The translations under genes and the position numbers were made by a program. The notes beneath the pieces were generated by a model. The model saw only the letters and a list, made by a program, of their open reading frames with translations. It was not told the origin of the DNA and did no database searches. This document shows positions 1-64,000 of a stretch of DNA of 64,000 bases, piece after piece. How positions within the stretch are numbered: position 1 is the first letter of the stretch; the number at the start of each line of letters is the position of its first letter. Where the stretch lies: the IMG/VR virus record IMGVR_UViG_3300025769_014365, positions 1 to 64,000 of that record. The stretch is one strand, 5' to 3'. This DNA comes from a virus.

Positions 1-2349
1 TTCGACATTGAGGTGGACTTCGATCCAGATCGAGGTTACTCAACGACGGATGATCCGTTCATGCCCATAACTGCCATAAGTTGTTACATGAGCTGGACGG
101 ATCAACTGGTCACACTGGCGGTGCCACCCAAGACAATCAGCATGAAGGACGCCGAAGAGCTCACGAAGAGATTCGACAACACCATGCTGTTCGAGAAAGA
201 GAAGGACATGCTGGACGCTTTCCTACAACTTGTGGAAGACGCGGACATATTGAGCGGATGGAACTCAGAGGGTTATGATATACCCTACACCGTGGGCCGG
301 ATACAGAAAGTTTTGAGTGGAGACGACACGAGGAGATTGTGTTTCTGGGGTGAGAAGCCCAAGAAGAGGGTGTTCGAGAAATATGGTCGAGAGCAGTTGA
401 GTTTTGATCTTGTGGGCAGGGTGCACCTGGACTTGCTGGAACTGTACAGGAAATACACATACGAGGAAAGGCACAGTTTCAGACTTGATGCGATTGGAGA
501 ACATGAACTTGGTGAGAAGAAGACCGTGTATGAAGGTTCTCTTGATAATCTATACAAGAACGATTTTGGCTTGTTCATAGAATACAACAGACAGGACACG
601 GCACTGCTGGCCAAACTTGAGAAGAAATTGAAGTTCATAGAACTGGCCAACGAGATCGCACACCAGAACACCGTGCTACTACAGACCACGATGGGCGCAG
701 TGGCAGTGACGGAACAGGCCATAGTGAACGAAGCACACAGGAGAGGCATGCAGGTGCCCGGCAGGAAGTACAAGAAGGAAGGTGAGGAGAACCAACCAGC
801 CGCTGGCGCATACGTGGCCACGCCTAAGAAAGGCATACATGACTGGATCGGATCCATTGACATCAACAGTCTATATCCTAGTGTGATCAGGGCATTGAAC
901 ATGGGTCCAGAGACCATCGTGGGACAGATAAGGCCAGTGATAACTTCCGCGGAGATCAACAGGGCCAAACACGCTAAGAAGTCGTTCGCGGCCGCGTGGG
1001 ATAGCCAGTTCGGCTCATGGGAGTACCAGGCAGTGATGAAACAGGACAAGGGCACGGAGATCATAGTGGACTGGGAGGACAAGACCAGTGTGCGTATGAG
1101 TGCGGCACAACTGTATGAAGTGATTTTCGATGGCAACAACAAGTGGATGCTCAGCGCGAATGGAACAATATTCACATACGAGTATGAGGCCATAATACCA
1201 GGATTGTTGAAACGTTGGTACGCGGAGAGACAGGAGATGCAACAGAAGATGCGTGACTGTGGCGACAACGAGATAGAACGCGAGTACTGGGACAAGAGAC
1301 AGTTGGTCAAGAAGATCAACCTGAACAGTCTGTATGGAGCGATACTGAACCCAGGATGTAGATTCTTTGACATCAGGATAGGTCAGAGTGTGACACTCAC
1401 AGGTAGATGTATCACGAGACACATGGCCAGCAAGGTCAACGAAGTTGTGGCGGGCAAGTATGATCACTTGGGCGAGAGCGTGATATACGGCGATACTGAT
1501 TCCGTTTACTTCTCGGCCGCAAAGACATTGGAAAAAGAAATCGAATCAGGCGCCATACCATGGACCAAGGACAGCGTGGTGGCACTGTATGATCGTATAG
1601 CAGATGAGGTCAACGGCTCATTCAAGGCATTCATGACCCGGGCGTTCCACACTCCGAGCACAAGAGGAGAAGTTATTGCGGCGGGCAGGGAATTGGTCGC
1701 TAGTAAAGGATTATTCATCACAAAGAAGAGATATGCGGTGCTGTACTATGACAAGGAAGGTAAACGTGCGGATGTGGAAGGCAAAGAGGGCAAAATGAAA
1801 GCGATGGGGCTAGATTTGAAGAGATCGGATACCCCTGTGTTCGTGCAGGACTTCCTCAGTGATCTACTGTACATGGTGCTGACGGGCATGACAGAGAAAG
1901 AGGTGCTTGAGAAGATCAGTGAGTTCAGGGCGGAGTTCAAGGCCAGACCAGGTTGGGAGAAGGGTTCACCTAAACGTGCCAACAACATGACCAAATACAC
2001 CGAGGAAGAGAACAAGAAGGGCAAGACCAACATGCCAGGACACGTCAGGGCCAGCATGAACTGGAACAGGTGCAGGGAGATGTACGGTGACAAATACTCC
2101 ATGCCCATAACGGATGGCGCCAAGGTGATAGTATGTAAACTGAAATCTAATCCCCTAGGTTACACCAGCATAGCATACCCTGTAGACGAGATGCGTATAC
2201 CGGAATGGTTCAAGGAACTGCCGTTTGACTCAGATGCCATGGAGAGCACGATACTTGATCAAAAGATCGACAACCTCATAGGTGTGTTGGGTTGGGACGT
2301 ACAGAGCACGGAGACCACGAACACATTCAACAAACTGTTTGAATTCTAA
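1..2349 (+). CDS. polB: Family B DNA polymerase (T4 gp43-like), 5' end outside the window
   Basis: Frame open from base 1 (FDIEVDF = ExoI motif). Also GWNSEGYDIPY (ExoII), YNRQD (ExoIII), SIDINSLYPS (motif A), KINLNSLYG (motif B), YGDTDS (motif C), KKRY. Confidence 0.97.
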   Translation, partial: FDIEVDFDPDRGYSTTDDPFMPITAISCYMSWTDQLVTLAVPPKTISMKDAEELTKRFDNTMLFEKEKDMLDAFLQLVEDADILSGWNSEGYDIPYTVGRIQKVLSGDDTRRLCFWGEKPKKRVFEKYGREQLSFDLVGRVHLDLLELYRKYTYEERHSFRLDAIGEHELGEKKTVYEGSLDNLYKNDFGLFIEYNRQDTALLAKLEKKLKFIELANEIAHQNTVLLQTTMGAVAVTEQAIVNEAHRRGMQVPGRKYKKEGEENQPAAGAYVATPKKGIHDWIGSIDINSLYPSVIRALNMGPETIVGQIRPVITSAEINRAKHAKKSFAAAWDSQFGSWEYQAVMKQDKGTEIIVDWEDKTSVRMSAAQLYEVIFDGNNKWMLSANGTIFTYEYEAIIPGLLKRWYAERQEMQQKMRDCGDNEIEREYWDKRQLVKKINLNSLYGAILNPGCRFFDIRIGQSVTLTGRCITRHMASKVNEVVAGKYDHLGESVIYGDTDSVYFSAAKTLEKEIESGAIPWTKDSVVALYDRIADEVNGSFKAFMTRAFHTPSTRGEVIAAGRELVASKGLFITKKRYAVLYYDKEGKRADVEGKEGKMKAMGLDLKRSDTPVFVQDFLSDLLYMVLTGMTEKEVLEKISEFRAEFKARPGWEKGSPKRANNMTKYTEEENKKGKTNMPGHVRASMNWNRCREMYGDKYSMPITDGAKVIVCKLKSNPLGYTSIAYPVDEMRIPEWFKELPFDSDAMESTILDQKIDNLIGVLGWDVQSTETTNTFNKLFEF

Positions 2350-2357
2350 ATACCTTT

Positions 2358-3155
2358 ATGTTGAGCATCGAAGAAATAAAATTACTGATAGAAAAATTAG
2401 AGAAAGTCAAGAAAGAGGACCTGCAGGAGTTGATAGACTCAAATCTAAAAATTCTCAAAGACATAGAACTGGCTGTTGACGCCAACAACAAGGAGGCCAT
2501 AGACAGGTTGGACAAAACCCCAGACTGGTTCAGAAGGGACCTTAAACAGAAACAACAGGAACCCACAGTTACCCCTGATGTGCGCAGGATGGTCCAGTCA
2601 AAGATATTCCAGTTCGCTAGGACCAACATCTACAACAGCCTAGAGATAGGACCAGGTGATGGCATGTTCTCAATGGACTTCCGCGCATGGAGGCTAAACT
2701 ATTTCCTTGATGTACTGCGTGACAGGGAAAAGGTCATCAGAGATTTGTTTAATCCTCAGCATCACAAGTACCTCAGATTTTTGACAACTGATAAAACTAG
2801 TTGTGACACTGTTCCGCAAGGCAGTTGCAACCTCGTGTTCAGTTGGGACACCTTCGTGTTCTTCACACAACAGCACGTGCGACAGTACTTACATGACATC
2901 AAGAGGGTGCTGATACCCGGTGGCTACTGCTTCATACAGTATGCGGACTGCCACTATGACCTTGAACTGGACCTGGCCAAGCGAGGCTACTGGAACTACA
3001 ACACCAAGACCGCCATGGCAGAAATGATCCTGCAGGAGGGATATGAAGTGGTAGAAATGAACCAATTCCGACCCGGGGCGAGTTATGCCATATTCCGTAA
3101 TCCTGGTAAACAAAATCCAGTTGTTTACGGAGTTTCTGAATTAACACTAGACTAA
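2358..3155 (+). CDS. Class I SAM-dependent methyltransferase with N-terminal coiled coil
   Basis: Motif I LEIGPGDG, LVFSWDTF, RVLIPGG. Confidence 0.8.
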   Translation: MLSIEEIKLLIEKLEKVKKEDLQELIDSNLKILKDIELAVDANNKEAIDRLDKTPDWFRRDLKQKQQEPTVTPDVRRMVQSKIFQFARTNIYNSLEIGPGDGMFSMDFRAWRLNYFLDVLRDREKVIRDLFNPQHHKYLRFLTTDKTSCDTVPQGSCNLVFSWDTFVFFTQQHVRQYLHDIKRVLIPGGYCFIQYADCHYDLELDLAKRGYWNYNTKTAMAEMILQEGYEVVEMNQFRPGASYAIFRNPGKQNPVVYGVSELTLD

Positions 3156-3176
3156 GATCTAAATATCATATACAAT
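3148..3176 (+). promoter_or_regulatory. Sigma70-like promoter TAGACT-N17-TACAAT with TAAATA inside the spacer
   Basis: Read directly; followed by AGGAG and the ATG at 3186. Confidence 0.55.
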
Positions 3177-3185
3177 AGGAGTATT

Positions 3186-3923
3186 ATGATAGACATCTTA
3201 AAAGACATCGTTAAACACACGCATGGATTGGGATTCTTGGATCTGGTCAAGATCACTGGGGACGATAAGGAAACTACTATCGACTCAATGGCCGAAGACA
3301 GATCTGTGATCCTGCAGGGGTCTTTCCACAAACCACAACCGGAGATGACGGGTACGTTCGGAATGCCTCAGATGGGCAAACTGGACATCCACCTGAAGTG
3401 TCCGGAGTACAAGGAGAAGGCGAACATAACAGTGTTGTCCGGTGAGAGAAACGGCGCAACGGTTCCGACGGGTATCCATTTCGAGAACGAGAAGGGTGAC
3501 TTCAAGAATGACTACAGGTTCATGAACGCCGAGATCATCAACGAGAAACTCAAGACGGTCAAGTTCAAGGGCGTCAAGTGGGACGTCGAGATCGAACCTT
3601 CAGTGGCGAGTGTGCAGAGATTCAACTTCCAGGCCACAGCAAACACAGAACACAATTCATTCGTCGTGAGGACGGAGGATGGAAATCTGGTATTCACCTT
3701 CGGTGACCAAGCGTCACATGGTGGTGAGTTCGTTTTCGCAACCGACGTTAAGGGCACACTTAACAAGGGTTGGAGTTGGCCGGTGGGGCAGGTGTTACAG
3801 ATACTTAAACTTTCTGACTCAGCCAAGGTCACGTTACACTTCTCTAACGAGGGTGCGATGATGGTCACTGTTGACTCAGGACTGGGCAAGTACCAGTACA
3901 TTATACCAGCACAGGCGCAGTAA
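3186..3923 (+). CDS. Probable DNA sliding clamp / processivity factor (gp45/PCNA-like)
   Basis: 245 aa, clamp-sized, two genes after the polymerase. C-terminal GKYQYIIPA resembles the terminal strand of PCNA-type clamps. Inference; no diagnostic motif. Confidence 0.55.
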   Translation: MIDILKDIVKHTHGLGFLDLVKITGDDKETTIDSMAEDRSVILQGSFHKPQPEMTGTFGMPQMGKLDIHLKCPEYKEKANITVLSGERNGATVPTGIHFENEKGDFKNDYRFMNAEIINEKLKTVKFKGVKWDVEIEPSVASVQRFNFQATANTEHNSFVVRTEDGNLVFTFGDQASHGGEFVFATDVKGTLNKGWSWPVGQVLQILKLSDSAKVTLHFSNEGAMMVTVDSGLGKYQYIIPAQAQ

Positions 3924-5371
3924 TGACGACGAACAATAGTAAGCAGGAACATTTGGGAGAACTCAGCAGAGACTTCGCGGTGTTCCTGCCTGCTATCTCA
4001 AACTTCTACAACACGTTTATCAGCAAACAGAGAGTTTCAGAAGGCAAACACATCTCAGAAGACAGGATACCCAAGGGCTTCGAGAATGGTGTGGAGGGAT
4101 TGAACTTCATCAACCCAGAACAAGGAATGTTCACATACCCCACAGCACTGTACTCGGCTGGACACGCCTGTTTGGACATGGAAAAAGTTGGAGACAGGGA
4201 TCACATGTTCGTGAACAGGGACAGGAAGTTCAGCACCATAGTGGGTGACTCCGGTGGATACCAGATAGGTAAGGGTGTAATAAAATTTGATTGGAAAGAT
4301 TTCGAGGGTAACAAAGCAAACAAGGTCAGGTCAGACATACTGAACTGGCTAGAACTAACAAGTGACTGGGCGATGACACTGGACGTGCCAACATGGGCGG
4401 CAGATGATCTAAACTCGCCAAAGACAGGACTGAACAGTTTCCGAGACACGTTAGACGGAACGATATACAACAACAAGTTCTTCCAGAAAAACAGATTGGG
4501 TCAAACCAAACTGTTGAATGTGTTACAGGGGGATGACTGGAACACGGCACAGATATGGTATGACGCAGTCAAAGACTTCGAATTCGAAGGATGGGCAATG
4601 GGTGGTATCAACATGTGTGACATGGAAGTAATGCTCAAACGTCTGATCATCATGAGAGACGAGAAGAAATTGGACGGCAAGGACTGGATGCACGTATTAG
4701 GAACATCACAGATGGATTGGGCATGTTATCTGACACAGGTCCAGAGACAGGTCAGGAAATTGATCAACCCCAACTTCACTATAAGTTTTGACAGTGCGTC
4801 CGCGTTCCTGTCCACAGCGAACGGATTGGTTTACACGCATAACTCATTCACCCCAGACAGGTTTTCATTCATAATGGACAAAGCACCAGACGACAAGCGA
4901 CTGAAAGGATCTGACATACAATTCCCGTTTGACAGCGGAATCGGACGTAGGTTGAGGATGGGAGACGTGTGCTGGTATGGCGAGAATGATGTGAACAAGA
5001 ATGGCAAGATCGGTTCAACATCGTGGGACAGTTTCAGTTATGTGCTGATGATGGCGCACAACGTTTACAACCAGATCAGGGCCATACAGATCGCCAACGA
5101 CATCAATGACATAGAATCACTGAAGCACAGGCCAGAAGTGAAACACTGGCGCAAGACCAAAGCCAGTGACAAGACCGACGAGCCCAGCATATACGTTCCC
5201 AGGAACATCCTGTACTTCAACACCTTCGTTGAAGAGGTATTCACCAGCGAGAAGCCCATGGACGTGATCGCGGGAGCGTCCAGTTACTTGTCGGACATAC
5301 GAGGCAACAGGTGGGCCAGGGCAACAGGCGGTGGCAAGGGCACCAACAACTTCAGTTCTTTATTTGAATAG
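3923..5371 (+). CDS. dpdA: TGT-superfamily 7-deazaguanine DNA transglycosylase (DpdA-like)
   Basis: TGT catalytic motifs in order: GDSGGYQ, MTLDVP, VLQG, AMGG, HVLGT, SFDSAS, late HN. Located in a folE/queE neighbourhood of a phage. Confidence 0.8.
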   Translation: MTTNNSKQEHLGELSRDFAVFLPAISNFYNTFISKQRVSEGKHISEDRIPKGFENGVEGLNFINPEQGMFTYPTALYSAGHACLDMEKVGDRDHMFVNRDRKFSTIVGDSGGYQIGKGVIKFDWKDFEGNKANKVRSDILNWLELTSDWAMTLDVPTWAADDLNSPKTGLNSFRDTLDGTIYNNKFFQKNRLGQTKLLNVLQGDDWNTAQIWYDAVKDFEFEGWAMGGINMCDMEVMLKRLIIMRDEKKLDGKDWMHVLGTSQMDWACYLTQVQRQVRKLINPNFTISFDSASAFLSTANGLVYTHNSFTPDRFSFIMDKAPDDKRLKGSDIQFPFDSGIGRRLRMGDVCWYGENDVNKNGKIGSTSWDSFSYVLMMAHNVYNQIRAIQIANDINDIESLKHRPEVKHWRKTKASDKTDEPSIYVPRNILYFNTFVEEVFTSEKPMDVIAGASSYLSDIRGNRWARATGGGKGTNNFSSLFE

Positions 5372-5380
5372 GAGGACAAC

Positions 5381-5584
5381 ATGGTAACAAAAAGAAAAAA
5401 AAGCAAAAAACTCAAGAAACTTGAAGATGAGCACCAGTACCTTGACAAGAAGGTGGCACAACTTACCAAAGACAGGCTCAAGGACAGGAGTTCCGAGAGC
5501 AAGGAGGTGCTTACCAGATTGAAGAGGACCAAGTTGATGATCAAGGATGCGATAGCCAGGGCTAGAGCCACCTTGACAAGATAG
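5381..5584 (+). CDS. Small coiled-coil protein, DUF465/YdcH-like
   Basis: Pattern LEDEHQYLDKKV...LKRTKLMIKDAI; GGAGG RBS upstream. Confidence 0.65.
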   Translation: MVTKRKKSKKLKKLEDEHQYLDKKVAQLTKDRLKDRSSESKEVLTRLKRTKLMIKDAIARARATLTR

Positions 5585-5601
5585 CCAACACATAGTATAA
5601 T
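5573..5601 (+). promoter_or_regulatory. Consensus sigma70 promoter TTGACA-N17-TATAAT
   Basis: Perfect -35 (5573-5578) and -10 (5596-5601), 5 nt before the ATG at 5607. Confidence 0.8.
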
Positions 5602-5606
5602 AAGAC

Positions 5607-6158
5607 ATGGACAGAGATTACAAAACAGGCAAGAGTGACAGTGTAGGCGTGTTTTCAGGACTGGAGATAGAACACACACCAGCCTACGGTCTACAGACAC
5701 TTTTCCTGGCAAGGAACGATCTCACACTGGAACAGATCAAAGAACTTGCTGAAATGGTCAATGCCAAAGCGATATATTATGGCGCAAACAGATCATTCAT
5801 GTACAACCACGGACTACAACTATCGCAGATGATCAAGTTAATGGAAGCAGGTTACTACGTGACCATAGATTATCCATACTCGTTACACGATGAAGTCAAA
5901 CAGAGATTCAAATTGATATGGAAGAACGAACTGTTCATACCATTCTGCTCCATAATATTTGCCAATTCCGAAGATGACGATCAACTCTGCATCAAAGTCG
6001 ATGACGTGGACTTCAACAAAACAAATCCCGGAGTATGGACAATGAGCATGAATCATTTCAAACAATCTGCAGGCTTCACTTCGTGGAAACAATACAAACA
6101 GGATAAACCAATACAGGAGAACAAATGGATACTGAGCACCAACGAAATCAAGCACTGA
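5607..6158 (+). CDS. Hypothetical phage protein
   Basis: 183-aa ORF behind a strong promoter, overlapping the next gene. Confidence 0.7.
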   Translation: MDRDYKTGKSDSVGVFSGLEIEHTPAYGLQTLFLARNDLTLEQIKELAEMVNAKAIYYGANRSFMYNHGLQLSQMIKLMEAGYYVTIDYPYSLHDEVKQRFKLIWKNELFIPFCSIIFANSEDDDQLCIKVDDVDFNKTNPGVWTMSMNHFKQSAGFTSWKQYKQDKPIQENKWILSTNEIKH

Positions 6159-6553
6159 AGGAACAGGCCAGCAAGGCCGAAAAAATGATTTGGGTAACAT
6201 TCCAGAAGGAAGGAATGCACAAATACCCGGCGGCACTGACAGATCCCAAACTGGCCACAGGCGACGAGTACGATGTGTCGTTCCTGGGACATCCACACAG
6301 ACACATTTTCCACTTCAAGGTGGCCATCGAGGTGTTCCACGATGACAGAGACATAGAATTCATACAGTTCAAGAGATGGCTGTTGAACCTGTACAAGGAA
6401 GGCACTCTACAGAACGACTTCAAGAGTTGTGAAATGATGAGTGATGACCTATACATTGAGATAGCCAAGAGATACCCGGGCAGACGTATAGATATCAACG
6501 TCTCAGAGGACGGTGAAAATGGGTCATACGCTGTGTATGAATTGAGAGATTAA
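6125..6553 (+). CDS. T-fold QueD-like protein, probable CDG decarboxylase (DpdL-type)
   Basis: FLGHPHRHIFHF fits LxxxHRHxF. Also SCEM and C-terminal VSEDGENG typical of T-fold PTPS/QueD relatives; lacks the canonical QueD CxxxHGH. AGGAG RBS. Confidence 0.7.
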   Translation: MDTEHQRNQALKEQASKAEKMIWVTFQKEGMHKYPAALTDPKLATGDEYDVSFLGHPHRHIFHFKVAIEVFHDDRDIEFIQFKRWLLNLYKEGTLQNDFKSCEMMSDDLYIEIAKRYPGRRIDINVSEDGENGSYAVYELRD

Positions 6554-6879
6554 TGAAAGAGTTACAGTTCAAACAGAAGAGAGCGACCACTAGGATGGGA
6601 CACCTGCCCATAGAGGGTGGTGGACTGAACGCTGGCTATGACACCGTAGACGCGGTGGCCAACATCTGCACCACGGCGGGCAACCTAGGAATGAAGTACG
6701 GCAAAGATTTCATATGGGCCTACTCGGGATACAGCGATGACGAAGACATGGACGAATGTATAACTCTGTTGGTCAAGGATGACAAGTACGAATCCTTCCT
6801 ACACCTGGCACTACAGAACTCACACAGGATCAAACACACCAAAAACGGCACGGTCAAACTTACAAAGGAGAGAGCATAA
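6553..6879 (+). CDS. Hypothetical protein
   Basis: 108-aa ORF with TAATG coupling to the previous gene. Confidence 0.65.
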   Translation: MKELQFKQKRATTRMGHLPIEGGGLNAGYDTVDAVANICTTAGNLGMKYGKDFIWAYSGYSDDEDMDECITLLVKDDKYESFLHLALQNSHRIKHTKNGTVKLTKERA

Positions 6880-6883
6880 CGAC

Positions 6884-7420
6884 ATGAGAGTACCATACAC
6901 AAACTTCAAAACACGAATAGGCGATGACCAAGCGGTAGGCGGATGCGCACTGATAGGTGGAGAATGGAAGGACGTCGACACAGCGGAGATATTCGACGAC
7001 AAGAAAGTGGTAGTATTCGCACTACCAGGAGCATTCACACCAACCTGTAGTTCACAGCAACTGCCGGGCTACGAGGAGAAATACGATGAGCTCAAAGCAC
7101 TGGGCGTAGATGAAGTCTACTGTCTGAGTGTAAACGATGCTTTCGTGATGAATGCTTGGGCAAGGGATCAAAAGATCGAAAGAGTAAAAGTGCTACCAGA
7201 CGGATCAGGCGTTTTCACACAAGGAATGGGAATGTTGGTCAACAAGGACCACGTGGGTTTCGGAATGAGATCGTGGAGATATTCCATGCTGGTTGACAAC
7301 GGGGAGGTCGTTAAGGTATTCGAGGAACCAGGCAAGAACAACGCGGGTGACAACGGAGATCCTTTCGAGGTCTCAGACGCAGACACAATGATCAAGTACC
7401 TGAAAGAAAATGCCGGGTAA
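6884..7420 (+). CDS. Peroxiredoxin (Prx5/redoxin family)
   Basis: FALPGAFTPTCS, SVNDAFVM, RSWRYSM. Start moved to ATG 6884 (MRVPY), downstream of GGAG. Confidence 0.93.
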   Translation: MRVPYTNFKTRIGDDQAVGGCALIGGEWKDVDTAEIFDDKKVVVFALPGAFTPTCSSQQLPGYEEKYDELKALGVDEVYCLSVNDAFVMNAWARDQKIERVKVLPDGSGVFTQGMGMLVNKDHVGFGMRSWRYSMLVDNGEVVKVFEEPGKNNAGDNGDPFEVSDADTMIKYLKENAG

Positions 7421-7601
7421 TTGGGACGGGAAATCTAGACCCAGCAACACCAACTATCGCTCGAACTACGACGACATTTTCAAGAAGAAATCCTGTCCCT
7501 GTGGCAGGTCTCCCACTGGTAAGTGCATAGGTTGGCACGGATTGACAGAAGAGCAATATCAAGTTAAACTAGCAGAGTGGAAGGAAACAAATGCTGATTA
7601 G
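7410..7601 (+). CDS. Small protein with CDGSH-like Cys3His motif
   Basis: CPCGRSPTGKCIGWH; overlaps both neighbours. Confidence 0.6.
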   Translation: MPGNWDGKSRPSNTNYRSNYDDIFKKKSCPCGRSPTGKCIGWHGLTEEQYQVKLAEWKETNAD

Positions 7602-7899
7602 ATTAATATTCGAACCCGAATCCAACGTCAATGTGAACCATGACAGAATGTTCGAGTTTTATTCAGAGAACTACCTAAGCGATTTCAATACCAAATGGGG
7701 AGGCACCATAGTGATGGACAACTTCGTGAAGAAACATTACAGACAGGAACCCTGCTACCAGAGGTACATAGAAAGTTCACAAGGCGATCAAAACACTCTA
7801 AATAAGATCATGGAGTACGTCAAAGCAAATCCAATGGCAGGATACACCACACACATATACGCAAACCCAGAAGGGGGAAATGAGGTCAAACAACTATGA
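7591..7899 (+). CDS. Hypothetical protein
   Basis: 102-aa ORF packed in the operon. Confidence 0.6.
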   Translation: MLIRLIFEPESNVNVNHDRMFEFYSENYLSDFNTKWGGTIVMDNFVKKHYRQEPCYQRYIESSQGDQNTLNKIMEYVKANPMAGYTTHIYANPEGGNEVKQL

Positions 7900-9065
7900 A
7901 GATATTTTACATGGGACTAGAGCCCTACGAAGGCAGATACACACTACAACTTCAGGATTGGACGGAGAGAGCATATAAGAAAAGAGGAATAGATTATGTG
8001 GTTGTCCCAGGTACTACAATCGATGACACGAAAGCGATCAGTGTTGGACAGGTGCTGGACGCACACGGCAGGTCATACTTCGGCATGAGCCAGATGATGA
8101 ACCTAGTACAGATGATGAGGAACGGTGAGGTCACCAACAAAGACATCATATTCTTCGAGGACATGTTCCAACCGGGCATGGAGTCACTACCGTACATCCT
8201 GAACCAAGTGGAAGACAAACACAGACCAACCATATACCTGAGATGTCTGGCACAGGCCATAGATCCGGATGACTTTGTACACGTATGGGGCATGAGCAAA
8301 TGGATGAGCATGTATGAACAGATGTGTAACGAAATTCCAAATGTAAACATACTGGCAACCAATGAGGAGATGGTGGCACATATGCGTATTGCAAATTGGT
8401 CAGCACCCATATACAACATATCAGGACTATCATTCGGTAAGGAAGAGGTTCAAAACAGGGTGGAGAACATCAAACCATTTATTGAAAGAAGCCAACGAGT
8501 GGTGTTTGGCGCCAGATGGGATCAAGAGAAACAGCCACAATTCTACATGGACCTAGCAACGGAATACAAGAAGAAACATCCAGACGTGGAATTCGCCATA
8601 TGTCAAGGTGGACCATTAAGGTCAAATAACGAATTTTATGTGCAAGAGGCCAGACACCTGGCCAAGGAAGGCATACTGACCATACACGAGAACCTTAAGA
8701 AGAACGAGTACTATGAAATATTGGCTGATTCGAGGGTGATGTTCAACTGCGCATTACAGGACTGGGTTTCAAACACAGTAAGTGAAGCGGACTCACTAGG
8801 ATGCAACACTTTATTCCCCGCATACAGATCATTCCCGGAAACATTCGCAAACGACCACACCAGGATGTACATTCCGTGGTCACAGCAGGACGCGATTGAA
8901 AAACTAGAAGTACTATTAAGCAAACCATCCCCTAGTATAGGTCGGATTTCTGATTGGACCAACGGTACCATAGACAGGATGATTGACATTATGACAGGCA
9001 AGGGAGAACAATGGAGAAGAGATGGAAGACACTACAGGACACCAGTATCAGAATCCAAGTATTAA
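7896..9065 (+). CDS. GT-B fold (GT4-like) glycosyltransferase
   Basis: GARWDQEKQP, EYYEILADSRV and NTVSEADSLGC...P match the glycosyl transferase group 1 C-terminal domain. Confidence 0.8.
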   Translation: MKIFYMGLEPYEGRYTLQLQDWTERAYKKRGIDYVVVPGTTIDDTKAISVGQVLDAHGRSYFGMSQMMNLVQMMRNGEVTNKDIIFFEDMFQPGMESLPYILNQVEDKHRPTIYLRCLAQAIDPDDFVHVWGMSKWMSMYEQMCNEIPNVNILATNEEMVAHMRIANWSAPIYNISGLSFGKEEVQNRVENIKPFIERSQRVVFGARWDQEKQPQFYMDLATEYKKKHPDVEFAICQGGPLRSNNEFYVQEARHLAKEGILTIHENLKKNEYYEILADSRVMFNCALQDWVSNTVSEADSLGCNTLFPAYRSFPETFANDHTRMYIPWSQQDAIEKLEVLLSKPSPSIGRISDWTNGTIDRMIDIMTGKGEQWRRDGRHYRTPVSESKY

Positions 9066-10059
9066 AGGTTCAAGCAAAGCAGTATTGGTCACCGGCGGGG
9101 CAGGATACGTGGGTTCACACACCTGTAAGTTCCTAGCCAAGAACGGGTACACACCAGTTGTCATAGACAGGGACACTAAGACCAAATTCAAACCAGCCCA
9201 GTTTGGGCCGATATTCGATATAAACCTACCACAAGAGATAGAGAGGTTAGATGAGATCATAAAAAGGTTCAACATAACAAGTTGTATACACTTCGCGGGC
9301 AGTGCCTCCGTGGCGGAATCTGTGAAGGACCCATCCGAATACTACAAGAACAACGTGATAGCGACTGTCGTGCTACTGGACAAGTTGATCGAATGCGGAG
9401 TCAATACGTTTGTCTACAGTTCCAGCGCCGCGACATATGGAGATCCAGGAATGAGATTGTGTAAGGAATCAGATTGGCCTAAACCCATAAGTGCATACGG
9501 AGCCAGTAAACTGATGATGGAAATGATCTGTAAAGATTATCAGAGAGCATACGGATTGAGCAGTGTTGGATTAAGGTATTTCAACGCCGCGGGAGCGGAT
9601 CCAGAAGCAGAAGTGGGAGAACTGAGGGAGAAGGAAACTCACATAATACCATTGGCTATAGATGCTGTAAAACAAGGTAAGAAATTCAAAATGTTTGGTG
9701 ACCAATATCCCACAGAGGATGGAACCTGTGTGAGAGATTACGTCCATGTGATGGATCTGGCCGACGCACATGTAAAGGCATTGAATTACGCATCAGACAA
9801 CGAGGTTGCTGAAGTTTTCAATCTCGGATCAGGAGCACCCGCTTCGAATCGACAACTGTTAGATGCGGTACAGAAATACGCAGGAGAGATGACTATAGAA
9901 GTGCATCCAAATCGTCCAGGAGACCCCGCATACCTAGTAGCCGACATAACAAAGGTTAAAAAAATATTAGGATGGGAGCCAATACAGAGTTCCATTGACA
10001 ACGTGGTGGCCACTGCTGTACAATGGTATAACAAGACACATAAAAAGGAAATACAATAA
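9022..10059 (+). CDS. galE: UDP-glucose 4-epimerase
   Basis: VLVTGGAGYVGSH, HFAG, SSSAATYG, YGASK, LRYFNAAGA, DGTCVRDYVHV. Confidence 0.93.
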   Translation: MEDTTGHQYQNPSIKGSSKAVLVTGGAGYVGSHTCKFLAKNGYTPVVIDRDTKTKFKPAQFGPIFDINLPQEIERLDEIIKRFNITSCIHFAGSASVAESVKDPSEYYKNNVIATVVLLDKLIECGVNTFVYSSSAATYGDPGMRLCKESDWPKPISAYGASKLMMEMICKDYQRAYGLSSVGLRYFNAAGADPEAEVGELREKETHIIPLAIDAVKQGKKFKMFGDQYPTEDGTCVRDYVHVMDLADAHVKALNYASDNEVAEVFNLGSGAPASNRQLLDAVQKYAGEMTIEVHPNRPGDPAYLVADITKVKKILGWEPIQSSIDNVVATAVQWYNKTHKKEIQ

Positions 10060-10772
10060 TGAGCGAAGACATATTAAAAGACAGTTGGATGCCGGATGAG
10101 GCAGTCAGCAAGAGGATCAGGGACAGGATCAAGAAGGCGGGCAAGAGGTTCCACGCCAATGACAACATCGCCGACTACATCGAGGACGGCGAGATTGACG
10201 AGTTACAGGCAGAGGTACAGGAGAAACTACAGGGTGTGTTGGACAGCCTGGTCATAGACACGGAGAATGATCACAACACGCAGGAAACCGCAAAACGTGT
10301 GGCCAAGATGTACATCAGAGAGACGTTCGGTGGCAGGTTTAAACCAATGCCGAGGGTCACAAGTTTCCCCAACATGGGTTACAAGAGCATGTATACATCG
10401 GGACCGATATCGATAAGATCCACGTGTGCGCACCATTTCCAGAACATAGTGGGCAAGGCATGGGTTGGCATCATTCCCAACGGTGAGGTCATTGGACTGA
10501 GTAAGTTCAATAGGATAGTGCATCACATAGTGGAGAGACCACAGATACAGGAAGAGATGACCACACAGATAGCGGAGGAACTGAAGAAGTACGCCAAGAC
10601 CGAGAACATAGCGGTTGTGGTCAAGGCAGAACACCACTGCATGACACACAGAGGTGTGAGGGAACACGAATCAGACATGACAACAGCGATAATGCTAGGT
10701 GCGTTCAAAGACGATCCAGCAACCAGAGATGAATTCTACAAGATCTGCATGAGCATGAAGGGCCATGGGTAA
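10059..10772 (+). CDS. folE: GTP cyclohydrolase I
   Basis: ETAKRVAKM, STCAHH, GLSKFNR, RPQIQE, AEHHCMTHRGV. Confidence 0.96.
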   Translation: MSEDILKDSWMPDEAVSKRIRDRIKKAGKRFHANDNIADYIEDGEIDELQAEVQEKLQGVLDSLVIDTENDHNTQETAKRVAKMYIRETFGGRFKPMPRVTSFPNMGYKSMYTSGPISIRSTCAHHFQNIVGKAWVGIIPNGEVIGLSKFNRIVHHIVERPQIQEEMTTQIAEELKKYAKTENIAVVVKAEHHCMTHRGVREHESDMTTAIMLGAFKDDPATRDEFYKICMSMKGHG

Positions 10773-11013
10773 GGAAGAGAAGAAAACGTCGGACGGAGTC
10801 TGGCGCATGGAGGACTGGGACATTAGCGATGTCAACACAGGATCCGCGTCAGAGATGCTGACCATAGATGGCATGAGTTACAGTTTTGGTGAACTAGAGT
10901 TTGAAACTGATCAAAAATTAAGAGAAAAGTACCCAGCGTTAAAAGACGCATGGGATCACTACAACAACGTAAAGAAGATGTGTGAAGCAAAGGAGCAAGA
11001 AGATGAGAATTAA
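10765..11013 (+). CDS. Hypothetical protein
   Basis: 82-aa ORF overlapping folE and guaC; KYPALKDAWDHY. Confidence 0.6.
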   Translation: MGKEEKKTSDGVWRMEDWDISDVNTGSASEMLTIDGMSYSFGELEFETDQKLREKYPALKDAWDHYNNVKKMCEAKEQEDEN

Positions 11014-12052
11014 GGAGGACCTAAAACTAAATTTCGACGATGTGCTGATGGAACCCAAGCGCTCCACTTTGAGTTCTAGGAGAGATGTGGACATGACGAG
11101 GAAATTTAAGTTCCGGAATTCCGGCAAGATAATGGAATTCACTCCAATATTCGCCAGTAACATGGACGGTGTTGGTACATTCTCCATGGCCAAGGTGCTA
11201 CAGGAACACAAGATGATGACTGTTATAACAAAATCAACCACACTGGATCAATGGAAGGAAGCAGTGGGATCAGGCTTGAGACTACAGAGTGTAAGCGTCT
11301 GTACAGGCACCAACAAGATATGGGATCCAGAAGCGGAAGACTATGCGAGGATGCAGGACGTGTTGAGGAGTTTCCCAGATGTCAAGATGATCACTATAGA
11401 TGTTGCTAACGCATACCACCAGAATTTTGTGGATTTCATCAAGATGGTCCGAGACGAATACCCAGACAAGGTCATAGTGGCGGGCAACGTGGTCACACCA
11501 GAGATGGTGGAGGAACTGATCATTAACGGTGCTGACATGGTCAAGATCGGAATAGGACCAGGATCAGTGTGTACCACGAGGACGATGACCGGCATAGGTG
11601 TGCCACAGTTCTCGGCTATTGTGGAATGCGCTGATGCGGCCAACGGCGTTGATGGACACATAATGGCGGATGGCGGATGTGTGTGGCCCGGAGACATAGC
11701 CAAGGCGTTCGGTGGGGGAGCACACGCTGTCATGATAGGTGGAATGCTGGCGGGACACGATGAGTCAGAACAACCAGTTGTGGACGGCAAGGTTGAATTT
11801 TATGGCATGAGCTCAGACAGGGCTCGTGAGAAACACGGCAAGAGAAAAGACGGATACAGGGGCAACGAGGGAAGGTGGATCAGCCTGCCACACAGGGGAC
11901 CTGTGAATCCAACAGTGGAGGACATATTAGGCGGAGTGAGATCAGCGGCCACTTACATCGGTGCCCGTAGACTCAAAGATATGCCCAAGTGTGCCACTTT
12001 CGTTAGGGTCAACAACAACATCAACAGGGTCTATGAGCGTTACACCAAATAG
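11003..12052 (+). CDS. guaC: GMP reductase
   Basis: KLNFDDVLMEPKRSTLSSR, NMDGVG, IDVANAY, catalytic GIGPGSVCTTR, FYGMSS; no CBS domains. Start at ATG 11003 after AGGAG. Confidence 0.92.
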   Translation: MRIKEDLKLNFDDVLMEPKRSTLSSRRDVDMTRKFKFRNSGKIMEFTPIFASNMDGVGTFSMAKVLQEHKMMTVITKSTTLDQWKEAVGSGLRLQSVSVCTGTNKIWDPEAEDYARMQDVLRSFPDVKMITIDVANAYHQNFVDFIKMVRDEYPDKVIVAGNVVTPEMVEELIINGADMVKIGIGPGSVCTTRTMTGIGVPQFSAIVECADAANGVDGHIMADGGCVWPGDIAKAFGGGAHAVMIGGMLAGHDESEQPVVDGKVEFYGMSSDRAREKHGKRKDGYRGNEGRWISLPHRGPVNPTVEDILGGVRSAATYIGARRLKDMPKCATFVRVNNNINRVYERYTK

Positions 12053-12374
12053 AGTAGACGAGATAGAGGACAAGATCGAGGCACTTGAAGACAGCCTCAG
12101 TTCGGTGCGCAAGGTCACACCCATACACGATTCCACGTGGTACGTGAAGTGGATCTCTGTTGCGTTCGTTTGCTGTGCGGTGCTGTGTAGGTCAGTCGAA
12201 GAGATACCCAAAATATTTGACGTGTCATTCTCCATAGTGGGCACGGCCGGATGGTTATGGGTGGGATTCAAATGGCATGATAGAGCACTTATAATATTAA
12301 ACACAATTCTACTGGCCATGTTAGTTTCTGGAGCATTTAGATACTACCTTACGTACTTCGGATGGATACAATGA
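12033..12374 (+). CDS. Small membrane protein (about 3 TM)
   Basis: Hydrophobic segments WYVKWISVAFV, GWLWVGFKWHDRALIILN; in-frame ATG at 12033. Confidence 0.65.
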   Translation: MSVTPNRVDEIEDKIEALEDSLSSVRKVTPIHDSTWYVKWISVAFVCCAVLCRSVEEIPKIFDVSFSIVGTAGWLWVGFKWHDRALIILNTILLAMLVSGAFRYYLTYFGWIQ

Positions 12375-12835
12375 CGGAAGAAGTCAACAAGAGCTATTTC
12401 ACCACAGGTCAGATGCGCAATGCACTGATACAGATTGAAGACCAGATGGTGCACAGCAACTGGATGCCAAGCGTTATACTGGGCATTAACAGGGGTGGAT
12501 GTATTCCTGGCGTGTATCTCTCACACAGGCTGAACGTGCCACACGAAGCACTTGACGTGAGATTGCGAGACCATACATCCAAACCCGACCTATCGGTGTT
12601 AGAGAAGGTGTTCGCTTTCCAGAAGAAAATACTGATCATAGATGACATCAACGACTCTGGTGCGACATTCCAATATATCCTAGACAATTTTGGCAAGCCA
12701 GACGACAGGATCCGTTTTGCGGCCTTGATCAACAACAAACCGTCTCCGGTCAAGATGGACTACCATGGTTACCAGATCAACAAGGACGAGGTGCCCGCAT
12801 GGATAGTGTTTCCATGGGAAGATTGGGACAAATAA
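12371..12835 (+). CDS. Type I phosphoribosyltransferase (xanthine/guanine PRT-like)
   Basis: GINRGG, PRPP-binding ILIIDDINDSGAT, C-terminal WIVFPWE typical of Gpt; ATGA overlap. Confidence 0.88.
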   Translation: MTEEVNKSYFTTGQMRNALIQIEDQMVHSNWMPSVILGINRGGCIPGVYLSHRLNVPHEALDVRLRDHTSKPDLSVLEKVFAFQKKILIIDDINDSGATFQYILDNFGKPDDRIRFAALINNKPSPVKMDYHGYQINKDEVPAWIVFPWEDWDK

Positions 12836-12881
12836 AATTTTCAAATACCTTTATTGTAGTAAATAAATTTAGGCTACCTGT

Positions 12882-13655
12882 ATGAGATACCTTTTAATAT
12901 TTTCGTTTATCTATCGACATTATCGTAAAAAAATGAATGTGAGACTTTACAGTGACAATTATCTATTAGACGACATTTACCTAGACAAGGAGATATACAC
13001 TAAACGTGTCAACAAAACTAAAATTTCAGCAAAATACAAGAACATAAAAGAGTTCAAATGGTGGTATGCTCATAGGCTAGAACAAACGAATGTAGTCGAT
13101 TATCAAGACAAACCTGAGCAGATACACGTTTATGAAATAGATGATTCGGTTTTAGACGAACAAGTGAGAATTGAAATAGAAGACTACAGTGCCAATAGCA
13201 CCAATGGTTTCATGACCAAATCCAACACTTTAATGATTGATAGTATTTTTCTTTTCCCAAAATGTTTGTTCGAGTCTCACGAAAGTCTACACAAATTAGG
13301 AAATTTGATATACAAAAATCCAAGGCTAGTAGAACAAAACAGACCAAACGCGAAACCCGACGATATTTACAATGACCACATAATCGAATGGCCTGGGAAT
13401 GGAGTCACAATTGAACAGGGACAAGTTAACGTGAACACATGGCACGGAGGAGTAAAAACCTTGACTATACCAGTTTCAAAAAAACACAATATCTACTTTC
13501 TAGATCCATGCAGGAAAAATAGAGTAAATGGACGTCCGGCCAAGTGGGGTTTCAATACAGGCATTTTGGAATACGACGAAATTTTTCGAATACTACCAGA
13601 AAATACACACGAGACGACTGGTACAATTGGCAAATTAAAGATTTTATCTTTATAA
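12882..13655 (+). CDS. Hypothetical protein in an AT-rich insert
   Basis: 257-aa ORF, visibly more AT-rich than its flanks; start uncertain. Confidence 0.6.
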   Translation: MRYLLIFSFIYRHYRKKMNVRLYSDNYLLDDIYLDKEIYTKRVNKTKISAKYKNIKEFKWWYAHRLEQTNVVDYQDKPEQIHVYEIDDSVLDEQVRIEIEDYSANSTNGFMTKSNTLMIDSIFLFPKCLFESHESLHKLGNLIYKNPRLVEQNRPNAKPDDIYNDHIIEWPGNGVTIEQGQVNVNTWHGGVKTLTIPVSKKHNIYFLDPCRKNRVNGRPAKWGFNTGILEYDEIFRILPENTHETTGTIGKLKILSL

Positions 13656-13669
13656 ATCAATTTTAAATG

Positions 13670-13699
13670 TTGACTCACCTATCGCTAAAATGCTAAAAT
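13670..13699 (+). promoter_or_regulatory. Sigma70-like promoter TTGACT-N18-TAAAAT with extended -10 TG
   Basis: Upstream of a TAAGGAGG RBS and yhhQ. Confidence 0.55.
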
Positions 13700-13732
13700 C
13701 TTGATACATTAAACAAACCTTAAGGAGGATTA

Positions 13733-14383
13733 ATGTTAAAATCACTACTGGCAGGCGTTGACAAGACGCTTGTAAGAAATCTAGTAATTCTACACACACT
13801 TGTTATCGCTGTGTCGAACTACCTAGTTACGATCAGATTTGATCTGTTCCCTGGTGCGGACCTTCCGTTGTTTGGATCGTTTCCACTTGCGGCGGCGGCA
13901 TTCACATTTCCGATCGTAGTAGTCGCAACTGACTTGACGGTCAGATTGGTCGGCAAGGAAGCGGGAAGGGCCGTCGTAGCAATGGCGATCATTCCAGCCA
14001 TCGTTGCATCAGTACTGGTACTGTTGGCACTGGGTGATCCACACGCGTATAGGGTTGGATTCGCATCAGGTACGGCATACGCGATTGGTACCATGCTTGA
14101 CGTGTACGTTTTCCAAGCGATCAGAGAAAGATCTGACAATTGGTGGGCGGCACCGGCACTATCGACCATCGCGGCGAACATAATCGACACATACTCGTTC
14201 TTTTACGTGGCGTTCGCAGGATCGTTGGATGCGGAAGGTAACCTATCGTGGATCGGTGAGAACTGGCACGTGGTTGCGCAGAACAACACACTGACCAAGA
14301 TCGTGGTCGGTCTGATAGTGTTCCTACCAGCGTATGGAATACTGTTGAACAGACTGCAGGTCATTGGCAAGAAGAAAAAATAG
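13733..14383 (+). CDS. yhhQ: YhhQ/VUT family queuosine-precursor (preQ0/preQ1) transporter
   Basis: HTLVIAVSNYLV, FTFP..ATDLTVR, AYAIG..LDVYVF, WWAAP..ST, DT..FF.VAF and FLPAYG.LLN all follow the E. coli YhhQ pattern. Confidence 0.88.
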   Translation: MLKSLLAGVDKTLVRNLVILHTLVIAVSNYLVTIRFDLFPGADLPLFGSFPLAAAAFTFPIVVVATDLTVRLVGKEAGRAVVAMAIIPAIVASVLVLLALGDPHAYRVGFASGTAYAIGTMLDVYVFQAIRERSDNWWAAPALSTIAANIIDTYSFFYVAFAGSLDAEGNLSWIGENWHVVAQNNTLTKIVVGLIVFLPAYGILLNRLQVIGKKKK

Positions 14384-14390
14384 TCGATCA

Positions 14391-14411
14391 GGGGGAGTTT
14401 TTTTCTCCCCC
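14391..14411. terminator. GC hairpin GGGGGAG-T7-CTCCCCC after yhhQ (possible terminator)
   Basis: Perfect 7-bp stem; no U-tract follows on +, so function is uncertain. Confidence 0.45.
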
Positions 14412-14412
14412 A

Positions 14413-14442
14413 TTGACAACTCATCTAAATATCCTTTATAAT
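14413..14442 (+). promoter_or_regulatory. Sigma70 promoter TTGACA-N18-TATAAT with TAAATA inside the spacer
   Basis: Perfect hexamers, read directly. Confidence 0.7.
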
Positions 14443-14467
14443 ACAAGTATAGGAAGGTACAAAATTT

Positions 14468-14863
14468 ATGGGAAATAAGGCAGGAAAGATTTGGGGAGAA
14501 ACAGAACTGATACTAGCGAACAGTTCATGTGAGTTCCACAGGATAGATTACAAGAAGGGTGGTGTTTGTTCCAAACACAAACACGAATGGAAATGGAACG
14601 GCTTCTACGTGGTGTCGGGGCAAATGAAGATTAGGGTTTGGGCGAATGACTACGACCTCGTGGACGAGACCATACTTAACCCAGGCGACTTTACAGCCGT
14701 CAAACCAGGACAATATCACACGTTCGAAGGACTCGAGGACGGCGTGGCTTTTGAACTTTACTGGGCCAATTTCTCACACAACGACATAGTGAGGGAGAAC
14801 ACTGGTTACATGAAGGAGACGGACGGCAAGGTGGTAAGGTTAGACAAGAGCAAGAAGAAATAG
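14468..14863 (+). CDS. Cupin-domain protein
   Basis: CSKHKH..K...FYVVSG and PGQYHTF cupin motifs. Confidence 0.85.
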   Translation: MGNKAGKIWGETELILANSSCEFHRIDYKKGGVCSKHKHEWKWNGFYVVSGQMKIRVWANDYDLVDETILNPGDFTAVKPGQYHTFEGLEDGVAFELYWANFSHNDIVRENTGYMKETDGKVVRLDKSKKK

Positions 14864-14864
14864 T

Positions 14865-15287
14865 GTGAACATCTACACCATATACGCCGACCACAAAGAC
14901 AACATCACAGCACATGACTTCGTGTACAAGATGAAATTGTTCCTAGATAAGTTAGTCGATCACAGGAAAATGTCCACTTACAGGATCACTAGGATGAAAC
15001 TGGGTTTCAGGTCAATGGATTTACCTGAATTCAGGATTGACATGGAGTTTGACACTATGCAGGCTCTTGATGATGCTATGACTATTACCATTGCTGACAA
15101 AAAAGTAGATCAGGTACATGTTGGATTCAATCAGTATGTGAATACCGATACCATACAACACTTTTTGTACAGAGATTTTCCAGATGATCTAAATAAGCCA
15201 AAGTTGACAGAACAGCAAGACCAGTTTACAATAGATGAGATAGTCAAGGCAACAAAAAATATAAAACCAGAATTATGGAAAGAATAA
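14865..15287 (+). CDS. Hypothetical protein (DUF6614-like)
   Basis: GTG start; YRITRMKLGFRS..LPEFRIDMEF pattern recalled from this family. Confidence 0.5.
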   Translation: MNIYTIYADHKDNITAHDFVYKMKLFLDKLVDHRKMSTYRITRMKLGFRSMDLPEFRIDMEFDTMQALDDAMTITIADKKVDQVHVGFNQYVNTDTIQHFLYRDFPDDLNKPKLTEQQDQFTIDEIVKATKNIKPELWKE

Positions 15288-16162
15288 GGTATTCGGAAAT
15301 ATTCTACAGTGTACAAGGCGAGGGGAGGTTCGTTGGAGTGCCTTCGGTGTTCTTTAGGACGTTTGGCTGTAATTTCCACTGCCATGGCTTTGGACAGGGT
15401 AGAGATAGATCAAAATGGATCCAACCCGAAGACATGCCCTACAACACACAGGACATCACAAACATCAAACACATATCCGAACTACCGGTTGTGAACATAG
15501 GTTGCGACGCTTCGGCCAGCTGGAGCGCTAGATACAAGGACCTAGTGGATTGGGATCCTGTAGACGAGATAGCAAAAAAGGTCACAGCACACACACCAGA
15601 GAACCGATGGACCTGTGCGAACGGACAGGATGTTCATTTCATAATCACGGGCGGTGAACCCATGATGTGGCAGAGACAGATCGAGGCACTGATCAGGCAA
15701 CCAGAATTCAACGACTTAAAGAACATCACCGTAGAGACCAACTGCACACAGGCATGGAAGGACAACTTCGACAAGTTCATGCATGGACTGACCGCGGGCG
15801 ATTACACTAAGGAACCTGTACACGTGACATGGTCAACATCACCAAAACTGAGCATATCAGGCGAGGCATGGGAGAAGGCCATAAGAGCGGATGTGGCGAG
15901 GCAATACTCACTGATACCCAACACACACCTATACTTCAAGTTCGTGGTGCAGGACGAACAGGATCTTAAGGAAGTGGATTCGGCAAGGGAGGCATACTCT
16001 AAGGCGGGGGTCACTGGAGACATATATCTCATGGCTGTAGGGGCCACACAGGAAGGTCAATCTAAGACATCATCACAGGTGGCAGAGATGGCCATGAAGA
16101 ACGGCTACAAATACTCCCCAAGACTGCACGTGGACCTGTTCGGAAATAAATGGGGTACATAA
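15275..16162 (+). CDS. queE: 7-carboxy-7-deazaguanine synthase (radical SAM)
   Basis: SEIFYSVQGEG..VGVPSVFFRTFGCN, ITGGEP, VETN, TSPKL, FKFVV, SPRLHV..GN. Cysteine motif is Cx3Cx40C. Confidence 0.92.
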   Translation: MERIRYSEIFYSVQGEGRFVGVPSVFFRTFGCNFHCHGFGQGRDRSKWIQPEDMPYNTQDITNIKHISELPVVNIGCDASASWSARYKDLVDWDPVDEIAKKVTAHTPENRWTCANGQDVHFIITGGEPMMWQRQIEALIRQPEFNDLKNITVETNCTQAWKDNFDKFMHGLTAGDYTKEPVHVTWSTSPKLSISGEAWEKAIRADVARQYSLIPNTHLYFKFVVQDEQDLKEVDSAREAYSKAGVTGDIYLMAVGATQEGQSKTSSQVAEMAMKNGYKYSPRLHVDLFGNKWGT

Positions 16163-16171
16163 TAGTGCCAC

Positions 16172-16221
16172 TAAATAATTTTATATAATTTGTTGTAACG
16201 CTCCCAAGGAAGTTCACAACA
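16172..16221 (+). promoter_or_regulatory. TAAATA/TATAAT promoter elements plus 5'-UTR hairpin upstream of tctA
   Basis: TAAATA 16172-16177, TATAAT 16184-16189, stem TGTTGT-AAC...GTT-C-ACAACA 16191-16221. Confidence 0.45.
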
Positions 16222-16244
16222 TCAACCCCAAAAATCGATAGTAT

Positions 16245-17681
16245 ATGGAACTTGCTATATTAATGGCGGGTATCGTCTATGGCTTGATCATTGGCCTGAT
16301 ACCAGCCGCGGGAGCAACAACAGGTCTTATCACACTGTTTGGATTCATGCCCTACTTCGTGGGCGACCCCTACCTGGGCGTGATATTCTGTGTGGCAGTC
16401 GTTGCTTCATCAACAACCGGTGATTCATTCAGTGGTGTGCTACTCGGCATACCCGGAGCCAACTCTGCGGCCGCAACTATGGTGGATGGCTTCCCCATGG
16501 CCAAAAACGGAGAGGCAACACGAGCATTATCAGCCGCCATAACCTCCAGCACTGCCAACGGATTGTTTTGGGGATCACTTACATTTTTATTCTTGCCTTG
16601 GTACACCAAAGTTGTGATGTACATGGGCGTACCTGAACTGTGGGCGCTGGTGCTGTTGGCATTTGTGACTGTTGGATTCGTTTCAACTAGGAAATATATT
16701 AGAAGCACACTAGCCATAGTGTTAGGAGTGACAATAGGACTGGTAGGTGTTGATGTCAATAATGTTCCTCGTTTCACCCTGGGATGGAGATATCTCGAGG
16801 ACGGTGTACAAATATTACCTTTCGTGGCAGGACTGTTCGCCATACCTGAACTGTGGGATGGATGGTTCAACAGAAAAAAGACAACAACAATACGGGCGGA
16901 ACACGGCAGTTGGCATGATCTTAAACAGGGAATGAAAGACACACTTATCTGTTGGAAGGACAGCCTCAGAGGAGGGGCAATAGGTTCTTTTATTGGATTG
17001 TTACCAGGACTGGGTGGAGCAATGGCAGACTGGTTGGCATACGGTGCCACGGTTGCGGCCAATCCCAAGGAGAAGTTTGGTGTGGGCAACGTCAAAGGCG
17101 TGATAGGTGCCGAGGGGGCCAACAACGCACAGAAGGCCTCGTCATTCATTCCAACCGTGCTGTTTGGCATACCGGGTGCCAGTTTCGCCGCGATACTGAT
17201 GGGACTTTTCTTATACCTGGGCATAGACCTAGGATCACCTGACACATTCCACGACGACAGATTATTTGACAGCATGACATTTGCTTTCTTGCTGGGAACG
17301 ATAATTACCGCCGTCATCTGTTATGGACTGGCATATTTCGCAGGTTGGGTCACACGTATTCCATACGTGTATTACTTTCCTTTCATACTTGCTGTGATAA
17401 TCTGGGCCACGCTACAGTACACCGGTGGTTGGGAGGACCTCGCGGTGCTCTTCGCATTCTCGATCTTGGGAGTGCTGTGTAAGAAATTCCAAGTCAGCAG
17501 GCCAGCACTGCTGATCGGATTCCTGTTGAGTGACAGGATCTACAATCTCACTTACCAACTAACAACGCTCCACACGGTGACGGATCTGATCACAAGACCG
17601 ATCTTTATTTCCATAATGATCTGTGTTATACTGTTGCTGTACTGGGGCATAACAAAAAGGAGCAGAATAGACTATGCTTAA
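16245..17681 (+). CDS. tctA: Tripartite tricarboxylate transporter, large permease TctA
   Basis: Multi-TM; GLIPAAG, LLGIPGANSAAAT..DGFPMAKNG, GLLPGLGG, EGANNA, FGIPG. Confidence 0.92.
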   Translation: MELAILMAGIVYGLIIGLIPAAGATTGLITLFGFMPYFVGDPYLGVIFCVAVVASSTTGDSFSGVLLGIPGANSAAATMVDGFPMAKNGEATRALSAAITSSTANGLFWGSLTFLFLPWYTKVVMYMGVPELWALVLLAFVTVGFVSTRKYIRSTLAIVLGVTIGLVGVDVNNVPRFTLGWRYLEDGVQILPFVAGLFAIPELWDGWFNRKKTTTIRAEHGSWHDLKQGMKDTLICWKDSLRGGAIGSFIGLLPGLGGAMADWLAYGATVAANPKEKFGVGNVKGVIGAEGANNAQKASSFIPTVLFGIPGASFAAILMGLFLYLGIDLGSPDTFHDDRLFDSMTFAFLLGTIITAVICYGLAYFAGWVTRIPYVYYFPFILAVIIWATLQYTGGWEDLAVLFAFSILGVLCKKFQVSRPALLIGFLLSDRIYNLTYQLTTLHTVTDLITRPIFISIMICVILLLYWGITKRSRIDYA

Positions 17682-18720
17682 GAAAACGATAATGGCGTTG
17701 ATCATAATGACAACAACCGCGATGGCCGACTACAACTTGATTGTGCCTCAAAAACCATCTGGTGGAACTTCTGTGTGGGCACAGATAGTTGTGGCTGAAT
17801 GGGAGAAACACCTGGGTGAGAAGATCAATCTCGTCTACAAGCCAGGTGCTAGAGACCAACTGGGACCAAACGAGTTCCAAAACAAACTGAGATTCGATGA
17901 CCGGACCATACTGGTGTCACACGGTGGTAACGGTATATCATATCTCGTTGAACCCGTGGACTACAACTACCTTGATTGGGAGTCGGTGGGACAGATGAAT
18001 CTCAACATCATAGTGGGCGCCAGGAACAAGGCAGACACAAAGAACGGACCTATCCAGTTTCCATCAGGATCTGGGATGACACCGGAGATCATGGCGATCG
18101 TGATGTTGCTCACAGGACCCAACGATGATCCGGTGAAGACGTTTGAAGAAAAAATCGTATGGGTGAAAGGCATGAAAGGGTCTGAGAGGAGACTCGCATT
18201 CATCAGGGGTGACCTAAACGCTACACGAGAAAATCCTGCCGCGTACAAGAAACACGTGATGCCAGTGATTGAGAAAGGCGATGCCTACACTTGGTTCCAT
18301 CACGGACTCTTGAATGTGAAAACGGGTAAGCACGACAACGATCCAAACTTCACGGAACCAACATTCGAGGCACTGTATGAATCCACACACGGAGTTGCAC
18401 CGAGCGGTGACTTCTATGACGCCTACAAACTGGTCAAGAGTTGGAGGGACGCACTACAGAAGGCTTTCTGGGTGAACAAGGGCAATCCCAACCGGGACAA
18501 GCTCGTTGCCGCACTTGACAGGATGATCAAGGATCCAGAGTCTGTGGCCGCGATAGAGAAAAAGGTTGGCAAGTACGAATGGAGGACGGGTGCGGAGGGC
18601 GACGCCGCGGTGAGGACCCTGAAGTCATTCATCACTCCAGGTGCGTTGAAAACACTATCTGATTTTGGAAAGAACCAGTTGGGTTACAATGCCGTCTACA
18701 AGGAAGAGTTGACCAAATAA
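17674..18720 (+). CDS. tctC: TTT family substrate-binding protein (TctC/Bug-like)
   Basis: Signal peptide; LIVPQKPSGGTS and KPGA motifs; directly after tctA. Confidence 0.8.
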   Translation: MLKKTIMALIIMTTTAMADYNLIVPQKPSGGTSVWAQIVVAEWEKHLGEKINLVYKPGARDQLGPNEFQNKLRFDDRTILVSHGGNGISYLVEPVDYNYLDWESVGQMNLNIIVGARNKADTKNGPIQFPSGSGMTPEIMAIVMLLTGPNDDPVKTFEEKIVWVKGMKGSERRLAFIRGDLNATRENPAAYKKHVMPVIEKGDAYTWFHHGLLNVKTGKHDNDPNFTEPTFEALYESTHGVAPSGDFYDAYKLVKSWRDALQKAFWVNKGNPNRDKLVAALDRMIKDPESVAAIEKKVGKYEWRTGAEGDAAVRTLKSFITPGALKTLSDFGKNQLGYNAVYKEELTK

Positions 18721-19304
18721 TGTACATACTGTTCACAGGGGCGCCGGGATCAAAGTGGAGTAGTGTTGTCAAGAACATCTACTGGAGTGCGGACATAGAT
18801 CACACAGATTATTCTGAGGCAAGGACCTACTGGCACGATGCCGACACCCCTGGACGCAAACACCTCATGCACATTGGAGCATACTGGGATCCGGGAATGG
18901 AGTTTGATGTAGACGATTGGAACGGACCTTTCTCGGGCACAGGCAAGAGGATCGTGAAAGCACACACATTCGCACACCAATTGGACAAACTGAAAGACAA
19001 GGGATATCCCATTGTGATGGTCTATAGGAATGACTTCGAGTGTTTGGAGTGGTGGAAACTTTGCGGGGAATTCACGATCACATACCCTAACTACCAACAC
19101 TTCGAAAATCTGGAAAAGATGTGGGGACACATCCAAGCGGAAAACAGAGACACCATGCAGTTCATACGTGACAACAAAGACAGGATAACAAAAGTCAAGG
19201 ACAACGTGGACCTCTGCAGATTATTGGAAATTAGTTTCCCAGACACCAAGGGCAGGATACATAACTACGCACAGAAAGAAGTCGAGGTATATGTCTACAA
19301 GTAA
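18720..19304 (+). CDS. Hypothetical protein with P-loop-like N-terminus (kinase/sulfotransferase-like fold)
   Basis: ILFTGAPGSKWS, IVKAH, MVYRN; TAATG coupled to tctC. Confidence 0.55.
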   Translation: MYILFTGAPGSKWSSVVKNIYWSADIDHTDYSEARTYWHDADTPGRKHLMHIGAYWDPGMEFDVDDWNGPFSGTGKRIVKAHTFAHQLDKLKDKGYPIVMVYRNDFECLEWWKLCGEFTITYPNYQHFENLEKMWGHIQAENRDTMQFIRDNKDRITKVKDNVDLCRLLEISFPDTKGRIHNYAQKEVEVYVYK

Positions 19305-19947
19305 TTGGGAAGAGTCAAAAGCGAGGAGCGACTACCACTTCAACAAGTGGCACCAGGACACCGACTGCGTCCAACACCTGGGCAGTTTCACGGGTGGCTG
19401 GCAGACCGAGATACAGTCGGTGATCGATGACGCCAAACCCCTCAACTGGGCCAATCGTAGGGAGGGCACGGGCAGGGAAAACACCAACATCAACGTGGAG
19501 GCCGAGGAGAACGACCTCAGGAACGCGGGCGCCGATCCCAAGATGACAATTTACCGAGGTCTCAAGGACTTCACAAAATGTCCTACTCTACAGAGGATGA
19601 CTGACTACTTCTCACTGGAACCAGTGCAATCCAAACTACACATACAGTTTACGGGCGAGGTGTTGAACATGCACATAGACAAACTGTACGACCTAGACGC
19701 TGACCCAAATAATGTTGTCCGTATAATGATCATGCTTCAGGATTGGGAACCAGGCCAGTTCTTGATATATGGTAATGAGCAGTTCGACAGATGGCGGGCA
19801 GGAGACATTCATAAGTTTGACTGGCAAAACATTCCACACGCTACAGCAAACGCCAGCAATAAACCAAGACCCATGTTGGTAATCACAGGTGTGATTACAG
19901 ACAAGACCAAGTATATACTTTCAAAGCCAATTAAGAAAAAGATTTAA
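19291..19947 (+). CDS. Fe(II)/2-oxoglutarate oxygenase-like (DSBH) protein
   Basis: HID...PHATANA..KPR facial-triad pattern; WEPGQF. Confidence 0.65.
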   Translation: MSTSNWEESKARSDYHFNKWHQDTDCVQHLGSFTGGWQTEIQSVIDDAKPLNWANRREGTGRENTNINVEAEENDLRNAGADPKMTIYRGLKDFTKCPTLQRMTDYFSLEPVQSKLHIQFTGEVLNMHIDKLYDLDADPNNVVRIMIMLQDWEPGQFLIYGNEQFDRWRAGDIHKFDWQNIPHATANASNKPRPMLVITGVITDKTKYILSKPIKKKI

Positions 19948-19979
19948 ACATTAGTAAATTTCTTATATAATAAACTGAC

Positions 19980-20960
19980 ATGAACAAAAACTTATTCGCA
20001 GTGTGTTGTGACCAGTTTAATCTAGGCACAACTTTTATTATCTGGTCCCTACATTATGTGACGGACCAAACGGAGTTTTATTCACTTGAAAAAGATAGAG
20101 TGTGTTCCATACCAAATAATCCATTAAGAAACGGCACAGCTCATTCTATGGAAATCAACGAGGTCAAATCGATTACAAAAATTAAAGATACTATTGACCA
20201 ATTAAAGGCCAACGGAAATTTTAATCATTTTAGATTTGTCCCAAAGGAAAACTCCCTTGTTGAGTATTCCCAACAAAACGAAAAATTCCAAGAAGCAATG
20301 GCCACACACAATATCAAGGTCGTTAACATTGGTTGTGAAAGGTTACAAGGTCTGATCGGATTCCTAAGATACAATACCGAGGACCTTTCATGGCAAAATG
20401 ATATGAAGAAAGTAAAAAAACATTGTCTGAAATACTGGCCTTCCTTTATGGAAAATTCTCATATATTTCCAAACAAGCTGAACACTTGGCACGATATCAG
20501 AGAAAATATCGCTTTCAACATCAGGCCATATGACCACTGGAAGCAATGGAAGGATAAAAAGTCGACTCGAGAAAATGTCCATGACTGTAAATTTAAATCT
20601 TTCTTGTTTGACCCTGAAAAAGAAATCTCAAATATTTTAAAATTCCTAGGAATTAGCCCTATGAAAAGAATTGCACAATGGTTAGAAGTTCATCATAAAT
20701 GGCTTGCTAATATAGGACATTACATTGTTTTTTGTGATGACATAGAAAAAATAATAAGTCATATACTGAACAACCAGGACATGGATCTCGGAAAATACAA
20801 AATGACCGTGTTAAAAGAAGCAGTCCTACTCCATTTTTTGATGTACAAACACGACCTAAACCTTCATACAAAAGTGGAACACTTACCAAAAAATGCCAAA
20901 GACATATGTAAACTGTTGACAAAAAATAATAGGACCGGAATAGAAAAACTTTATAACTAA
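19980..20960 (+). CDS. Hypothetical protein in an AT-rich insert (weak sulfotransferase-like features)
   Basis: LGTTF near the N-terminus and F..DPEKEISNILKFLGI; own TTTAAA-N17-TATAAT promoter at 19943-19971. Confidence 0.55.
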   Translation: MNKNLFAVCCDQFNLGTTFIIWSLHYVTDQTEFYSLEKDRVCSIPNNPLRNGTAHSMEINEVKSITKIKDTIDQLKANGNFNHFRFVPKENSLVEYSQQNEKFQEAMATHNIKVVNIGCERLQGLIGFLRYNTEDLSWQNDMKKVKKHCLKYWPSFMENSHIFPNKLNTWHDIRENIAFNIRPYDHWKQWKDKKSTRENVHDCKFKSFLFDPEKEISNILKFLGISPMKRIAQWLEVHHKWLANIGHYIVFCDDIEKIISHILNNQDMDLGKYKMTVLKEAVLLHFLMYKHDLNLHTKVEHLPKNAKDICKLLTKNNRTGIEKLYN

Positions 20961-20966
20961 CAACAC

Positions 20967-21626
20967 ATGAATAAAAAAATATTAGAACAATTAATAAAAG
21001 ATTCACAAAACGATCTATCTAAAATCACAAGCCCATACATTAGTCAAACTTTCGGAGTATCTGTACAAAGGTGTGATACACTGGAGCAGTATGCCCAGGT
21101 TATAGATGATGCCTGCCTACACAAGTATTTTTCAAAGTATTGGTATAACGATATGAAAAAATGGAAATATTCGGGACTAGCACTTGTGGACGAAGTAAAC
21201 AGCCTAAAACCACGAGCAGTGTTAGACGTTGGGTGTGGCTACAATGAATTCAAAGGCAAGATTCAAAATCTAATAGGAATTGACCCTTATAATGACCGTG
21301 CAGACCTGCAGGTCAGCACCATTGACTTTAAAACGGAACAAAAGTTTGATGTGATATTGTGCTTAGGATCAGTGAACTTTGGTGACAGAGACAAGATAAT
21401 AGCAGAAGTAAACAGATGTGTTAGTCTATTAGAGCAAAATGGCACAATGTTCTTCAGAGTAAATCCAGGAATACAGCATGACAAGTCAGAAGCCAAATGG
21501 ATTGAATTCTTTGCCTGGAACGTTCCATTTATCATAGAGTTAGCGGAAAAATTTCAATTAAAAATATTAGATATTAGAGATGACACCAATCAAAGAAAAT
21601 ACTTTGTGCTGAAAAAAACAAGTTGA
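20967..21626 (+). CDS. Class I SAM-dependent methyltransferase
   Basis: VLDVGCG, IGID, FDVILCLGS. Confidence 0.82.
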   Translation: MNKKILEQLIKDSQNDLSKITSPYISQTFGVSVQRCDTLEQYAQVIDDACLHKYFSKYWYNDMKKWKYSGLALVDEVNSLKPRAVLDVGCGYNEFKGKIQNLIGIDPYNDRADLQVSTIDFKTEQKFDVILCLGSVNFGDRDKIIAEVNRCVSLLEQNGTMFFRVNPGIQHDKSEAKWIEFFAWNVPFIIELAEKFQLKILDIRDDTNQRKYFVLKKTS

Positions 21627-21651
21627 CTTTTATGGAAAAAACAAGTAAAAT
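21623..21651 (+). promoter_or_regulatory. Sigma70-like promoter TTGACT-N17-TAAAAT
   Basis: Read directly, 5 nt before the ATG at 21657. Confidence 0.6.
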
Positions 21652-21656
21652 AAGTT

Positions 21657-21983
21657 ATGAAGGTAAAGAAAACAGCAAAGACAACGATAAAAAAAAAGAA
21701 TAAGAAAGGTTCCAAAAAGAGCGAGGAACCAATGGTCAAGGTTCTTAATCTAAATGTCAACCCAGAAAACCCAAGAAACGGTTTCTTTGAGTTAGACTGG
21801 AATGACGAGTTCGTAAACATGCTGAAGCAGTCAGGATACCAGGGTGCCTCCGAGGAGGAGATCGTGGACAGGTGGTTCCAGACGCTTTGTAGGACCATAG
21901 GCAACGAGCAGGGCATAGACGTCACTGGATCTGGCTACGTGCAGATCAATCGTAGGGAAGACGGCAAGACAGAGGTGTCTTAA
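21657..21983 (+). CDS. Conserved hypothetical phage protein
   Basis: Basic N-terminus; GFFELDWNDEF; TAATG coupled to rnh. Confidence 0.7.
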   Translation: MKVKKTAKTTIKKKNKKGSKKSEEPMVKVLNLNVNPENPRNGFFELDWNDEFVNMLKQSGYQGASEEEIVDRWFQTLCRTIGNEQGIDVTGSGYVQINRREDGKTEVS

Positions 21984-22972
21984 TGACACACATACTAGTA
22001 GACACAGCCAACACATTCTTCAGGGCCAGACACGTGATACGTGGAGACACTTCCGAGAAGGTAGGAATGGCCATACACATCATGATGAACAGCATCAAGA
22101 AGGCATGGCAGGACTTCGAGGGCAAACATGTGGTATTCTGTCTAGAGGGCAGATCGTGGCGCAAGGACCACTACGCACCATACAAGCGTAACCGTAAGGA
22201 GATGGCCGACGCCATGACCGAGAAAGAAAAGGAAGAAAACGAGGTGTTCTGGGAGGTGTACGATGACTTCGTGGACTTCATCAAGACCAAGACCAACGCA
22301 ACAGTATTAAGGAACCCTAGAGCAGAGGCAGATGATCTTATAGCAAGATGGATCGACAAGCACCCAGACGACAATCACGTCATAATCAGCACAGACAAGG
22401 ATCTAAATCAACTGATAACACCCAGGGTAAAACAGTACAACGGTGTCAATGAAACCACATTAACACACGAGGGTTGGTTTGACGCCAAGGGCAACCCTGT
22501 GATAGACAAAAAACTGAAGGCACCCAAACCTGCACCGGACACGGAATGGATAGTGTTCGAGAAGGCCATGAGGGGTGATCCAAGTGACAACATATTCTCA
22601 GCATACCCAGGTGTAAGAACAAAGGGCACCAAGAACAAGATCGGCCTACAGGAGGCCTACGCGGACAGGCACGAGAAGGGCTACACATGGAACAACCTCA
22701 TGTTGAGCAAGTGGGTGGACCATGACGGCAACGAACACAGGGTACTGGAAGACTACGAACGTAACAGGCTACTAGTGGACCTACACGCACAGCCAGAGGC
22801 CATCATAGAGGAACTGGACCAGACCATAGCACAGGCCAAGTCAGAGGCCAAGAACGTGGGACAGGTTGGGATCAGATTCATGAGGTTCTGTGCCAAGTAC
22901 GATCTGAATAGGATCAGTGAGCAGGCACAACTGTATGTCGAACCCTTCAATGCTAGACTAGAAAATGTTTGA
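21983..22972 (+). CDS. rnh: T4 RNase H-like 5'-3' exonuclease (FEN family)
   Basis: ILVDTAN, SWRK..Y..YKRNR, EADDLIA, ISTDKDLNQL, GDPSDNI. Confidence 0.92.
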   Translation: MTHILVDTANTFFRARHVIRGDTSEKVGMAIHIMMNSIKKAWQDFEGKHVVFCLEGRSWRKDHYAPYKRNRKEMADAMTEKEKEENEVFWEVYDDFVDFIKTKTNATVLRNPRAEADDLIARWIDKHPDDNHVIISTDKDLNQLITPRVKQYNGVNETTLTHEGWFDAKGNPVIDKKLKAPKPAPDTEWIVFEKAMRGDPSDNIFSAYPGVRTKGTKNKIGLQEAYADRHEKGYTWNNLMLSKWVDHDGNEHRVLEDYERNRLLVDLHAQPEAIIEELDQTIAQAKSEAKNVGQVGIRFMRFCAKYDLNRISEQAQLYVEPFNARLENV

Positions 22973-24074
22973 CACTGTTTATCATAATTTAATTTACAAA
23001 GATTTCCTACGGTCACCTCACGCTGATTGCTATGACACGGTAGACCAAATACATCTAGAACATTTTTCAGAACAAGATTTAGAAGCTATCAAACAGAAAT
23101 CCAACGGTAACCTCAAATGTATATTTTTACACACTGCCGAACCCCATTGGTACGACGAGGGCGATTTGATAAGTCGCCAATTTAAGGAGTTCATGAATCT
23201 ATGCAGGAAAATTGGCATATACAACGTTGACTTCTATGTTACATGTTTAGAAGGTGCTTATCAAAATGATTTCAAAGCAATGAACAACAACTATTGGGAC
23301 TGGAATTTCATACCATATTATATCGACCTTCCGTGGTGTTGGGATGATTTTGCCACGATTACAAATCACAATGTTGAACAAGATACACACGTAGATCAAA
23401 TTAGACACAAATTCCTACACATGAATTTCACACACAGGATGCACAGGCAACTGTTCAGCAAGTTCCTTATCAGAGAAAATCTAATCGATGGCAACTGCGT
23501 GGCGATAAACATCTCTGATAGATTAAAAACTGCTGAGGAATTACAAACTGCTGAGGAAAAGAACTTTCCTAGAGCTATCCTAACAAACCAAAACGACGAT
23601 TGGCGCCTGAACAAAAACCTATCAACTTTATGGAGAGATACAACCTTAACAAAGCACGGGCACCCACTTATTGATAGTAATTTTGACAAATCTTATTACG
23701 GCTTTTTAAAAAAAGCCGGAGTGTACATCATAAGTGAGACTGTTTTCCATCACCCACATCCGTATTTCAGTGAAAAGACCGTGAGTGCCCTGTTGTCGAA
23801 CAGGCCATTCATCATCATAGGTGCCCAGGGCAGTCTCAGAGCACTCAAGCAGAAGGGCTACAAGACTTTCAATGACGTGTTTGACGAATCGTATGACAAT
23901 ATCATAGATCCTTCATCTAGAATGGAATCAATTTTTGATCTGGTTAAAAACATAAACTCAAGGTCGTTGGATCAGCTCAAGGAAAATGTTCTACAATGCC
24001 AAGACAAGTTATTTCACAACAGGAAATTAATGCTGACAACAATCAGTAGGTATACAGGAGCAGACACACAATAA
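22965..24074 (+). CDS. Hypothetical glycosyltransferase-like protein, paralog A
   Basis: C-terminal IISET...FSEKT...PFIIIG...LKQKGYKTF..FDESYD resembles the GT10/exostosin-type nucleotide-sugar binding region. Confidence 0.55.
   Translation: MFDTVYHNLIYKDFLRSPHADCYDTVDQIHLEHFSEQDLEAIKQKSNGNLKCIFLHTAEPHWYDEGDLISRQFKEFMNLCRKIGIYNVDFYVTCLEGAYQNDFKAMNNNYWDWNFIPYYIDLPWCWDDFATITNHNVEQDTHVDQIRHKFLHMNFTHRMHRQLFSKFLIRENLIDGNCVAINISDRLKTAEELQTAEEKNFPRAILTNQNDDWRLNKNLSTLWRDTTLTKHGHPLIDSNFDKSYYGFLKKAGVYIISETVFHHPHPYFSEKTVSALLSNRPFIIIGAQGSLRALKQKGYKTFNDVFDESYDNIIDPSSRMESIFDLVKNINSRSLDQLKENVLQCQDKLFHNRKLMLTTISRYTGADTQ
23409..23511 (+). repeat. 103-bp block identical to 24535-24637
   Basis: Base-by-base comparison showed no mismatch. 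Confidence 0.92.
23720..23866 (+). repeat. 147-bp block nearly identical to 24849-24995
   Basis: About 5 mismatches counted by eye. Confidence 0.9.
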
Positions 24075-24078
24075 AAAA

Positions 24079-25224
24079 ATGTACACATACAGGCATAATC
24101 TATACGACAAATTGATATTCCAAGATTTCAAGCAATCTCCTCACGCACAAGGTTACGAACAAATTTTCCTACTAAGTCTTGAATTGATGTCGTTGCATGA
24201 CTTAGACTCCATCAAGGAAAACAATAATGTCCTGAATAAAAAATGTATCTTCTTGTCAATGAGTGAACCACAATGGTACGATGACGGTGCTTTGGTAAGC
24301 CTTCAGTTAAACAAGTTTGTGGATCTGTTAAGACAAAAACAGATTTTCAATGCTGATATTTTTGTTCCATGTTTTGGTAATCAATATCACAATGACTTAG
24401 AAATACTTAATCAGAATTATTATGGATGGAACTTCCTGCAGTATAACGTGGACCTACCATTTGCCAACAACGATGTTGTGAAAGAGATCGAAACCACACA
24501 CAATGAAGATTTGTTTTTAGAGCAGATAAAATATAAATTCCTACACATGAATTTCACACACAGGATGCACAGGCAACTGTTCAGCAAGTTCCTTATCAGA
24601 GAAAATCTAATCGATGGCAACTGCGTGGCGATAAACACTAACAACGATAACTTTAGAGACGAACATTACGATGATCATGATCGTCTTTTTGGCGAAGAGG
24701 CATGCATACCAGTTAATCGAAGGGATGATTGGTCCTACAACAAAAAACTGTTAGATTTGTGGAGAGGAACACCTATCACCGATCACAAGAATCCAAACAT
24801 AGATCAAAACTATTCGCGTGCCAGTTACAATTTTTGTAGGTTGAGTGTAGTGTACATCATAAGTGAGACTGTTTTCCATCACCCACACCCTAACTTCAGT
24901 GAAAAGACCGTGAGTGCCCTATTGTCGAACAGGCCATTCATCATCATAGGTGCCCAGGGCAGTCTCAGAGCACTCAAGCAGAAGGGCTACAAGACGTTTG
25001 ACAATTTCATCGATGAATCTTATGACAGCATCGCATGTCCTAACCAACGTTTGGAACAGATATTCGAATTGGTTAAACAAATTAATAAAAAAACTTTAAG
25101 CGAACTTACCGCACATCTCAAAGATTGCCAAGGTAGTATAACTCATAATCGAAAACTGATGCTGAACACCATACGTAAGTACACTAATCACATAAACAAA
25201 GAGGAGATAAAAAATGCCAGTTAG
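24079..25224 (+). CDS. Hypothetical glycosyltransferase-like protein, paralog B
   Basis: Same motifs as 22965-24074; tandem duplicate. Confidence 0.55.
   Translation: MYTYRHNLYDKLIFQDFKQSPHAQGYEQIFLLSLELMSLHDLDSIKENNNVLNKKCIFLSMSEPQWYDDGALVSLQLNKFVDLLRQKQIFNADIFVPCFGNQYHNDLEILNQNYYGWNFLQYNVDLPFANNDVVKEIETTHNEDLFLEQIKYKFLHMNFTHRMHRQLFSKFLIRENLIDGNCVAINTNNDNFRDEHYDDHDRLFGEEACIPVNRRDDWSYNKKLLDLWRGTPITDHKNPNIDQNYSRASYNFCRLSVVYIISETVFHHPHPNFSEKTVSALLSNRPFIIIGAQGSLRALKQKGYKTFDNFIDESYDSIACPNQRLEQIFELVKQINKKTLSELTAHLKDCQGSITHNRKLMLNTIRKYTNHINKEEIKNAS
24535..24637 (+). repeat. 103-bp block identical to 23409-23511
   Basis: Direct comparison. Confidence 0.92.
24849..24995 (+). repeat. 147-bp block nearly identical to 23720-23866
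   Basis: Direct comparison. Confidence 0.9.
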
Positions 25225-25717
25225 AGCAAAGACACTAGTCAAAGACAAGTTCTGGATAGTCGAGGAAAATGGCCATAAACTGGGCACCCTTTCTAAACAA
25301 GCGGACAACGGTTGGATATTCCTCAGCAAACAGGACAAGAGGCAGGTGTTCCACACACAGGAAAGCCTGTTCACGAAGTTCGGATTTGGTATTTTTGACG
25401 ATTCTAATGCGAAAAGGGCCGAGGAAGAAGTTCAGAAGGACAATTTCGATGTGCATGGTTATCCGTGCAGTCAGCACCCATACAACCCAATGTTCGACGT
25501 GCAGAAGCAGTTGCCAGTGTACACCAAGACCCCAAAGAGCAAGAGCCAGTTCTGTGCTGGATACTACATCATATGCTTCGAAAAAGGGTGGAGGAAGGCC
25601 TACTGTCCAAAGATGATAACACTGTCTAGGTACGAGTACAAAGGACCCATGAAGACCAAACTAGAAATGCAACAGGTACTGAACAATGCCATCAAAGAAT
25701 TCCAAGATTCAAACTAG
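25214..25717 (+). CDS. Conserved hypothetical phage protein
   Basis: GAGG RBS; YTKTPKSKS.FCAGYY...CPK...RYEYKGP. Confidence 0.75.
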   Translation: MPVRAKTLVKDKFWIVEENGHKLGTLSKQADNGWIFLSKQDKRQVFHTQESLFTKFGFGIFDDSNAKRAEEEVQKDNFDVHGYPCSQHPYNPMFDVQKQLPVYTKTPKSKSQFCAGYYIICFEKGWRKAYCPKMITLSRYEYKGPMKTKLEMQQVLNNAIKEFQDSN

Positions 25718-25949
25718 GCCCATAGAGGACCTCATAGGCAGGATCCGTACACTGCGCCAACGTGGTGAGAGGCAGATCGTGATACCAGCAAAAGAGGCGG
25801 ATCAACTGGCTGATAGCCTAAGTCAAGTCATGACCCGCATGGTCACGATCCAGGAAGAGATCATAGAAGCACTCAAGACCGCCAAGGAATCACAGACCAT
25901 CAACATCGAGATGGACGGTGGCGGGTTTTCTACTCCAGACGAGGAATAA
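25686..25949 (+). CDS. Hypothetical protein
   Basis: 87 aa, helical; ends with IEMDGGGF. Confidence 0.65.
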   Translation: MPSKNSKIQTRPIEDLIGRIRTLRQRGERQIVIPAKEADQLADSLSQVMTRMVTIQEEIIEALKTAKESQTINIEMDGGGFSTPDEE

Positions 25950-26712
25950 TCAATTCACACAGATCATTGTTGTAGGCAGGGTCTACAGGATGTCCGCAGA
26001 CCCCTCTTCTGTAACCAGACCAAAACACACTGAAATCATCCATCACAACTTTATCAAGGATATCTTCAGGCACATCATCCTTTGATTGGAAGATGTAGAG
26101 ATCATCTATTTTTCTCTCGGCGGACAAATGCTGTATTCTTTTCAGCACCCTCAAATAGTGTTTCTTGATGTATCCGTCGCGTGTGACGAAGTCGCGATAT
26201 TTTTTCTTGACTCGCTCTATCTCCCTGCCTGATCGTTCGACATCGAACCCAAAATTATCATGCAGTTCCTGGGGTAGCACATTGACCCTGCCATACTCCT
26301 CACTGAATCTCATGTACAGCCTCCCGGGCTCCGGTAATTGGTGTATGGTCAGCTTCTTTTGTGTTGAATTGTGCGGGGTACCTTTGACATGCCGTGAATA
26401 CTCCAACAGGGTACGTGGCAGAGACGCACCTATCTCCGACAGGTTGATCACAGGAATGCCAGTGAGCTTTTGTAGGCGTGCCGGCCAGCTGGCTTCTTGT
26501 TTTTCTTTTTTTTGCCACTGCTTCCTGCTGGTGTTGAGGATCTCTAGACCGTCCATGTTTAGGACATCAAAATTCTGCCTGTACCATTCCACTATGCGAT
26601 CGTCCCTTTCTTGTGCGTTCTGGAAGTTGGGCAACAAGTGGTCATTCATTTCCATGCCTGAGGACAGACTGCATCCCGTGACCACAATTAGATCGTAATG
26701 TTTCGAAGTCAT
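25930..26712 (-). CDS. SGNH/GDSL-hydrolase-like protein, inverted relative to neighbours
   Basis: Block I-like VVTGCSLS, SW...NLSEIGAS, C-terminal GHP; TAAATA 5 nt upstream of the ATG. Confidence 0.6.
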   Translation of the reverse strand: MTSKHYDLIVVTGCSLSSGMEMNDHLLPNFQNAQERDDRIVEWYRQNFDVLNMDGLEILNTSRKQWQKKEKQEASWPARLQKLTGIPVINLSEIGASLPRTLLEYSRHVKGTPHNSTQKKLTIHQLPEPGRLYMRFSEEYGRVNVLPQELHDNFGFDVERSGREIERVKKKYRDFVTRDGYIKKHYLRVLKRIQHLSAERKIDDLYIFQSKDDVPEDILDKVVMDDFSVFWSGYRRGVCGHPVDPAYNNDLCELIIPRLE

Positions 26713-26791
26713 AAGCCTATTTACGGTGAGATACTGTCACAGGAAAAAATCATAAAATTTCTGGTAAATACAGTTGTATAATTTTACACCT

Positions 26792-27082
26792 ATGAGCAGA
26801 CCAAAACCCACAGTGTTGTTACAACACAGTAACAAAACCACCTACAAGATGGACGAGGTCTTGGCGGCCGAGGGCATCTGGGCGGTGTTCTACGATGGTA
26901 AGCCCATCAATTTGAAATCAAGCAGTCTTGTTTCAAACTATCCCGGACCAAAGTACAAGAAGGTTTCGTTCTCAAACCCAGGACACGCGGAGAACCTAGC
27001 CAAGAAACTGAACGCACAGCACAACACCGATAAGTTTGGTGTGTACCTGCTGAAGACCGGCGAAAAATTCAAACGCAAATAA
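26792..27082 (+). CDS. Conserved hypothetical phage protein
   Basis: MSRPKPTVLL...GPKYKKVSFSNPGHA; ATG 26792 preferred, TAAATA at 26765. Confidence 0.75.
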   Translation: MSRPKPTVLLQHSNKTTYKMDEVLAAEGIWAVFYDGKPINLKSSSLVSNYPGPKYKKVSFSNPGHAENLAKKLNAQHNTDKFGVYLLKTGEKFKRK

Positions 27083-27100
27083 CCACCGTTAAATAGCAGT

Positions 27101-27496
27101 ATGGATCGCAAGACCGCATACACACGCACCTTCATGGAACTGTTGGAACAACCAATCCATGACGAGAGCATCAAGACCAACTACTACACTTGGTGGCAGA
27201 ATGTTCGTGAGAGTTACCAAGCCAGAAGTTTACGCCTCACCAAACAGGGATTGGAGATGTTGGAAAATCTGGACATCAAGACCTATGACATAAAATTTCC
27301 AGCCAAGGTCATATTCACCCCTCAGACCTATCTCTGGTTGGATGAATTCGTTGATTGTCCCTACTATGTAGACAAAAAGCACATTAAAGTGACCATGGAG
27401 AAAATGGCTCTACAACTAATGCTTTTCGCTGGAGACATCACCAAATACGGGCTAGCCCGGGCAATGAGCAAGATGGACGAGCAAAAAAGCCAATAA
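27101..27496 (+). CDS. Hypothetical protein
   Basis: 131 aa; SLRLTKQG; TAAATA 5 nt upstream. Confidence 0.7.
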   Translation: MDRKTAYTRTFMELLEQPIHDESIKTNYYTWWQNVRESYQARSLRLTKQGLEMLENLDIKTYDIKFPAKVIFTPQTYLWLDEFVDCPYYVDKKHIKVTMEKMALQLMLFAGDITKYGLARAMSKMDEQKSQ

Positions 27497-27508
27497 AAAC
27501 GCGACTTC

Positions 27509-27543
27509 TGTGCGGTTGACCGCACACACATTCCTGCTATAAT
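27509..27543 (+). promoter_or_regulatory. Promoter TTGACC-N16-TATAAT (extended -10 TG) with inverted repeat over the -35
   Basis: TGTGCGG-TTGA-CCGCACA at 27509-27526; TATAAT 27538-27543; AGGAG RBS downstream. Confidence 0.65.
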
Positions 27544-27577
27544 GATATTATAAACATTTAAAACAGGAGTGTACTAA

Positions 27578-28684
27578 ATGGTAAGAGCAAACAAAAACAA
27601 AGAGGCGGCGGTAGGTTCTCAGAACAGAACAGTATCACCAAACGAGGCAAAATCAGCATTAACACATTGTATCAAACTACAAAGACCCATAATGATGTGG
27701 GGAGCACCAGGTATTGGTAAGTCAGACATAGTCAAGCAGATCGCGGACGCGGAAGGCAGAGAAGTGATCGACATCAGACTTCCATTATGGGAGCCCACAG
27801 ATATCAAAGGTATCCCTTATTACAATTCAAAAGAAAACAACATGGTTTGGGCGAGTCCGGCAGAACTGCCAACTGATCCCAAATCAAACGCCATAGTGTT
27901 CCTGGACGAGTTGAACTCGGCGGCACCGGCTGTACAGGCGGCGGCGTACCAGTTGATCCTTAACAGAAGGGTTGGACAGTACCACCTACCAGAGGGTGTT
28001 TCGATCGTGGCGGCGGGCAACAGAGATTCAGATAAAGGTGTCACTTACAGGATGCCAGCACCGTTGGCCAACAGATTCGTACACGTAGAACTGAGGGTGG
28101 ACTTCGAGGACTGGTTACAATGGGCCACAGAACAGCACGTACACGCGGACGTTGTGGGTTACTGCACATTCGCAAAACAAGATTTATATGATTTCGATCC
28201 AAAAGGGTCATCGAGATCATTCGCGACTCCAAGATCTTGGAGTTTCGTAAGCCAACTTCTATCAGACGACCTGCCAGAAAGTACGCTCACTGACCTCGTA
28301 GCAGGTTGCGTAGGAGAAGGACTGGCCGTTAAGTTTATGAATCATCGTAAAATTAGCGGTCAGTTACCTAACCCGTCTGATATCTTGAGCGGTAAAGTAA
28401 GAGATCTAAAAACAAAAGAAATATCAGCGATGTACTCACTGACGGTTTCGTTGTGCTATGAACTACAACAGGCACACCAGAACGGTGACAAGAAGTGGAA
28501 CGACATGGCTGACAGGTTCTTCAACTACATGATGGACAACTTCGAGACTGAGCTTGTGGTGATGGGTGCCAAGATAGCACTCACGAACTACAAACTTCCG
28601 TTCGATCCTAGCAAGTTGAAATCATTTGATAGGTTCCATAAGAAGTTTGGCAAGTACGTCATAACTGCTATGGAGTCTAAATAA
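27578..28684 (+). CDS. MoxR-like AAA+ ATPase
   Basis: Walker A GAPGIGKS, Walker B VFLDE, AAGN, PLANRF, TPRSW. Confidence 0.92.
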   Translation: MVRANKNKEAAVGSQNRTVSPNEAKSALTHCIKLQRPIMMWGAPGIGKSDIVKQIADAEGREVIDIRLPLWEPTDIKGIPYYNSKENNMVWASPAELPTDPKSNAIVFLDELNSAAPAVQAAAYQLILNRRVGQYHLPEGVSIVAAGNRDSDKGVTYRMPAPLANRFVHVELRVDFEDWLQWATEQHVHADVVGYCTFAKQDLYDFDPKGSSRSFATPRSWSFVSQLLSDDLPESTLTDLVAGCVGEGLAVKFMNHRKISGQLPNPSDILSGKVRDLKTKEISAMYSLTVSLCYELQQAHQNGDKKWNDMADRFFNYMMDNFETELVVMGAKIALTNYKLPFDPSKLKSFDRFHKKFGKYVITAMESK

Positions 28685-29925
28685 TGGACTACAGGGAACA
28701 GAAGATCATAGACAAACTGGTTACGGCGCGGATCGCACTGCTACTGAAACATCCGTTCTTTGGCAACCTGGCGACTAGGTTGAAACTTGTGAACGCTGAC
28801 GACTGGTGTCCAACTGCGGGCACTGACGGCAGGCACTTCTTCTACAACACCAAGTTCATAGATTCACTGACTCCAAAAGAGGCGGAGTTCCTGTTCGGAC
28901 ACGAGGTGCTACACAACGTATTCGAACACATGCTGGTGAGGATTGGTGACAGGGATCCACAACTTTGGAACATAGCGGCGGACTACGCCGTGAACCAGAT
29001 ACTGAAGGATTCAAACATCGGTGAAATGCCAAAAGGTGAGAAGGGCGAGAACAAGGGCTTCCAGGACGACAAGTACAAGGACTGGGCTTCAGAGAGGATA
29101 TACGACGACCTGTACAAGACAGCCAAGAAGAACGGCAAGAAGTTCCTCGAGAAACTGGGCGAGTTAATGGATGACCACCAGGAGTGGGGCAAGGGTGACG
29201 GTGACTCAAAAGACAAGGGCGAAGGGAAAGGCAATAAAGGTGGCAAGGGCAGACCCGTGTACACCAAGGAAGAATTGAAGAAGATCAGGGACGAAGTCAA
29301 AGAAGCGATGGTGTCAGCGGCACAGTCAACAGGTGCCAGCAACCTACCAGGCGCACTACAGAGACTAGTATCACAACTCACGGAACCCAAGATGGACTGG
29401 AGGGAGATACTACAACAACAGATAATGAGCACCATTAAGTCGGACTACACTTGGATGAGACCTTCTAGAAAGAGTTGGCACACATCTGCCATACTGCCAG
29501 GACAGAACAATGACGAGATGATCGATATATGCTTGGCTCTTGACGCGTCAGGATCAATCAGCAATGAACAATGTACCGAGTTCTTGACAGAAGTGAAGAA
29601 CATAATGGACCAATACAAGGACTTCAGGATACATCTTTGGAGTTTTGACACAGAGGTGTTCAACCCTGTGGTGTTCACGCCAGACAACGCAGACGAGTTG
29701 TTGGACTACAAACTGGGTTCAGGTGGTGGTACAGAATTCGAATGTAATTGGAAATACATGAAGGACCAGGGCATAGAGCCCAAGAAGTTCGTGATGTTCA
29801 CGGACGGTTGGCCTTTTGATTCATGGGGTGACGCTGACTACTGTGACACTATATTCTTAATCAACAATCCATACGAGAGGGACATAGAGGCCCCGTTTGG
29901 ACTAACGGTGCAGTACGATGATTAG
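28684..29925 (+). CDS. Metallopeptidase-vWA protein (DUF2201-like)
   Basis: HEVLH, WNIAADYAVN, MIDAS DASGS, GGGTEF, FTDG. Confidence 0.88.
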   Translation: MDYREQKIIDKLVTARIALLLKHPFFGNLATRLKLVNADDWCPTAGTDGRHFFYNTKFIDSLTPKEAEFLFGHEVLHNVFEHMLVRIGDRDPQLWNIAADYAVNQILKDSNIGEMPKGEKGENKGFQDDKYKDWASERIYDDLYKTAKKNGKKFLEKLGELMDDHQEWGKGDGDSKDKGEGKGNKGGKGRPVYTKEELKKIRDEVKEAMVSAAQSTGASNLPGALQRLVSQLTEPKMDWREILQQQIMSTIKSDYTWMRPSRKSWHTSAILPGQNNDEMIDICLALDASGSISNEQCTEFLTEVKNIMDQYKDFRIHLWSFDTEVFNPVVFTPDNADELLDYKLGSGGGTEFECNWKYMKDQGIEPKKFVMFTDGWPFDSWGDADYCDTIFLINNPYERDIEAPFGLTVQYDD

Positions 29926-30028
29926 GATACTTTGGGAAACATTCAAGGATTGGTTCCTCAACGAGGTGTCCATATCCATAATGTGCTTTGGCCTGTTGGC
30001 GATAGCACTGTGGAGTTACATCACATGA
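29918..30028 (+). CDS. 36-aa single-TM peptide (not in ORF track)
   Basis: MIRILWETFKDWFLNEVSISIMCFGLLAIALWSYIT; overlaps the previous stop and is ATGA-coupled to the next ORF. Confidence 0.6.
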   Translation: MIRILWETFKDWFLNEVSISIMCFGLLAIALWSYIT

Positions 30029-30111
30029 GGAATTTTTTCGAAAACCCAATAGTGTTGGCTGTCATAATCGTCAGCATATCACTGTTGATAATGCAGATAG
30101 GGATAGGATAA
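30025..30111 (+). CDS. 28-aa single-TM peptide (not in ORF track)
   Basis: MRNFFENPIVLAVIIVSISLLIMQIGIG; ATGA and TAATG overlaps on both sides. Confidence 0.55.
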   Translation: MRNFFENPIVLAVIIVSISLLIMQIGIG

Positions 30112-30353
30112 TGAGTGACCTTTGGATAGAAGACGTTGAGTACCACAGGGTCAACCTCACCAAGAGATACACCCTGGATGAGGAAGACGTCATAAAAGAA
30201 TTCGGTTCAGTTGAGAAGTTCAAGGAACTGTTCGACACCGAAGACGAACGTGCTAGGCAGTACGTGTACGAAGGCGACTATGAAACAGACGAGGACTGGT
30301 GGACCGCCAACAAGGGTGGATACGAGATAGACACCACGACGAGCTGGGAGTAG
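30111..30353 (+). CDS. Acidic hypothetical protein
   Basis: 80-aa ORF in a coupled run. Confidence 0.65.
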   Translation: MSDLWIEDVEYHRVNLTKRYTLDEEDVIKEFGSVEKFKELFDTEDERARQYVYEGDYETDEDWWTANKGGYEIDTTTSWE

Positions 30354-30356
30354 GAT

Positions 30357-30713
30357 ATGATGATGTTTCCAAACACGAATCCGTATTCAGGCAAACTCGA
30401 GAAAGTTAAAAACCTGAGAAACTGGATGATAGATGCCGCAACAATTCTTTTCGACGACACCAAAAACGATCTGAGGGCACTGCCCAAGACCGTGAGACTA
30501 CAGATATTATTAACCCTTAGTTTCCTTTGGAGCACAGCATTCACTATCTACGTTTGGGGCATCAGGACTGACCTATGGTTGAGTTGGTTCTTGGGACACC
30601 TCGCGGTGATATTCGTTGCATACTACACATTCAAGCAGTTCCACAAGAAACCATACACGATGAAACCTGACCAACAGGAGCCACCCATGTATGACGACGT
30701 TTGGGGGGCCTAG
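30357..30713 (+). CDS. Hypothetical membrane protein (2 TM)
   Basis: LQILLTLSFLWSTAF and GHLAVIFVAYYTF. Confidence 0.7.
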   Translation: MMMFPNTNPYSGKLEKVKNLRNWMIDAATILFDDTKNDLRALPKTVRLQILLTLSFLWSTAFTIYVWGIRTDLWLSWFLGHLAVIFVAYYTFKQFHKKPYTMKPDQQEPPMYDDVWGA

Positions 30714-31073
30714 ATGAGAGACATCTCAAAGATGGACTACTTCCAAAATCTCATGTCAGTTTTGGTGGACAACACCAGGAGGCTGTTCAGGCTACACGGC
30801 AAGGAGTATGAACTGATGCCAGAGGCTCACACCATAAACGCAGAGATGACCAAGACTGGCAACTGGATAGACCACATACCAGGCGGATTCAAGACCATAG
30901 TCCACACCGAACCACAGCAGTTCGTGAGAGAAGCAATAGAGGGTGTGCTACCAGGATACAGGCAACAGGCGATAAAACTGATCGAGCATTTCAGGAACAC
31001 CAGCAAGGCACAAGGACTAGATGCTACTATAGTGGACGAGCACTTTGACAAGGAGTACAGGTATGAGGATTAA
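30714..31073 (+). CDS. Hypothetical protein
   Basis: 119-aa ORF abutting the previous stop. Confidence 0.6.
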   Translation: MRDISKMDYFQNLMSVLVDNTRRLFRLHGKEYELMPEAHTINAEMTKTGNWIDHIPGGFKTIVHTEPQQFVREAIEGVLPGYRQQAIKLIEHFRNTSKAQGLDATIVDEHFDKEYRYED

Positions 31074-31329
31074 TCCCAATAACTTCTTTGGCAGAGAGCT
31101 GGACATATTACCACCACACTTCGTGAACACGGTCGTGAAGACACACGAAGCCAACGTGGAGATGATGCGTAGATGGATCTACGAGAACTGTTCAGGAAGA
31201 TACTCAATTACCAAGGATGTCGTATTCGAGGGTGACACCTCAAGATCAGTCACCGTTCTGGGATTCGAGGAACCCGGAGACCTCACACTGTTCGCACTCA
31301 GCGGAGTGGCCCAGAAGTACTCAAAATAG
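31063..31329 (+). CDS. Hypothetical protein
   Basis: ATG 31063 after AGGAG; WIYENCSGRY...GFEEPGD. Confidence 0.7.
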   Translation: MRINPNNFFGRELDILPPHFVNTVVKTHEANVEMMRRWIYENCSGRYSITKDVVFEGDTSRSVTVLGFEEPGDLTLFALSGVAQKYSK

Positions 31330-31332
31330 TCG

Positions 31333-31388
31333 TTGCTCACCATAATTAATTTTAGTATAATATACGTATATTAATACCAATTGCAATT
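31333..31388 (+). promoter_or_regulatory. Promoter TTGCTC-N17-TATAAT with two palindromes
   Basis: 16-bp palindrome TAATATACGTATATTA (31358-31373) and AATTGCAATT (31379-31388). Confidence 0.6.
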
Positions 31389-31402
31389 AGGAGAAAAACA
31401 AA

Positions 31403-31717
31403 ATGGCAACAAAGAAGAAGAACTTGAAGAAGCCAAGCAAGGCAACTGCCCAACCTACCGCGGCCGCGCAACCGCAACAGGCACCGGCGGCACAACAGGC
31501 TCCACAACCGGATCCAACTGCCCTGTCTATTGGCGATCTTAAGAATCTCTCAACCATACTTGATGTGGCATCCACAAGGGGTGCGTTCAAGGCCAACGAG
31601 ATGGCGGGTGTGGGATTCCTTTACAACAAACTGCAGGCGTTCCTAGCCAAGGTGGCACCGGAACAGAAACCTGAAGAGAACAAAGCGGCGGCCCCGGCCA
31701 CTGCGGAAAGAAAATAA
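31403..31717 (+). CDS. Conserved hypothetical phage protein
   Basis: AGGAG RBS; LSIGDL...RGAFKANEM. Confidence 0.75.
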   Translation: MATKKKNLKKPSKATAQPTAAAQPQQAPAAQQAPQPDPTALSIGDLKNLSTILDVASTRGAFKANEMAGVGFLYNKLQAFLAKVAPEQKPEENKAAAPATAERK

Positions 31718-31718
31718 C

Positions 31719-32276
31719 ATGGCAACACTAATGAACGTGAACAACCAGGCCATGCCAATGGGTGACAACACCGGGCAGGCGGGTGACGGTCAGACCGGTC
31801 CAAAGAGACACTACAAACACATTGGAGAACTAGCAGACGGATCAAAGGCAAAAGTGGTGATCCTGTACAGGACGGTACCAGGTGAGGCTGACAACTGCCT
31901 AGTGGTTGGAACCAAGTTCCTGCCAGACATGTACCATAATGGTCTGATGAAGGCCGTGGAATCAGAGGGCGGACAGGCCGCTGATGAACTAGCGGACTAC
32001 CTGGGTAGGCAGACCTTCGCTGATGGGACTAACATGTTGGCCATGCTACATAATGACAACTACATCAAGAAGTTCAAGACCAAAGAGATCATGGTCACAT
32101 ACGGTAATACCGCAGACGGTAGGATCCTGTTGAACAAGTTGAACGAAATGATAGCAAAGGAGAAGGGCGTAGCCGTTAAGGACCTCGCCAATGATCCAGA
32201 CGCAGTGGAGCAGAAGGCACCAGCCAAGAAAGCAACCAAGAAAGCGGATGCCAAGACGACAGCCGCCAAAGAATAG
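31719..32276 (+). CDS. Hypothetical protein
   Basis: 185 aa with Lys/Ala-rich tail. Confidence 0.75.
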   Translation: MATLMNVNNQAMPMGDNTGQAGDGQTGPKRHYKHIGELADGSKAKVVILYRTVPGEADNCLVVGTKFLPDMYHNGLMKAVESEGGQAADELADYLGRQTFADGTNMLAMLHNDNYIKKFKTKEIMVTYGNTADGRILLNKLNEMIAKEKGVAVKDLANDPDAVEQKAPAKKATKKADAKTTAAKE

Positions 32277-32592
32277 CACTTGGGTACAGTTGACGAAGGA
32301 TTTCGTCAAGGAATGGCCGGAGGTCCTGGAGGGACTACAGTTCCAGAACATGCCGGTCAAGTACCTAATGTACGTGAATATTATCCTCAAGAACAACATC
32401 ACCATACACTACGACATAGCCAAGGAACTTCGAAAGAAGAAGCAGGCCACTATAGCAAAATTTCTCAAAGAGACCATAGAGACACACTACCAGAAGATCA
32501 AGACGGTGGATCTCAAATTTGACATTCCCGCGTTGAAACGGGACATGGAGTCTAGGACTTCTCTGTTAATGGATAAGACTTTTCGAAAGTAG
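32248..32592 (+). CDS. Hypothetical protein, last gene of the + arm
   Basis: ATG 32248; KEWPEVL. Confidence 0.65.
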   Translation: MPRRQPPKNSTWVQLTKDFVKEWPEVLEGLQFQNMPVKYLMYVNIILKNNITIHYDIAKELRKKKQATIAKFLKETIETHYQKIKTVDLKFDIPALKRDMESRTSLLMDKTFRK

Positions 32593-33441
32593 ATCTAAAT
32601 TTTTGGCCACTTCGATGGCATTGTCTACGTCTGATAAGGGTTTTCTTTTATCTCTTACACATTCGACAAATTCTATCAGCTCATTGCGTAGAGGATTTGA
32701 TTCTATGATAAATTGTTCAATTGTCGGCTCATAATTCATTCTATCTTGGTTCCAGATGTTGGTTGTGAGTTTGACTGTTTTCTTTTCTTCGTCCCAAAAT
32801 ATCATGCCCCTGGTGCCAATTATAGCAGTGGTGCGCACCTTTTCGGGATAATACCAACTGAGATTGAATTTCACAGGAATGTTATTACAAGTGAATTCGA
32901 ACTCGTCCCTGTCATTCTGTACCTTTGCACTGAACTTATGCCCAATGTGTTTGACGTTTTTGAACTCATGCGTGCCCAACCAATAGTGTATGATGCTGAC
33001 ATCATGTGGTGCCAGGCTGTGTAAGGTACTGATCTTGGTCTGGAACCGGCCCCAATTCAACCTGTTCATTTCAACATGTTGTATTTCACCTATCCTTGGT
33101 AGCAGTTCTTTAATTTTTCTCACCCTGTCATTGTATAGGAATATGTGTCCCACCATCAATGTCTGTTGTTTTAAAAAACTTTTTATAACACAACAGTCAG
33201 TACACGTCAAAGCCAACGGTTTTTCAACATACAGGTTTTTATCTTTCTGCAGGAGAGATATCGTCTGACTGTAGTGATCCCAAGCGGGTGTGGCAAGTAT
33301 GACATTTTCGAAACTTATGTCATTCAAATCCTTTCCGTCCTTGATATCTATTACCTCTATCTCGTCCACTCCAGGTATGGTTTCCAGTTCTGTTTTGAGT
33401 TTGGATCCCCAGTAGCCCGCTCCCACAAGACTAATTCGCAT
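32566..33441 (-). CDS. Gfo/Idh/MocA oxidoreductase (WlbA/WbpB-like NDP-sugar 3-dehydrogenase)
   Basis: LVGAGYWG, YVEKPLA, MVGHIFLYN, LAPHDVS. Confidence 0.9.
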   Translation of the reverse strand: MRISLVGAGYWGSKLKTELETIPGVDEIEVIDIKDGKDLNDISFENVILATPAWDHYSQTISLLQKDKNLYVEKPLALTCTDCCVIKSFLKQQTLMVGHIFLYNDRVRKIKELLPRIGEIQHVEMNRLNWGRFQTKISTLHSLAPHDVSIIHYWLGTHEFKNVKHIGHKFSAKVQNDRDEFEFTCNNIPVKFNLSWYYPEKVRTTAIIGTRGMIFWDEEKKTVKLTTNIWNQDRMNYEPTIEQFIIESNPLRNELIEFVECVRDKRKPLSDVDNAIEVAKNLDLLSKSLIH

Positions 33442-34525
33442 AGAACTCCTTGATAGATTTCACTATGAAGTCTTGGTGATGTTCAGGAAGAGTGTGGTAA
33501 CATGGCAGACTGACTATGTTCTCACAGATGCGTTCAGTCACGGGTAATTCTGTGCCGTCGGCAAACGCCTTGGTCTTGTGGGTGGGAAATTTGTAGTGTA
33601 TGTTTGTCTGTATTCCTTTTTGTGCCAAAAAATCTTGTAAGTCGTCACGAGTTCCCTCGGGTGTCTCTATAACATAAACGTAGTAGGAGTGTTTTGACCA
33701 TGGTGCTTCTTTGGGGCACTTGACCACTTCCTTCAATTGCTCAGTGTATTTGCGACAAATTAATCTCTTTTTGTCTAACCATTCATCTATCTTTTTCAGT
33801 TTGGCCTGAACGATCACCGCTTGTAGATTGTCTATCCTGGCATTGTATCCCACGGTGTCATACTCGAACTTTGTTTTCCTGCCATGGTCCCTATACATGC
33901 GCACTTTGTCTATCAAATCCTTGTCACCAGTGACAGCACCCGCATCTCCCATGGCACCTAGGTTCTTTACAGGATTGAAACTGAAGCAAGTGAGGTCGAC
34001 TAGGCTTCCAACTTTTTTGCCGTTGTATTCCGCGCCAAAGCTCTGTGCGGCGTCCTCTATCACTGCGAGATTCCACTGCTTTGCGAATTCCATTATCTTG
34101 TCTATGTCCGGTGTTTGTCCATAAAGGTCTACGAAAAGTATGGCCTTGAGCCTGCTGGAGTATATGAGCTGATCTGTGTCTATGTGATAAAATTCATTAA
34201 CGTCGATGAACCTGGGTATCGCTCCTACATTCACAATTGATTCTGTGGTTGATACAAAAGTGTGTCCTACCGTGAGCACTTCGTCGCCTGGTCCGATATC
34301 TAATGCTTTCAAGGCACAAGTTAGCGCGTTCGTTCCCGATCCAATACTGGCACAGTCCTCTGCCCCAGTGTATTCACTGATTGCTTTTTCGAACTTGTCC
34401 ACAGTGGGTCCTGTTATGAAATCGGAACGTGTGATGATGTCCGCTATGGCGGCGTCTATGTCAGACTTGACCTCCTCATACTGAGGATACAAGTCAACGA
34501 ACGGTATTTTCGTATTTTGATTCAT
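33431..34525 (-). CDS. DegT/DnrJ/EryC1/StrS PLP sugar aminotransferase
   Basis: IPFVDL, GSGTNAL, IEDAAQSFGA, FSFNPVKNLGAMGDAG, GYNARID, SLP. Start at ATG 34525. Confidence 0.93.
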   Translation of the reverse strand: MNQNTKIPFVDLYPQYEEVKSDIDAAIADIITRSDFITGPTVDKFEKAISEYTGAEDCASIGSGTNALTCALKALDIGPGDEVLTVGHTFVSTTESIVNVGAIPRFIDVNEFYHIDTDQLIYSSRLKAILFVDLYGQTPDIDKIMEFAKQWNLAVIEDAAQSFGAEYNGKKVGSLVDLTCFSFNPVKNLGAMGDAGAVTGDKDLIDKVRMYRDHGRKTKFEYDTVGYNARIDNLQAVIVQAKLKKIDEWLDKKRLICRKYTEQLKEVVKCPKEAPWSKHSYYVYVIETPEGTRDDLQDFLAQKGIQTNIHYKFPTHKTKAFADGTELPVTERICENIVSLPCYHTLPEHHQDFIVKSIKEFYAN

Positions 34526-35813
34526 AATGTTGTTTAAGCCATTCAAAGTCATATGATAGCATTAATTTTTCGTTATCGCGATGATATTTTTGGTAGTATT
34601 CGTGGGCGTCATTGGCTCCTCGGAGACACCATTCAGAGTTTTTTCCTTCGGCCACATTCAGCCATTTTTTCAGTCTGTAGTTTGTTTCTACTGTGGGTTT
34701 TGATTGTTTCAACTTGACAACTTCTCTAAACGCTGTCCTCCAAGCAAGCCAGGGAGTTTCGTTGAAGTGATTGATAGCGGATAGAATAGGCACACGATCA
34801 TGCGGTGCCGATAGCGTGAAGTCTAAACCTGGATTGGTTGTCTGCATGACTAATTCTTTATTGTACAAAAGCACTGCGCCATGTCCATATTCCAGTCCGT
34901 TCACTGGATTTTTACAGTTGAAAATGTAGTGACAAGGATTTTTTAGCCTATTTGGCTGGAAGTCAAATTTGAAACTGTCTAAAATTTCAAGTTTAGGAAA
35001 CACGGCAAAAAAATAATCTGTTTCACTCATAGACGCCGCTGTCATGTAGGCTAGCGTTTGCCCTACAACATTTTTACACCATTTGGCTCTGGGATATTTT
35101 GATTTAAGAATTGAAAACCTCTGAGACGCACTGGGTTCATCGTAAGAAATGAATATTATGTCCATCTGTCTAGATTGGTAGTCAAGATCAAAGTGCACCA
35201 TTCTGTCTATGTCATGAAATTGCTTGATGTCCTTGCCCCCAGGAACCAACATTACATCGTTGGTATGTCCCCAACAGTAAAGTTTTTCATCGTCCCAAAA
35301 ACTGGGATAAAAGTTGGGCAATTCTAAATCTTTAAGATCTTTATTGACCATCCAATAGTAAAAAGCCGAAGCATCATTGTTGTATGCCTCCAATGGATTT
35401 CCTAGTTTGAAGTAAATCTTTCCTATAGGTCTCTGGAACAATGTGCTATGAGCATGGTAATTTATGTCTTTGTAATCCCTAAGAAATCTTATGTTGTGCA
35501 TCTGCTTTTTGAATTCTTCCGTGGGTATCAACATCACGTTCCCTTCTTTGTTCAATCCCCCTGACTTATGCGTTGTATACCAAACATGTATTTGACTCCT
35601 TTCATGTTTCTCTGGTATGAAATCTGTATCTATGTCTGTGATGTCTACGAAATTTGAAAAAAACCAAAAATGTTCAGTCTTTACATCATTCACCACGGCT
35701 TTCAATACCTCAAGATAGTTTTCAACAAATGGTACCTGTCTCGTGTTAGCAAATGGAGATGGTATGTGTTTAGTGTTTTTAAATCTTACCTGTATACTGT
35801 CGAATCCAGTCAT
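34494..35813 (-). CDS. Glycosyltransferase-like protein (C-terminal domain paralogous to 47323-48246)
   Basis: DIIFISYDEP, NPVNGLEYGHGAV, AWRTAFRE. Confidence 0.6.
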   Translation of the reverse strand: MTGFDSIQVRFKNTKHIPSPFANTRQVPFVENYLEVLKAVVNDVKTEHFWFFSNFVDITDIDTDFIPEKHERSQIHVWYTTHKSGGLNKEGNVMLIPTEEFKKQMHNIRFLRDYKDINYHAHSTLFQRPIGKIYFKLGNPLEAYNNDASAFYYWMVNKDLKDLELPNFYPSFWDDEKLYCWGHTNDVMLVPGGKDIKQFHDIDRMVHFDLDYQSRQMDIIFISYDEPSASQRFSILKSKYPRAKWCKNVVGQTLAYMTAASMSETDYFFAVFPKLEILDSFKFDFQPNRLKNPCHYIFNCKNPVNGLEYGHGAVLLYNKELVMQTTNPGLDFTLSAPHDRVPILSAINHFNETPWLAWRTAFREVVKLKQSKPTVETNYRLKKWLNVAEGKNSEWCLRGANDAHEYYQKYHRDNEKLMLSYDFEWLKQHYESKYENTVR

Positions 35814-36738
35814 GATAACTTTCTAGTCCCTGCCTTAGAGAGAATTTGGGTTCGTAGCCTAAAAGGTCCTTGGCCCTGCTGATGTCCAGTGTGCCACGCA
35901 ACGGATACAACTTGTGCATGCCAATGTCTTCCAGTTCCGACTTGCTTCCGGTTATGTCTACGATGGTCTCTGCCAGCGTCCTGAGACTGTTAGCGTTGCC
36001 CGCCGTCATGTTGAAACTGGTATTGGCTACTTCTGAGGTCGCGGCCTTGATTATGCCATAAGCGGCGTCCTGCCTGTACGTGAAGTCCACTTTGTTGTCT
36101 CCATTGTGTAGTGTGATGGTCTTGTTGTTCATAGCCTTGTCAAAGAACTTGGACACCACCCTGTCTGGCAGGTCTCCTGGCCCGTACACCCCACTGGGCC
36201 TGACTATCACGTAGTTGAGTCCATCACGTTTCGCGAAAAGTTTTGTGAGCCTCTCTCCTGTGAGCTTGGCCTCACCGTATATGTTGGTGGGCTTTGTGGT
36301 CGAGTCTTCACGTGTTCCGTCTATGAAGTCCCCGTACACCATGCTACTGCTGATGTACACGAATTTCTTTGTGCCGAACTTGGAAGCGTGCCATAATAAG
36401 TTTGTTGTCGTGTCAATGACCTTGGGTATGCCCAGTATGGGATCCTCATCCACTATCTTGGCACGTGGATACGTGGCCATGTGTATGACAATGTCTGGTT
36501 GCGCCTTGAAAGCCCTCAGGCACACATCGCGATCAAGCAGGTCACCGTTGATTATGGAAACGTTCTTGTGGTCCCAATTCCTGGTCCTCCAGGCTATCAG
36601 TTTGTTCAACTCCACAGTTGATATTATTCCGTATGTGTCTTTGTTGTCTACACATGTTATAAGATGTCCATCCTGTGATAATTTTTCTATGACTTTGGTT
36701 CCTATGAATCCCAGTCCGCCTGTTATCAAAAATTTCAT
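35779..36738 (-). CDS. NAD-dependent epimerase/dehydratase (extended SDR)
   Basis: LITGGLGFIG, SSSMVYG, YGEAK, VYGPG, DFTY. Confidence 0.92.
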   Translation of the reverse strand: MKFLITGGLGFIGTKVIEKLSQDGHLITCVDNKDTYGIISTVELNKLIAWRTRNWDHKNVSIINGDLLDRDVCLRAFKAQPDIVIHMATYPRAKIVDEDPILGIPKVIDTTTNLLWHASKFGTKKFVYISSSMVYGDFIDGTREDSTTKPTNIYGEAKLTGERLTKLFAKRDGLNYVIVRPSGVYGPGDLPDRVVSKFFDKAMNNKTITLHNGDNKVDFTYRQDAAYGIIKAATSEVANTSFNMTAGNANSLRTLAETIVDITGSKSELEDIGMHKLYPLRGTLDISRAKDLLGYEPKFSLRQGLESYHDWIRQYTGKI

Positions 36739-36887
36739 TAAAATTCCTTCTTTACACCAACGGTTGGGTTTTCAACACAACTGTCTGTGATTTCCTTCAT
36801 TGTTCCTTTTTCTAAATTCACACTACAGGTTGCCGATGGTTTGATCCCGCAACCTACCACTAATACTAACACAATTAGATATCTCAT
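36738..36887 (-). CDS. 49-aa lipoprotein (not in ORF track)
   Basis: MRYLIVLVLVVGCGIKPSATCSVNLEKGTMKEITDSCVENPTVGVKKEF; lipobox-like VVGC; ATGA and TAATG overlaps with both neighbours. Confidence 0.7.
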   Translation of the reverse strand: MRYLIVLVLVVGCGIKPSATCSVNLEKGTMKEITDSCVENPTVGVKKEF

Positions 36888-38356
36888 CCTAGTACTTTAA
36901 CTCCGTACTTGTTGGTAAATGCTCGACCGTCCTCCCTGTCATTGACTATCGGCTGTCCTTTTATGTTGAGACTGGTGTTGAGCAGTATGGGACACCCGGT
37001 CTGTCGTTTCCATTCTGTGAGCAGTGCGTGGAACCCTGGATTGTCCGTCTTACGCACGGTTTGAACCCTGGAAGTGTGATCATGGTGTATTATAGCAGGA
37101 AACTCTTTACCATGCGTACACGCCGCTGTAAACTGCATATAAGGGGTGTTTTTGACGGCTTTAGGCAGGGTAAAATACTGGTGTACATCCTCTTCTAATA
37201 TGGCTGGTGCGAATGGTCTGAATTGCTGTCTCTTCTTTATGGAATTAACCAGATCCTTGATGTCCTCACCCCTGGGGTCGGCCAGCAGTGATCTATTACC
37301 AAGTGCTCGTGGACCAAACTCTGCCCTACCACTGGCCACACCCACCATCCGGTTTTCCTTAAGTTCTTTTATCAGACTGTCCACGGGATATTCACCTTCT
37401 ATGTTGTGTCCTAGGAACGGATGCTCCCAATTCAAGTGGGATTTCTGGTGTGCGGCTATACACCCTAGGCTTGACCCCGCATCACCGGGATTGGGTATGA
37501 TCCATATGTTGTCAAACAGGCCCATGTTTGCCAATACTCTGTTTGCGGCACAGTTCAGTGCCACTCCTCCGGCATACACCAGATTACGTGATCCGTATCG
37601 GCTGGCCCTGGCCCATAAGTCTGCCAGGCATTCTTCCGTGACCTCCTGTATGCTGGCCGCTATGTCCATCACATCGGCCTCCGGGTGCCAGTCATTCAAT
37701 CCTCTGTGTAAATTTTTCTTCAAACTGAACGGTGATTGGTTCACGAAATCGTTGTATATGTCTTCCTTGTATTTTGGCTTGCCATATGCGGCCATGCCCA
37801 TTAGGATGTATTCCTCTTCCGCAGGTTTGAGTCCACAACGATGTGTGAACGCACTGTAGAGTATTCCTATGCTGTGCGGATACTTGATGGTCTCTTTCCT
37901 TTCGATCCATACCTTGTCTGCTGTGGATATAGACACGGTGTCCCACTCTCCTATGGCGTCCACGGTCAGTATCGTGGCCCCTTCGTCCCGGAACGGTGAA
38001 GTGAAGTAGCCCGCCGCCGCGTGTGAGTCATGGTGCTGGACGTACTCGTCTATCTTTATGCCGAAGTGATCCAAGTGCCACTGTGGCATCTCTGTGTAGC
38101 TCATGGCAAGTCCATACTGTCCCGCGTAGAACTGCCTGGTCTTTTTTACCAATGGCTTCTCGTAGTACACCACCTTGTCGAAAGGTCCAAAGGTACGTGC
38201 CTCGTCCACGATCCTCTGGTTGAGGTAGTGATCGTTCTTGACCTTGCTGTATCTCTCTGCGTGTGCGGCCCACAGGATCTCTCCTATGCCGGAACTGTAG
38301 TCAACTACCGCCATGGCGGCATCATGATTCATGCAGTTGATGCCTAGTATTTTCAA
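36884..38356 (-). CDS. Carbamoyltransferase (NodU/CmcH/TobZ family)
   Basis: HDAAMA, ERYSKVK, HHDSHAA, DAIGE, MGMAAYG, GGVALNC, GDAGSSLG, EFGPRALGNRS, RPFAP, LNTSLN. TTG start at 38356 after GGAGG. Confidence 0.95.
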   Translation of the reverse strand: MKILGINCMNHDAAMAVVDYSSGIGEILWAAHAERYSKVKNDHYLNQRIVDEARTFGPFDKVVYYEKPLVKKTRQFYAGQYGLAMSYTEMPQWHLDHFGIKIDEYVQHHDSHAAAGYFTSPFRDEGATILTVDAIGEWDTVSISTADKVWIERKETIKYPHSIGILYSAFTHRCGLKPAEEEYILMGMAAYGKPKYKEDIYNDFVNQSPFSLKKNLHRGLNDWHPEADVMDIAASIQEVTEECLADLWARASRYGSRNLVYAGGVALNCAANRVLANMGLFDNIWIIPNPGDAGSSLGCIAAHQKSHLNWEHPFLGHNIEGEYPVDSLIKELKENRMVGVASGRAEFGPRALGNRSLLADPRGEDIKDLVNSIKKRQQFRPFAPAILEEDVHQYFTLPKAVKNTPYMQFTAACTHGKEFPAIIHHDHTSRVQTVRKTDNPGFHALLTEWKRQTGCPILLNTSLNIKGQPIVNDREDGRAFTNKYGVKVLG

Positions 38357-38676
38357 TGATTCCTCCTGCCGTCGAACACACAAAGGAAATGCAGTCCATC
38401 TGCTCCTGTTTCCACCCTATGGTGCACTCCGTCCTCGATTAGCACCACATCTCCGGCGTGTACATCATGCGGTTTATCATCGAGATATATTTTACCAGAT
38501 CCTTTCACAAAGTAATAGACTTCTTCCTGTCCTGCATGTTTGTGCCCCGAAGTACTTTTGTGGGGATTTAATTCTGTGGTGCTGACAACAAGATTCTTGA
38601 GGTGCGTGTTGTCCTTGACCACGTATCGTTCATCCTGTTTTACTATGTCACCTATGTTCTCTAGATTTATCTTCAT
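38353..38676 (-). CDS. Cupin-domain protein
   Basis: GHKHAGQEEVYYFVKG and GVHHRV; start ATG 38676. Confidence 0.85.
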   Translation of the reverse strand: MKINLENIGDIVKQDERYVVKDNTHLKNLVVSTTELNPHKSTSGHKHAGQEEVYYFVKGSGKIYLDDKPHDVHAGDVVLIEDGVHHRVETGADGLHFLCVFDGRRNH

Positions 38677-39236
38677 GCTATCTTCAATGCCTCTTTGGTC
38701 TTCTCCAGGTATTTCTCCCACTGCTCTAGCGTGATGTCGTACTCGAAGTTCTGTGTGTGTTCATTCTTCCTCAACAACTTGGCTCCGTTCTTGATGTGGA
38801 ACCGTTCCGCCATCTCTGTGAGTGGACTAAGGGTGATCAATCTTTCTATGTGATGTTCCCTCTTGAATTTCTTATATACTTCGTTCAATATATGTTTGCC
38901 GCCACCCTTCTTTCGTGCCCACACAGTGTAGGCTATGGCTATCCTGCCCACCAGGCCACCACGCAGTATGCTCTGGTTGTAGGCGTCATGCGACATCAAC
39001 GCCATCTCCTCCACGGATGCTGGCACGTCGTTGGTGAACGCTAGACATATGATCGCCGCAATTTCTCCCGCCTCGTCTCTTAACCCTAGTATTCTCTTGC
39101 CATCACTAATTCGGAAATCAACAGAAAGTTCTGGACGCACGGGATCCTCTGTGATGTCTATGTGTTCTAGATCCACAAGCTCAAATCGTGGATTGCGTGT
39201 GAACAGATCTTTTAACTTCTGTTTGATCTTTTCCAT
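38673..39236 (-). CDS. GNAT-like hypothetical protein
   Basis: YTVWARKKGGGK acetyl-CoA-loop-like motif; AERFHIKNGA. Confidence 0.55.
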   Translation of the reverse strand: MEKIKQKLKDLFTRNPRFELVDLEHIDITEDPVRPELSVDFRISDGKRILGLRDEAGEIAAIICLAFTNDVPASVEEMALMSHDAYNQSILRGGLVGRIAIAYTVWARKKGGGKHILNEVYKKFKREHHIERLITLSPLTEMAERFHIKNGAKLLRKNEHTQNFEYDITLEQWEKYLEKTKEALKIA

Positions 39237-39239
39237 GTG

Positions 39240-39344
39240 TTATTTGTATATGAAAGGATCCTTCTTCTTGAGTTCTTTCAATCTCTTCCTATACCGGATC
39301 TCTTCTCTGACCTTGTTCCACATCCTTTTAAACCATCTGATCAT
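39240..39344 (-). CDS. 34-aa basic peptide ending DPFIYK (not in ORF track)
   Basis: MIRWFKRMWNKVREEIRYRKRLKELKKKDPFIYK; GGAGG RBS; ATGA overlap. Confidence 0.7.
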   Translation of the reverse strand: MIRWFKRMWNKVREEIRYRKRLKELKKKDPFIYK

Positions 39345-40138
39345 CTTTGTCCTCCTGTTATTTTTTCAAAAGTTGGTAACATTAATTTTACAGCATCTGA
39401 GTGTGCTTGGTCAAGCGGATGTGTTGTGGCACGTTCATAATCGTTTAACAGTGCCCATTGGTTGAATCCCATCATCCTGTCCCCAAAAGAGTACCATTTG
39501 TCAAGATCTATCTCGGTATGAAGTGCGTTCATCAATCCATCCATCTCCTTGTGGTGTGTAAACTTGTTGTAGAAAAGTGTGTTGTCAGCCAACGTGAAAA
39601 AGAATGGTATTCTTTTCTTCTCCAATATATTCTGTAGCCACGTGATCGATTTCCAACTGAGGTAAATCTCATGATACTCGTTGGCCGCATATTTGTACAG
39701 GCTATCTGCGAAATCACGCACACCAGTTTTTAACATACTATCTGTCCTCTTCTCCCAGATCTCCTGTTGTATTTGTGACTTGGCCAATTTGTCCATGGCT
39801 TCATCATGTCCTGCCCTAGTGTCCCATGGCGACACAGAAACCCATCTATCACGTCCCAACATCTTGTGTTCTGGCATCGCCCAGTCATACCTAGATGGGA
39901 AACTCCACATCACAGCCACCGCACCTATGTCTTGTGTATCGTGCACGGCAGTGAAAACACGCCTGGCTATGGCCTGATTGCCCAATCCTCCAACAGCAGT
40001 GCACACGTACTCCATGCCTGCGTGTTCACACAAGCGATGTGCCCAAGTTTTGCGTGATGGTGTGTTGCCGTTCACATCGTCACTAAGCTCATTGCCAAAC
40101 GTGAAACTGCAACCACCTGCTATAAATTTCTTATTCAT
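39341..40138 (-). CDS. SGNH/GDSL-hydrolase-like protein
   Basis: FIAGGCSFTFG, TW, GLGN, VMWS..SR, C-terminal HP...H. Confidence 0.65.
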   Translation of the reverse strand: MNKKFIAGGCSFTFGNELSDDVNGNTPSRKTWAHRLCEHAGMEYVCTAVGGLGNQAIARRVFTAVHDTQDIGAVAVMWSFPSRYDWAMPEHKMLGRDRWVSVSPWDTRAGHDEAMDKLAKSQIQQEIWEKRTDSMLKTGVRDFADSLYKYAANEYHEIYLSWKSITWLQNILEKKRIPFFFTLADNTLFYNKFTHHKEMDGLMNALHTEIDLDKWYSFGDRMMGFNQWALLNDYERATTHPLDQAHSDAVKLMLPTFEKITGGQR

Positions 40139-41297
40139 ATATTCTTAAAACCTTATTTAAAAGGGGAAACATGTCTCCAAAATTTTCATTTCTGTACCTA
40201 TCTGTCTGCAGTATGCGTGCCTTCCTCTGTTCTCTGAGCTCGGGGGTGTCCCTGTCCGCCGCGTTCATGAAACGTATGCTGGGCTGGTAGTCAGTCAGCA
40301 TGTGATATCTATCTGTAACAATCTCCTTGACCTGCCGCGGCAGTGTCTGTATGTTGAAAACGTCAGGATCAAAACAAGTGTTGACGTAAAAGAATTTGGG
40401 CTGGTACTGTGCGACCCACAAAGCCATTTTGGCCCAGTTGAACACGTTGAATATCGATACTGTTGAACATATCTGGAAGTCCATGTTGTCTGTTTTCATT
40501 TCTTTGAATTTAACCAGATTTTGATTCACTTCCCTCCACTTGGCAGGATGTCTCTGGTACTCGAAAGGTGCCCCAACGTCGTCAATGCTGAACGCCACTT
40601 CCACGTGTTTGAAATAACTCCACAGGTCAAATATTTCCTGTGGTGGTAACTGCGTGCCGTTGGTGTTGTAGTGTATGTCTATTTTCTTGGCGTATCCTTT
40701 CTCAACACAGTGCATCAAGATCTTGAAGTGATCTTTGATCATGAACGGTTCTCCTCCTGTGAACTCGAAATACTCCACGTGCTTGAGATCTTCCTGCAGG
40801 TCCTCGAAGAACTGTGGGTTACGCTTGGGCCATCCGCCCTCTTTTAAATTTTGCCTTGCTACGGGATTCTCACCGTAGTCCAATTCCTCCTGGGCCCATT
40901 TCGAAGAACTCCAAGATCCACATATCCTACACTTGAGGTTACACACGTTGCCCAACTTAAAGTCAATGAACTTCAGCGTTGGCTCGCTATCGGGTGTCCA
41001 GCCCGTCAGGCTCTTCTGCATCTTGTATATGCTGTTCTGTCTCTTGGACGTCTTGCCCGCGTCCTCCTCCTGCCAACAGCTCTGGCAACCTGCCGGGCGT
41101 TCTCCTTTACGGAACTGTTCGCGGAGATCGGTCATGTATGCCGTGTCCTGTATGGATTTGAGGCTCTGTTTATACACCTTCACGCCAGGCACACTGCCTT
41201 TGTACAGACAACACGGAGATGCGCCTCCATTAACATCCACTTCCAGGTGCGTCCATGGCAACGGGCACACGTTTGATTTTATATACTTGTCCACCAT
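40131..41297 (-). CDS. Radical SAM protein with N-terminal twitch/SPASM-like Cys cluster
   Basis: CPLPW...PCC...CQSC, then CNLKCRIC, TGGEP, YNTNG. Confidence 0.9.
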   Translation of the reverse strand: MVDKYIKSNVCPLPWTHLEVDVNGGASPCCLYKGSVPGVKVYKQSLKSIQDTAYMTDLREQFRKGERPAGCQSCWQEEDAGKTSKRQNSIYKMQKSLTGWTPDSEPTLKFIDFKLGNVCNLKCRICGSWSSSKWAQEELDYGENPVARQNLKEGGWPKRNPQFFEDLQEDLKHVEYFEFTGGEPFMIKDHFKILMHCVEKGYAKKIDIHYNTNGTQLPPQEIFDLWSYFKHVEVAFSIDDVGAPFEYQRHPAKWREVNQNLVKFKEMKTDNMDFQICSTVSIFNVFNWAKMALWVAQYQPKFFYVNTCFDPDVFNIQTLPRQVKEIVTDRYHMLTDYQPSIRFMNAADRDTPELREQRKARILQTDRYRNENFGDMFPLLNKVLRIYE

Positions 41298-42643
41298 TCC
41301 AATGCTTTCTTGTTCTTGCGCAATATTTTCTTTATGTCTGTGCCACGTATGCGATCTAGCCTTTCGATCTCTGCCTTGCCGTCCTTTTGACCTTTCTTGT
41401 ACACACCCTCGTCATAGACTAGTTCATTGTTCCTCTTCTGTCTCTGCATCTCATCCAACTGTGAGAAGAAATTGTTCAAATTCTTATTCTTGTATTTGAT
41501 CGTTTTCTCCCTCACGTCGTCTATGATCTCACTCATGATGTCGTACGGCATGAACAACGGTGCCATGGCATTGTCCTCTGAGAAGTTGAAGACCTGCTTG
41601 GTCAGGAGTTCTATATCCAGTTCATTGCTGAGCAAAACCATGTTTTCAAGATCAAACAATCCTGGCATGGTTATCGTGAGGTCCAACTGTATCCGCTGAT
41701 GCTGGCCTTTTACATACTTCAAACCATACCTCATGTTTTCTAACCATTCCGAGTACTTCAATCCTGTCCTGATGTACTCTCCCACCTGCCCTGTACCGTC
41801 AATGGACGCACAGATCTGGAATTGTGGATAGTGTTTCAGTATGTCATCAAACAAGTTTTTACCATAGAAGTTTATTCGGCTCATGTTGGAATTATATCTG
41901 GCCAGCACCCTGTCTGAGTATCCTAGTTCTTTGATCCGCTCCATTGCTGTCCAGTGTATTTTCCACATTAATGGCTCTCCTCCACACCAGTACAACTCCG
42001 TGATCCTTTTTTGCTCAACCGCTGACGTGAACTCTTTGACCACTTGCTGATCATGAAATCTTTCTAATTTTTCTTTTATGTCTTTCCTACCCCATATCCT
42101 GTGGTTCTTGTAAACGTACTCTGGGTCGATTTGCACTCCCTCCACGCCCAGACCGTGCTTCTTGTTCTCGGCCTCCCACGTACTGCTCAACATGTCACCA
42201 CACATCCTACAACTGAAGTTACAGAGATTAGAGAAACGATAATCAAAACTCTGCACCTTCATGCTCGTCGCACCAGTATCATCCGTAGTGTCAAACGCTT
42301 CGTCCACTTTGTGCCTGTACAAGTGGTTGAAGTGTTGCCTGTACACTTGTTCGTTCAACAACTTGTCATTGCACACAGCACACTGAGGTATCTCCTCTCC
42401 TGCGAGCAACTTCTGTCTCACACTCCTCATGTATGGCGAGTTCCAATGCTCGTCGAGTGTTGATAGATTGAGGGTATCGTTGTGCCCCGAGGGATCCATG
42501 GTGTCAATGTACTGTTTGAAGTTTGTCGATGATTCCCTAGAACTGCAACACAGTCTTCTTTCCATCTGCGGAGACAGGTATGTGTGGGTCCACGGCGCCA
42601 TGCAGAAGGTCTTGTTGCCTTCTGAAGGTTTAATCCGTTTCAT
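41279..42643 (-). CDS. Radical SAM protein with N-terminal twitch/SPASM-like Cys cluster
   Basis: CMAPW...LCC...CAVC, then CNFSCRMC, GGEP, ASIDG. Confidence 0.9.
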   Translation of the reverse strand: MKRIKPSEGNKTFCMAPWTHTYLSPQMERRLCCSSRESSTNFKQYIDTMDPSGHNDTLNLSTLDEHWNSPYMRSVRQKLLAGEEIPQCAVCNDKLLNEQVYRQHFNHLYRHKVDEAFDTTDDTGATSMKVQSFDYRFSNLCNFSCRMCGDMLSSTWEAENKKHGLGVEGVQIDPEYVYKNHRIWGRKDIKEKLERFHDQQVVKEFTSAVEQKRITELYWCGGEPLMWKIHWTAMERIKELGYSDRVLARYNSNMSRINFYGKNLFDDILKHYPQFQICASIDGTGQVGEYIRTGLKYSEWLENMRYGLKYVKGQHQRIQLDLTITMPGLFDLENMVLLSNELDIELLTKQVFNFSEDNAMAPLFMPYDIMSEIIDDVREKTIKYKNKNLNNFFSQLDEMQRQKRNNELVYDEGVYKKGQKDGKAEIERLDRIRGTDIKKILRKNKKALEWWTSI

Positions 42644-43913
42644 ACAATTCCTTCAATTCTGGAAAGGTATCCAGCATGTCCTCGTCTCGGATGTCATCTA
42701 GCCTTTTCATCCAGCTCTTGAACTGATCTATGTGCTCATAGTTGTCCCTGCGCATCATGTAATCTATTCCTGACTGGAAACCCTTCGTGGCCCTTGTTAG
42801 TGGATCCAGGGGTGCCAGCCATTCCAAGTGCTTCTCTATCTTGGCCTTGATTTTCTCTTTGTATGACAGAGGGGCAAGGTCTATCCTCTGCCCAAAAGGA
42901 GACTGCAACAGATTGAAATTGAAATCCTGTGGTTTGAGCAGACCCATGTCCACCCAGTTCCTGTGGAAGTCAGTTATGTGCCAGGCATTGATAAGTCCCA
43001 CAGTGGAACTGATGTAGAAGTCCACCTGCGGACACACTTCCAACATCCTTTTCCTGTTGGCCACCACGTCCTCCCATACTGTGCCTTTCCTCATGAGTTC
43101 TGCACGTTTTCCTTCCGCGTCTAGGCTCGCACCTATAGAGACCGTGTCAAACTTTTTCCACAATTCTAGCACGTCCATGTCCTTGAACTTTGTCTTGGTG
43201 AAATTGGTGTTGTATATCAGTCTCACGTGATACATCTTTCTCTTGTCCAGTTCTTTCAGTATCCTGTAGTGTTCCTCCATTATCAAAGGTTCACCACCTG
43301 CGAAATAGAACTGTTCCACGTGATCGAACTGTGCCAACATCTGTTGCCATATGTCATCGGAATTTCTGCCAACACGCAATATCTTGGCATGTTTTGGAGG
43401 TTCACCCGCCAGTTTCTTATGGTCCTCGTACCAGTTTGAACTGAACCATGTGCCACAACTCCTGCAGGCCAGGTTACACAGGTTGCTGAATCGTATGTCC
43501 CAATACTTGATAACGAAGTCTGCGCTTCCGTCCTCCTTGGTGTTGTCCACCATTCCTATGTTGTGTCCAAAATGCTTGTTGGAACTCATACGTAGACTGA
43601 AGAATCCTGACTTCTCTTGATCATAACACTTAGTGCAGTTCTTACTCGGTTTGTTTGACAGCATGTTCTGTCTCAACTGCCTCATGTCTTTGCCATTGAA
43701 TACCGTCTCCATGGAATCTTCGTTGAGGTTGCCAACTGGGTATTCGTCTATGGCGAAACAACAGGGATAGGCCCGTCCATCGGGGAAGGCATGAAGATGC
43801 AACCATGGCATCATGCAGAACGTTTCACTGTCTATCAACAGCTCGCGCTGTCTGTCGGTCATGTCTTTTATTTTTAACTTCTCGGGCTCTTTGGCCCCAT
43901 AATCATATGCCAC
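42630..43913 (-). CDS. Radical SAM protein with N-terminal twitch/SPASM-like Cys cluster
   Basis: CMMPW...PCC..GNL...CTKC, then CNLACRSC, AGGEP, ASLD. Confidence 0.9.
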   Translation of the reverse strand: MAYDYGAKEPEKLKIKDMTDRQRELLIDSETFCMMPWLHLHAFPDGRAYPCCFAIDEYPVGNLNEDSMETVFNGKDMRQLRQNMLSNKPSKNCTKCYDQEKSGFFSLRMSSNKHFGHNIGMVDNTKEDGSADFVIKYWDIRFSNLCNLACRSCGTWFSSNWYEDHKKLAGEPPKHAKILRVGRNSDDIWQQMLAQFDHVEQFYFAGGEPLIMEEHYRILKELDKRKMYHVRLIYNTNFTKTKFKDMDVLELWKKFDTVSIGASLDAEGKRAELMRKGTVWEDVVANRKRMLEVCPQVDFYISSTVGLINAWHITDFHRNWVDMGLLKPQDFNFNLLQSPFGQRIDLAPLSYKEKIKAKIEKHLEWLAPLDPLTRATKGFQSGIDYMMRRDNYEHIDQFKSWMKRLDDIRDEDMLDTFPELKELYETD

Positions 43914-45246
43914 GGTACCATTCTCCTATTATTGGGAAAGTCTTTTCAAAGTCTTTTCCTGATCGCTTGTCGTATTGGCTGTAGAACGCCTTGAAGTCTT
44001 TTTGTAACTTTTCCTGGGTGGCCGCACCCGCATGCGGTGTTTTGACAACATCCAAGTAATCTATCAGCCTCTGTGTTTGATTCACTTCCATGCCCTCCAG
44101 CCATTTCTCATGGGTATTTAAAAATTTTACCAAGTCCCCTTTAAATTTATTCCTCAGGTCGTCTGGTAAAACAAGCGGTGATTGAAAGCTCGGAAATCTC
44201 AGTATGTTCAGTGTGTAGTTCAAACTCGGCCCATACACCTTGGCCGCATTTTTAAACCATACAATTTTCTCAAGGAATTCAGGTAATGTTTCCAAGCAAA
44301 GTGCGTTGATCGTTGCCATGTTGTGTATTTCAGAAGGAATTTTATCAACCATCATGTGTAGCAGATTGGAATGCCATGAACTGAAGTCAAGTCCGTCCCT
44401 GATGTATTCAGCCTGTGAGAAAGTCGCTTCACAACTGGTGTACAGATGGAAGTTTTTGAAATCTTTGAGTTTTGTTTTGAACCTATCGATTATGCTCTGC
44501 TTGGCACCCAAGTTGGAGTTTATCGCTATTCGCATGTTGGGATTCATTTTGTCGCCCTGTGTCTCTATCCAATCCAACAGTCTCCATAGGTTAGGTGACA
44601 TCATGGGTTCTCCGCCAGTGATCCGTAATTCATCCAAACTCTTGTGTAGATCTGATTCCCACCATCGGTAGAACGCCTCCACGTAGGGATTGGTCTCGTC
44701 CTTCTTGTATGGTTCTGCGGAGTCGTGTGCGTGTGTGAAATGATCGCGCCCATCTGTGGCCAGCCCTGTGTATGGTCCTTGTCTCTTGATATTGTTTGCC
44801 CATGTGGAACTGAACGCGGGGTTACAGTATGTACAGGCAAAGTTACAGGTCCTGTCAAATGCTATCTCCAATGTTTTAAGATTCACGTTATCCTCATAGG
44901 GTGATTCATAGGCCTTCTGTAGATCCTCGTTGGAGAAGATTTTTGATTTATATACCCTGTCACTGATGTTGTCCCTGGCTATGTCCTCGATCTTCCAGCA
45001 GTACTCACACCCTGCAGGTCTTTCGCCACACTGCATCTGTTTGCGTTCTGCTTTCTTTTGTTTTGTGTTGTGTATCGCACTCGGATTGGTCTTTATCTCT
45101 TCCAGGTCTATCTTGTGTGGCAAAGGATGGTGACAACTGGTGGTCATGCCACTGCCAAGCCAGATGGTTGCGTTATACCACTTGGCTCCGCAAAAACTCG
45201 CGCTCTTTGTGTCTAGTATTTTCTTTTTATACTCGAGATCTTCCAT
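43903..45246 (-). CDS. Radical SAM protein with N-terminal Cys/His cluster
   Basis: CGAKW...SCHH...CEYC, then CNFACTYC, TGGEP. ATG 45246 preferred. Confidence 0.9.
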   Translation of the reverse strand: MEDLEYKKKILDTKSASFCGAKWYNATIWLGSGMTTSCHHPLPHKIDLEEIKTNPSAIHNTKQKKAERKQMQCGERPAGCEYCWKIEDIARDNISDRVYKSKIFSNEDLQKAYESPYEDNVNLKTLEIAFDRTCNFACTYCNPAFSSTWANNIKRQGPYTGLATDGRDHFTHAHDSAEPYKKDETNPYVEAFYRWWESDLHKSLDELRITGGEPMMSPNLWRLLDWIETQGDKMNPNMRIAINSNLGAKQSIIDRFKTKLKDFKNFHLYTSCEATFSQAEYIRDGLDFSSWHSNLLHMMVDKIPSEIHNMATINALCLETLPEFLEKIVWFKNAAKVYGPSLNYTLNILRFPSFQSPLVLPDDLRNKFKGDLVKFLNTHEKWLEGMEVNQTQRLIDYLDVVKTPHAGAATQEKLQKDFKAFYSQYDKRSGKDFEKTFPIIGEWYRGI

Positions 45247-45973
45247 CTTTTCCTTCAAAATAATTTTTTAACTTGCTGTATTCGTCTTCCGGACAGACAA
45301 TGTCACTCTCGAACATGATGTCCTTGACCCAATGGTAGTGTGCTATTGGCGGAGGGTGGGACTCATTCTTAATGTAATACTCCCTGTAATTATCCTCCGC
45401 AAACTCCGATAGCCCTTGCCTGTCTTTGTAGAAAGTGAATTTCGTCCAATCTATTTCATTGGTCAAGGCACGTTCACTTTCACTGTGAGGTTCGTCACGT
45501 AACACAAACTTGTTGAATATCATCATTGTGTAGGGTATTTTCTTTCTGTCAAGAAACAGTTGGGTCCTCAAAATCTGTTCCAACGTCCTATACTGTTGAT
45601 GTTGCTCGTTAAGAAAATGCCTTTGATAGTACTCATGCTTTTCCGCAAGCCTGTGTCCTCCGAACCAGGTGCTCCATTTGTAATCGTCATCCCACACCCT
45701 GTAGGTTATTCTGCCATCTAAGTGATCGACGTCTTCATCCAAAGTTATAACTTCATATCTATCTACCCCTGACCACATGACGTACATGTGATCTATGTTC
45801 TTGTATTTCATCGCACTGTTTATACAGGCACGAGCTATGGTCTCGTTGCCGGACGCGGATCTTCCGTGGTTCAGAATGTCTTTGCCACCGTTGAACCATG
45901 GCACGAACTTGGGCCAACATGGCCATTTGTACCGCGTGAAACTGCAACCGTGCGCAATGGTCTTGTCAGGCAT
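45227..45973 (-). CDS. SGNH/GDSL-hydrolase-like protein
   Basis: IAHGCSFT, ASGN, VMWSG.DR, ESHP...H. Confidence 0.65.
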   Translation of the reverse strand: MPDKTIAHGCSFTRYKWPCWPKFVPWFNGGKDILNHGRSASGNETIARACINSAMKYKNIDHMYVMWSGVDRYEVITLDEDVDHLDGRITYRVWDDDYKWSTWFGGHRLAEKHEYYQRHFLNEQHQQYRTLEQILRTQLFLDRKKIPYTMMIFNKFVLRDEPHSESERALTNEIDWTKFTFYKDRQGLSEFAEDNYREYYIKNESHPPPIAHYHWVKDIMFESDIVCPEDEYSKLKNYFEGKDGRSRV

Positions 45974-47336
45974 TCCTGCACTCCTCCCAGAACTCTTCCA
46001 TTTCAGGGAAAATGTTCATGAAGTTCGTACTCCTCCTGCGATCGTGTTCGTTGAAGAAGGCATAGAAGTTCTTCTTTTGCTTGGTTCCTGTGTCCGCATT
46101 GTCTCGCCAGTATTTCAGATTACGTTGCATTTTCTGTATTTCAAAATCATTGAATCTACGGAATCTATTTTCATTGCCAGAATGCTTTCGCATGTACTCG
46201 ATGTTTTCCTCATGAATCATTTGATACGATTCCGGTAACAGTGTTATCTGTTGCCATGCTGGTTGCCTCAGCAAGGGTATGTCAAACCAGATCCGTTGGT
46301 AAGTTGTGCTGTATTTGCCTCGAAGTTCCAGTATCTTTTCTAAGAGTTTGTCAAGGCTGGTCACGCTGAGATTGTTGTATGTGCAGATGAATGTGATCGA
46401 ATTCCTACGTGGTATGCGATCAAGGAACTCCTCCACGTTGTCCATCATGTAGTTGAAGTCCAGCCCATTCCTTATGTACTCTGCTCTTTTGCCAAACCCG
46501 TCAACACTGACAAACTGCATCATGTGTTCCACTTTGTCCTCCATGCAGATGTTCTTGGCCATGTTGAAATACTTTTGTTTGAGTTTTGGGTCAGCGGGAC
46601 ACATGTTGGACGTCACGTTCAAGTGCAGGTCATTCTTGGGATGGTCTATTATGTACTGTAATACCTTGTAGGTGTTGGGATCCATCATGGGCTCTCCCCC
46701 GGTCATACGGAAGTGTTTGAGATTCTTGTAAAGGGTGGGCCACCATCTCCAGAACGCTGTGACGTAGGGATTCTCTTCCCTGTTGGGTATTGGTCTGTTG
46801 CGTCCTTGGAAATGCTCTGGCATGTTGTGTGGTGGAGAAGTGGGGTATTCACCATAACGCTCTACTTCTTTGCCCCACGTGGTGGAAAACTGTGGTGAAC
46901 AGTAACTGCATTTCAAGTTGCAGGCATGGTTGAAGTTGACTTCTACGTAACGTGGAGTCCATTTGTCATCCAGAGGGTTCTTGCGGATCTCGTCGAAATC
47001 CTGCATGGCCCATGGTTCGCCTGACCTGTAGTGCCTATCACTCATCTCCCCTGTCTTTTCTATGTTCCAGCAGTAGGAACAGCCTTCGGGCTGTTTGCCC
47101 TCCAACATCTCCTTCCTCTGTTGCAGTTTCTCCGCGGTGTTGTGCAGTCCCGCTGGATTGTAGTTGAGCTTGTTTGGATTGATGTTGTGCAGTGGTGGAT
47201 GATAACAACTGTTCGTTAGTCCCGTGGGCAGGTGTAGTGACGTTTGGTTCCATTTGGCCAGACACATGGTTGGCGATATCGTGGCGAGTTTTTGCTTGGC
47301 CTTGTCAGCATCAGATTTGTAATCACTTGTACTCAC
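45966..47336 (-). CDS. Radical SAM protein with N-terminal Cys/His cluster
   Basis: CLAKW...SCYH...CSYC, then CNLKCSYC, TGGEP, VSVD; closest to 43903-45246. Confidence 0.9.
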   Translation of the reverse strand: MSTSDYKSDADKAKQKLATISPTMCLAKWNQTSLHLPTGLTNSCYHPPLHNINPNKLNYNPAGLHNTAEKLQQRKEMLEGKQPEGCSYCWNIEKTGEMSDRHYRSGEPWAMQDFDEIRKNPLDDKWTPRYVEVNFNHACNLKCSYCSPQFSTTWGKEVERYGEYPTSPPHNMPEHFQGRNRPIPNREENPYVTAFWRWWPTLYKNLKHFRMTGGEPMMDPNTYKVLQYIIDHPKNDLHLNVTSNMCPADPKLKQKYFNMAKNICMEDKVEHMMQFVSVDGFGKRAEYIRNGLDFNYMMDNVEEFLDRIPRRNSITFICTYNNLSVTSLDKLLEKILELRGKYSTTYQRIWFDIPLLRQPAWQQITLLPESYQMIHEENIEYMRKHSGNENRFRRFNDFEIQKMQRNLKYWRDNADTGTKQKKNFYAFFNEHDRRRSTNFMNIFPEMEEFWEECRNA

Positions 47337-48246
47337 GGTCTTGTACTCCTCTGTTCCTGTGTTCGGGCATTGTGAATTTGAAGAAACGACTGTCTTCCGC
47401 TGTGAAATCCGCTATGGGCACGTCCAACCTCTGTTTGATGCTCTCGCCATACGCCTGGATCTCATCGTCTATGTTGTTGACATCTATTTTGCTCAAAAAC
47501 ACGTCTTTCATTCCATTGATGTCGCTGATGTCGTGTTGCTCATTGCTTCCTATCACTGTGTTGTAAAGTCCCATCCTGGCACCGAGGATTGCGTATTTGC
47601 CGTTCTCTACGTCTGCCCCCACCGTCATCCAGGTGCTTAACACACGGAGGTTAGGAGGCCATATCGTTTTATTGAAACCGTTGGCCGGTATTGGTTTGCC
47701 CTTGTCAAGTCCCATCTTCACGCCCTCCCTGTATCCAGCGGTAAACGCCTGGTACTTTTCTGCATTTATCACTGTGGTCGAATAGCAGTTGTGTAGGTTT
47801 TCATGCGGCACTCCCCAACAGAAATCCAACTTGTTCTCTTCGGTGTCCGCGTTTTCGTGTGTCCTCATGGTCAGACAGGTCTGCTTGGGCCATCCTACTA
47901 ATCCACCATTGCCGTACACCAACCCATTCACGTTGTTTTTAGCACGCCACCTATGTACCGCTTCCGGATTACTCTTGCTCCAATCCAACGTCTCGAGCAG
48001 GAATTTTTCGTCTATGACGTTGTCACCGTCCACCGAAATAAAGAAATCAGTCTCCGCCAGTTCCGCGGCGGCCTTGTGCGCAGAATCGAACCCCACAACT
48101 CCGTCAACACGTTTGGCCCACGGCACCTTGTTTTTTAGATCTGCCCAATTCAGTTCCTTGTTGGGTTCTCTGAAACTTATGTACACGAAATCTAGATCGC
48201 TGATCCTCACACGTTTGGACCTATCTGTGTTAAATGTGTTATTCAT
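47323..48246 (-). CDS. GT-A glycosyltransferase-like protein
   Basis: DFVYISFREP, DxD motif SVDGDN, NGLVYGNGG, GYREG. Confidence 0.65.
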   Translation of the reverse strand: MNNTFNTDRSKRVRISDLDFVYISFREPNKELNWADLKNKVPWAKRVDGVVGFDSAHKAAAELAETDFFISVDGDNVIDEKFLLETLDWSKSNPEAVHRWRAKNNVNGLVYGNGGLVGWPKQTCLTMRTHENADTEENKLDFCWGVPHENLHNCYSTTVINAEKYQAFTAGYREGVKMGLDKGKPIPANGFNKTIWPPNLRVLSTWMTVGADVENGKYAILGARMGLYNTVIGSNEQHDISDINGMKDVFLSKIDVNNIDDEIQAYGESIKQRLDVPIADFTAEDSRFFKFTMPEHRNRGVQDREYK

Positions 48247-48257
48247 TTCTTTTCACC

Positions 48258-48581
48258 TTACTCGTACTCGAGTAACCATGCCTTCCCCCCATCCACAATT
48301 CCTACGGGCCAATGTATGTCTCCATCCAAGAACACGTAACCTTTGTGTGGGCTCGATATCAACTCAGAATACTGTGTCTTTGCCTTGGGTACTTTTGGAG
48401 GTTTCACGATTACCTCTGTTTTTCCATCCGCGTAAGACAGTGTGTAGTGTTGGGTACCCCGTGACATTATCTCTAATTTCTTGTCCAGTGAGACTTCCAC
48501 TTGTTTGCCTTCCACATCAACGAAATGCTTCTTGATCGGCCTGACCTTTAGATTGTCGAGTGCTTTAAAAATTTCTGACAT
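48258..48581 (-). CDS. Hypothetical protein
   Basis: ATG 48581 after AGGAG. Confidence 0.65.
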   Translation of the reverse strand: MSEIFKALDNLKVRPIKKHFVDVEGKQVEVSLDKKLEIMSRGTQHYTLSYADGKTEVIVKPPKVPKAKTQYSELISSPHKGYVFLDGDIHWPVGIVDGGKAWLLEYE

Positions 48582-49359
48582 TGATCTCCTTGTCAAAGTA
48601 GTGCCATGGCCTCGACACACGTTTCTCACCCAGGTAAACGGCGTCTCCTGTCCTGTTTGGGAATAAGAAGTTGTTTTGGTCCCTGACCCAGTTTAGATTG
48701 TTCACGCCCGGCTTATGGTGCAGGAACTTGAACCAATCATAATTTATGAGCTGTTGGTTCGTGGGGTCCAGTATCCTGTAGGCCAACGCGAACACGACAT
48801 CAGTGCTTGGGTAGGTGTCATGACAGTTTATCAACATGTGCTCCTTGACTTCGTTCCACTTGTATGTGATTTGTTCCGCCAGTTCAAAGAATCTCTTTGC
48901 CCTCTCCGATCTGCGGAAGTACATCAGACCGTTGTATATGTTGGGCAAATGATTCCTCTCGAACAGAGACCTGTAGGGCGTGTGCTTGATCACCCGATCC
49001 TTGTAGTCCCTGCAGTCAACACTGAACACAATGTCATGTTGCCACAGATGGTACCACCACCAGTCCGTGTTGGTCGTCCACAGCATGTCTGCCTCGAGTT
49101 TTATCGTGTGTTCGAACGGCGTCCACCAACAGGCCTTGTGCTCGTTCGCCCATTTGATATCATGGTCTTTGGCGTCATCTTCGTCCAGGACCTGCACCAC
49201 ATCGACCGCTTCGTGTTCGAACTTGCTTTTCTCATCGGTGATTACACACACCTTGTTTTCACGATTCCATTTTTTTATGGACTTGGCCAATCTTATAGAT
49301 AATTCCACGTAATCGGTGGTATCGTTGTTCTGGGCGAACCACAGGAATCCTTTAGACAT
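48565..49359 (-). CDS. GT-A glycosyltransferase-like protein (GT8/mannosyltransferase-like)
   Basis: TPFEHTIKLEADM, YNGLMYF, STD. Confidence 0.65.
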   Translation of the reverse strand: MSKGFLWFAQNNDTTDYVELSIRLAKSIKKWNRENKVCVITDEKSKFEHEAVDVVQVLDEDDAKDHDIKWANEHKACWWTPFEHTIKLEADMLWTTNTDWWWYHLWQHDIVFSVDCRDYKDRVIKHTPYRSLFERNHLPNIYNGLMYFRRSERAKRFFELAEQITYKWNEVKEHMLINCHDTYPSTDVVFALAYRILDPTNQQLINYDWFKFLHHKPGVNNLNWVRDQNNFLFPNRTGDAVYLGEKRVSRPWHYFDKEINVRNF

Positions 49360-50101
49360 TGGCTATCTCCTTGTTCAAGACGTGTACATCTTGGTTGACC
49401 GTGTGCATGATCTTGTCATCTCCCCGCCATGCCAGTCCGTTGGAACTGATAGACAACACCTCACAGTCAGGTGGAAGTGTGGGTAATCTCATCGGCAGAG
49501 TCTCGTATTCCATGAATCCATTTATCTGTTCCAACGCTATCGCAAAAGCGTAATCGTTGCGGAAATTCTTGCTGTAGATCCTGTAGATCTCATTGAAGTA
49601 AGGGTAATACTCCTTTACATACCTGACCATGTCGAATATCATTTTGGCTTTTTCAGTTTTCCGGAACACCAACACCGTGGCCCATACCATGTCTATCATG
49701 CTCCAACGCCTGAGATCAAAACTATTACGTCCGGTCAGGTCATAGGCCTGCTTGGATACGAGGAAATCATACTTGGTGTCCATGAATTGCCTTAGGTTGT
49801 CAGTGAATGGAAGGTAGTCTATGTCCATCACCAATGTGGTGTCATACGGAGACAGGTCATATGACATGTGCCTGTCCACGTTGCGCCATTGTTTGCCGTT
49901 CTTGGTGTTGCCCGTCTCTGGCTTGATGAACCTGTAATCCACCTGATCTAATGATCCCAGATGCTTGTGCGTGTGTCGATCGGTGACCACCGTCACGGGC
50001 AGTCTCAGATTGGACTTGACCAGTGCTACACAGCGTGTGAGTATCTTATGGTATTTGACATCTGACGTGTCAAAGCAGTAAAGTAGAACTCCCTTGGTCA
50101 T
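49352..50101 (-). CDS. GT-A glycosyltransferase-like protein, paralog of 48565-49359
   Basis: SPYDTTLVMDIDY (DxD), WATVLVF, RNDYAF, HVLNK. Confidence 0.7.
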   Translation of the reverse strand: MTKGVLLYCFDTSDVKYHKILTRCVALVKSNLRLPVTVVTDRHTHKHLGSLDQVDYRFIKPETGNTKNGKQWRNVDRHMSYDLSPYDTTLVMDIDYLPFTDNLRQFMDTKYDFLVSKQAYDLTGRNSFDLRRWSMIDMVWATVLVFRKTEKAKMIFDMVRYVKEYYPYFNEIYRIYSKNFRNDYAFAIALEQINGFMEYETLPMRLPTLPPDCEVLSISSNGLAWRGDDKIMHTVNQDVHVLNKEIANV

Positions 50102-50436
50102 CAGTCATCTCTTTTCTCAAAACTCTCAGCCAACTGGTGATACGCACCCAGCGCCTCTTGGTTCCTGGCCACCAGTATGTCCAAGAATTCACTGGCATCC
50201 TTTATCTCCACAGGGTTCTGGTTGCTGTCCAACACGAAGAAGTTGTCGTGCCTGCTTTTGAGTGTGTTTACGAGATTGATTGTCTCAGCATCTGCCCGGA
50301 ATATGTGTTCGTTGTACACAACCACCATGCGCGAGTGAGCCTTCTCCAGGGCGTTGCGCTTGGCCAGTGCCCGGTCATAGGATAGTCCGGACTGTCGTTT
50401 CAGTTCCTTCAGTCGCTCGAGTTCTTTGCTGTCCAT
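50101..50436 (-). CDS. Hypothetical protein, first gene of the tailoring locus
   Basis: 111 aa; LDSNQNPVEI. Confidence 0.7.
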   Translation of the reverse strand: MDSKELERLKELKRQSGLSYDRALAKRNALEKAHSRMVVVYNEHIFRADAETINLVNTLKSRHDNFFVLDSNQNPVEIKDASEFLDILVARNQEALGAYHQLAESFEKRDD

Positions 50437-50442
50437 AACACT

Positions 50443-50471
50443 ATTTTACAGTAATTATGGTGCCAGAGCAA
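50443..50471 (-). promoter_or_regulatory. Promoter TTGCTC-N17-TAAAAT with CATAATTA in the spacer
   Basis: Shares TTGCTC and ACCATAATTA with the promoter at 31333. Confidence 0.55.
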
Positions 50472-50485
50472 CCTGAATAAAATTA

Positions 50486-51436
50486 TTATGATTGGGTGTT
50501 GCTTACTTCTGCGTTGGAACTGACCCTGATCGCTGAAGCCAATCCCTCGGTGTTGTTGGGGTATCCTTCAGTCAATGTCAGTGTCATGATCGGCGCCTCG
50601 TTGGGGTTGGCCGGCACACCGTCTGTGTTGCCTGCGGTGTAGGTGGTGTCCGCCGCTGGGTCTGAGGCTATCTGCTTGATGGTCATCGTGACAGCAGTTC
50701 CCACAGCCGCGTTCAGTTTGGCCTGTATCTCCAGTGTGTCTGAAGTGTAACCCGCGTTGTCAGAAGTCAGTTTCAGTATCGTGGTGTATGATGTTGTCAG
50801 GTCATGGAATCCGTTCGCCAATCCATTGGTGGTCAGTGTTTCGCCTGATCCCGATCTGGTCGAAGCATGTGCCTTGATGTCTATGTTGCCCACTGCTGTG
50901 CAGAGGTCATTGAACACAGTGTCCTTGAGGCCGTCGATCCCCGTGGTAGCCGATGGCGTGACCCTGATGTATCCGCCTGCGTTGAAGTAGTGTCTCATGG
51001 TGTCCGCAGATGCGAACGTCACTGATCTCTCAATGGTGGAAGTCGAGTTCCACGTGGCCGAGTTCGAACTGGCTCCCGCCGCCGCTGTCGATATCGCAGT
51101 GGCCGATGGTGATCCCGCCGCTACCGCGGCCGCCAGTGTGGCCAGGTCCGTCTCCAGTGCGGCCTTGATCGCAATGGTGTCACCCGCTGAAACCGATGTA
51201 GAAGTGATGCTTGAATTTGTGTGATTGGCTATGTTGTCCAGACCAGTGAACAGGCTGTTCCACTGTGATGCCTGTACCGTGTTGCCCGCAGATACCGTGG
51301 ATATCGACGCTTGTCCAAGACCGTACTCTCCAGATCCTGTGCCCGCGAAATGGTTGTAACCGTACGGACTGACCGCACTGCCTACGAATGTGTTGTATTC
51401 ATCATCTAATATTGTGTCACCTGCTTGATATGCCAT
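50486..51436 (-). CDS. Virion structural protein (tail/baseplate associated)
   Basis: Thr/Ser/Ala-rich; MAY start; RHYFNAGG; located in the structural cluster. Confidence 0.65.
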   Translation of the reverse strand: MAYQAGDTILDDEYNTFVGSAVSPYGYNHFAGTGSGEYGLGQASISTVSAGNTVQASQWNSLFTGLDNIANHTNSSITSTSVSAGDTIAIKAALETDLATLAAAVAAGSPSATAISTAAAGASSNSATWNSTSTIERSVTFASADTMRHYFNAGGYIRVTPSATTGIDGLKDTVFNDLCTAVGNIDIKAHASTRSGSGETLTTNGLANGFHDLTTSYTTILKLTSDNAGYTSDTLEIQAKLNAAVGTAVTMTIKQIASDPAADTTYTAGNTDGVPANPNEAPIMTLTLTEGYPNNTEGLASAIRVSSNAEVSNTQS

Positions 51437-51443
51437 GTTTTTT

Positions 51444-52649
51444 TTATTTCACTCCTATCACGCACTCTGTCAGTGCTGTTTCTTCGTTATATTTATGCTT
51501 AATCAGTCTGCCCAGGGTGTTGAAAGCGGTACATTCGTCCAGATTGGCCACCCGGGCCTCACCATTTCCAGCGGATACTACGCGATCACCTGGAGCACCC
51601 GTGCCTTTCAATTTTACCATCACACGCCCTTTGAGTGCTATCATAGGGTGCGTACTATTGTCCCCAGCCTGTGCATTCATTAAAAAAGCCGGTGATTCTG
51701 ATACCACCCCAAAAACGGCATCGTCTAATTCTTTTTGGCACTTTGTGATCTCCGCGTGTCCGCCAAGGATGACCACTTCACCAACAGTCAACTCACAGTC
51801 GGCTTCGTATCTCTCGGCGAGGTCGGCGTACTGGGCCTGTGATGCCGTGGTGGACAGCACGTTGGTGCTGGGATTGTAACTCAAGTTCGTGTCCGTTTCC
51901 AGTCCCTGTGTGCCTGTCTCTCCGTCAACGAAGGTCAAATACACGGTCTCGTTGGCTGTGTTGTTGGCGCTCACAGTGACGTTTGTGGCCAGTGATGCGG
52001 TGCCTGTTAGATCTCCAATGACATCTCCTCTGAACCTGGCGGCCGCGACAGAGGTGGAGAGTTGTATGCCCTGTGCCACCGTGGCGAACCCTGCGCTTAT
52101 CAGTGCGGCACCCTTGGTCTCCGTGGAACTGGGAGTGAAGGCCGCCGCCGACACCACCGCCACCACCGCGTCCGCAGTGACTAATTTCAGTATGGATTGG
52201 TTTACTCCGGTGTTGTCCTCGACTGTCTCTGATATGACCTGTGTCACTCCAGACCCTGCCACTGTAGTGGGACCTATCAAGGTCCAGGTTGCTCCTGTGT
52301 ACACGTACAATTGATTGTTTCCTGTGTCAAACCACATGTCTCCCAACACAGCGTTGGTCGGTGACGTGGATGAATTGGTTGTTGAACCCACCGGTTTCCA
52401 TTTTGCCCCGGTGTAGACGTTTATCTGGTTGTTGGTCTTGTCATACCACAACTGTCCCTGTTGCTTGTTAGTGGGTGCTGTGGTGTTGTTGAAATTCTCC
52501 AGGAGTTTGATCAGGTTTTCATTCAGTTTCTCACCGAATCCCGCGTATCCTTTTCCTATAAGTGTGAGGTCAGTTGTCGCTACGTCAATGGTTCCGTCCG
52601 CAAGTGTGACCAATAGTGTGCCAAATGTGTTGTTTAACTTGTATGCCAT
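51444..52649 (-). CDS. Tail fiber/baseplate protein with C-terminal ADLAE (peptidase-G2/IMC-like chaperone) domain
   Basis: N-terminal GKGYAGFGE..ENF..GQLWYD shared with 55954 and 57356; QYADLAERY...GVVS..PAFLMN..ALKGRV. Confidence 0.7.
   Translation of the reverse strand: MAYKLNNTFGTLLVTLADGTIDVATTDLTLIGKGYAGFGEKLNENLIKLLENFNNTTAPTNKQQGQLWYDKTNNQINVYTGAKWKPVGSTTNSSTSPTNAVLGDMWFDTGNNQLYVYTGATWTLIGPTTVAGSGVTQVISETVEDNTGVNQSILKLVTADAVVAVVSAAAFTPSSTETKGAALISAGFATVAQGIQLSTSVAAARFRGDVIGDLTGTASLATNVTVSANNTANETVYLTFVDGETGTQGLETDTNLSYNPSTNVLSTTASQAQYADLAERYEADCELTVGEVVILGGHAEITKCQKELDDAVFGVVSESPAFLMNAQAGDNSTHPMIALKGRVMVKLKGTGAPGDRVVSAGNGEARVANLDECTAFNTLGRLIKHKYNEETALTECVIGVK
51813..51990 (-). repeat. 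Coding module shared with 57713-57890
   Basis: TNVTVSANN..NETVYLTFVDG.TGTQG.ETDT.L.YNPSTNVL.TTAS.AQYADLAE in both, collinear at an offset of 5900 bp. Confidence 0.85.
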
Positions 52650-52837
52650 TAGTCGTTGTTAGAGGCGTTGTCCCTGACCTCTGTCAGGAAGCTAACATCT
52701 CCCACTAACTTGATCAGTATTTCTGCTAACTCTGGGTTTAGCATCTGGTCGATCTTTGCCTCTTCCTCTGCCGTCCATGCTGATTCGTAGTTTGCGTTGA
52801 TGTAGTCTGCCACTTCTTGTTTTGTTGGTGTCGCCAT
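52649..52837 (-). CDS. Small acidic hypothetical protein
   Basis: AGGAG RBS, TAAATA upstream, TAATG coupling. Confidence 0.7.
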   Translation of the reverse strand: MATPTKQEVADYINANYESAWTAEEEAKIDQMLNPELAEILIKLVGDVSFLTEVRDNASNND

Positions 52838-52856
52838 TTAAATGTACTCCTTGTGC

Positions 52857-53321
52857 TTATTTATTATGCTTTTCGATCTGTTCGTCGTCGGAAATCCAGG
52901 TCAAATCCTGGGAGTATGATCCATCCAGATCACGCAGGAACGTCTTCACATTGCTCTCTGTCAGTACCATTTGATGGTATTTCTGGTATCTCTTGTGGAG
53001 TGCCTGCTCTTTTGTCGCGGTGTACACCAACTTTAGTCCTTTATCCCGGGCGAACTGCATTATACTGTCTATGCATTTCTTCAGTGCCCTGTGCACCACC
53101 CTCTGGTCTGCGTGTTTATCTGTGACTATCCATTCCATAAAACCAAACTGTGTGCCCTCTCCTATGTACAGTCCGCCAGCGCACACAGGTGTCCCTTCTT
53201 CTTCAACGATGATACCGTCAGGTGGCAGGCATTCCTTGGGCACGACACCAAACTCCCAGTCATTCCACCACTTGACCAGTGTGCTATAGTCCCTGTCCCT
53301 GTCCCAAAATCTAACTCGCAT
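52857..53321 (-). CDS. GNAT-like acyltransferase
   Basis: PVCAGGLY...FMEWIV...ARDKGLKLV topology. Confidence 0.55.
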   Translation of the reverse strand: MRVRFWDRDRDYSTLVKWWNDWEFGVVPKECLPPDGIIVEEEGTPVCAGGLYIGEGTQFGFMEWIVTDKHADQRVVHRALKKCIDSIMQFARDKGLKLVYTATKEQALHKRYQKYHQMVLTESNVKTFLRDLDGSYSQDLTWISDDEQIEKHNK

Positions 53322-53886
53322 TTTTCTGTATCACGATCCTGTTTATGTTGAATGTGGATTCGAAGCAGTAATTGACCGCTTGTGCCACTTCCTTGGTTGT
53401 CAGTTTTGGCAGTGTGGTCCATAAATCCTTGGTCATCTCTGTGTCAACCACGTCTGGACACACATCATACACCGACATTGGTCTGGGCAAAAGATCCTCT
53501 TGCAACTCTGATATGTATCCTATCAGTTCTCTCTTGTCATCGCAGTACTGTTGATAATCTGCATCGTCAAAATCCTCGTCCCTTCCCTCTGGTGTGCCTG
53601 ACGTGCTGGTTATCACAGCGACTTTTTTCCTGTGGTCGTGATATCTTCCATACATGCTCTTTAATAGATTTAGTTGATACCTGCCTGCGTGGGCATTGAT
53701 AACGATGAGGTCACAATCCCGTACGGTATCCACTATTTTCTCTTGGTCCACAGTGATGTCATATCCATTAGACCTGCTCATCCCGATCACTCGGTATCCC
53801 TTGTCCTTGTATAATTCTGCTATGGCCCGTCCTATGCCGCGGGTGTGGCCTATGATTGCTATGCTATTTGTTTTTCCTTGACTCAT
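53311..53886 (-). CDS. Short-chain dehydrogenase/reductase
   Basis: IIGHTRGIG, INAHAG, YxxxK (YCDDK), PDVVDT. Confidence 0.8.
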   Translation of the reverse strand: MSQGKTNSIAIIGHTRGIGRAIAELYKDKGYRVIGMSRSNGYDITVDQEKIVDTVRDCDLIVINAHAGRYQLNLLKSMYGRYHDHRKKVAVITSTSGTPEGRDEDFDDADYQQYCDDKRELIGYISELQEDLLPRPMSVYDVCPDVVDTEMTKDLWTTLPKLTTKEVAQAVNYCFESTFNINRIVIQKNAS

Positions 53887-54532
53887 ACACATTCACTAGG
53901 TTCTCCAACCCCTCGAAACACTCCGAATAGTGCTGGTAATATTCCTCGAACCTTTCCTTAGTGTACTGCGATTCTTTCCAAAAGTCAATCAGAAGTGTGG
54001 TCCTTGGTTTAGGATTGTGGTTGAACCCGTTGTGTAATTGGAGTCCTGGTTGGAAAACGTATGCCTCACCGGTCTTCCAGGTCATAAGTTCCTGTTCCTT
54101 GGTGTCGAGATTCAACACCCACATGCCGCTCTGGTCGCCTCCTCCATCATCCAGGCACATCTGGTATCTCCATCCGCCCTCGTTGTCGGTGTGGTTGCCT
54201 ATCTTGGTGTTGGCACCAACGGTCATTATGGCCACGTTGGTCTTGTATGGGAATTTCCTCAGTATTGAGTACAGCATTGGATAGTCATTAAACGACTGTC
54301 CCTCGTGGTCGCCTGATTGTATGCCCAGTGCCCGCCATTCACCGTGAACGTAATCCCCTGACCTGTCATCGAAGTCCTCGGGCAGTCCCCTCACGCTATC
54401 AGAGAAGTCTTCCGGATCTAGGAATGTCTTGTTGGGCTGTGAGTCGAACTCGTGTTTGATGTCTTGCCAGTGTTTGTCAAGTTGTCGGAAGCATTCGCCC
54501 TGTTGGCCGTGGTAGAAACTGTTATCAAGCAT
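53864..54532 (-). CDS. Aspartyl/asparaginyl beta-hydroxylase-like Fe/2OG oxygenase
   Basis: W..IK.E, HTD, WKTGE, LHNGFN, RTTLLID. Confidence 0.8.
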   Translation of the reverse strand: MLDNSFYHGQQGECFRQLDKHWQDIKHEFDSQPNKTFLDPEDFSDSVRGLPEDFDDRSGDYVHGEWRALGIQSGDHEGQSFNDYPMLYSILRKFPYKTNVAIMTVGANTKIGNHTDNEGGWRYQMCLDDGGGDQSGMWVLNLDTKEQELMTWKTGEAYVFQPGLQLHNGFNHNPKPRTTLLIDFWKESQYTKERFEEYYQHYSECFEGLENLVNVYESRKNK

Positions 54533-55949
54533 TCAGTATATTAACATTTTTACCATGAATCTGTCTATCATGATCTCGCCAATTGCTGAATATCCCCTCG
54601 CCGTGGTTGATAAGTTCTTCCTGTTCGCTCAATTCAAAGTAGTCTGTGAATTCTGTGCCATCTATCATAATTCTTCTGTGTTCTGAACCAAACACATAAA
54701 CAATGTGTTCATCATCGCCTAGCGAAACTCCATGTGTGCTGTTCTCTACACGTGTCCATTTACCGTCTTCTTTGACCATGTGTGTGCCTGAAACTTTTAT
54801 TCCTTTGTAGTCATACAGATTGTCTATGAGGAATTTACCTGTTGCGAATACGAATCCACCTACCGCCACCTCGTCTCGGATGTCTACTTGTTCAACAGGT
54901 TTCAGTGATCCATCCGCCATGGTGATCATTGTGCCCGCTATGAAACAGCCGCCGCCACCTGATCCTGGTGTTCCTGAACTTGTACTTCCTGTGGCATCGC
55001 CAAATCCGGCCGCCGTCTCTGTGAATGTTGACAGGGCGAATATTGCTTTCCATGTACCACCCACTTTTGTAAAGGCCGATGTTATCCTTTTCCACGCACC
55101 ACTCACTTTATAATACAACGCATTTGCGATCTTCCACTCGCCGCCCACTTTGACATATCCTCGTGCATTCGTGTTGAATATGACCACTGCTTTGCCGTCT
55201 GCACCTGACCCGCTTGGTTTCCCTCCCACTGCGACTCCTGAAGTGTAATACTGTGATCCCGTGCCGCCTGGTGTGACCCCTGATCCGTTACTTTCTGTAC
55301 CACCGGCCGCTAGATTGGCTCCCGAGTACCCGCCGGTTCCGCCATTGTCTCCTGAACCACCGGATCCGCCTCGACCACCTTGGTATCCTCCACCGCCGGC
55401 TCCACCGCCCGCTCCGTCTCCGCTGTGATCGGCTCCGTTCTCCCCCAGTGTGGCTGGAGAATTCGCTGTTGCTAAATTCGTGTTTATACCTGCCGTGCCG
55501 TTTGATCCTGCACCTGCACCTGCGCCACCGGCTCCACCGCCCGCGATCGCTATACCGGTGCCTCCTATCAGTACCGCTGTGGCACCTCCGCCACCGCCAC
55601 CTGACCCTGAGTATGGGCTTGGGCCCGCGTTACCGCCTCGTCCTCCTGAGTATCCTGTGATGCTCTTACCGTTTGCGCCACCTGGTGCGCCGCCACCTGA
55701 CGATCCACCAGCTCCGCCGCCACCCACGGCAATGTCCATTGTCTGTCCTATCTGCGCGGCTGAAATTGATATGGAAGTCGCAGTCACGTAGTGACCCGCG
55801 GCACCTGTGCCACCTGGTCCGCCCGCATCTGATCCACCGCCGCCTCCGGCTCCTCCCCAGAGGTGCACGTCAATAGAGGTCGTTCCTGGTGGTATCACCA
55901 CCTGATTTAAAGTTCCTGTGTAATTGAACGTAAAGACGCTTGCCGCCAT
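54525..55949 (-). CDS. Glycine-rich fiber/adhesin-like protein with C-terminal Hint autoprocessing domain
   Basis: WGGAGGGGG...GGGGGAT glycine-rich domain; three KVGG.WK repeats; G|CFIAGTMITMADG..K.VE.V...D.V, KVSGTH, VY. Confidence 0.8.
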   Translation of the reverse strand: MAASVFTFNYTGTLNQVVIPPGTTSIDVHLWGGAGGGGGSDAGGPGGTGAAGHYVTATSISISAAQIGQTMDIAVGGGGAGGSSGGGAPGGANGKSITGYSGGRGGNAGPSPYSGSGGGGGGATAVLIGGTGIAIAGGGAGGAGAGAGSNGTAGINTNLATANSPATLGENGADHSGDGAGGGAGGGGYQGGRGGSGGSGDNGGTGGYSGANLAAGGTESNGSGVTPGGTGSQYYTSGVAVGGKPSGSGADGKAVVIFNTNARGYVKVGGEWKIANALYYKVSGAWKRITSAFTKVGGTWKAIFALSTFTETAAGFGDATGSTSSGTPGSGGGGCFIAGTMITMADGSLKPVEQVDIRDEVAVGGFVFATGKFLIDNLYDYKGIKVSGTHMVKEDGKWTRVENSTHGVSLGDDEHIVYVFGSEHRRIMIDGTEFTDYFELSEQEELINHGEGIFSNWRDHDRQIHGKNVNILNA

Positions 55950-55953
55950 GGGA

Positions 55954-57345
55954 TTAGGCCTCCCTTACGAACCAGAAGTCCCCGTCATTGCCATCTCCGC
56001 TTGTTGGCAGAGAAGTAGAAACAGTCTTCTCCGAACCACCCCATTGGTCTCCAAAGGTGGCAACCTGTGCTATGGTCGGCACTGTTGATCTAGAATCTGT
56101 TGTTGTGATAGCCGAACCTGGTGTTGCTACGGTCAATGAATCTAAAGTCAATCCACCTGTTGATGATGACTTCAGTGTAGTAGAGTGATTCGCCGCACCA
56201 TCATCTGTGGTGTCCGCCAATCTTATAATCTGTGAGTAAGTGGCGTTCTCTCCGGCCTCCCAGTAGTTGCCTGTCACATTATATTTCAATCTTGCGTCGT
56301 CGGTGTCTGATGTTTCCACTATAATTCCTGAATCTGTTTCGGAATTGCCTGTGTTTAATTTAATGAAAGCGTCATTTACTATGTTGATTTCACTCGAACT
56401 GTTCTCAAACTCTCCTGTGATTGTCAAGTTACCTGTGACTGTTACATCACCTGTTAATCCTATCGCCCCTGTGGCGCCTGTGAAGGACAACGGAGTCTTA
56501 GTCACACCGCCATCATTGATCGTGAAACTTAAATCTTTATCCTGTGAAGTCTGTGCTATTGTGACATTGTTGCTTGTCACTGTGATCGATAACTCTTGTG
56601 CGTCTCCAACAACTAATCCTCCATCCGAATCTATTGTCAGTGACCCGGCAGTGGTGTCCGCGGCGTCCGCCCTAAGGAAGTTGCCTCCAGCAATAAGTGA
56701 CGCTGATGAATTTGTGGTTGAACTGACGTCGACGAATGTGGCCTGTGTGTTGGTTCCTTCGAACACTGCTCCCAGTGTTGAATTGAGTGTGAGTCCTGCT
56801 TTTATCTCTGCGAATCCCGTCTGTGTGGCAGTTGGTGTGAACGTTTCCTTGGAAAGTATAGCCACCCTGGTGTTGCCCACGTACATGGAAGAAACAACCT
56901 TGTTGCCTCCTGAGCTGGCCAGTGTCTCGATCTTCCATCCTGACAGTGTCTGACCTGATGTGTAGACCGGTCCCACCAATTGCCATGCCGTGCCCGTGTA
57001 GGCATAGACCTGGTCGTCGTCCGTGTCCAACCAAAGGTCTCCTGTTGACGGTGATGTTGGCTGTGCTGAACTGGCTTTCGCTCCACCTGTGGGTTTGAAA
57101 CTGGTTCCGTCATAAACTTTTATCTGATTTGTCGTGGTGTCGAACCACAGTTCACCCCTAAGTGGTGCTGTGGGTGCCGATGTTGAAGCGGCGTTCTCTA
57201 ATAGTTTGACTAGGTTCTCATTGAGACCCTCACCAAAACCCGAATATGATTTACCAAACAACTGCAACGAAGTGGTGTTGTCCACCGTTCCGTCTGTGAT
57301 CGTTGTTACTACCGTTCCGTCTGTTTTGTTTATTGTGTACGCCAT
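55954..57345 (-). CDS. Baseplate/tail fiber structural protein
   Basis: MAYTINKTDG, GKSYSGFGE, GELWFD, GDLWLD; ends GDFWF. Confidence 0.75.
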   Translation of the reverse strand: MAYTINKTDGTVVTTITDGTVDNTTSLQLFGKSYSGFGEGLNENLVKLLENAASTSAPTAPLRGELWFDTTTNQIKVYDGTSFKPTGGAKASSAQPTSPSTGDLWLDTDDDQVYAYTGTAWQLVGPVYTSGQTLSGWKIETLASSGGNKVVSSMYVGNTRVAILSKETFTPTATQTGFAEIKAGLTLNSTLGAVFEGTNTQATFVDVSSTTNSSASLIAGGNFLRADAADTTAGSLTIDSDGGLVVGDAQELSITVTSNNVTIAQTSQDKDLSFTINDGGVTKTPLSFTGATGAIGLTGDVTVTGNLTITGEFENSSSEINIVNDAFIKLNTGNSETDSGIIVETSDTDDARLKYNVTGNYWEAGENATYSQIIRLADTTDDGAANHSTTLKSSSTGGLTLDSLTVATPGSAITTTDSRSTVPTIAQVATFGDQWGGSEKTVSTSLPTSGDGNDGDFWFVREA

Positions 57346-57355
57346 TTGTGTGTAT

Positions 57356-58534
57356 TTAGCACCTTCCCACCACTATATTAATTGTGCCTATTTCCTCGGA
57401 ATCATAGTCCTCTAAGGCTTTTCCTATGACTTCTCCAACCTGTGGGTCGTGTGTCTTTTTTGCTACCCCATGGTGCGTTGGGTGTGACGACAACATGTCA
57501 CCCTTGTTGATGTGTCCCACTACCTTACATTTTACCTTGCCCATCAACGCTACAGGCAAGCCTGTCGCTCCTGCATTCATCAAGTAGGCTGGATTCTCAC
57601 TGATAACTCCCGCGATCCTTGTGTCATTGCCTTCCTTGGAGATCGTAATTTCCTTATCGCCACCAAATATCACAACAGTTCCCACTTCATACTCGGCATC
57701 TGATTCGTAGATCTCAGCCAAGTCAGCGTACTGCGCCGAACTCGCTGTCGTGGTCAGCACGTTGGTACTGGGATTGTAGGTCAGTCCAGTGTCGGTCTCG
57801 ATGCCCTGTGTGCCTGTGGCACCGTCAACGAACGTGAGGTACACGGTCTCGTTGGTGGAGTTGTTGGCGCTCACAGTGACGTTGGTTGCCTCTGTCGCCG
57901 TGTCCGCATTGCCTGTAACATCACCTATCAATGCTCCTTCCAACACGTTTGTCGATGAATTCAACGTGATGCCGGTGCGAATTGTTGTGAAACCTGATAT
58001 GGTGCTCTTGGGTGTGAATGAGTTGTCTGAAATTATGGCTATGAGCGTGTCATCGTTGTACCATTTTGTTATGTTCCTAGAGACATCGCCCGAATCTAAA
58101 ATGGTCTCATAAACAAAACCATTTGTGGTACCTGTTGATGATGGCGGACCCACTAGTATCGAACTGCTTCCGTTATAGAAGTACAGTTGTCCTGTATCTG
58201 AATCGATCCAAAGGTCTCCTTGATTTATGGCGCTGGGTTCGGTTGCCTGGTATGGTACGTTTCCGCCCGATGGGATGAAGTCAGCGCCTGTGTAAACCTT
58301 GAGCCTGTTGTTGGCGCTGTCAAACCATAGTTGTCCTTTAATGGGTTTAGTGGGCGCCGTGCTGTTGGAAAAGTTTTCTAGAAGATGTAGGAAGTTCTCC
58401 GCTATGGATTCCCCGTAACCTGCGTACCCCTTTCCTATGAAACTGAGATCAGTCTGCGTGTTTATCACACCATCCTGTACCGTGTACTGGTTTGGTGATT
58501 CTGAATTGTTAGTCTTGTTTACCGTGTAGGGCAT
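57356..58534 (-). CDS. Tail fiber/baseplate protein with C-terminal ADLAE domain
   Basis: GKGYAGYGE..ENF..GQLWFD; QYADLAEIY...GVIS..PAYLMN..VIGKALE. Confidence 0.75.
   Translation of the reverse strand: MPYTVNKTNNSESPNQYTVQDGVINTQTDLSFIGKGYAGYGESIAENFLHLLENFSNSTAPTKPIKGQLWFDSANNRLKVYTGADFIPSGGNVPYQATEPSAINQGDLWIDSDTGQLYFYNGSSSILVGPPSSTGTTNGFVYETILDSGDVSRNITKWYNDDTLIAIISDNSFTPKSTISGFTTIRTGITLNSSTNVLEGALIGDVTGNADTATEATNVTVSANNSTNETVYLTFVDGATGTQGIETDTGLTYNPSTNVLTTTASSAQYADLAEIYESDAEYEVGTVVIFGGDKEITISKEGNDTRIAGVISENPAYLMNAGATGLPVALMGKVKCKVVGHINKGDMLSSHPTHHGVAKKTHDPQVGEVIGKALEDYDSEEIGTINIVVGRC
57713..57890 (-). repeat. Coding module shared with 51813-51990
   Basis: Direct comparison of DNA and protein. 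Confidence 0.85.
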
Positions 58535-59262
58535 TAGTATCCTGTGTTAGCACCTGAAGTCGTTCCGCTGACTGTGTTCGATGTTGACAGTGCAGTCGAG
58601 CTGGTCTCAGTAAATGTTGTTAAACTTTGAATCCTTAGAGTGTAATCAATCTGTATCAACCTGTTCAATGACTTCTGTACAGGATGGAATATCACGTGTG
58701 TTAGTAATTTGTTCGTTGAACCATTTTCCGTTCCTTCCCAACTCTTGAGTCCTAATTCATCGAACACGTAATCGCCATTGAAATCCGTGGTGTTGTCAAA
58801 TGCGGCCTGTCCGGTGGGCTCACCATAGTCCAGTGTACAGGTGCACACGATGTCAGTGTACTTGTTACCGGCGGTGTGTCTGATCTCCATCTTGTTCCTG
58901 GTCGTGTCCTTGTTGGTTGCTGAGTTGTCGTCTATCACTTTGTAGTACGTCTGATTGTATAGACTAGCATTGGTTCCTGTGGAATTTGGGGTAAGGTATG
59001 TAATGACACCCGTTGGGTCAACGCTGGTTCCGCCGTTGCCAAATGCCATCTCGTGGACGAAACCTGTTGTTTTGTTTGCTAAGCTGTTTGCCAGTGCCTG
59101 TGACATGTTCTCGTAGTGTATGGCGTTTCTTTTGTCAACTATGACCTCGCCCGTCTCTGGGTCGAAGATCTTGATGTGTCCTGTCATCATGACACCCGTG
59201 TTGTCCTGTGGCTTCTTTTGTTCCTGCTTTTTAGATTCTTGTGATTTGTCTTGCTGTGTCAT
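58534..59262 (-). CDS. Baseplate-associated structural protein
   Basis: GHIKI..NAIH, MAFGNGG, FDELGL, LLTHVIFHPVQKS. Confidence 0.7.
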   Translation of the reverse strand: MTQQDKSQESKKQEQKKPQDNTGVMMTGHIKIFDPETGEVIVDKRNAIHYENMSQALANSLANKTTGFVHEMAFGNGGTSVDPTGVITYLTPNSTGTNASLYNQTYYKVIDDNSATNKDTTRNKMEIRHTAGNKYTDIVCTCTLDYGEPTGQAAFDNTTDFNGDYVFDELGLKSWEGTENGSTNKLLTHVIFHPVQKSLNRLIQIDYTLRIQSLTTFTETSSTALSTSNTVSGTTSGANTGY

Positions 59263-59271
59263 CTAGTGTAT

Positions 59272-62200
59272 TTATTCAGGTGCATTTGTGGGCTCACTCG
59301 CTATGAATTGAGCTGGTTGAGTCGTAGAAGCCTGTAATCCCTTGCCGTCCGCTGGATTACCATCTGCGCCCGTGTACCAGACCTGTCCTTTCTTGTGTAA
59401 TATCTTGATCTGCGTGCCCGAAGCGGGTGCGGCGCTCAACGTAACTGCCGTTGTGCTTCCGTCCACAGAGTAGTTTATGGTTGACCCATCCTCGCTGGTG
59501 AGCAACAATCGTTGGCCACCAATGAATATGTCTAACTCTCCAGCGTTGGATGGTGTTTGTGATAGTGCGAACGTCACAGTACTACCATCACCAGTGAAGG
59601 TGTTGGTGTACACTGTGTCCGCGTAAGGGACGGTTTGAGTACCAGACGCGTCTACCACTTCTGTGCCTGATCCGTGCTCCTTAATTCCTGTTCCTAAAGT
59701 TCCACGCCTTAGTTGTCCCAGCGTGTTGCCTGATTTAGTGAAGTATTCTATTCTTTCCTTGTCTATGAAGATAACGCCCGGCGTGTTGCTGGCTATGTCT
59801 GGTGTTCCCAGCACTGAACCGTCTTCCACTGTAATGGTTTGTGTGCCTTCGATCATGTCGATGGTCAATTTAGTCGTCGCCGTCTTACTGATGCGTTTGT
59901 AGAAGGTCCTGTTCAGCATGTCCTTGAATATCCTGAATCCCGTGGCACCCACCGCTGACTCCAGTGCGAAGTACATCACGTCAATCCTGTCCGACGCAGT
60001 TATAGTTTTTCCTGTAATTGTCAGTGTTGTGTCTGACACGGTGTAGTCGTACTGCTGTGTCAACTGTTCACCGTTCAGCCACACGTAGGTGTATGTGGCG
60101 TTGAGTGGGGCGAATCTCAAGGCGAACACACCTCCCGGTCTGCCCTCCAGCACCTCACGCCTCTGTTTCATTCCCAGTGCGTTGTTGAATGTTGTGACCG
60201 ATATGACGTCTCCTGCGGTCAATGAGTATGGTGAAGTTATGGCACTTGGTTTCAAGATTATGTCCGTGCCCTCGTTGTAGTAGTGATTGTCCACCAGCGT
60301 TGATATGCAGATCACGTCAGTGGCCGTTGGCACGGCACCTGACACGAATTCAACGTTCTGGTTTCCAATGTCCACAGTGTAATCAGTGTTGAGATCTTTC
60401 TTGGTTCCGTTGACGTATACTTCCACTTGTGCGGCAGATGTGATTGTCTTGGCAGGATCAACCGTTGACCCATCTCCCAGACCAGATGCCACACCGTAGG
60501 TGTATGTGCTACCATCGCCCAGGTAGTATGTGTTGTCTGGACCTCGCAACATCCTGCCGTTGACTTCCACCATTGTGAGACCAGAGAATGGTCCTATCGC
60601 TCCCGGTGGGTATGTCAGCGTGTGCCTGTTTGTTGATCCATCATAGGTGATTGTGTCATTCCTGATCGAAGCATAACTCCTAGTGGAGGTGGTGGATTTG
60701 TTGAAGCCTGCGATCTGTATGTACTCACCGGAGGCCGGTGCTGTAGTGAATGTCACAGTGATCGTGTTTGCCGTGGTTGTGGTGGTGTAGGCGGTTGTTG
60801 GCACTCCGTCTATGGTTATGTACATGTCGCTCGAAGTTGAGTCTAGATTGAACTCTCCCCTCGTAGATGTCGTGAACACAGCAGTTGACCCATCACCTGT
60901 GAACGTGTCGAGAACCCTGTAGTTCTCACCGGATATCGCGAACACTTTAGTTGATATAACGGACAGCGCCGCGGGTGCCGTGGTGAACGTTATGGTCTTA
61001 TTGGCAACATCAACAGTGTAGTCCGTGGTCAGTTTCTTTATAACACCGTCTACGGTTACCGTCACTGATCCCAGTGTGCCTGGGAAGTCTCCTATGGCGT
61101 ACTCAGTGGTGTTGCCGTCACCCCTGTAGTTCTTCTCTGTGATGAAAGGCACACCCGACTCAGGTGACGTGTAGACCTTTATGTCCAAGGTGTCGAACAG
61201 TTGTCCCGGCACCGTCTCCTCTGGTGCGTAACTGGTGTCTGGGTTGACGAAGTCGTCACCCTCCAAGATGATGTCGCTTGGCGCGTAGCCCAGCGCTGAT
61301 CCAAACAGTCCGCCCTGTATGATGCTCTCCAGTGTCCTGTCGTCCGTTGGCGTGAGAACTCCGTCGTCATCGAAAGGTATGAATTCCACCAACGCGTTGG
61401 CGTCTGGGGTCTCGCTGATAGTGAATGCTGTGGTCGACCCGTCACCCCTTATTACGTCATCCAGTTTCCTCCTAGTGCTGTCGTCTGCCGTGATGTAGAC
61501 CTGGTAAACGTCTGACGTGGACGGTGCTGTGTCAAAAGTGTATGTGGCTGTTGAGCCGTCCGCCCTGAAAGCCTTGACCCTTGAATCTCCGTAGTTGTCC
61601 CATGGGAAGTCGTACCATCCTGACCTGTCCCAACCCTGTTCCTGTGAGAACAGCAGTCCTGTTACCATAGTGCCACCATAATCGACACCGGTCATGACCT
61701 GGTCCAGCTCGTTGCCTGGCATGCCAGAACCTGGTGTGTAGAAACCCTTGGTCCTGTCCGCCGCGGTCAAACCTGTCTCATCTCCGTATACCTTGTAGAC
61801 ATCTCCGATGTTGTCGTCGAAGTCGGTGGTCGATGTGAAAGCACTCGTGGCCTTGTATAATTCGTTGTTGTATCTGATCAAGTCGTTGTAGGCATATGCC
61901 GTTGATGCGGTCCAATCTTGTACCCTAGATGTGCTGGAAACCCTATCAAATTTAATGGTTGTGTCGAAATCTCTCACAAGGTCATTGTTGAGATTAGCAT
62001 AGGCTTTGGCCGTGTCTGCGGGAGTTGATCCGTCTGTTCTCCCTCCGGTTATCACAACAGTCGGAGTTGTGGTGTAGTTTGCTCCAATTCCAGTAACAGT
62101 AATTCTGGTCACAGCGCCGTTCTGGATAGTCGCTGTGGCAGTGGCCGCCGTAGTATTTGGTGTGATGTACATCTTGAATGCAGTTGATTTAGTGCCCTGT

Positions 62201-64000
62201 GCTTCGCTTACCGATGCCGTTGGTCCATAGAACGTTCCAGAGTATCCATCGAATGTGTAGGAATTGGTCGCACCAGATCCACCATTCTGCGAGTCATATA
62301 TCTCTGCCTGCTTCTCGCTGGTGAACAACGGGTAGTAGTATCCAAACCATCCACTGGTCGCACCCGATGAACTTGTGGCCTGTATCTGGAAAGGACCAGT
62401 GGATCCCACAGTGCCTCCAAGTATCGTGACTGTTGGTGTGGTCTGATAACCAGACCCTCCGTGTGTGACAGTGATTGACTGCACATATTTCTTATGGTAG
62501 TCGTACCACATCTGCCATGGCAACTGCGTGAGTTTGTCAGTGTCAGAGGAAACATTCAGTGATCTTATCTTACCTGTTGTGTCGTCATAAAACGCAGGAT
62601 TATCAAAATCAGTGAACAGGCCATCCTGGGTGTCAGTGCCCGTGTATCCAAGTTTGTAGTCTCTGATCTTGCTGTGGAAAGGTTTGACCTCATTGATGTA
62701 TTCCTCTATCCACGTGTCTACTCCCGTGGTGTATGATTTTCTCTGATCAAGTGGTCTTACACTGTTTTTCGCACTTATGAAACTGGTCTTGAACATCCAA
62801 TCAACATAGGTCTGTTCTGACAACACACGTCTAAGTCCAGTGAAGAACAGTGTGTTGTACTCTACCGCTAAATCATTGATGAACAGATCGTCTCTGAGCG
62901 CTGTCAGGACTTTCCTGGTCTCAATTCTAGGTTCCTGGTCAAACCTGTTGTCGTCGAACGTATCCTCACCCGCGAAACCAGTTGCGTCCTGGCTATAATC
63001 ATACAGTTTGGTGCTCAATCTTATTGTGCCATTTTCTGTTCCGACCAACTCCCACCCCGATGCTGTCCTCATAAACAGTTTCCAACCACCGGTATCCGCG
63101 CTGGTGACTTTGACATGTGATCCTATCGGCAATTCTAGTGACTCTAGCTCATACTGAAAAGTCACCTGCTTGTCTATCACGGTGTTCTCATCATGCACCA
63201 TGTCACCGTCTGTTTTGTACCAATCAGTGTAATTCCAGTAGCTAGATGTGTTGTAGGTCTGTATCCTGGTCCTAGTGAACTCCGTACCGTCCCATTGATA
63301 TATCGACCAGAAGCCGTTGGCGGTCTCGTCTGACCTAACCAGGTAGTTGACGGTGCCTGAAAGGTCAGCGGTGTTGACATATGTCAGTTCGGCGTATGTG
63401 TCCACTGACGCGTCCCATTCGCCACTGCCCACAGTTGGTTCTGGCTCTTTTGAATCTAGGTTTGTGAGATTTATCTGTCCAACCAGTTGGTTGCGTTTCA
63501 GCACCAGGTTGGCATAGTCTATGATCTCTTTAAGCGCTCCGAATCTATCAACGTACCAACTCTGCCTAGGCCTAATGTTGTTACCGTAACGCTGGTTGAC
63601 GGGTAGTGTGATGTCAGGGACCAAGTCACCAGATTCGTTGGAACCTATGAGTGAGTCCCACCATCTTTGTTCTATCTGCGTGCCGGGCCTGTACTCTTTG
63701 TCCCCTTCTCTCGCCAGTTTCCAGACACTGTGCGCATCTCCATCGAAGTCGTTGGTCCTGATGTCAACGTTGAGCACTATGTCGTCGTTGCTAAGATCAT
63801 CGACGTTGTTGATCAATAATTTGTTGGTGTCCGTCACCGAATAGTATTTTTTGTCAAACCTCTCCGGGTTGGCTATCATGTTGGCGACCAAAGCGGTGGA
63901 ATTTTTCCTACTTACAACACCGTTTACCGGCACCGTGGCTTTGTTCCTTACCCAGTAGTAGTAGAAGTTTACAAATCTATCTAGCCTAGAATTGTACTTC
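59272..64000 (-). CDS. Very large virion structural protein (baseplate wedge-like), 5' end outside the window
   Basis: Frame open to the window edge (KYNSRLDRFVNFYYYWV...). Contains YINEVKPFHSKIR, GSGY...PTV repeats, GDGST repeats and RRGTLGT. Confidence 0.8.
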   Translation of the reverse strand, partial: KYNSRLDRFVNFYYYWVRNKATVPVNGVVSRKNSTALVANMIANPERFDKKYYSVTDTNKLLINNVDDLSNDDIVLNVDIRTNDFDGDAHSVWKLAREGDKEYRPGTQIEQRWWDSLIGSNESGDLVPDITLPVNQRYGNNIRPRQSWYVDRFGALKEIIDYANLVLKRNQLVGQINLTNLDSKEPEPTVGSGEWDASVDTYAELTYVNTADLSGTVNYLVRSDETANGFWSIYQWDGTEFTRTRIQTYNTSSYWNYTDWYKTDGDMVHDENTVIDKQVTFQYELESLELPIGSHVKVTSADTGGWKLFMRTASGWELVGTENGTIRLSTKLYDYSQDATGFAGEDTFDDNRFDQEPRIETRKVLTALRDDLFINDLAVEYNTLFFTGLRRVLSEQTYVDWMFKTSFISAKNSVRPLDQRKSYTTGVDTWIEEYINEVKPFHSKIRDYKLGYTGTDTQDGLFTDFDNPAFYDDTTGKIRSLNVSSDTDKLTQLPWQMWYDYHKKYVQSITVTHGGSGYQTTPTVTILGGTVGSTGPFQIQATSSSGATSGWFGYYYPLFTSEKQAEIYDSQNGGSGATNSYTFDGYSGTFYGPTASVSEAQGTKSTAFKMYITPNTTAATATATIQNGAVTRITVTGIGANYTTTPTVVITGGRTDGSTPADTAKAYANLNNDLVRDFDTTIKFDRVSSTSRVQDWTASTAYAYNDLIRYNNELYKATSAFTSTTDFDDNIGDVYKVYGDETGLTAADRTKGFYTPGSGMPGNELDQVMTGVDYGGTMVTGLLFSQEQGWDRSGWYDFPWDNYGDSRVKAFRADGSTATYTFDTAPSTSDVYQVYITADDSTRRKLDDVIRGDGSTTAFTISETPDANALVEFIPFDDDGVLTPTDDRTLESIIQGGLFGSALGYAPSDIILEGDDFVNPDTSYAPEETVPGQLFDTLDIKVYTSPESGVPFITEKNYRGDGNTTEYAIGDFPGTLGSVTVTVDGVIKKLTTDYTVDVANKTITFTTAPAALSVISTKVFAISGENYRVLDTFTGDGSTAVFTTSTRGEFNLDSTSSDMYITIDGVPTTAYTTTTTANTITVTFTTAPASGEYIQIAGFNKSTTSTRSYASIRNDTITYDGSTNRHTLTYPPGAIGPFSGLTMVEVNGRMLRGPDNTYYLGDGSTYTYGVASGLGDGSTVDPAKTITSAAQVEVYVNGTKKDLNTDYTVDIGNQNVEFVSGAVPTATDVICISTLVDNHYYNEGTDIILKPSAITSPYSLTAGDVISVTTFNNALGMKQRREVLEGRPGGVFALRFAPLNATYTYVWLNGEQLTQQYDYTVSDTTLTITGKTITASDRIDVMYFALESAVGATGFRIFKDMLNRTFYKRISKTATTKLTIDMIEGTQTITVEDGSVLGTPDIASNTPGVIFIDKERIEYFTKSGNTLGQLRRGTLGTGIKEHGSGTEVVDASGTQTVPYADTVYTNTFTGDGSTVTFALSQTPSNAGELDIFIGGQRLLLTSEDGSTINYSVDGSTTAVTLSAAPASGTQIKILHKKGQVWYTGADGNPADGKGLQASTTQPAQFIASEPTNAPE

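Follow-up and report, generated by a model that had tools for sequence, protein, structure and literature searches.

The glycosyltransferase (GT) encoded beside galE and folE in the 64,000-nucleotide stretch of phage DNA analysed here, which we call the window, belongs to a 7-deazaguanine module; this placement is well supported by gene neighbourhoods in marine and cultured phages, and in the marine relatives the coupling of GT to galE exceeds chance. We propose that the GT would be a dedicated part of a QueC-less pathway comprising FolE, QueD, QueE, a DpdL-type T-fold protein and a DpdA-type transglycosylase. Host UDP-glucose would be converted by the phage GalE, in the marine clade, to UDP-galactose, from which the GT would transfer a hexose to a base of the deazaguanine type. 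This transfer would most likely follow the insertion of the base into DNA by DpdA, and hexosyl-7-deazaguanine would replace guanine in the virion DNA, wholly or in part. Taken as a whole, we consider this explanation to be evenly poised between right and wrong. The claim that hexosyl-7-deazaguanine is present in virion DNA of the marine clade, with galactose as the hexose, and of the cultured phages carrying the GT (PA5oct, ACP17, Phosso, BUDD, X1, BCSR5 and BUCT-ZZ01) would make it the first sugar-bearing purine-type base in any genome, and we hold it tentatively, at slightly under an even chance.

The window opens a 96-kb fragment that covers about 27% of the genome of its parent, an uncultured marine jumbo phage of about 350 kb. 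The features of the locus are collected in Table 1. The best tblastn matches of the polymerase were the jumbo phages Phosso, Atu_ph07 and Rak2-like phages, and the deazaguanine module is placed between this gene and an RNase H. Megablast of positions 7500-12100 against phages gave no match. Homologs of the 245-aa protein bear the label 'sliding clamp beta' in Phosso and 'structural protein' in PA5oct, and the phosphoribosyltransferase has a homolog in the BUCT-ZZ01 cluster that bears the annotation xanthine-guanine PRT. The 183-aa protein accompanies the module in the marine clade and in ACP17, where the HMM of its family matched positions 6233-6718 at 4.5e-40, with a weak match in BCSR5; the 102-aa ORF is restricted to close relatives.

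Table 1. Genes and other features of the deazaguanine locus and its surroundings in the window.
Feature	Position	Strand	Remarks
Family-B DNA polymerase	13..2349	+	PF00136 5e-37; phrog_262 7e-185; opens replication module
245-aa protein, conserved downstream of polymerase; possible sliding clamp	3186..3923	+	phrog_12062
Divergent DpdA-like transglycosylase of predicted TGT fold, 482 aa	3923..5371	+	Fold match; no Pfam match
Candidate sigma-70-like promoter	5573..5601	+	Perfect consensus match (TTGACA, 17 nt, TATAAT); precedes 183-aa gene
183-aa protein, function not assigned	5607..6158	+	Pfam: weak SUKH-1 match only
DpdL-type T-fold protein, QueD paralog, proposed CDG decarboxylase	6125..6553	+	LGHPHRHIF fits LxxxHRHxF
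102-aa ORF, function not assigned	7591..7899	+	Overlaps GT start as ATGA
GT4-like GT-B glycosyltransferase, 389 aa	7896..9065	+	Stop TAA 9063-9065
UDP-glucose 4-epimerase GalE, 345 aa	9022..10059	+	Overlaps GT gene by 44 nt
GTP cyclohydrolase I FolE, first deazaguanine step	10059..10772	+	PF01227 2e-47
GMP reductase/IMP dehydrogenase family enzyme	10982..12052	+	PF00478 2.4e-66
Purine phosphoribosyltransferase	12362..12835	+	PF00156 8.8e-12
YhhQ/Vut_1-family transporter (queuosine-precursor uptake family)	13733..14383	+	PF02592 3.8e-21
QueE-like radical SAM protein	15275..16162	+	Pfam: weak Fer4_12 and Radical_SAM only

The compact arrangement given in the preliminary description holds at the level of the single base. 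Positions 9022..9065 are common to the GT and galE ORFs, the first base of the folE ATG (10059) is also the last of the galE TAA, in a TAATG junction, and the ORF coordinates place GT and galE between the DpdL-like gene and the remaining pathway genes. The galE start at 9022 is the sole ATG, GTG or TTG located 5' of the GxxGxxG motif that keeps the first strand whole, and a GGAG lies 5 nt ahead of it. Since no terminator-like site was observed on the + strand from the candidate promoter to position 15331, GT, galE and folE could be co-transcribed from this element, which is recognised by its match to the consensus only.

The genes around GT make up a recognisable, although divergent, deazaguanine pathway. 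On the evidence of its structural model (pLDDT 88.4), the 482-aa protein is a DpdA-type TGT-fold transglycosylase, predicted to act on DNA: the 50 top Foldseek PDB matches listed were all tRNA-guanine transglycosylases (E about 5e-9), the Atlas feature match was to TGT-like clusters, and the motifs LGDSGGFQ and FDCASP are conserved. The TGT likeness was found by fold search only, as the profile of the family had no match among PDB sequences and Pfam TGT (PF01702) had none in the contig or in five relatives. By hhalign, the protein matched with 92% probability the 424-aa protein encoded upstream of the ACP17 GT, which is likely the ACP17 DpdA. The DpdL-type protein is 31% identical to phiST DpdL and 57% to its ACP17 homolog, its LxxxHRHxF motif is invariant in 21 homologs, and so are residues H32, L54, H58, R59, H60 and F62; this motif (in place of CxxxHGH) and the proposed role of DpdL, acting on the free base, were described by Cui et al. 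(2023, PMC10516641). The QueE-like protein groups with the annotated QueE of ACP17, BCSR5, phiST and PA5oct. QueD was absent from the 96-kb fragment and present in three relatives, while no QueC was found in the contig and complete relatives showed sub-threshold PP-loop matches only. Judged from its gene content, a pathway with a DpdL-type protein and no QueC predicts plain 7-deazaguanine, or CDG, as its product. A toyocamycin-like nucleotide route through the phosphoribosyltransferase and the GMP reductase was rejected, since the 482-aa protein has the TGT fold; a cupin (14468-14863), considered as a hydroxylase that would create an acceptor group, was dropped, as it is kept only in the closest relatives.

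The AlphaFold model of the GT (pLDDT 94.6) has a clear GT-B fold with two Rossmann-like domains, and aligned with GT4 structures over about 310-345 residues at Z 24-27. The matches included sucrose-phosphate synthase (SPS, Z 27.1), BshA (25.3), BGluT (23.5) and T4 AGT (21.4), and Foldseek returned GlgM, MshA and BshA at about 1e-11. At sequence level, the match of the window GT to PF00534 was sub-threshold (19.9 bits vs a gathering cut-off of 26.4), but across the family 34 of 41 members matched it at E <= 1, with a best value of 4.5e-10, and six of the 41 also matched the N-terminal Glyco_transf_4 domain. PHROGs and PADLOC searches gave no match for the GT. R207 and K212 of the SRxDxEKQP motif are invariant across the family, and D289-x7-E297 is nearly so; we take these to correspond to the GT4 donor-binding Arg/Lys pair and the E-x7-E motif, whose positions appear to be conserved. 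Altogether, model and motifs suggest that the protein is probably a functional GT4-like nucleotide-sugar glycosyltransferase of the retaining type. Its pI is 5.5 for the whole protein and 5.0 for the N-terminal domain, which contains many invariant Asp, Glu and aromatic residues. This acidity is weak evidence against a DNA acceptor, because the DpdA-like protein is likewise acidic, and we dropped pI as an uninformative guide to DNA binding. The family is large, with more than 8000 protein clusters at 90% identity matching the GT; several homologs carry the JGI name 'glycosyltransferase involved in cell wall biosynthesis'. A search of genome contigs with the single GT protein returned only two MAG contigs, both phage-like DNA, and for the distant family member P0236 no viral locus was found.

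The expectation that this GT family would track with dpdA and DpdL-like genes was borne out in every lineage examined. In all 18 cultured-phage records with a GT homolog (BUCT-ZZ01, Phosso, 11 PA5oct-like phages, ACP17, Xanthomonas phages BUDD and X1, and BCSR5) the GT lies inside a deazaguanine cluster, less than 3 kb from a DpdL-like gene, although this linkage is partly inherited rather than independent, because some of the lineages are related jumbo phages. The gene order varies among them (DpdA-GT-DpdL, DpdL-GT-DpdA, or DpdL-GT followed by FolE), and in PA5oct, ACP17, BUDD and BCSR5 the GT directly adjoins or overlaps the DpdA gene. The pairing recurs in four distant IMG/VR members (L099-L102), where DpdL-like, QueE and FolE genes accompany the GT, two of them (L099 and L100) with a 4-nt overlap between the DpdL-like gene and the start of the GT. 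In the marine clade (80 IMG/VR loci), a DpdL-like gene was found upstream in 77 of 78 loci and a DpdA-like gene in 73 of 73. Moreover, GT and the DpdL-like protein are the most conserved of the module (median identity 68% and 67%), compared with 63% for the polymerase and 41% for the DpdA-like protein.

The partner of the GT in the marine clade is a genuine epimerase. The window GalE scored 341.6 bits against the NCBIfam equivalog TIGR01179 (cut-off 262.3), its best PDB matches were GalE enzymes, down to 1e-82, and the NAD-binding GGAGYVGSH (GxxGxxG) and catalytic YGASK (YxxxK) motifs are visible in alignments to solved GalE structures; the equivalog was also passed by all nine GalE proteins tested from related loci. 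The GalE start falls no more than 100 nt from the GT stop in 65 of 74 related IMG/VR loci, the genes overlapping in 47 of these 65, which places the coupling beyond chance, and the 44-nt overlap is repeated in about ten close relatives. At 50% identity the GalE proteins form eight clusters and the GT proteins a single one. GalE is a feature of the marine clade alone: in PA5oct, ACP17, Phosso, BUDD, BCSR5 and BUCT-ZZ01 the GT has no adjacent GalE, and none was found adjoining the GT in any cultured-phage cluster. The supply of a galactose-type sugar, suggested in the preliminary description, is therefore a reasonable assumption where the GT is locked to a real GalE, that is in the marine clade. 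The window GalE (GDPAYLVAD) shares with that of T. brucei a Tyr as the 'gatekeeper' residue, at the position which we equate with Y299 of E. coli and C307 of the human enzyme; this residue was left as a weak indicator of the donor, since this position is highly variable across the clade.

From this we infer a UDP-hexose donor, a deazaguanine acceptor, insertion before glycosylation, and a sugar retained in DNA. One study describes PA5oct DNA as resistant to restriction enzymes having G in their sites (PMC12191111), an observation that we counted in favour of hexosyl-7-deazaguanine in DNA. Against it, neither 7-deazaguanine nor CDG has a hydroxyl or side-chain amine as an obvious sugar acceptor. 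A sugar would have to be attached through N2, a carboxylate ester or C-glycosylation, none of which is known to us in DNA. Because DG has no O or N side chain, its glycosylation might require unprecedented chemistry, for example at a carbon of the pyrrole ring (C-glycosylation) or, while the base is in duplex DNA, at N2. Moreover, the GT is not needed to make dDG, since phiST makes it plain without a detectable GT homolog. The closest folds are also those of small-molecule glycosyltransferases (SPS, BshA, MshA, GlgM, SenB and BGluT), T4 AGT being no closer.

These same folds are in keeping with a GT whose acceptor is a free pathway metabolite, for instance CDG, DG or an intermediate of the pterin type, the sugar not being kept in DNA, an alternative that seems to us unlikely. 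The sugar could be a transient glycosyl ester activating the CDG carboxylate where QueC is missing, or the product could be a glycosylated pterin or deazapurine metabolite. In fact, BGluT acts on a FolE-derived substrate, the N-terminal domain of the GT is acidic as described, and the GT is paired with very different DpdA types, the HMM of the window DpdA-like family missing the enzymes of ACP17, BUDD and BCSR5. The tightest gene partner of the GT is, in addition, a T-fold protein proposed to be a free-base enzyme (PMC10516641). On the other hand, the GT and DpdA genes adjoin or overlap in PA5oct and the three other phages named above, the presence of a dedicated GalE suggests that sugar is consumed stoichiometrically, no enzyme is evident that removes or uses a glycosyl ester, and phiST produces dDG with no detectable homolog of this GT.

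That the GT modifies something unrelated to the pathway (a protein of phage or host, for instance, or a glycan of the host envelope), its location in the block being historical, is in our view quite improbable. It would agree with the JGI names of several homologs, with the common role of GT4 enzymes in building surface glycans, and with the fact that GT and epimerase genes are frequent phage auxiliary genes (PMC7824862). Nevertheless, all 18 phage-database matches and every distant locus examined fall in deazaguanine clusters despite rearranged gene order, the scanned GT neighbours match no polysaccharide-assembly family (flippase, polymerase), and the GT surpasses the DNA polymerase in conservation, as surface-glycan genes seldom do.

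We regard as very improbable a tRNA target for the TGT-fold enzyme and the GT, giving a glycosylated queuosine-like base comparable to the products of animal QTGAL and QTMAN. Both galQ and manQ are known in eukaryotic tRNA, and a YhhQ-type precursor transporter is encoded here; but the window has no tRNA genes, no QueC was found in the contig, the module sits between polymerase and RNase H, related DpdL phages have DNA with complete dDG substitution, and that of PA5oct is resistant to G-site enzymes. Finally, glycosylation of a hydroxymethyl-pyrimidine in DNA in the T-even style, to which only the fold likeness to T4 AGT lends weight, deserves hardly any credence: as already remarked for dCMP/dUMP hydroxymethylases in the window, ThyA-type hydroxymethylase (PF00303), and with it TET/JBP (PF12851) and C5-methylase (PF00145), is absent from the 96-kb contig and from two relatives (99% and 100% complete), and no T4 glucosyltransferase family is among the first 25 of the 27 Pfam families matched by the GT family.

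We found no paper describing a sugar-bearing purine in DNA. To our knowledge, the known natural glycosylations of DNA are all on pyrimidines (glucosyl- or arabinosyl-hmC, base J), and the known 7-deazaguanine bases of DNA all carry small C7 groups. If a deazapurine does bear a sugar, it would represent a new class of DNA hypermodification and, since the GT family is very common in the ocean, it could be among the more abundant unmeasured DNA chemistries. It would also bear on the restriction enzymes, type IV nucleases, END nucleases and Dag-type glycosylases that are escaped or provoked, on a possible sequencing or PCR bias against such DNA in marine viromes, and on the failed reconstitution in E. 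coli with dpdA and dpdL of ACP17 (Cui et al., PMC10516641). The question can be tested directly, as the GT is present in cultured phages.

Among known systems, the module most resembles in content the DpdL/DpdA3 system of Cellulophaga phage phiST, whose DNA carries plain dDG (Cui, Hutinet et al., NAR 2023, PMC10516641). Both have FolE, QueE (here QueE-like), an LxxxHRHxF T-fold protein and a divergent TGT-fold transglycosylase; phiST has no QueC, and none was found in the 96-kb contig, while QueD is present in complete relatives. The DNA of Vibrio phage VP1, like that of phiST, is naturally all-dDG. Unlike phiST, in which no GT of this family was detected and GalE is lacking, the window has GT and GalE built into the module, and its DpdA-like enzyme is a 482-aa subfamily missed by Pfam TGT, with a profile-level match to the likely DpdA of ACP17.

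The analogy with T-even enzymes, drawn in the preliminary description, stands for the GT-B fold, T4 AGT (1y6f) aligning with the GT model over 321 residues, and stops there; SPS, BshA and BGluT score higher. The T4 alpha- and beta-glucosyltransferases, which modify hmC in DNA, share with the GT this fold, a UDP-sugar as donor (predicted for the GT) and a place among early or replication genes; they differ in that there is no sequence-family relation and no hydroxymethylase here, the acceptor would be a purine analogue, and AGT is no closer to the window GT than dozens of GT4 enzymes. BGluT of Synechococcus PCC 7942 (PDB 5zer), a UDP-glucose:tetrahydrobiopterin alpha-glucosyltransferase, has a GT4-like fold too, and the heterocycle that it glucosylates, of the 2-amino-4-oxo type, derives from GTP via FolE and a T-fold enzyme; unlike the window GT, it targets a hydroxyl of the pterin side chain and has no DpdA or QueE linkage, and the two proteins are 11% identical.

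In animal tRNA, QTGAL and QTMAN place a hexose on a 7-deazaguanine derivative, giving galQ and manQ, with UDP-Gal as one of the donors. Their substrate is tRNA queuosine, with a hydroxyl provided by the cyclopentenediol, whereas the context of the window is DNA replication; the window GT is not QTGAL-like, because it has a GT-B fold and QTGAL (B3GNTL1) is a GT-A enzyme, and no GTDC1-type N-terminal family is found among the first 25 of the 27 Pfam families matched. In the pyrrolopyrimidine natural products huimycin and dapiramicin, a GT attaches the sugar at N2, the 2-amino group of a base of the preQ0 type; unlike the DNA target proposed for the window GT, these are free bases, made as secondary metabolites by actinomycetes.

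The window covers the opening 64 kb of a 96-kb IMG/VR virus contig, whose CheckV completeness of 27% implies a genome of about 350 kb. Its family-B DNA polymerase has its nearest counterparts in jumbo phages, among them Sinorhizobium phage Phosso, Atu_ph07 and the Rak2-like group. Every gene from position 1 to about 32 kb lies on the + strand. The overlap of the 389-aa GT-B glycosyltransferase gene (GT) with galE and the coupling of galE to folE, both claimed in the preliminary description, are exact by coordinates; the galE ATG is the sole usable start 5' of the GalE NAD motif, with GGAG 5 nt ahead. Upstream, a sigma-70-type sequence matches its consensus perfectly, and a consensus-based scan for + strand terminator-like sites found none between this match and 15331. 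A redoxin gene and three small ORFs separate the DpdL-like gene from GT; this insertion is seen only in the phage of the window and its closest relatives, and in most relatives the gap is shorter than about 500 nt.

Features of the deazaguanine region in the window
Feature	Position	Strand	Remarks
Family-B DNA polymerase	13-2349	+	
DpdA-like	3923-5371	+	482 aa; TGT fold, model pLDDT 88.4
Sigma-70-type promoter match	5573-5601		consensus match only
183-aa protein	5607-6158	+	weak SUKH-1 match only
DpdL-like	6125-6553	+	142 aa; LGHPHRHIF present
Redoxin/peroxiredoxin	6779-7420	+	PF08534, 1.4e-29
102-aa ORF		+	ATGA overlap with GT start
GT	7896-9065	+	44 nt common with galE
galE	9022-10059	+	one base common with folE, in TAATG
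folE	10059-10772	+	TAATG junction with galE
GMP-reductase-family enzyme and purine PRTase	10982-12835	+	
YhhQ-type transporter	13733-14383	+	
QueE-like radical SAM protein	15275-16162	+	Pfam radical-SAM scores sub-threshold only
TctA-family tripartite tricarboxylate transporter subunit	16245-17681	+	PF01970, 2e-93; directly 3' of QueE-like gene

Two genes 5' of GT, encoding the 482-aa and 142-aa proteins, have no Pfam matches and are the core of the deazaguanine system. The best 50 PDB matches listed for the model of the larger protein are all tRNA-guanine transglycosylases, and it retains the DSGGFQ and FDC motifs; it was missed by Pfam TGT and by a PDB sequence profile, and aligns at profile level with a 424-aa protein encoded just 5' of GT in phage ACP17, which we take to be the ACP17 DpdA. 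In relatives the DpdA-like protein measures 480-570 aa; that of the window carries a long helical C-terminal extension (residues ~370-460), and it may represent an undescribed DpdA subfamily. The 142-aa protein was assigned as DpdL-like since its motif corresponds to LxxxHRHxF, the signature defining DpdL, which is proposed to decarboxylate the precursor CDG to 7-deazaguanine (DG) (Cui et al., PMC10516641). The folE product gave a clear FolE match, and 3' of it follow the GMP-reductase-family enzyme, the purine PRTase, the YhhQ-type transporter and the QueE-like protein. Neither QueD nor QueC was found in the 96-kb fragment; complete relatives have QueD, and for QueC only PP-loop matches below threshold.

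The genes of the GMP-reductase-family enzyme, the PRTase and the YhhQ-type transporter share one block, and the PRTase is also found in the clusters of Synechococcus phage BUCT-ZZ01 (a cyanophage) and phage PA5oct. The block may return guanine freed from DNA by DpdA to GTP for use by FolE; alternatively, it may form a toyocamycin-like route to deazapurine nucleotides. At the same position most relatives, even some with ~90% identity in their other genes, encode a QueE-like protein that is 33-47% identical to the one here, so QueE types may have been exchanged within the clade. Throughout the marine clade (the window phage and its nearer IMG/VR relatives), the gene for the 183-aa protein separates those for the DpdA-like and DpdL-like proteins, and a clear homolog lies just 5' of DpdA in ACP17 (4.5e-40); none was found in the examined flanks of the GT-less DpdL phages phiST, RHph_I1_18 and Ahp1. 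It may be a second partner travelling with GT.

The preliminary description had asked whether this GT family tracks with dpdA/DpdL-like genes, and it does. In a collection of 50,697 phage records, GT homologs occur in 18 and DpdL-like genes in 28; all 18 are among the 28, each with no more than 3 kb between GT and the DpdL-like gene, and the GT family is absent from every record lacking one. Gene order varies: DpdA-like, GT, DpdL-like in PA5oct and ACP17; GT, DpdA, DpdL in BUDD; DpdL-like, GT, then FolE in Phosso; DpdL-like, GT in BUCT-ZZ01. More distant IMG/VR members again have DpdL-like, FolE and QueE genes alongside, and two of these loci show a 4-nt overlap between the DpdL-like gene and the start of GT. 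In the marine clade (80 loci) the order is polymerase, clamp-like, DpdA-like, 183-aa, DpdL-like, GT, GalE, FolE, with a DpdL-like gene 5' of GT in 77/78 loci and a DpdA-like gene in 73/73. Over 71 divergent loci, median identity was 68% for GT, 67% for the DpdL-like protein and 63% for the polymerase; DpdA-like (41%), FolE (41%) and GalE (39%) were far less conserved. The DpdA partners of GT are of at least two widely differing types. Some GT-bearing lineages are related jumbo phages, and the linkage cases are not all independent; nevertheless, evidence against mere inheritance of the linkage comes from the rearranged orders, from the case in Kyanoviridae and from the lack of GT where no DpdL-like gene occurs. 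We consider it very probable that GT works as part of a QueC-less DpdL/DpdA module.

The galactose-type donor proposed earlier is reasonable for the marine clade and does not extend to the whole GT family. GalE scores 341.6 bits against the NCBIfam equivalog TIGR01179 (cut-off 262.3), and its alignment to GalE enzymes of solved structure spans the full length; all nine GalE proteins tested from related loci exceed the cut-off too. In 65 of the 74 loci with enough sequence 3' of GT, the start of GalE is at most 100 nt from the GT stop, and 47 of the 65 show an overlap of the two genes. Since the GalE proteins have diverged into 8 clusters at 50% identity whereas GT forms one, selection appears to retain a GalE behind GT. 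No GalE lies beside GT in the cultured-phage clusters, which makes the putative donor a clade trait.

GT itself has a sub-threshold match only to Pfam Glycos_transf_1. AlphaFold, supplied with 41 aligned family members, gave a GT-B model (pLDDT 94.6), which Foldseek and VIA-align grouped with GT4-type, mostly retaining enzymes: sucrose-phosphate synthase (Z 27.1), BshA (25.3) and PimA (24.4), with GlgM, MshA, SenB and LmbT also among the matches. R207 and K212 are invariant in the same alignment and, with D289-x7-E297, presumably occupy the positions of nucleotide-sugar binding in GT4 enzymes. Judged by its predicted fold GT is a real glycosyltransferase, a fold that does not by itself identify the acceptor. 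Beside the real GT homolog, the BUCT-ZZ01 deazaguanine cluster encodes a 447-aa hypothetical protein (9004-10347) with a weak match to the GT-family HMM (1.8e-4), which may be a second GT-B-like protein.

As to the acceptor, a hydroxymethylated pyrimidine finds little room: the lack of a dCMP/dUMP hydroxymethylase noted in the window holds for the contig and for two relatives, 99% and 100% complete, where PF00303 (ThyA, dCMP/dUMP hydroxymethylases), PF12851 (TET/JBP) and PF00145 (C5 methylase) gave no match. No gene for a tRNA was found in the window. For a conserved nucleotide-sugar transferase that comes with an epimerase of its own, the simplest role would be to put a hexose on a deazaguanine-type base; that the sugar is present in virion DNA we consider a nearly balanced matter, leaning slightly to doubt. 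The main difficulty is chemical, as DG and CDG are without an ordinary acceptor group, and phiST makes the plain deoxynucleoside, dDG, without a GT of this family. PA5oct DNA is resistant to restriction enzymes with G in their sites (PMC12191111) and E. coli carrying ACP17 dpdL and dpdA produced no dDG (PMC10516641), results that fit an additional step. A full-text literature search found no description of glycosylated deazaguanine in DNA. The main rival to glycosylation of the base in DNA would make a free base or a pterin-like intermediate the substrate of GT, a reading that fits the small-molecule fold neighbours of GT and its tight pairing with the T-fold protein. Two of its structural relatives are instructive here, the tetrahydrobiopterin glucosyltransferase BGluT at Z 23.5 and the T4 alpha-glucosyltransferase bound to DNA at Z 21.4.

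Follow-up and report, generated by a model that had tools for sequence, protein, structure and literature searches.

The GMP reductase (GuaC) and the purine phosphoribosyltransferase (PRT) encoded side by side in a giant uncultured ocean phage may form the purine-handling arm, a guanine sink or recycler, of a module that replaces guanine in the phage DNA with a 7-deazaguanine, probably as dDG. This is the reading that we favor, tentatively. The genes lie in the window, the whole 64,000-nt stretch of DNA that was analyzed, which is part of a 96-kb viral record (Table 1). Positions 11003-12835 hold three plus-strand genes, for GuaC, a DUF6552 protein and PRT, and stop/start overlaps run from FolE through an 82-aa ORF, GuaC and the DUF6552 gene to PRT. 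The promoter match upstream of folE is a possible start of a folE-guaC-PRT unit. The order of the block is kept in 16 of 19 close relatives, and the remaining three loci end at PRT; a DNA-level search of isolated phages returned no relative of the FolE-GuaC-PRT block. The 82-aa ORF is present in all relatives (33-93% identity). The DUF6552 gene, which a first-pass annotation of the segment had left unmentioned, is variable (7/19 close loci).

Table 1. Features of the FolE-GuaC-PRT block and of the predicted deazaguanine module around it
Feature	Position	Strand	Basis
TGT-fold DpdA-like transglycosylase candidate, 482 aa	3923..5371	+	AlphaFold2 model and Foldseek
DpdL-like QueD paralogue, proposed CDG decarboxylase yielding 7-deazaguanine	6125..6553	+	Likeness to phiST CGPG_00067; phrog_17812
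Sigma-70-like promoter match (11/12), directly upstream of folE	9995..10024	+	Consensus scan only
GTP cyclohydrolase I (FolE)	10059..10772	+	Pfam PF01227, 161 bits; phrog_2197; slightly under NCBIfam equivalog cut-offs
82-aa ORF, overlaps folE and guaC	10765..11013	+	No family match
GMP reductase (GuaC), 349 aa, ATG start	11003..12052	+	NF003470, 463 bits
DUF6552 small membrane protein, ATG start, overlaps guaC and PRT gene	12033..12374	+	Pfam PF20189, 49.3 bits (cut-off 27)
Phage-type purine phosphoribosyltransferase (PRT), 157 aa, ATG start	12362..12835	+	PF00156; phrog_8995
YhhQ-type 7-deazaguanine precursor transporter	13733..14383	+	TIGR00697, 92.7 bits (cut-off 51)
QueE-like radical SAM protein (CDG synthase)	15275..16162	+	phrog_2076, E 3e-53

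The surroundings of the block are predicted to be a 7-deazaguanine DNA module, comprising a TGT-fold gene, a DpdL-like gene, FolE, YhhQ and QueE. The DpdL-like protein shares 31% identity with DpdL of phage phiST (CGPG_00067, E 2e-11) and matches phrog_17812 (E 4e-33); it has no Pfam PTPS match, and a PTPS search of the whole 96-kb record was negative. The QueE-like protein is 38% identical to QueE of BUCT-ZZ01. YhhQ directly follows PRT in many relatives, with -36 to 86 nt between the two genes in three loci (L046, L047 and L022). QueD is absent from the 96-kb record and present in three relatives (G002-G004). QueC was found neither in the 96-kb record (Pfam) nor in eight related records, and MazG, an HD-type dNTPase and PurA were found in none of the eight, absences that are weak evidence because completeness of the viral records is only 20-55%. 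A P-loop ORF at 18720-19304 was considered as an NMP kinase and dropped, since its Atlas features are rather those of a sulfotransferase-like family.

This gene content resembles the dDG system of phiST (FolE, QueD, QueE, DpdL and DpdA3; Hutinet/Cui et al., NAR 2023, PMC10516641), with which the window has in common FolE, QueE, a DpdL-like protein, the lack of QueC and a TGT-fold candidate inserter. The combination of FolE, QueD and QueE without QueC that marks DpdL/DpdA3-type loci is found here when QueD is taken from the three relatives, and so is DpdL. A homologue of the window PRT is encoded in phiST as well (CGPG_00045, 30% identity); PMC10516641 makes no mention of it. The window differs in adding GuaC, YhhQ, DUF6552, a glycosyltransferase and an epimerase, and in its TGT-fold protein of 482 aa, which neither the DpdA3 profile nor Pfam TGT recognizes; a different TGT-fold protein takes the DpdA3-equivalent place in the window module.

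That protein, encoded 5.6 kb upstream of guaC, is our candidate for the guanine-releasing enzyme. Its ORF matched no Pfam or PHROG family. In a 52-sequence alignment of the family, A5, D109-S110-G112 (GDSGGFQ), H257 and D290 are invariant, and the AlphaFold2 model built on this alignment reached a pLDDT of 91.7 (32 with seven close sequences). When the model was searched with Foldseek, the best 50 PDB matches were all tRNA-guanine transglycosylases (E 1e-8, probability 1.00). We are confident in predicting a TGT fold from this model and regard the protein as DpdA-like. At the sequence level, neither an hhalign comparison of the family with DpdA3 (E 0.19) nor a PDB sequence search, in which TGT appeared at E ~1, is significant by itself. 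A Pfam TGT search of the 96-kb record gave no match, a silence that is uninformative because known DpdA3 proteins, those of phiST and immuto, escape this Pfam model too. Every PRT-bearing isolate checked has a TGT-like candidate adjoining its module: DpdA3 in phiST and immuto, and weak candidates in BUCT-ZZ01 (E 3e-4) and MaInes (E 0.008). These last two were considered, and rejected, as complete PRT-bearing phages without a TGT-like gene, which would have favored a pre-replicative route.

The first-pass annotation had called the two enzymes a GMP reductase and a purine PRTase, and Pfam, NCBIfam and PDB matches bear out both identities. PRT matches Pribosyltran (PF00156) with 45.1 bits against a cut-off of 26.3, as well as phrog_8995 (E 1e-20). 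The closest solved structures are archaeal purine PRTs (1vdm, 4z1o) and then E. coli XGPRT, with family-profile E-values of 1e-18 for 1vdm and 5e-9 for XGPRT. The PRPP motif DDINDSGxT and WIVFPWE are conserved, and six divergent viral PRTs all have D94, D95, D98, G100 and T102, in keeping with the DDxxD(S/T)G pattern used to define membership. The scores fall far under all NCBIfam equivalog cut-offs (XPRT NF006613, 42.5 bits against 138; HGPRT TIGR01203, 28.4 against 150), so PRT is related to XPRT/HGPRT and not classed as an equivalog; it forms a virus-specific family, phrog_8995. DDxxD(S/T)G is the 6-oxopurine signature, and guanine is the predicted substrate. We take Asp98 to be the position that acts on N7 in HGPRT and XGPRT. 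7-Deazaguanine has no N7, and in its unsubstituted form it is not accepted by TubE from Streptomyces (PMC6112128).

PRT is a near-constant part of the deazaguanine module. Deazaguanine genes adjoin its relatives (35-88% identity) in 80 of 80 viral loci, with QueE (74/80), FolE (56/80), DpdL (42/80) and a TGT-like gene (30/80) lying within 8 kb. Five unrelated lineages of isolates likewise have this subfamily next to deazaguanine genes, and no isolated phage that was checked has PRT without module genes. The first-pass annotation had placed both genes in the deazaguanine system and held that a distribution independent of dpdA would speak against this. For PRT, its company in all 80 viral loci and every isolate checked refutes such independence, and its membership stands; GuaC is another matter, as described below.

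PRT also appears to track the complete replacement of G. Full replacement has been reported for phiST (dDG), immuto (fdPreQ1) and CP220 (dADG) (PMC10516641), and PRT is found in all three groups; two tblastn queries gave no PRT match in the low-level-replacement phages of the same paper. In Campylobacter phage CP220 (100% dADG) and Flavobacterium phage immuto_2-6A (100% fdPreQ1), a PRT of the same family stands beside QueE or FolE. These phages differ from the window in having other final bases and no GuaC, and immuto has QueF and DpdN. Present in all three fully replaced groups, PRT is a concrete candidate for a missing component in how phages replace every guanine, and its role could be that of a product sink driving the exchange to completion or that of an entry to a nucleotide-pool route.

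By its sequence, GuaC looks like a canonical, ordinary class-1 GMP reductase. It matches the IMPDH/GMPR family (PF00478) with 224.6 bits, passes the cut-off of NF003470 (463.3 bits against 397) with a barrel that has no CBS insert, and falls under that of TIGR01305 (435.7 bits against 492). It is ~55% identical to human GMPR1/2 (PDB 2ble/2a7r, E 1e-112), and alignment to these structures shows that it keeps the GPGSVCTTR cysteine loop, GMSS and the YRxxEG glutamate (YRGNEG), all invariant in six viral GuaCs. GMP reductase chemistry takes place at C2. A single clade of viral GuaC was rejected by an AU test (p 0.0125), and GuaC appears to have been recruited into the deazaguanine module at least twice; within the module it always adjoins FolE or PRT. 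GuaC also occurs alone, with no deazaguanine genes nearby, in the big phages XacN1 and Cr30 and in the related contig L124. It is thus an optional accessory of the module, only partly tied to it, and the annotation's claim of membership holds for it only to that extent.

Acting in succession, PRT and GuaC would reproduce the classical gpt + guaC route from guanine through GMP to IMP. The same two reactions would apply as in cellular salvage by Gpt/XGPRT and GuaC (E. coli) and by the archaeal enzymes (1vdm, 4z1o), and the likeness extends to a phage GuaC that passes an equivalog cut-off and a PRT that shares the fold, the PRPP motif and a C-terminal WxxxPW. Unlike in cellular salvage, the phage PRT is virus-specific and under the equivalog cut-offs, and the two genes sit in a DNA-modification operon with their translation coupled.

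In the mechanism that we propose, synthesis of the free base would require FolE, QueE, the DpdL-like enzyme and a QueD from another part of the genome, and YhhQ may additionally import the base. The TGT-fold DpdA-like enzyme would swap this base for guanine in phage DNA, and one guanine would be freed per exchange, or ~170,000 per copy of a genome of ~350 kb with 47.6% GC. PRT would convert guanine and PRPP to GMP, which could be re-phosphorylated to GTP, the substrate of FolE; alternatively, GuaC would reduce the GMP irreversibly to IMP and ammonia, and the IMP could supply adenine nucleotides. Removal of guanine would also pull a reversible base exchange towards completion. This mechanism is supported by the predicted base-swapping enzyme, by a near-constant PRT that tracks complete replacement and carries the 6-oxopurine signature, by a canonical GuaC that entered the module at least twice, by the large guanine load and by the finding of no pool-clearing enzymes in the eight related records. 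It corresponds to the suggestion in the first-pass annotation that the pair recycles guanine excised by DpdA, which is the better supported of the two put forward there, given the TGT-fold gene, the N7 aspartate of PRT and the textbook PRT-GuaC route. Such an arm of the pathway had been called unrecognized, and in the literature searched we indeed found no account of it and no description of guanine removal or recycling as a helper step.

Several considerations argue against a guanine sink. To our knowledge, all other complete base replacements in phage DNA go through the nucleotide pool. G would be polymerized and then excised, so G nucleotides would still be needed, and a drain on GMP is not obviously useful. 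In the work of Hutinet et al., DpdA3 and DpdL gave no dDG in E. coli (PMC10516641), which fits a missing nucleotide-level step. PRT is often placed among biosynthetic genes, between QueD and QueE; FolE-GuaC-PRT is collinear with tubC-tubD-tubE (PMC6112128); and NMP-kinase genes adjoin PRT or lie in the module in phiST, MaInes and immuto.

The chief alternative to a guanine sink is a tubercidin-like route that operates on nucleotides. In a pre-replicative route, which we consider unlikely, PRT would ribosylate CDG or DG, kinases of the host or phage and ribonucleotide reductase (RNR) would carry the product to 7-deaza-dGTP, and the phage B-family polymerase would incorporate it, with GuaC lowering the competing G pool and the TGT-like enzyme only polishing residual G. 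The position of PRT between QueD and QueE, its presence in all three groups for which 100% replacement has been reported and the unsuccessful reconstitution with DpdA3 are consistent with this route. So is TubE, a proven CDG:PRPP phosphoribosyltransferase clustered with FolE, QueD, QueE and a GMP reductase (PMC6112128; bioRxiv 10.64898/2026.04.15.718813), and in phages NMP kinases and RNR adjoin PRT in phiST and MaInes, with a MazG-like pyrophosphatase within the phiST module. However, no genome that was checked has PRT without a TGT-fold gene, the N7-directed Asp is retained in PRT, TubE refuses unsubstituted 7-deazaguanine (PMC6112128), and the module has DpdL. Because TubD takes both GMP and its 7-deaza analogue (PMC6112128), a co-expressed GuaC would also destroy 7-deaza-GMP, which makes the annotation's other suggestion, that GuaC drains only GMP while PRT ribosylates 7-deazaguanine, chemically awkward as written. 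No enzyme for clearing dGTP was found either, with no dGTPase, MazG or HD protein in the eight related records (20-55% complete). A further point against a pre-replicative role comes from a Queuovirinae phage with QueC and a classical DpdA, whose FolE carries a weakly PRT-like extension.

A tubercidin-like branch seems improbable. Here PRT would form a 7-deaza-GMP analogue, GuaC would convert it to 7-deaza-IMP, and host PurA and PurB would yield 7-deaza-AMP; the outcome in GuaC-bearing lineages, to which we likewise give little credence, would be either a toxic nucleotide or nucleic acid that contains a second modified purine, 7-deazaadenine or 7-deazahypoxanthine. The Streptomyces tubercidin and toyocamycin clusters (TubC/D/E; ToyD/E/H) share FolE, QueD, QueE, a GMP reductase homologue and a type I PRT with the phage (PMC6112128), and the tub clusters have the identical FolE-GMP reductase-PRT order and no QueC, with DpdL replacing the UbiD decarboxylase in the phage; likeness to the phage PRT is known by gene content and order. 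The clustering with FolE, QueD, QueE and a GMP reductase homologue by which TubE/ToyH-type enzymes are recognized is thus found for the phage PRT, and the two or more entries of GuaC into the module also fit. Against this, GuaC is optional whereas PRT is near-universal, and the phage GuaC resembles an ordinary class-1 enzyme. The Streptomyces clusters lack an enzyme for insertion into nucleic acid, and their final product is a free nucleoside (Nudix or HAD step), whereas the phage locus has a TGT-fold gene, and the genome-mining rule for such secondary-metabolite clusters excludes loci with DpdA/TGT (bioRxiv 10.64898/2026.04.15.718813). The related records (20-55% complete) yielded no PurA, no HD-type dNTPase and no Nudix-like enzyme for a finishing step. 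It is doubtful that FolE-GuaC-PRT is a phage tubercidin pathway and that the DNA of GuaC-bearing lineages carries a second 7-deazapurine beside 7-deazaguanine.

Generic auxiliary purine metabolism, in which PRT and GuaC would rebalance host-derived purines for a large genome and their proximity would reflect shared early expression rather than function, fits the solitary GuaC of XacN1, Cr30 and L124 and the frequent clustering of phage nucleotide-metabolism genes, but has a low probability in view of the constant company of PRT across viral loci and isolate lineages and the repeated recruitment of GuaC to the same spot. To return to the guanine sink, that repeated recruitment suggests selection on guanine-pool control in these abundant ocean phages. 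Among culturable phages, Synechococcus phage BUCT-ZZ01 and Cellulophaga phage phiST both carry PRT.

The GuaC and PRT pair at 11003-12835 is present as the first-pass annotation described it, with gene calls and families in agreement, although that list left out one item, the membrane protein encoded between them. The two genes are real, intact and part of the 7-deazaguanine module, within a tightly packed plus-strand gene series 3' of a B-family DNA polymerase. From folE through PRT, each stop codon overlaps the next start. A sigma-70-like site 5' of folE matches at 11/12 positions, as a consensus match only; two perfect 12/12 matches occur at 5573-5601, ahead of the ORF preceding the DpdL-like gene, and at 14413-14442, ahead of the cupin gene. 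A 257-aa ORF without family match separates PRT from YhhQ (12882-13655); it has a homologue in one close relative only, L004 (53% identity), and PRT and YhhQ adjoin each other in other relatives. Another side observation is a 194-aa protein (18720-19304) with an AdK-like GAPGSKWS P-loop; because its Atlas neighbours include a cluster with Sulfotransfer_3 in 11% of members, a role as nucleotide kinase is not obvious. The window comprises the first 64 kb of a 96,195-bp IMG/VR virus record with a CheckV completeness of 27%, so the genome should be near 350 kb.

Gene series around GuaC and PRT in the window
Feature	Position	Strand	Remark
ORF, 482 aa	3923-5371	+	without family match
DpdL-like QueD paralogue	6125-6553	+	
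Peroxiredoxin, glycosyltransferase, epimerase	between DpdL-like gene and FolE	+	
FolE	10059-10772	+	
82-aa ORF	next after FolE	+	
GuaC	11003-12052	+	
DUF6552 membrane protein	12033-12374	+	
PRT	12362-12835	+	157 aa
Variable ORF, YhhQ, cupin, DUF6614	between PRT and QueE	+	in this order
QueE	15275-16162	+	
TctA, tripartite tricarboxylate transporter subunit	16245-17681	+	directly after QueE; full-length, 314 bits

GuaC passes the NF003470 equivalog model (463 bits, cut-off 397) and gives a full-length alignment to human GMPR1/2 (E 1e-112), retaining the catalytic loop and glutamate. By sequence, the PRT falls among the type I purine PRTs: its closest solved structures come from archaea (purine PRTs 1vdm, E 1e-18, and 4z1o), with E. 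coli XGPRT next, and in the family-model search it fell far under every curated equivalog cut-off. Its phage family is phrog_8995. It retains the DDINDSGxT motif, the third aspartate of which acts on N7 in 6-oxopurine PRTs.

An overlooked component of the module, the PRT is nearly constant in it. The 19 viral loci with a PRT 70-95% identical to the window's retain the order DpdA-like ... DpdL-like ... GT-epimerase-FolE-small ORF-GuaC-(DUF6552)-PRT-(YhhQ)-cupin-QueE. Within 8 kb of the PRT in a wider set of 80 viral loci (35-88% identity), gathered with a profile of divergent PRTs, we found QueE (74/80), FolE (56/80), DpdL (42/80), QueD (33/80), a TGT-like gene (30/80) and GuaC (18/80). A second lineage has the order TGT-like-DpdL-GT-GuaC-FolE ... 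QueD-PRT-QueE, and in one locus (L064) PRT and GuaC abut in reversed order. Canonical QueD lies ~50 kb away in relatives, and QueC was found in 0/8 records. Single genes have been replaced inside otherwise near-identical blocks: relative to the window, L004 FolE is only 48% identical between flanks of 92-100% identity, and QueE is 33-36% identical in L005, L017 and L018.

The Pfam TGT model, which is also blind to known DpdA3 proteins, matched nothing in the 96,195-bp record. The marine family to which the 482-aa ORF belongs is very large and has an invariant GDSGGFQ-type motif (52-sequence alignment); the ORF itself has no sequence-level match to DpdA3 or Pfam TGT. Its AlphaFold2 model is confident (pLDDT 91.7) and 50/50 of its best PDB matches are tRNA-guanine transglycosylases (E 1e-8), from which we predict a TGT-fold, DpdA-like gene 5.6 kb upstream of guaC, in agreement with the first-pass annotation.

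PRT homologues also occur in isolated phages. Synechococcus phage BUCT-ZZ01 (L001/W01; 65.7-72.6 kb) encodes the whole module without GuaC, as QueE-PRT-x-QueD-FolE-GT-TGT-like-DpdL-GT; its 416-aa TGT-like protein matches the profile of the 482-aa ORF family (A5) at E 3e-4; the DpdL assignment has E 3e-27. Brevundimonas phage MaInes (L029/W02; 49.4-60.4 kb), likely an undescribed deazaguanine phage of an alphaproteobacterium, has QueD-QueE-(DpdA3-like ORF)-DNA polymerase-RNR-dNMP kinase-FolE-PRT, the DpdA3-like match being weak (E 0.008). The homologue lies between QueE and FolE, near DpdA3, in Flavobacterium phage immuto_2-6A; adjoins a dNMP-kinase-like gene and RNR in Cellulophaga phages phiST, phi13:1 and phi19:2; and occurs as PRT-x-radical SAM in 15 Campylobacter Firehammervirus records, including CP220. 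It is present in all three phages reported to have fully replaced genomes, phiST (dDG), immuto (fdPreQ1) and CP220 (dADG) (PMC10516641); the phages tabulated there with low levels are absent among the PRT matches. The paper makes no mention of PRPP or any phosphoribosyltransferase, and our literature search found no paper tying one to DpdA. Separately, the 300-aa FolE of Vibrio phage 033B (L205:4821-5723), adjoining QueC and classical DpdA, carries an N-terminal extension of ~115 aa with only a weak match to the PRT PRPP motif (Pfam E 0.1, tblastn E 9e-4).

GuaC recurs in the module as an accessory gene. It occurs alone, outside the module, in XacN1 and Cr30, and beside radical-SAM paralogues in L124, a related contig binned as a Pacearchaeota MAG; it is therefore not bound to the module. 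L124 GuaC is 68% identical to the window's, and that of L125, binned as a SAR202 MAG, 63%; both contigs are probably of phage origin, although binned with cellular MAGs. The L124 radical-SAM paralogues resemble those at window 40-47 kb. Among the module GuaCs in the tree, the window's clade forms one well-supported group and second-lineage GuaCs branch elsewhere, loosely with Pelagibacteraceae; a single viral clade was rejected (AU test p 0.0125, on a quick tree with the group named after the tree was seen). GuaC thus appears to have been recruited independently to one position at least twice, which speaks for a functional link.

We tentatively favor, at just under an even chance, a sink model in which PRT and GuaC dispose of guanine freed from phage DNA, every enzyme keeping its known chemistry. 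The TGT-like enzyme would free one guanine per exchange, ~170,000 per genome; PRT would convert it to GMP, to be consumed by GuaC, or by FolE via GTP. A PRT handling guanine from the exchange would explain the TGT-fold gene alongside it in every genome checked, and guanine as substrate would explain the retained N7-directed aspartate. The PRT would track complete replacement because product removal would pull the reversible exchange forward.

A nucleotide route, with the PRT working on the deazaguanine base at the nucleotide level, remains as a rival. It has precedent in the tubercidin pathway, where TubE couples CDG with PRPP for deamination by TubD, a homologue of GMP reductase (PMC6112128), but TubE rejects unsubstituted 7-deazaguanine. 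The Streptomyces tub cluster and the window share the order FolE-GMP reductase-PRT; however, with C2 as the site of GMP reductase action and TubD accepting GMP and its 7-deaza analogue alike, 7-deaza-GMP would also be lost to any GuaC expressed alongside. This route would account for the failed DpdA3 reconstitution and the neighboring NMP kinases, but a search of eight related records (20-55% complete) found no dGTP-clearing enzyme. The pre-replicative route raised by the first-pass annotation is unlikely, and a tubercidin-like 7-deaza-IMP/AMP branch and unrelated purine metabolism are each improbable. BUCT-ZZ01, a culturable cyanophage, would serve as a tractable model.
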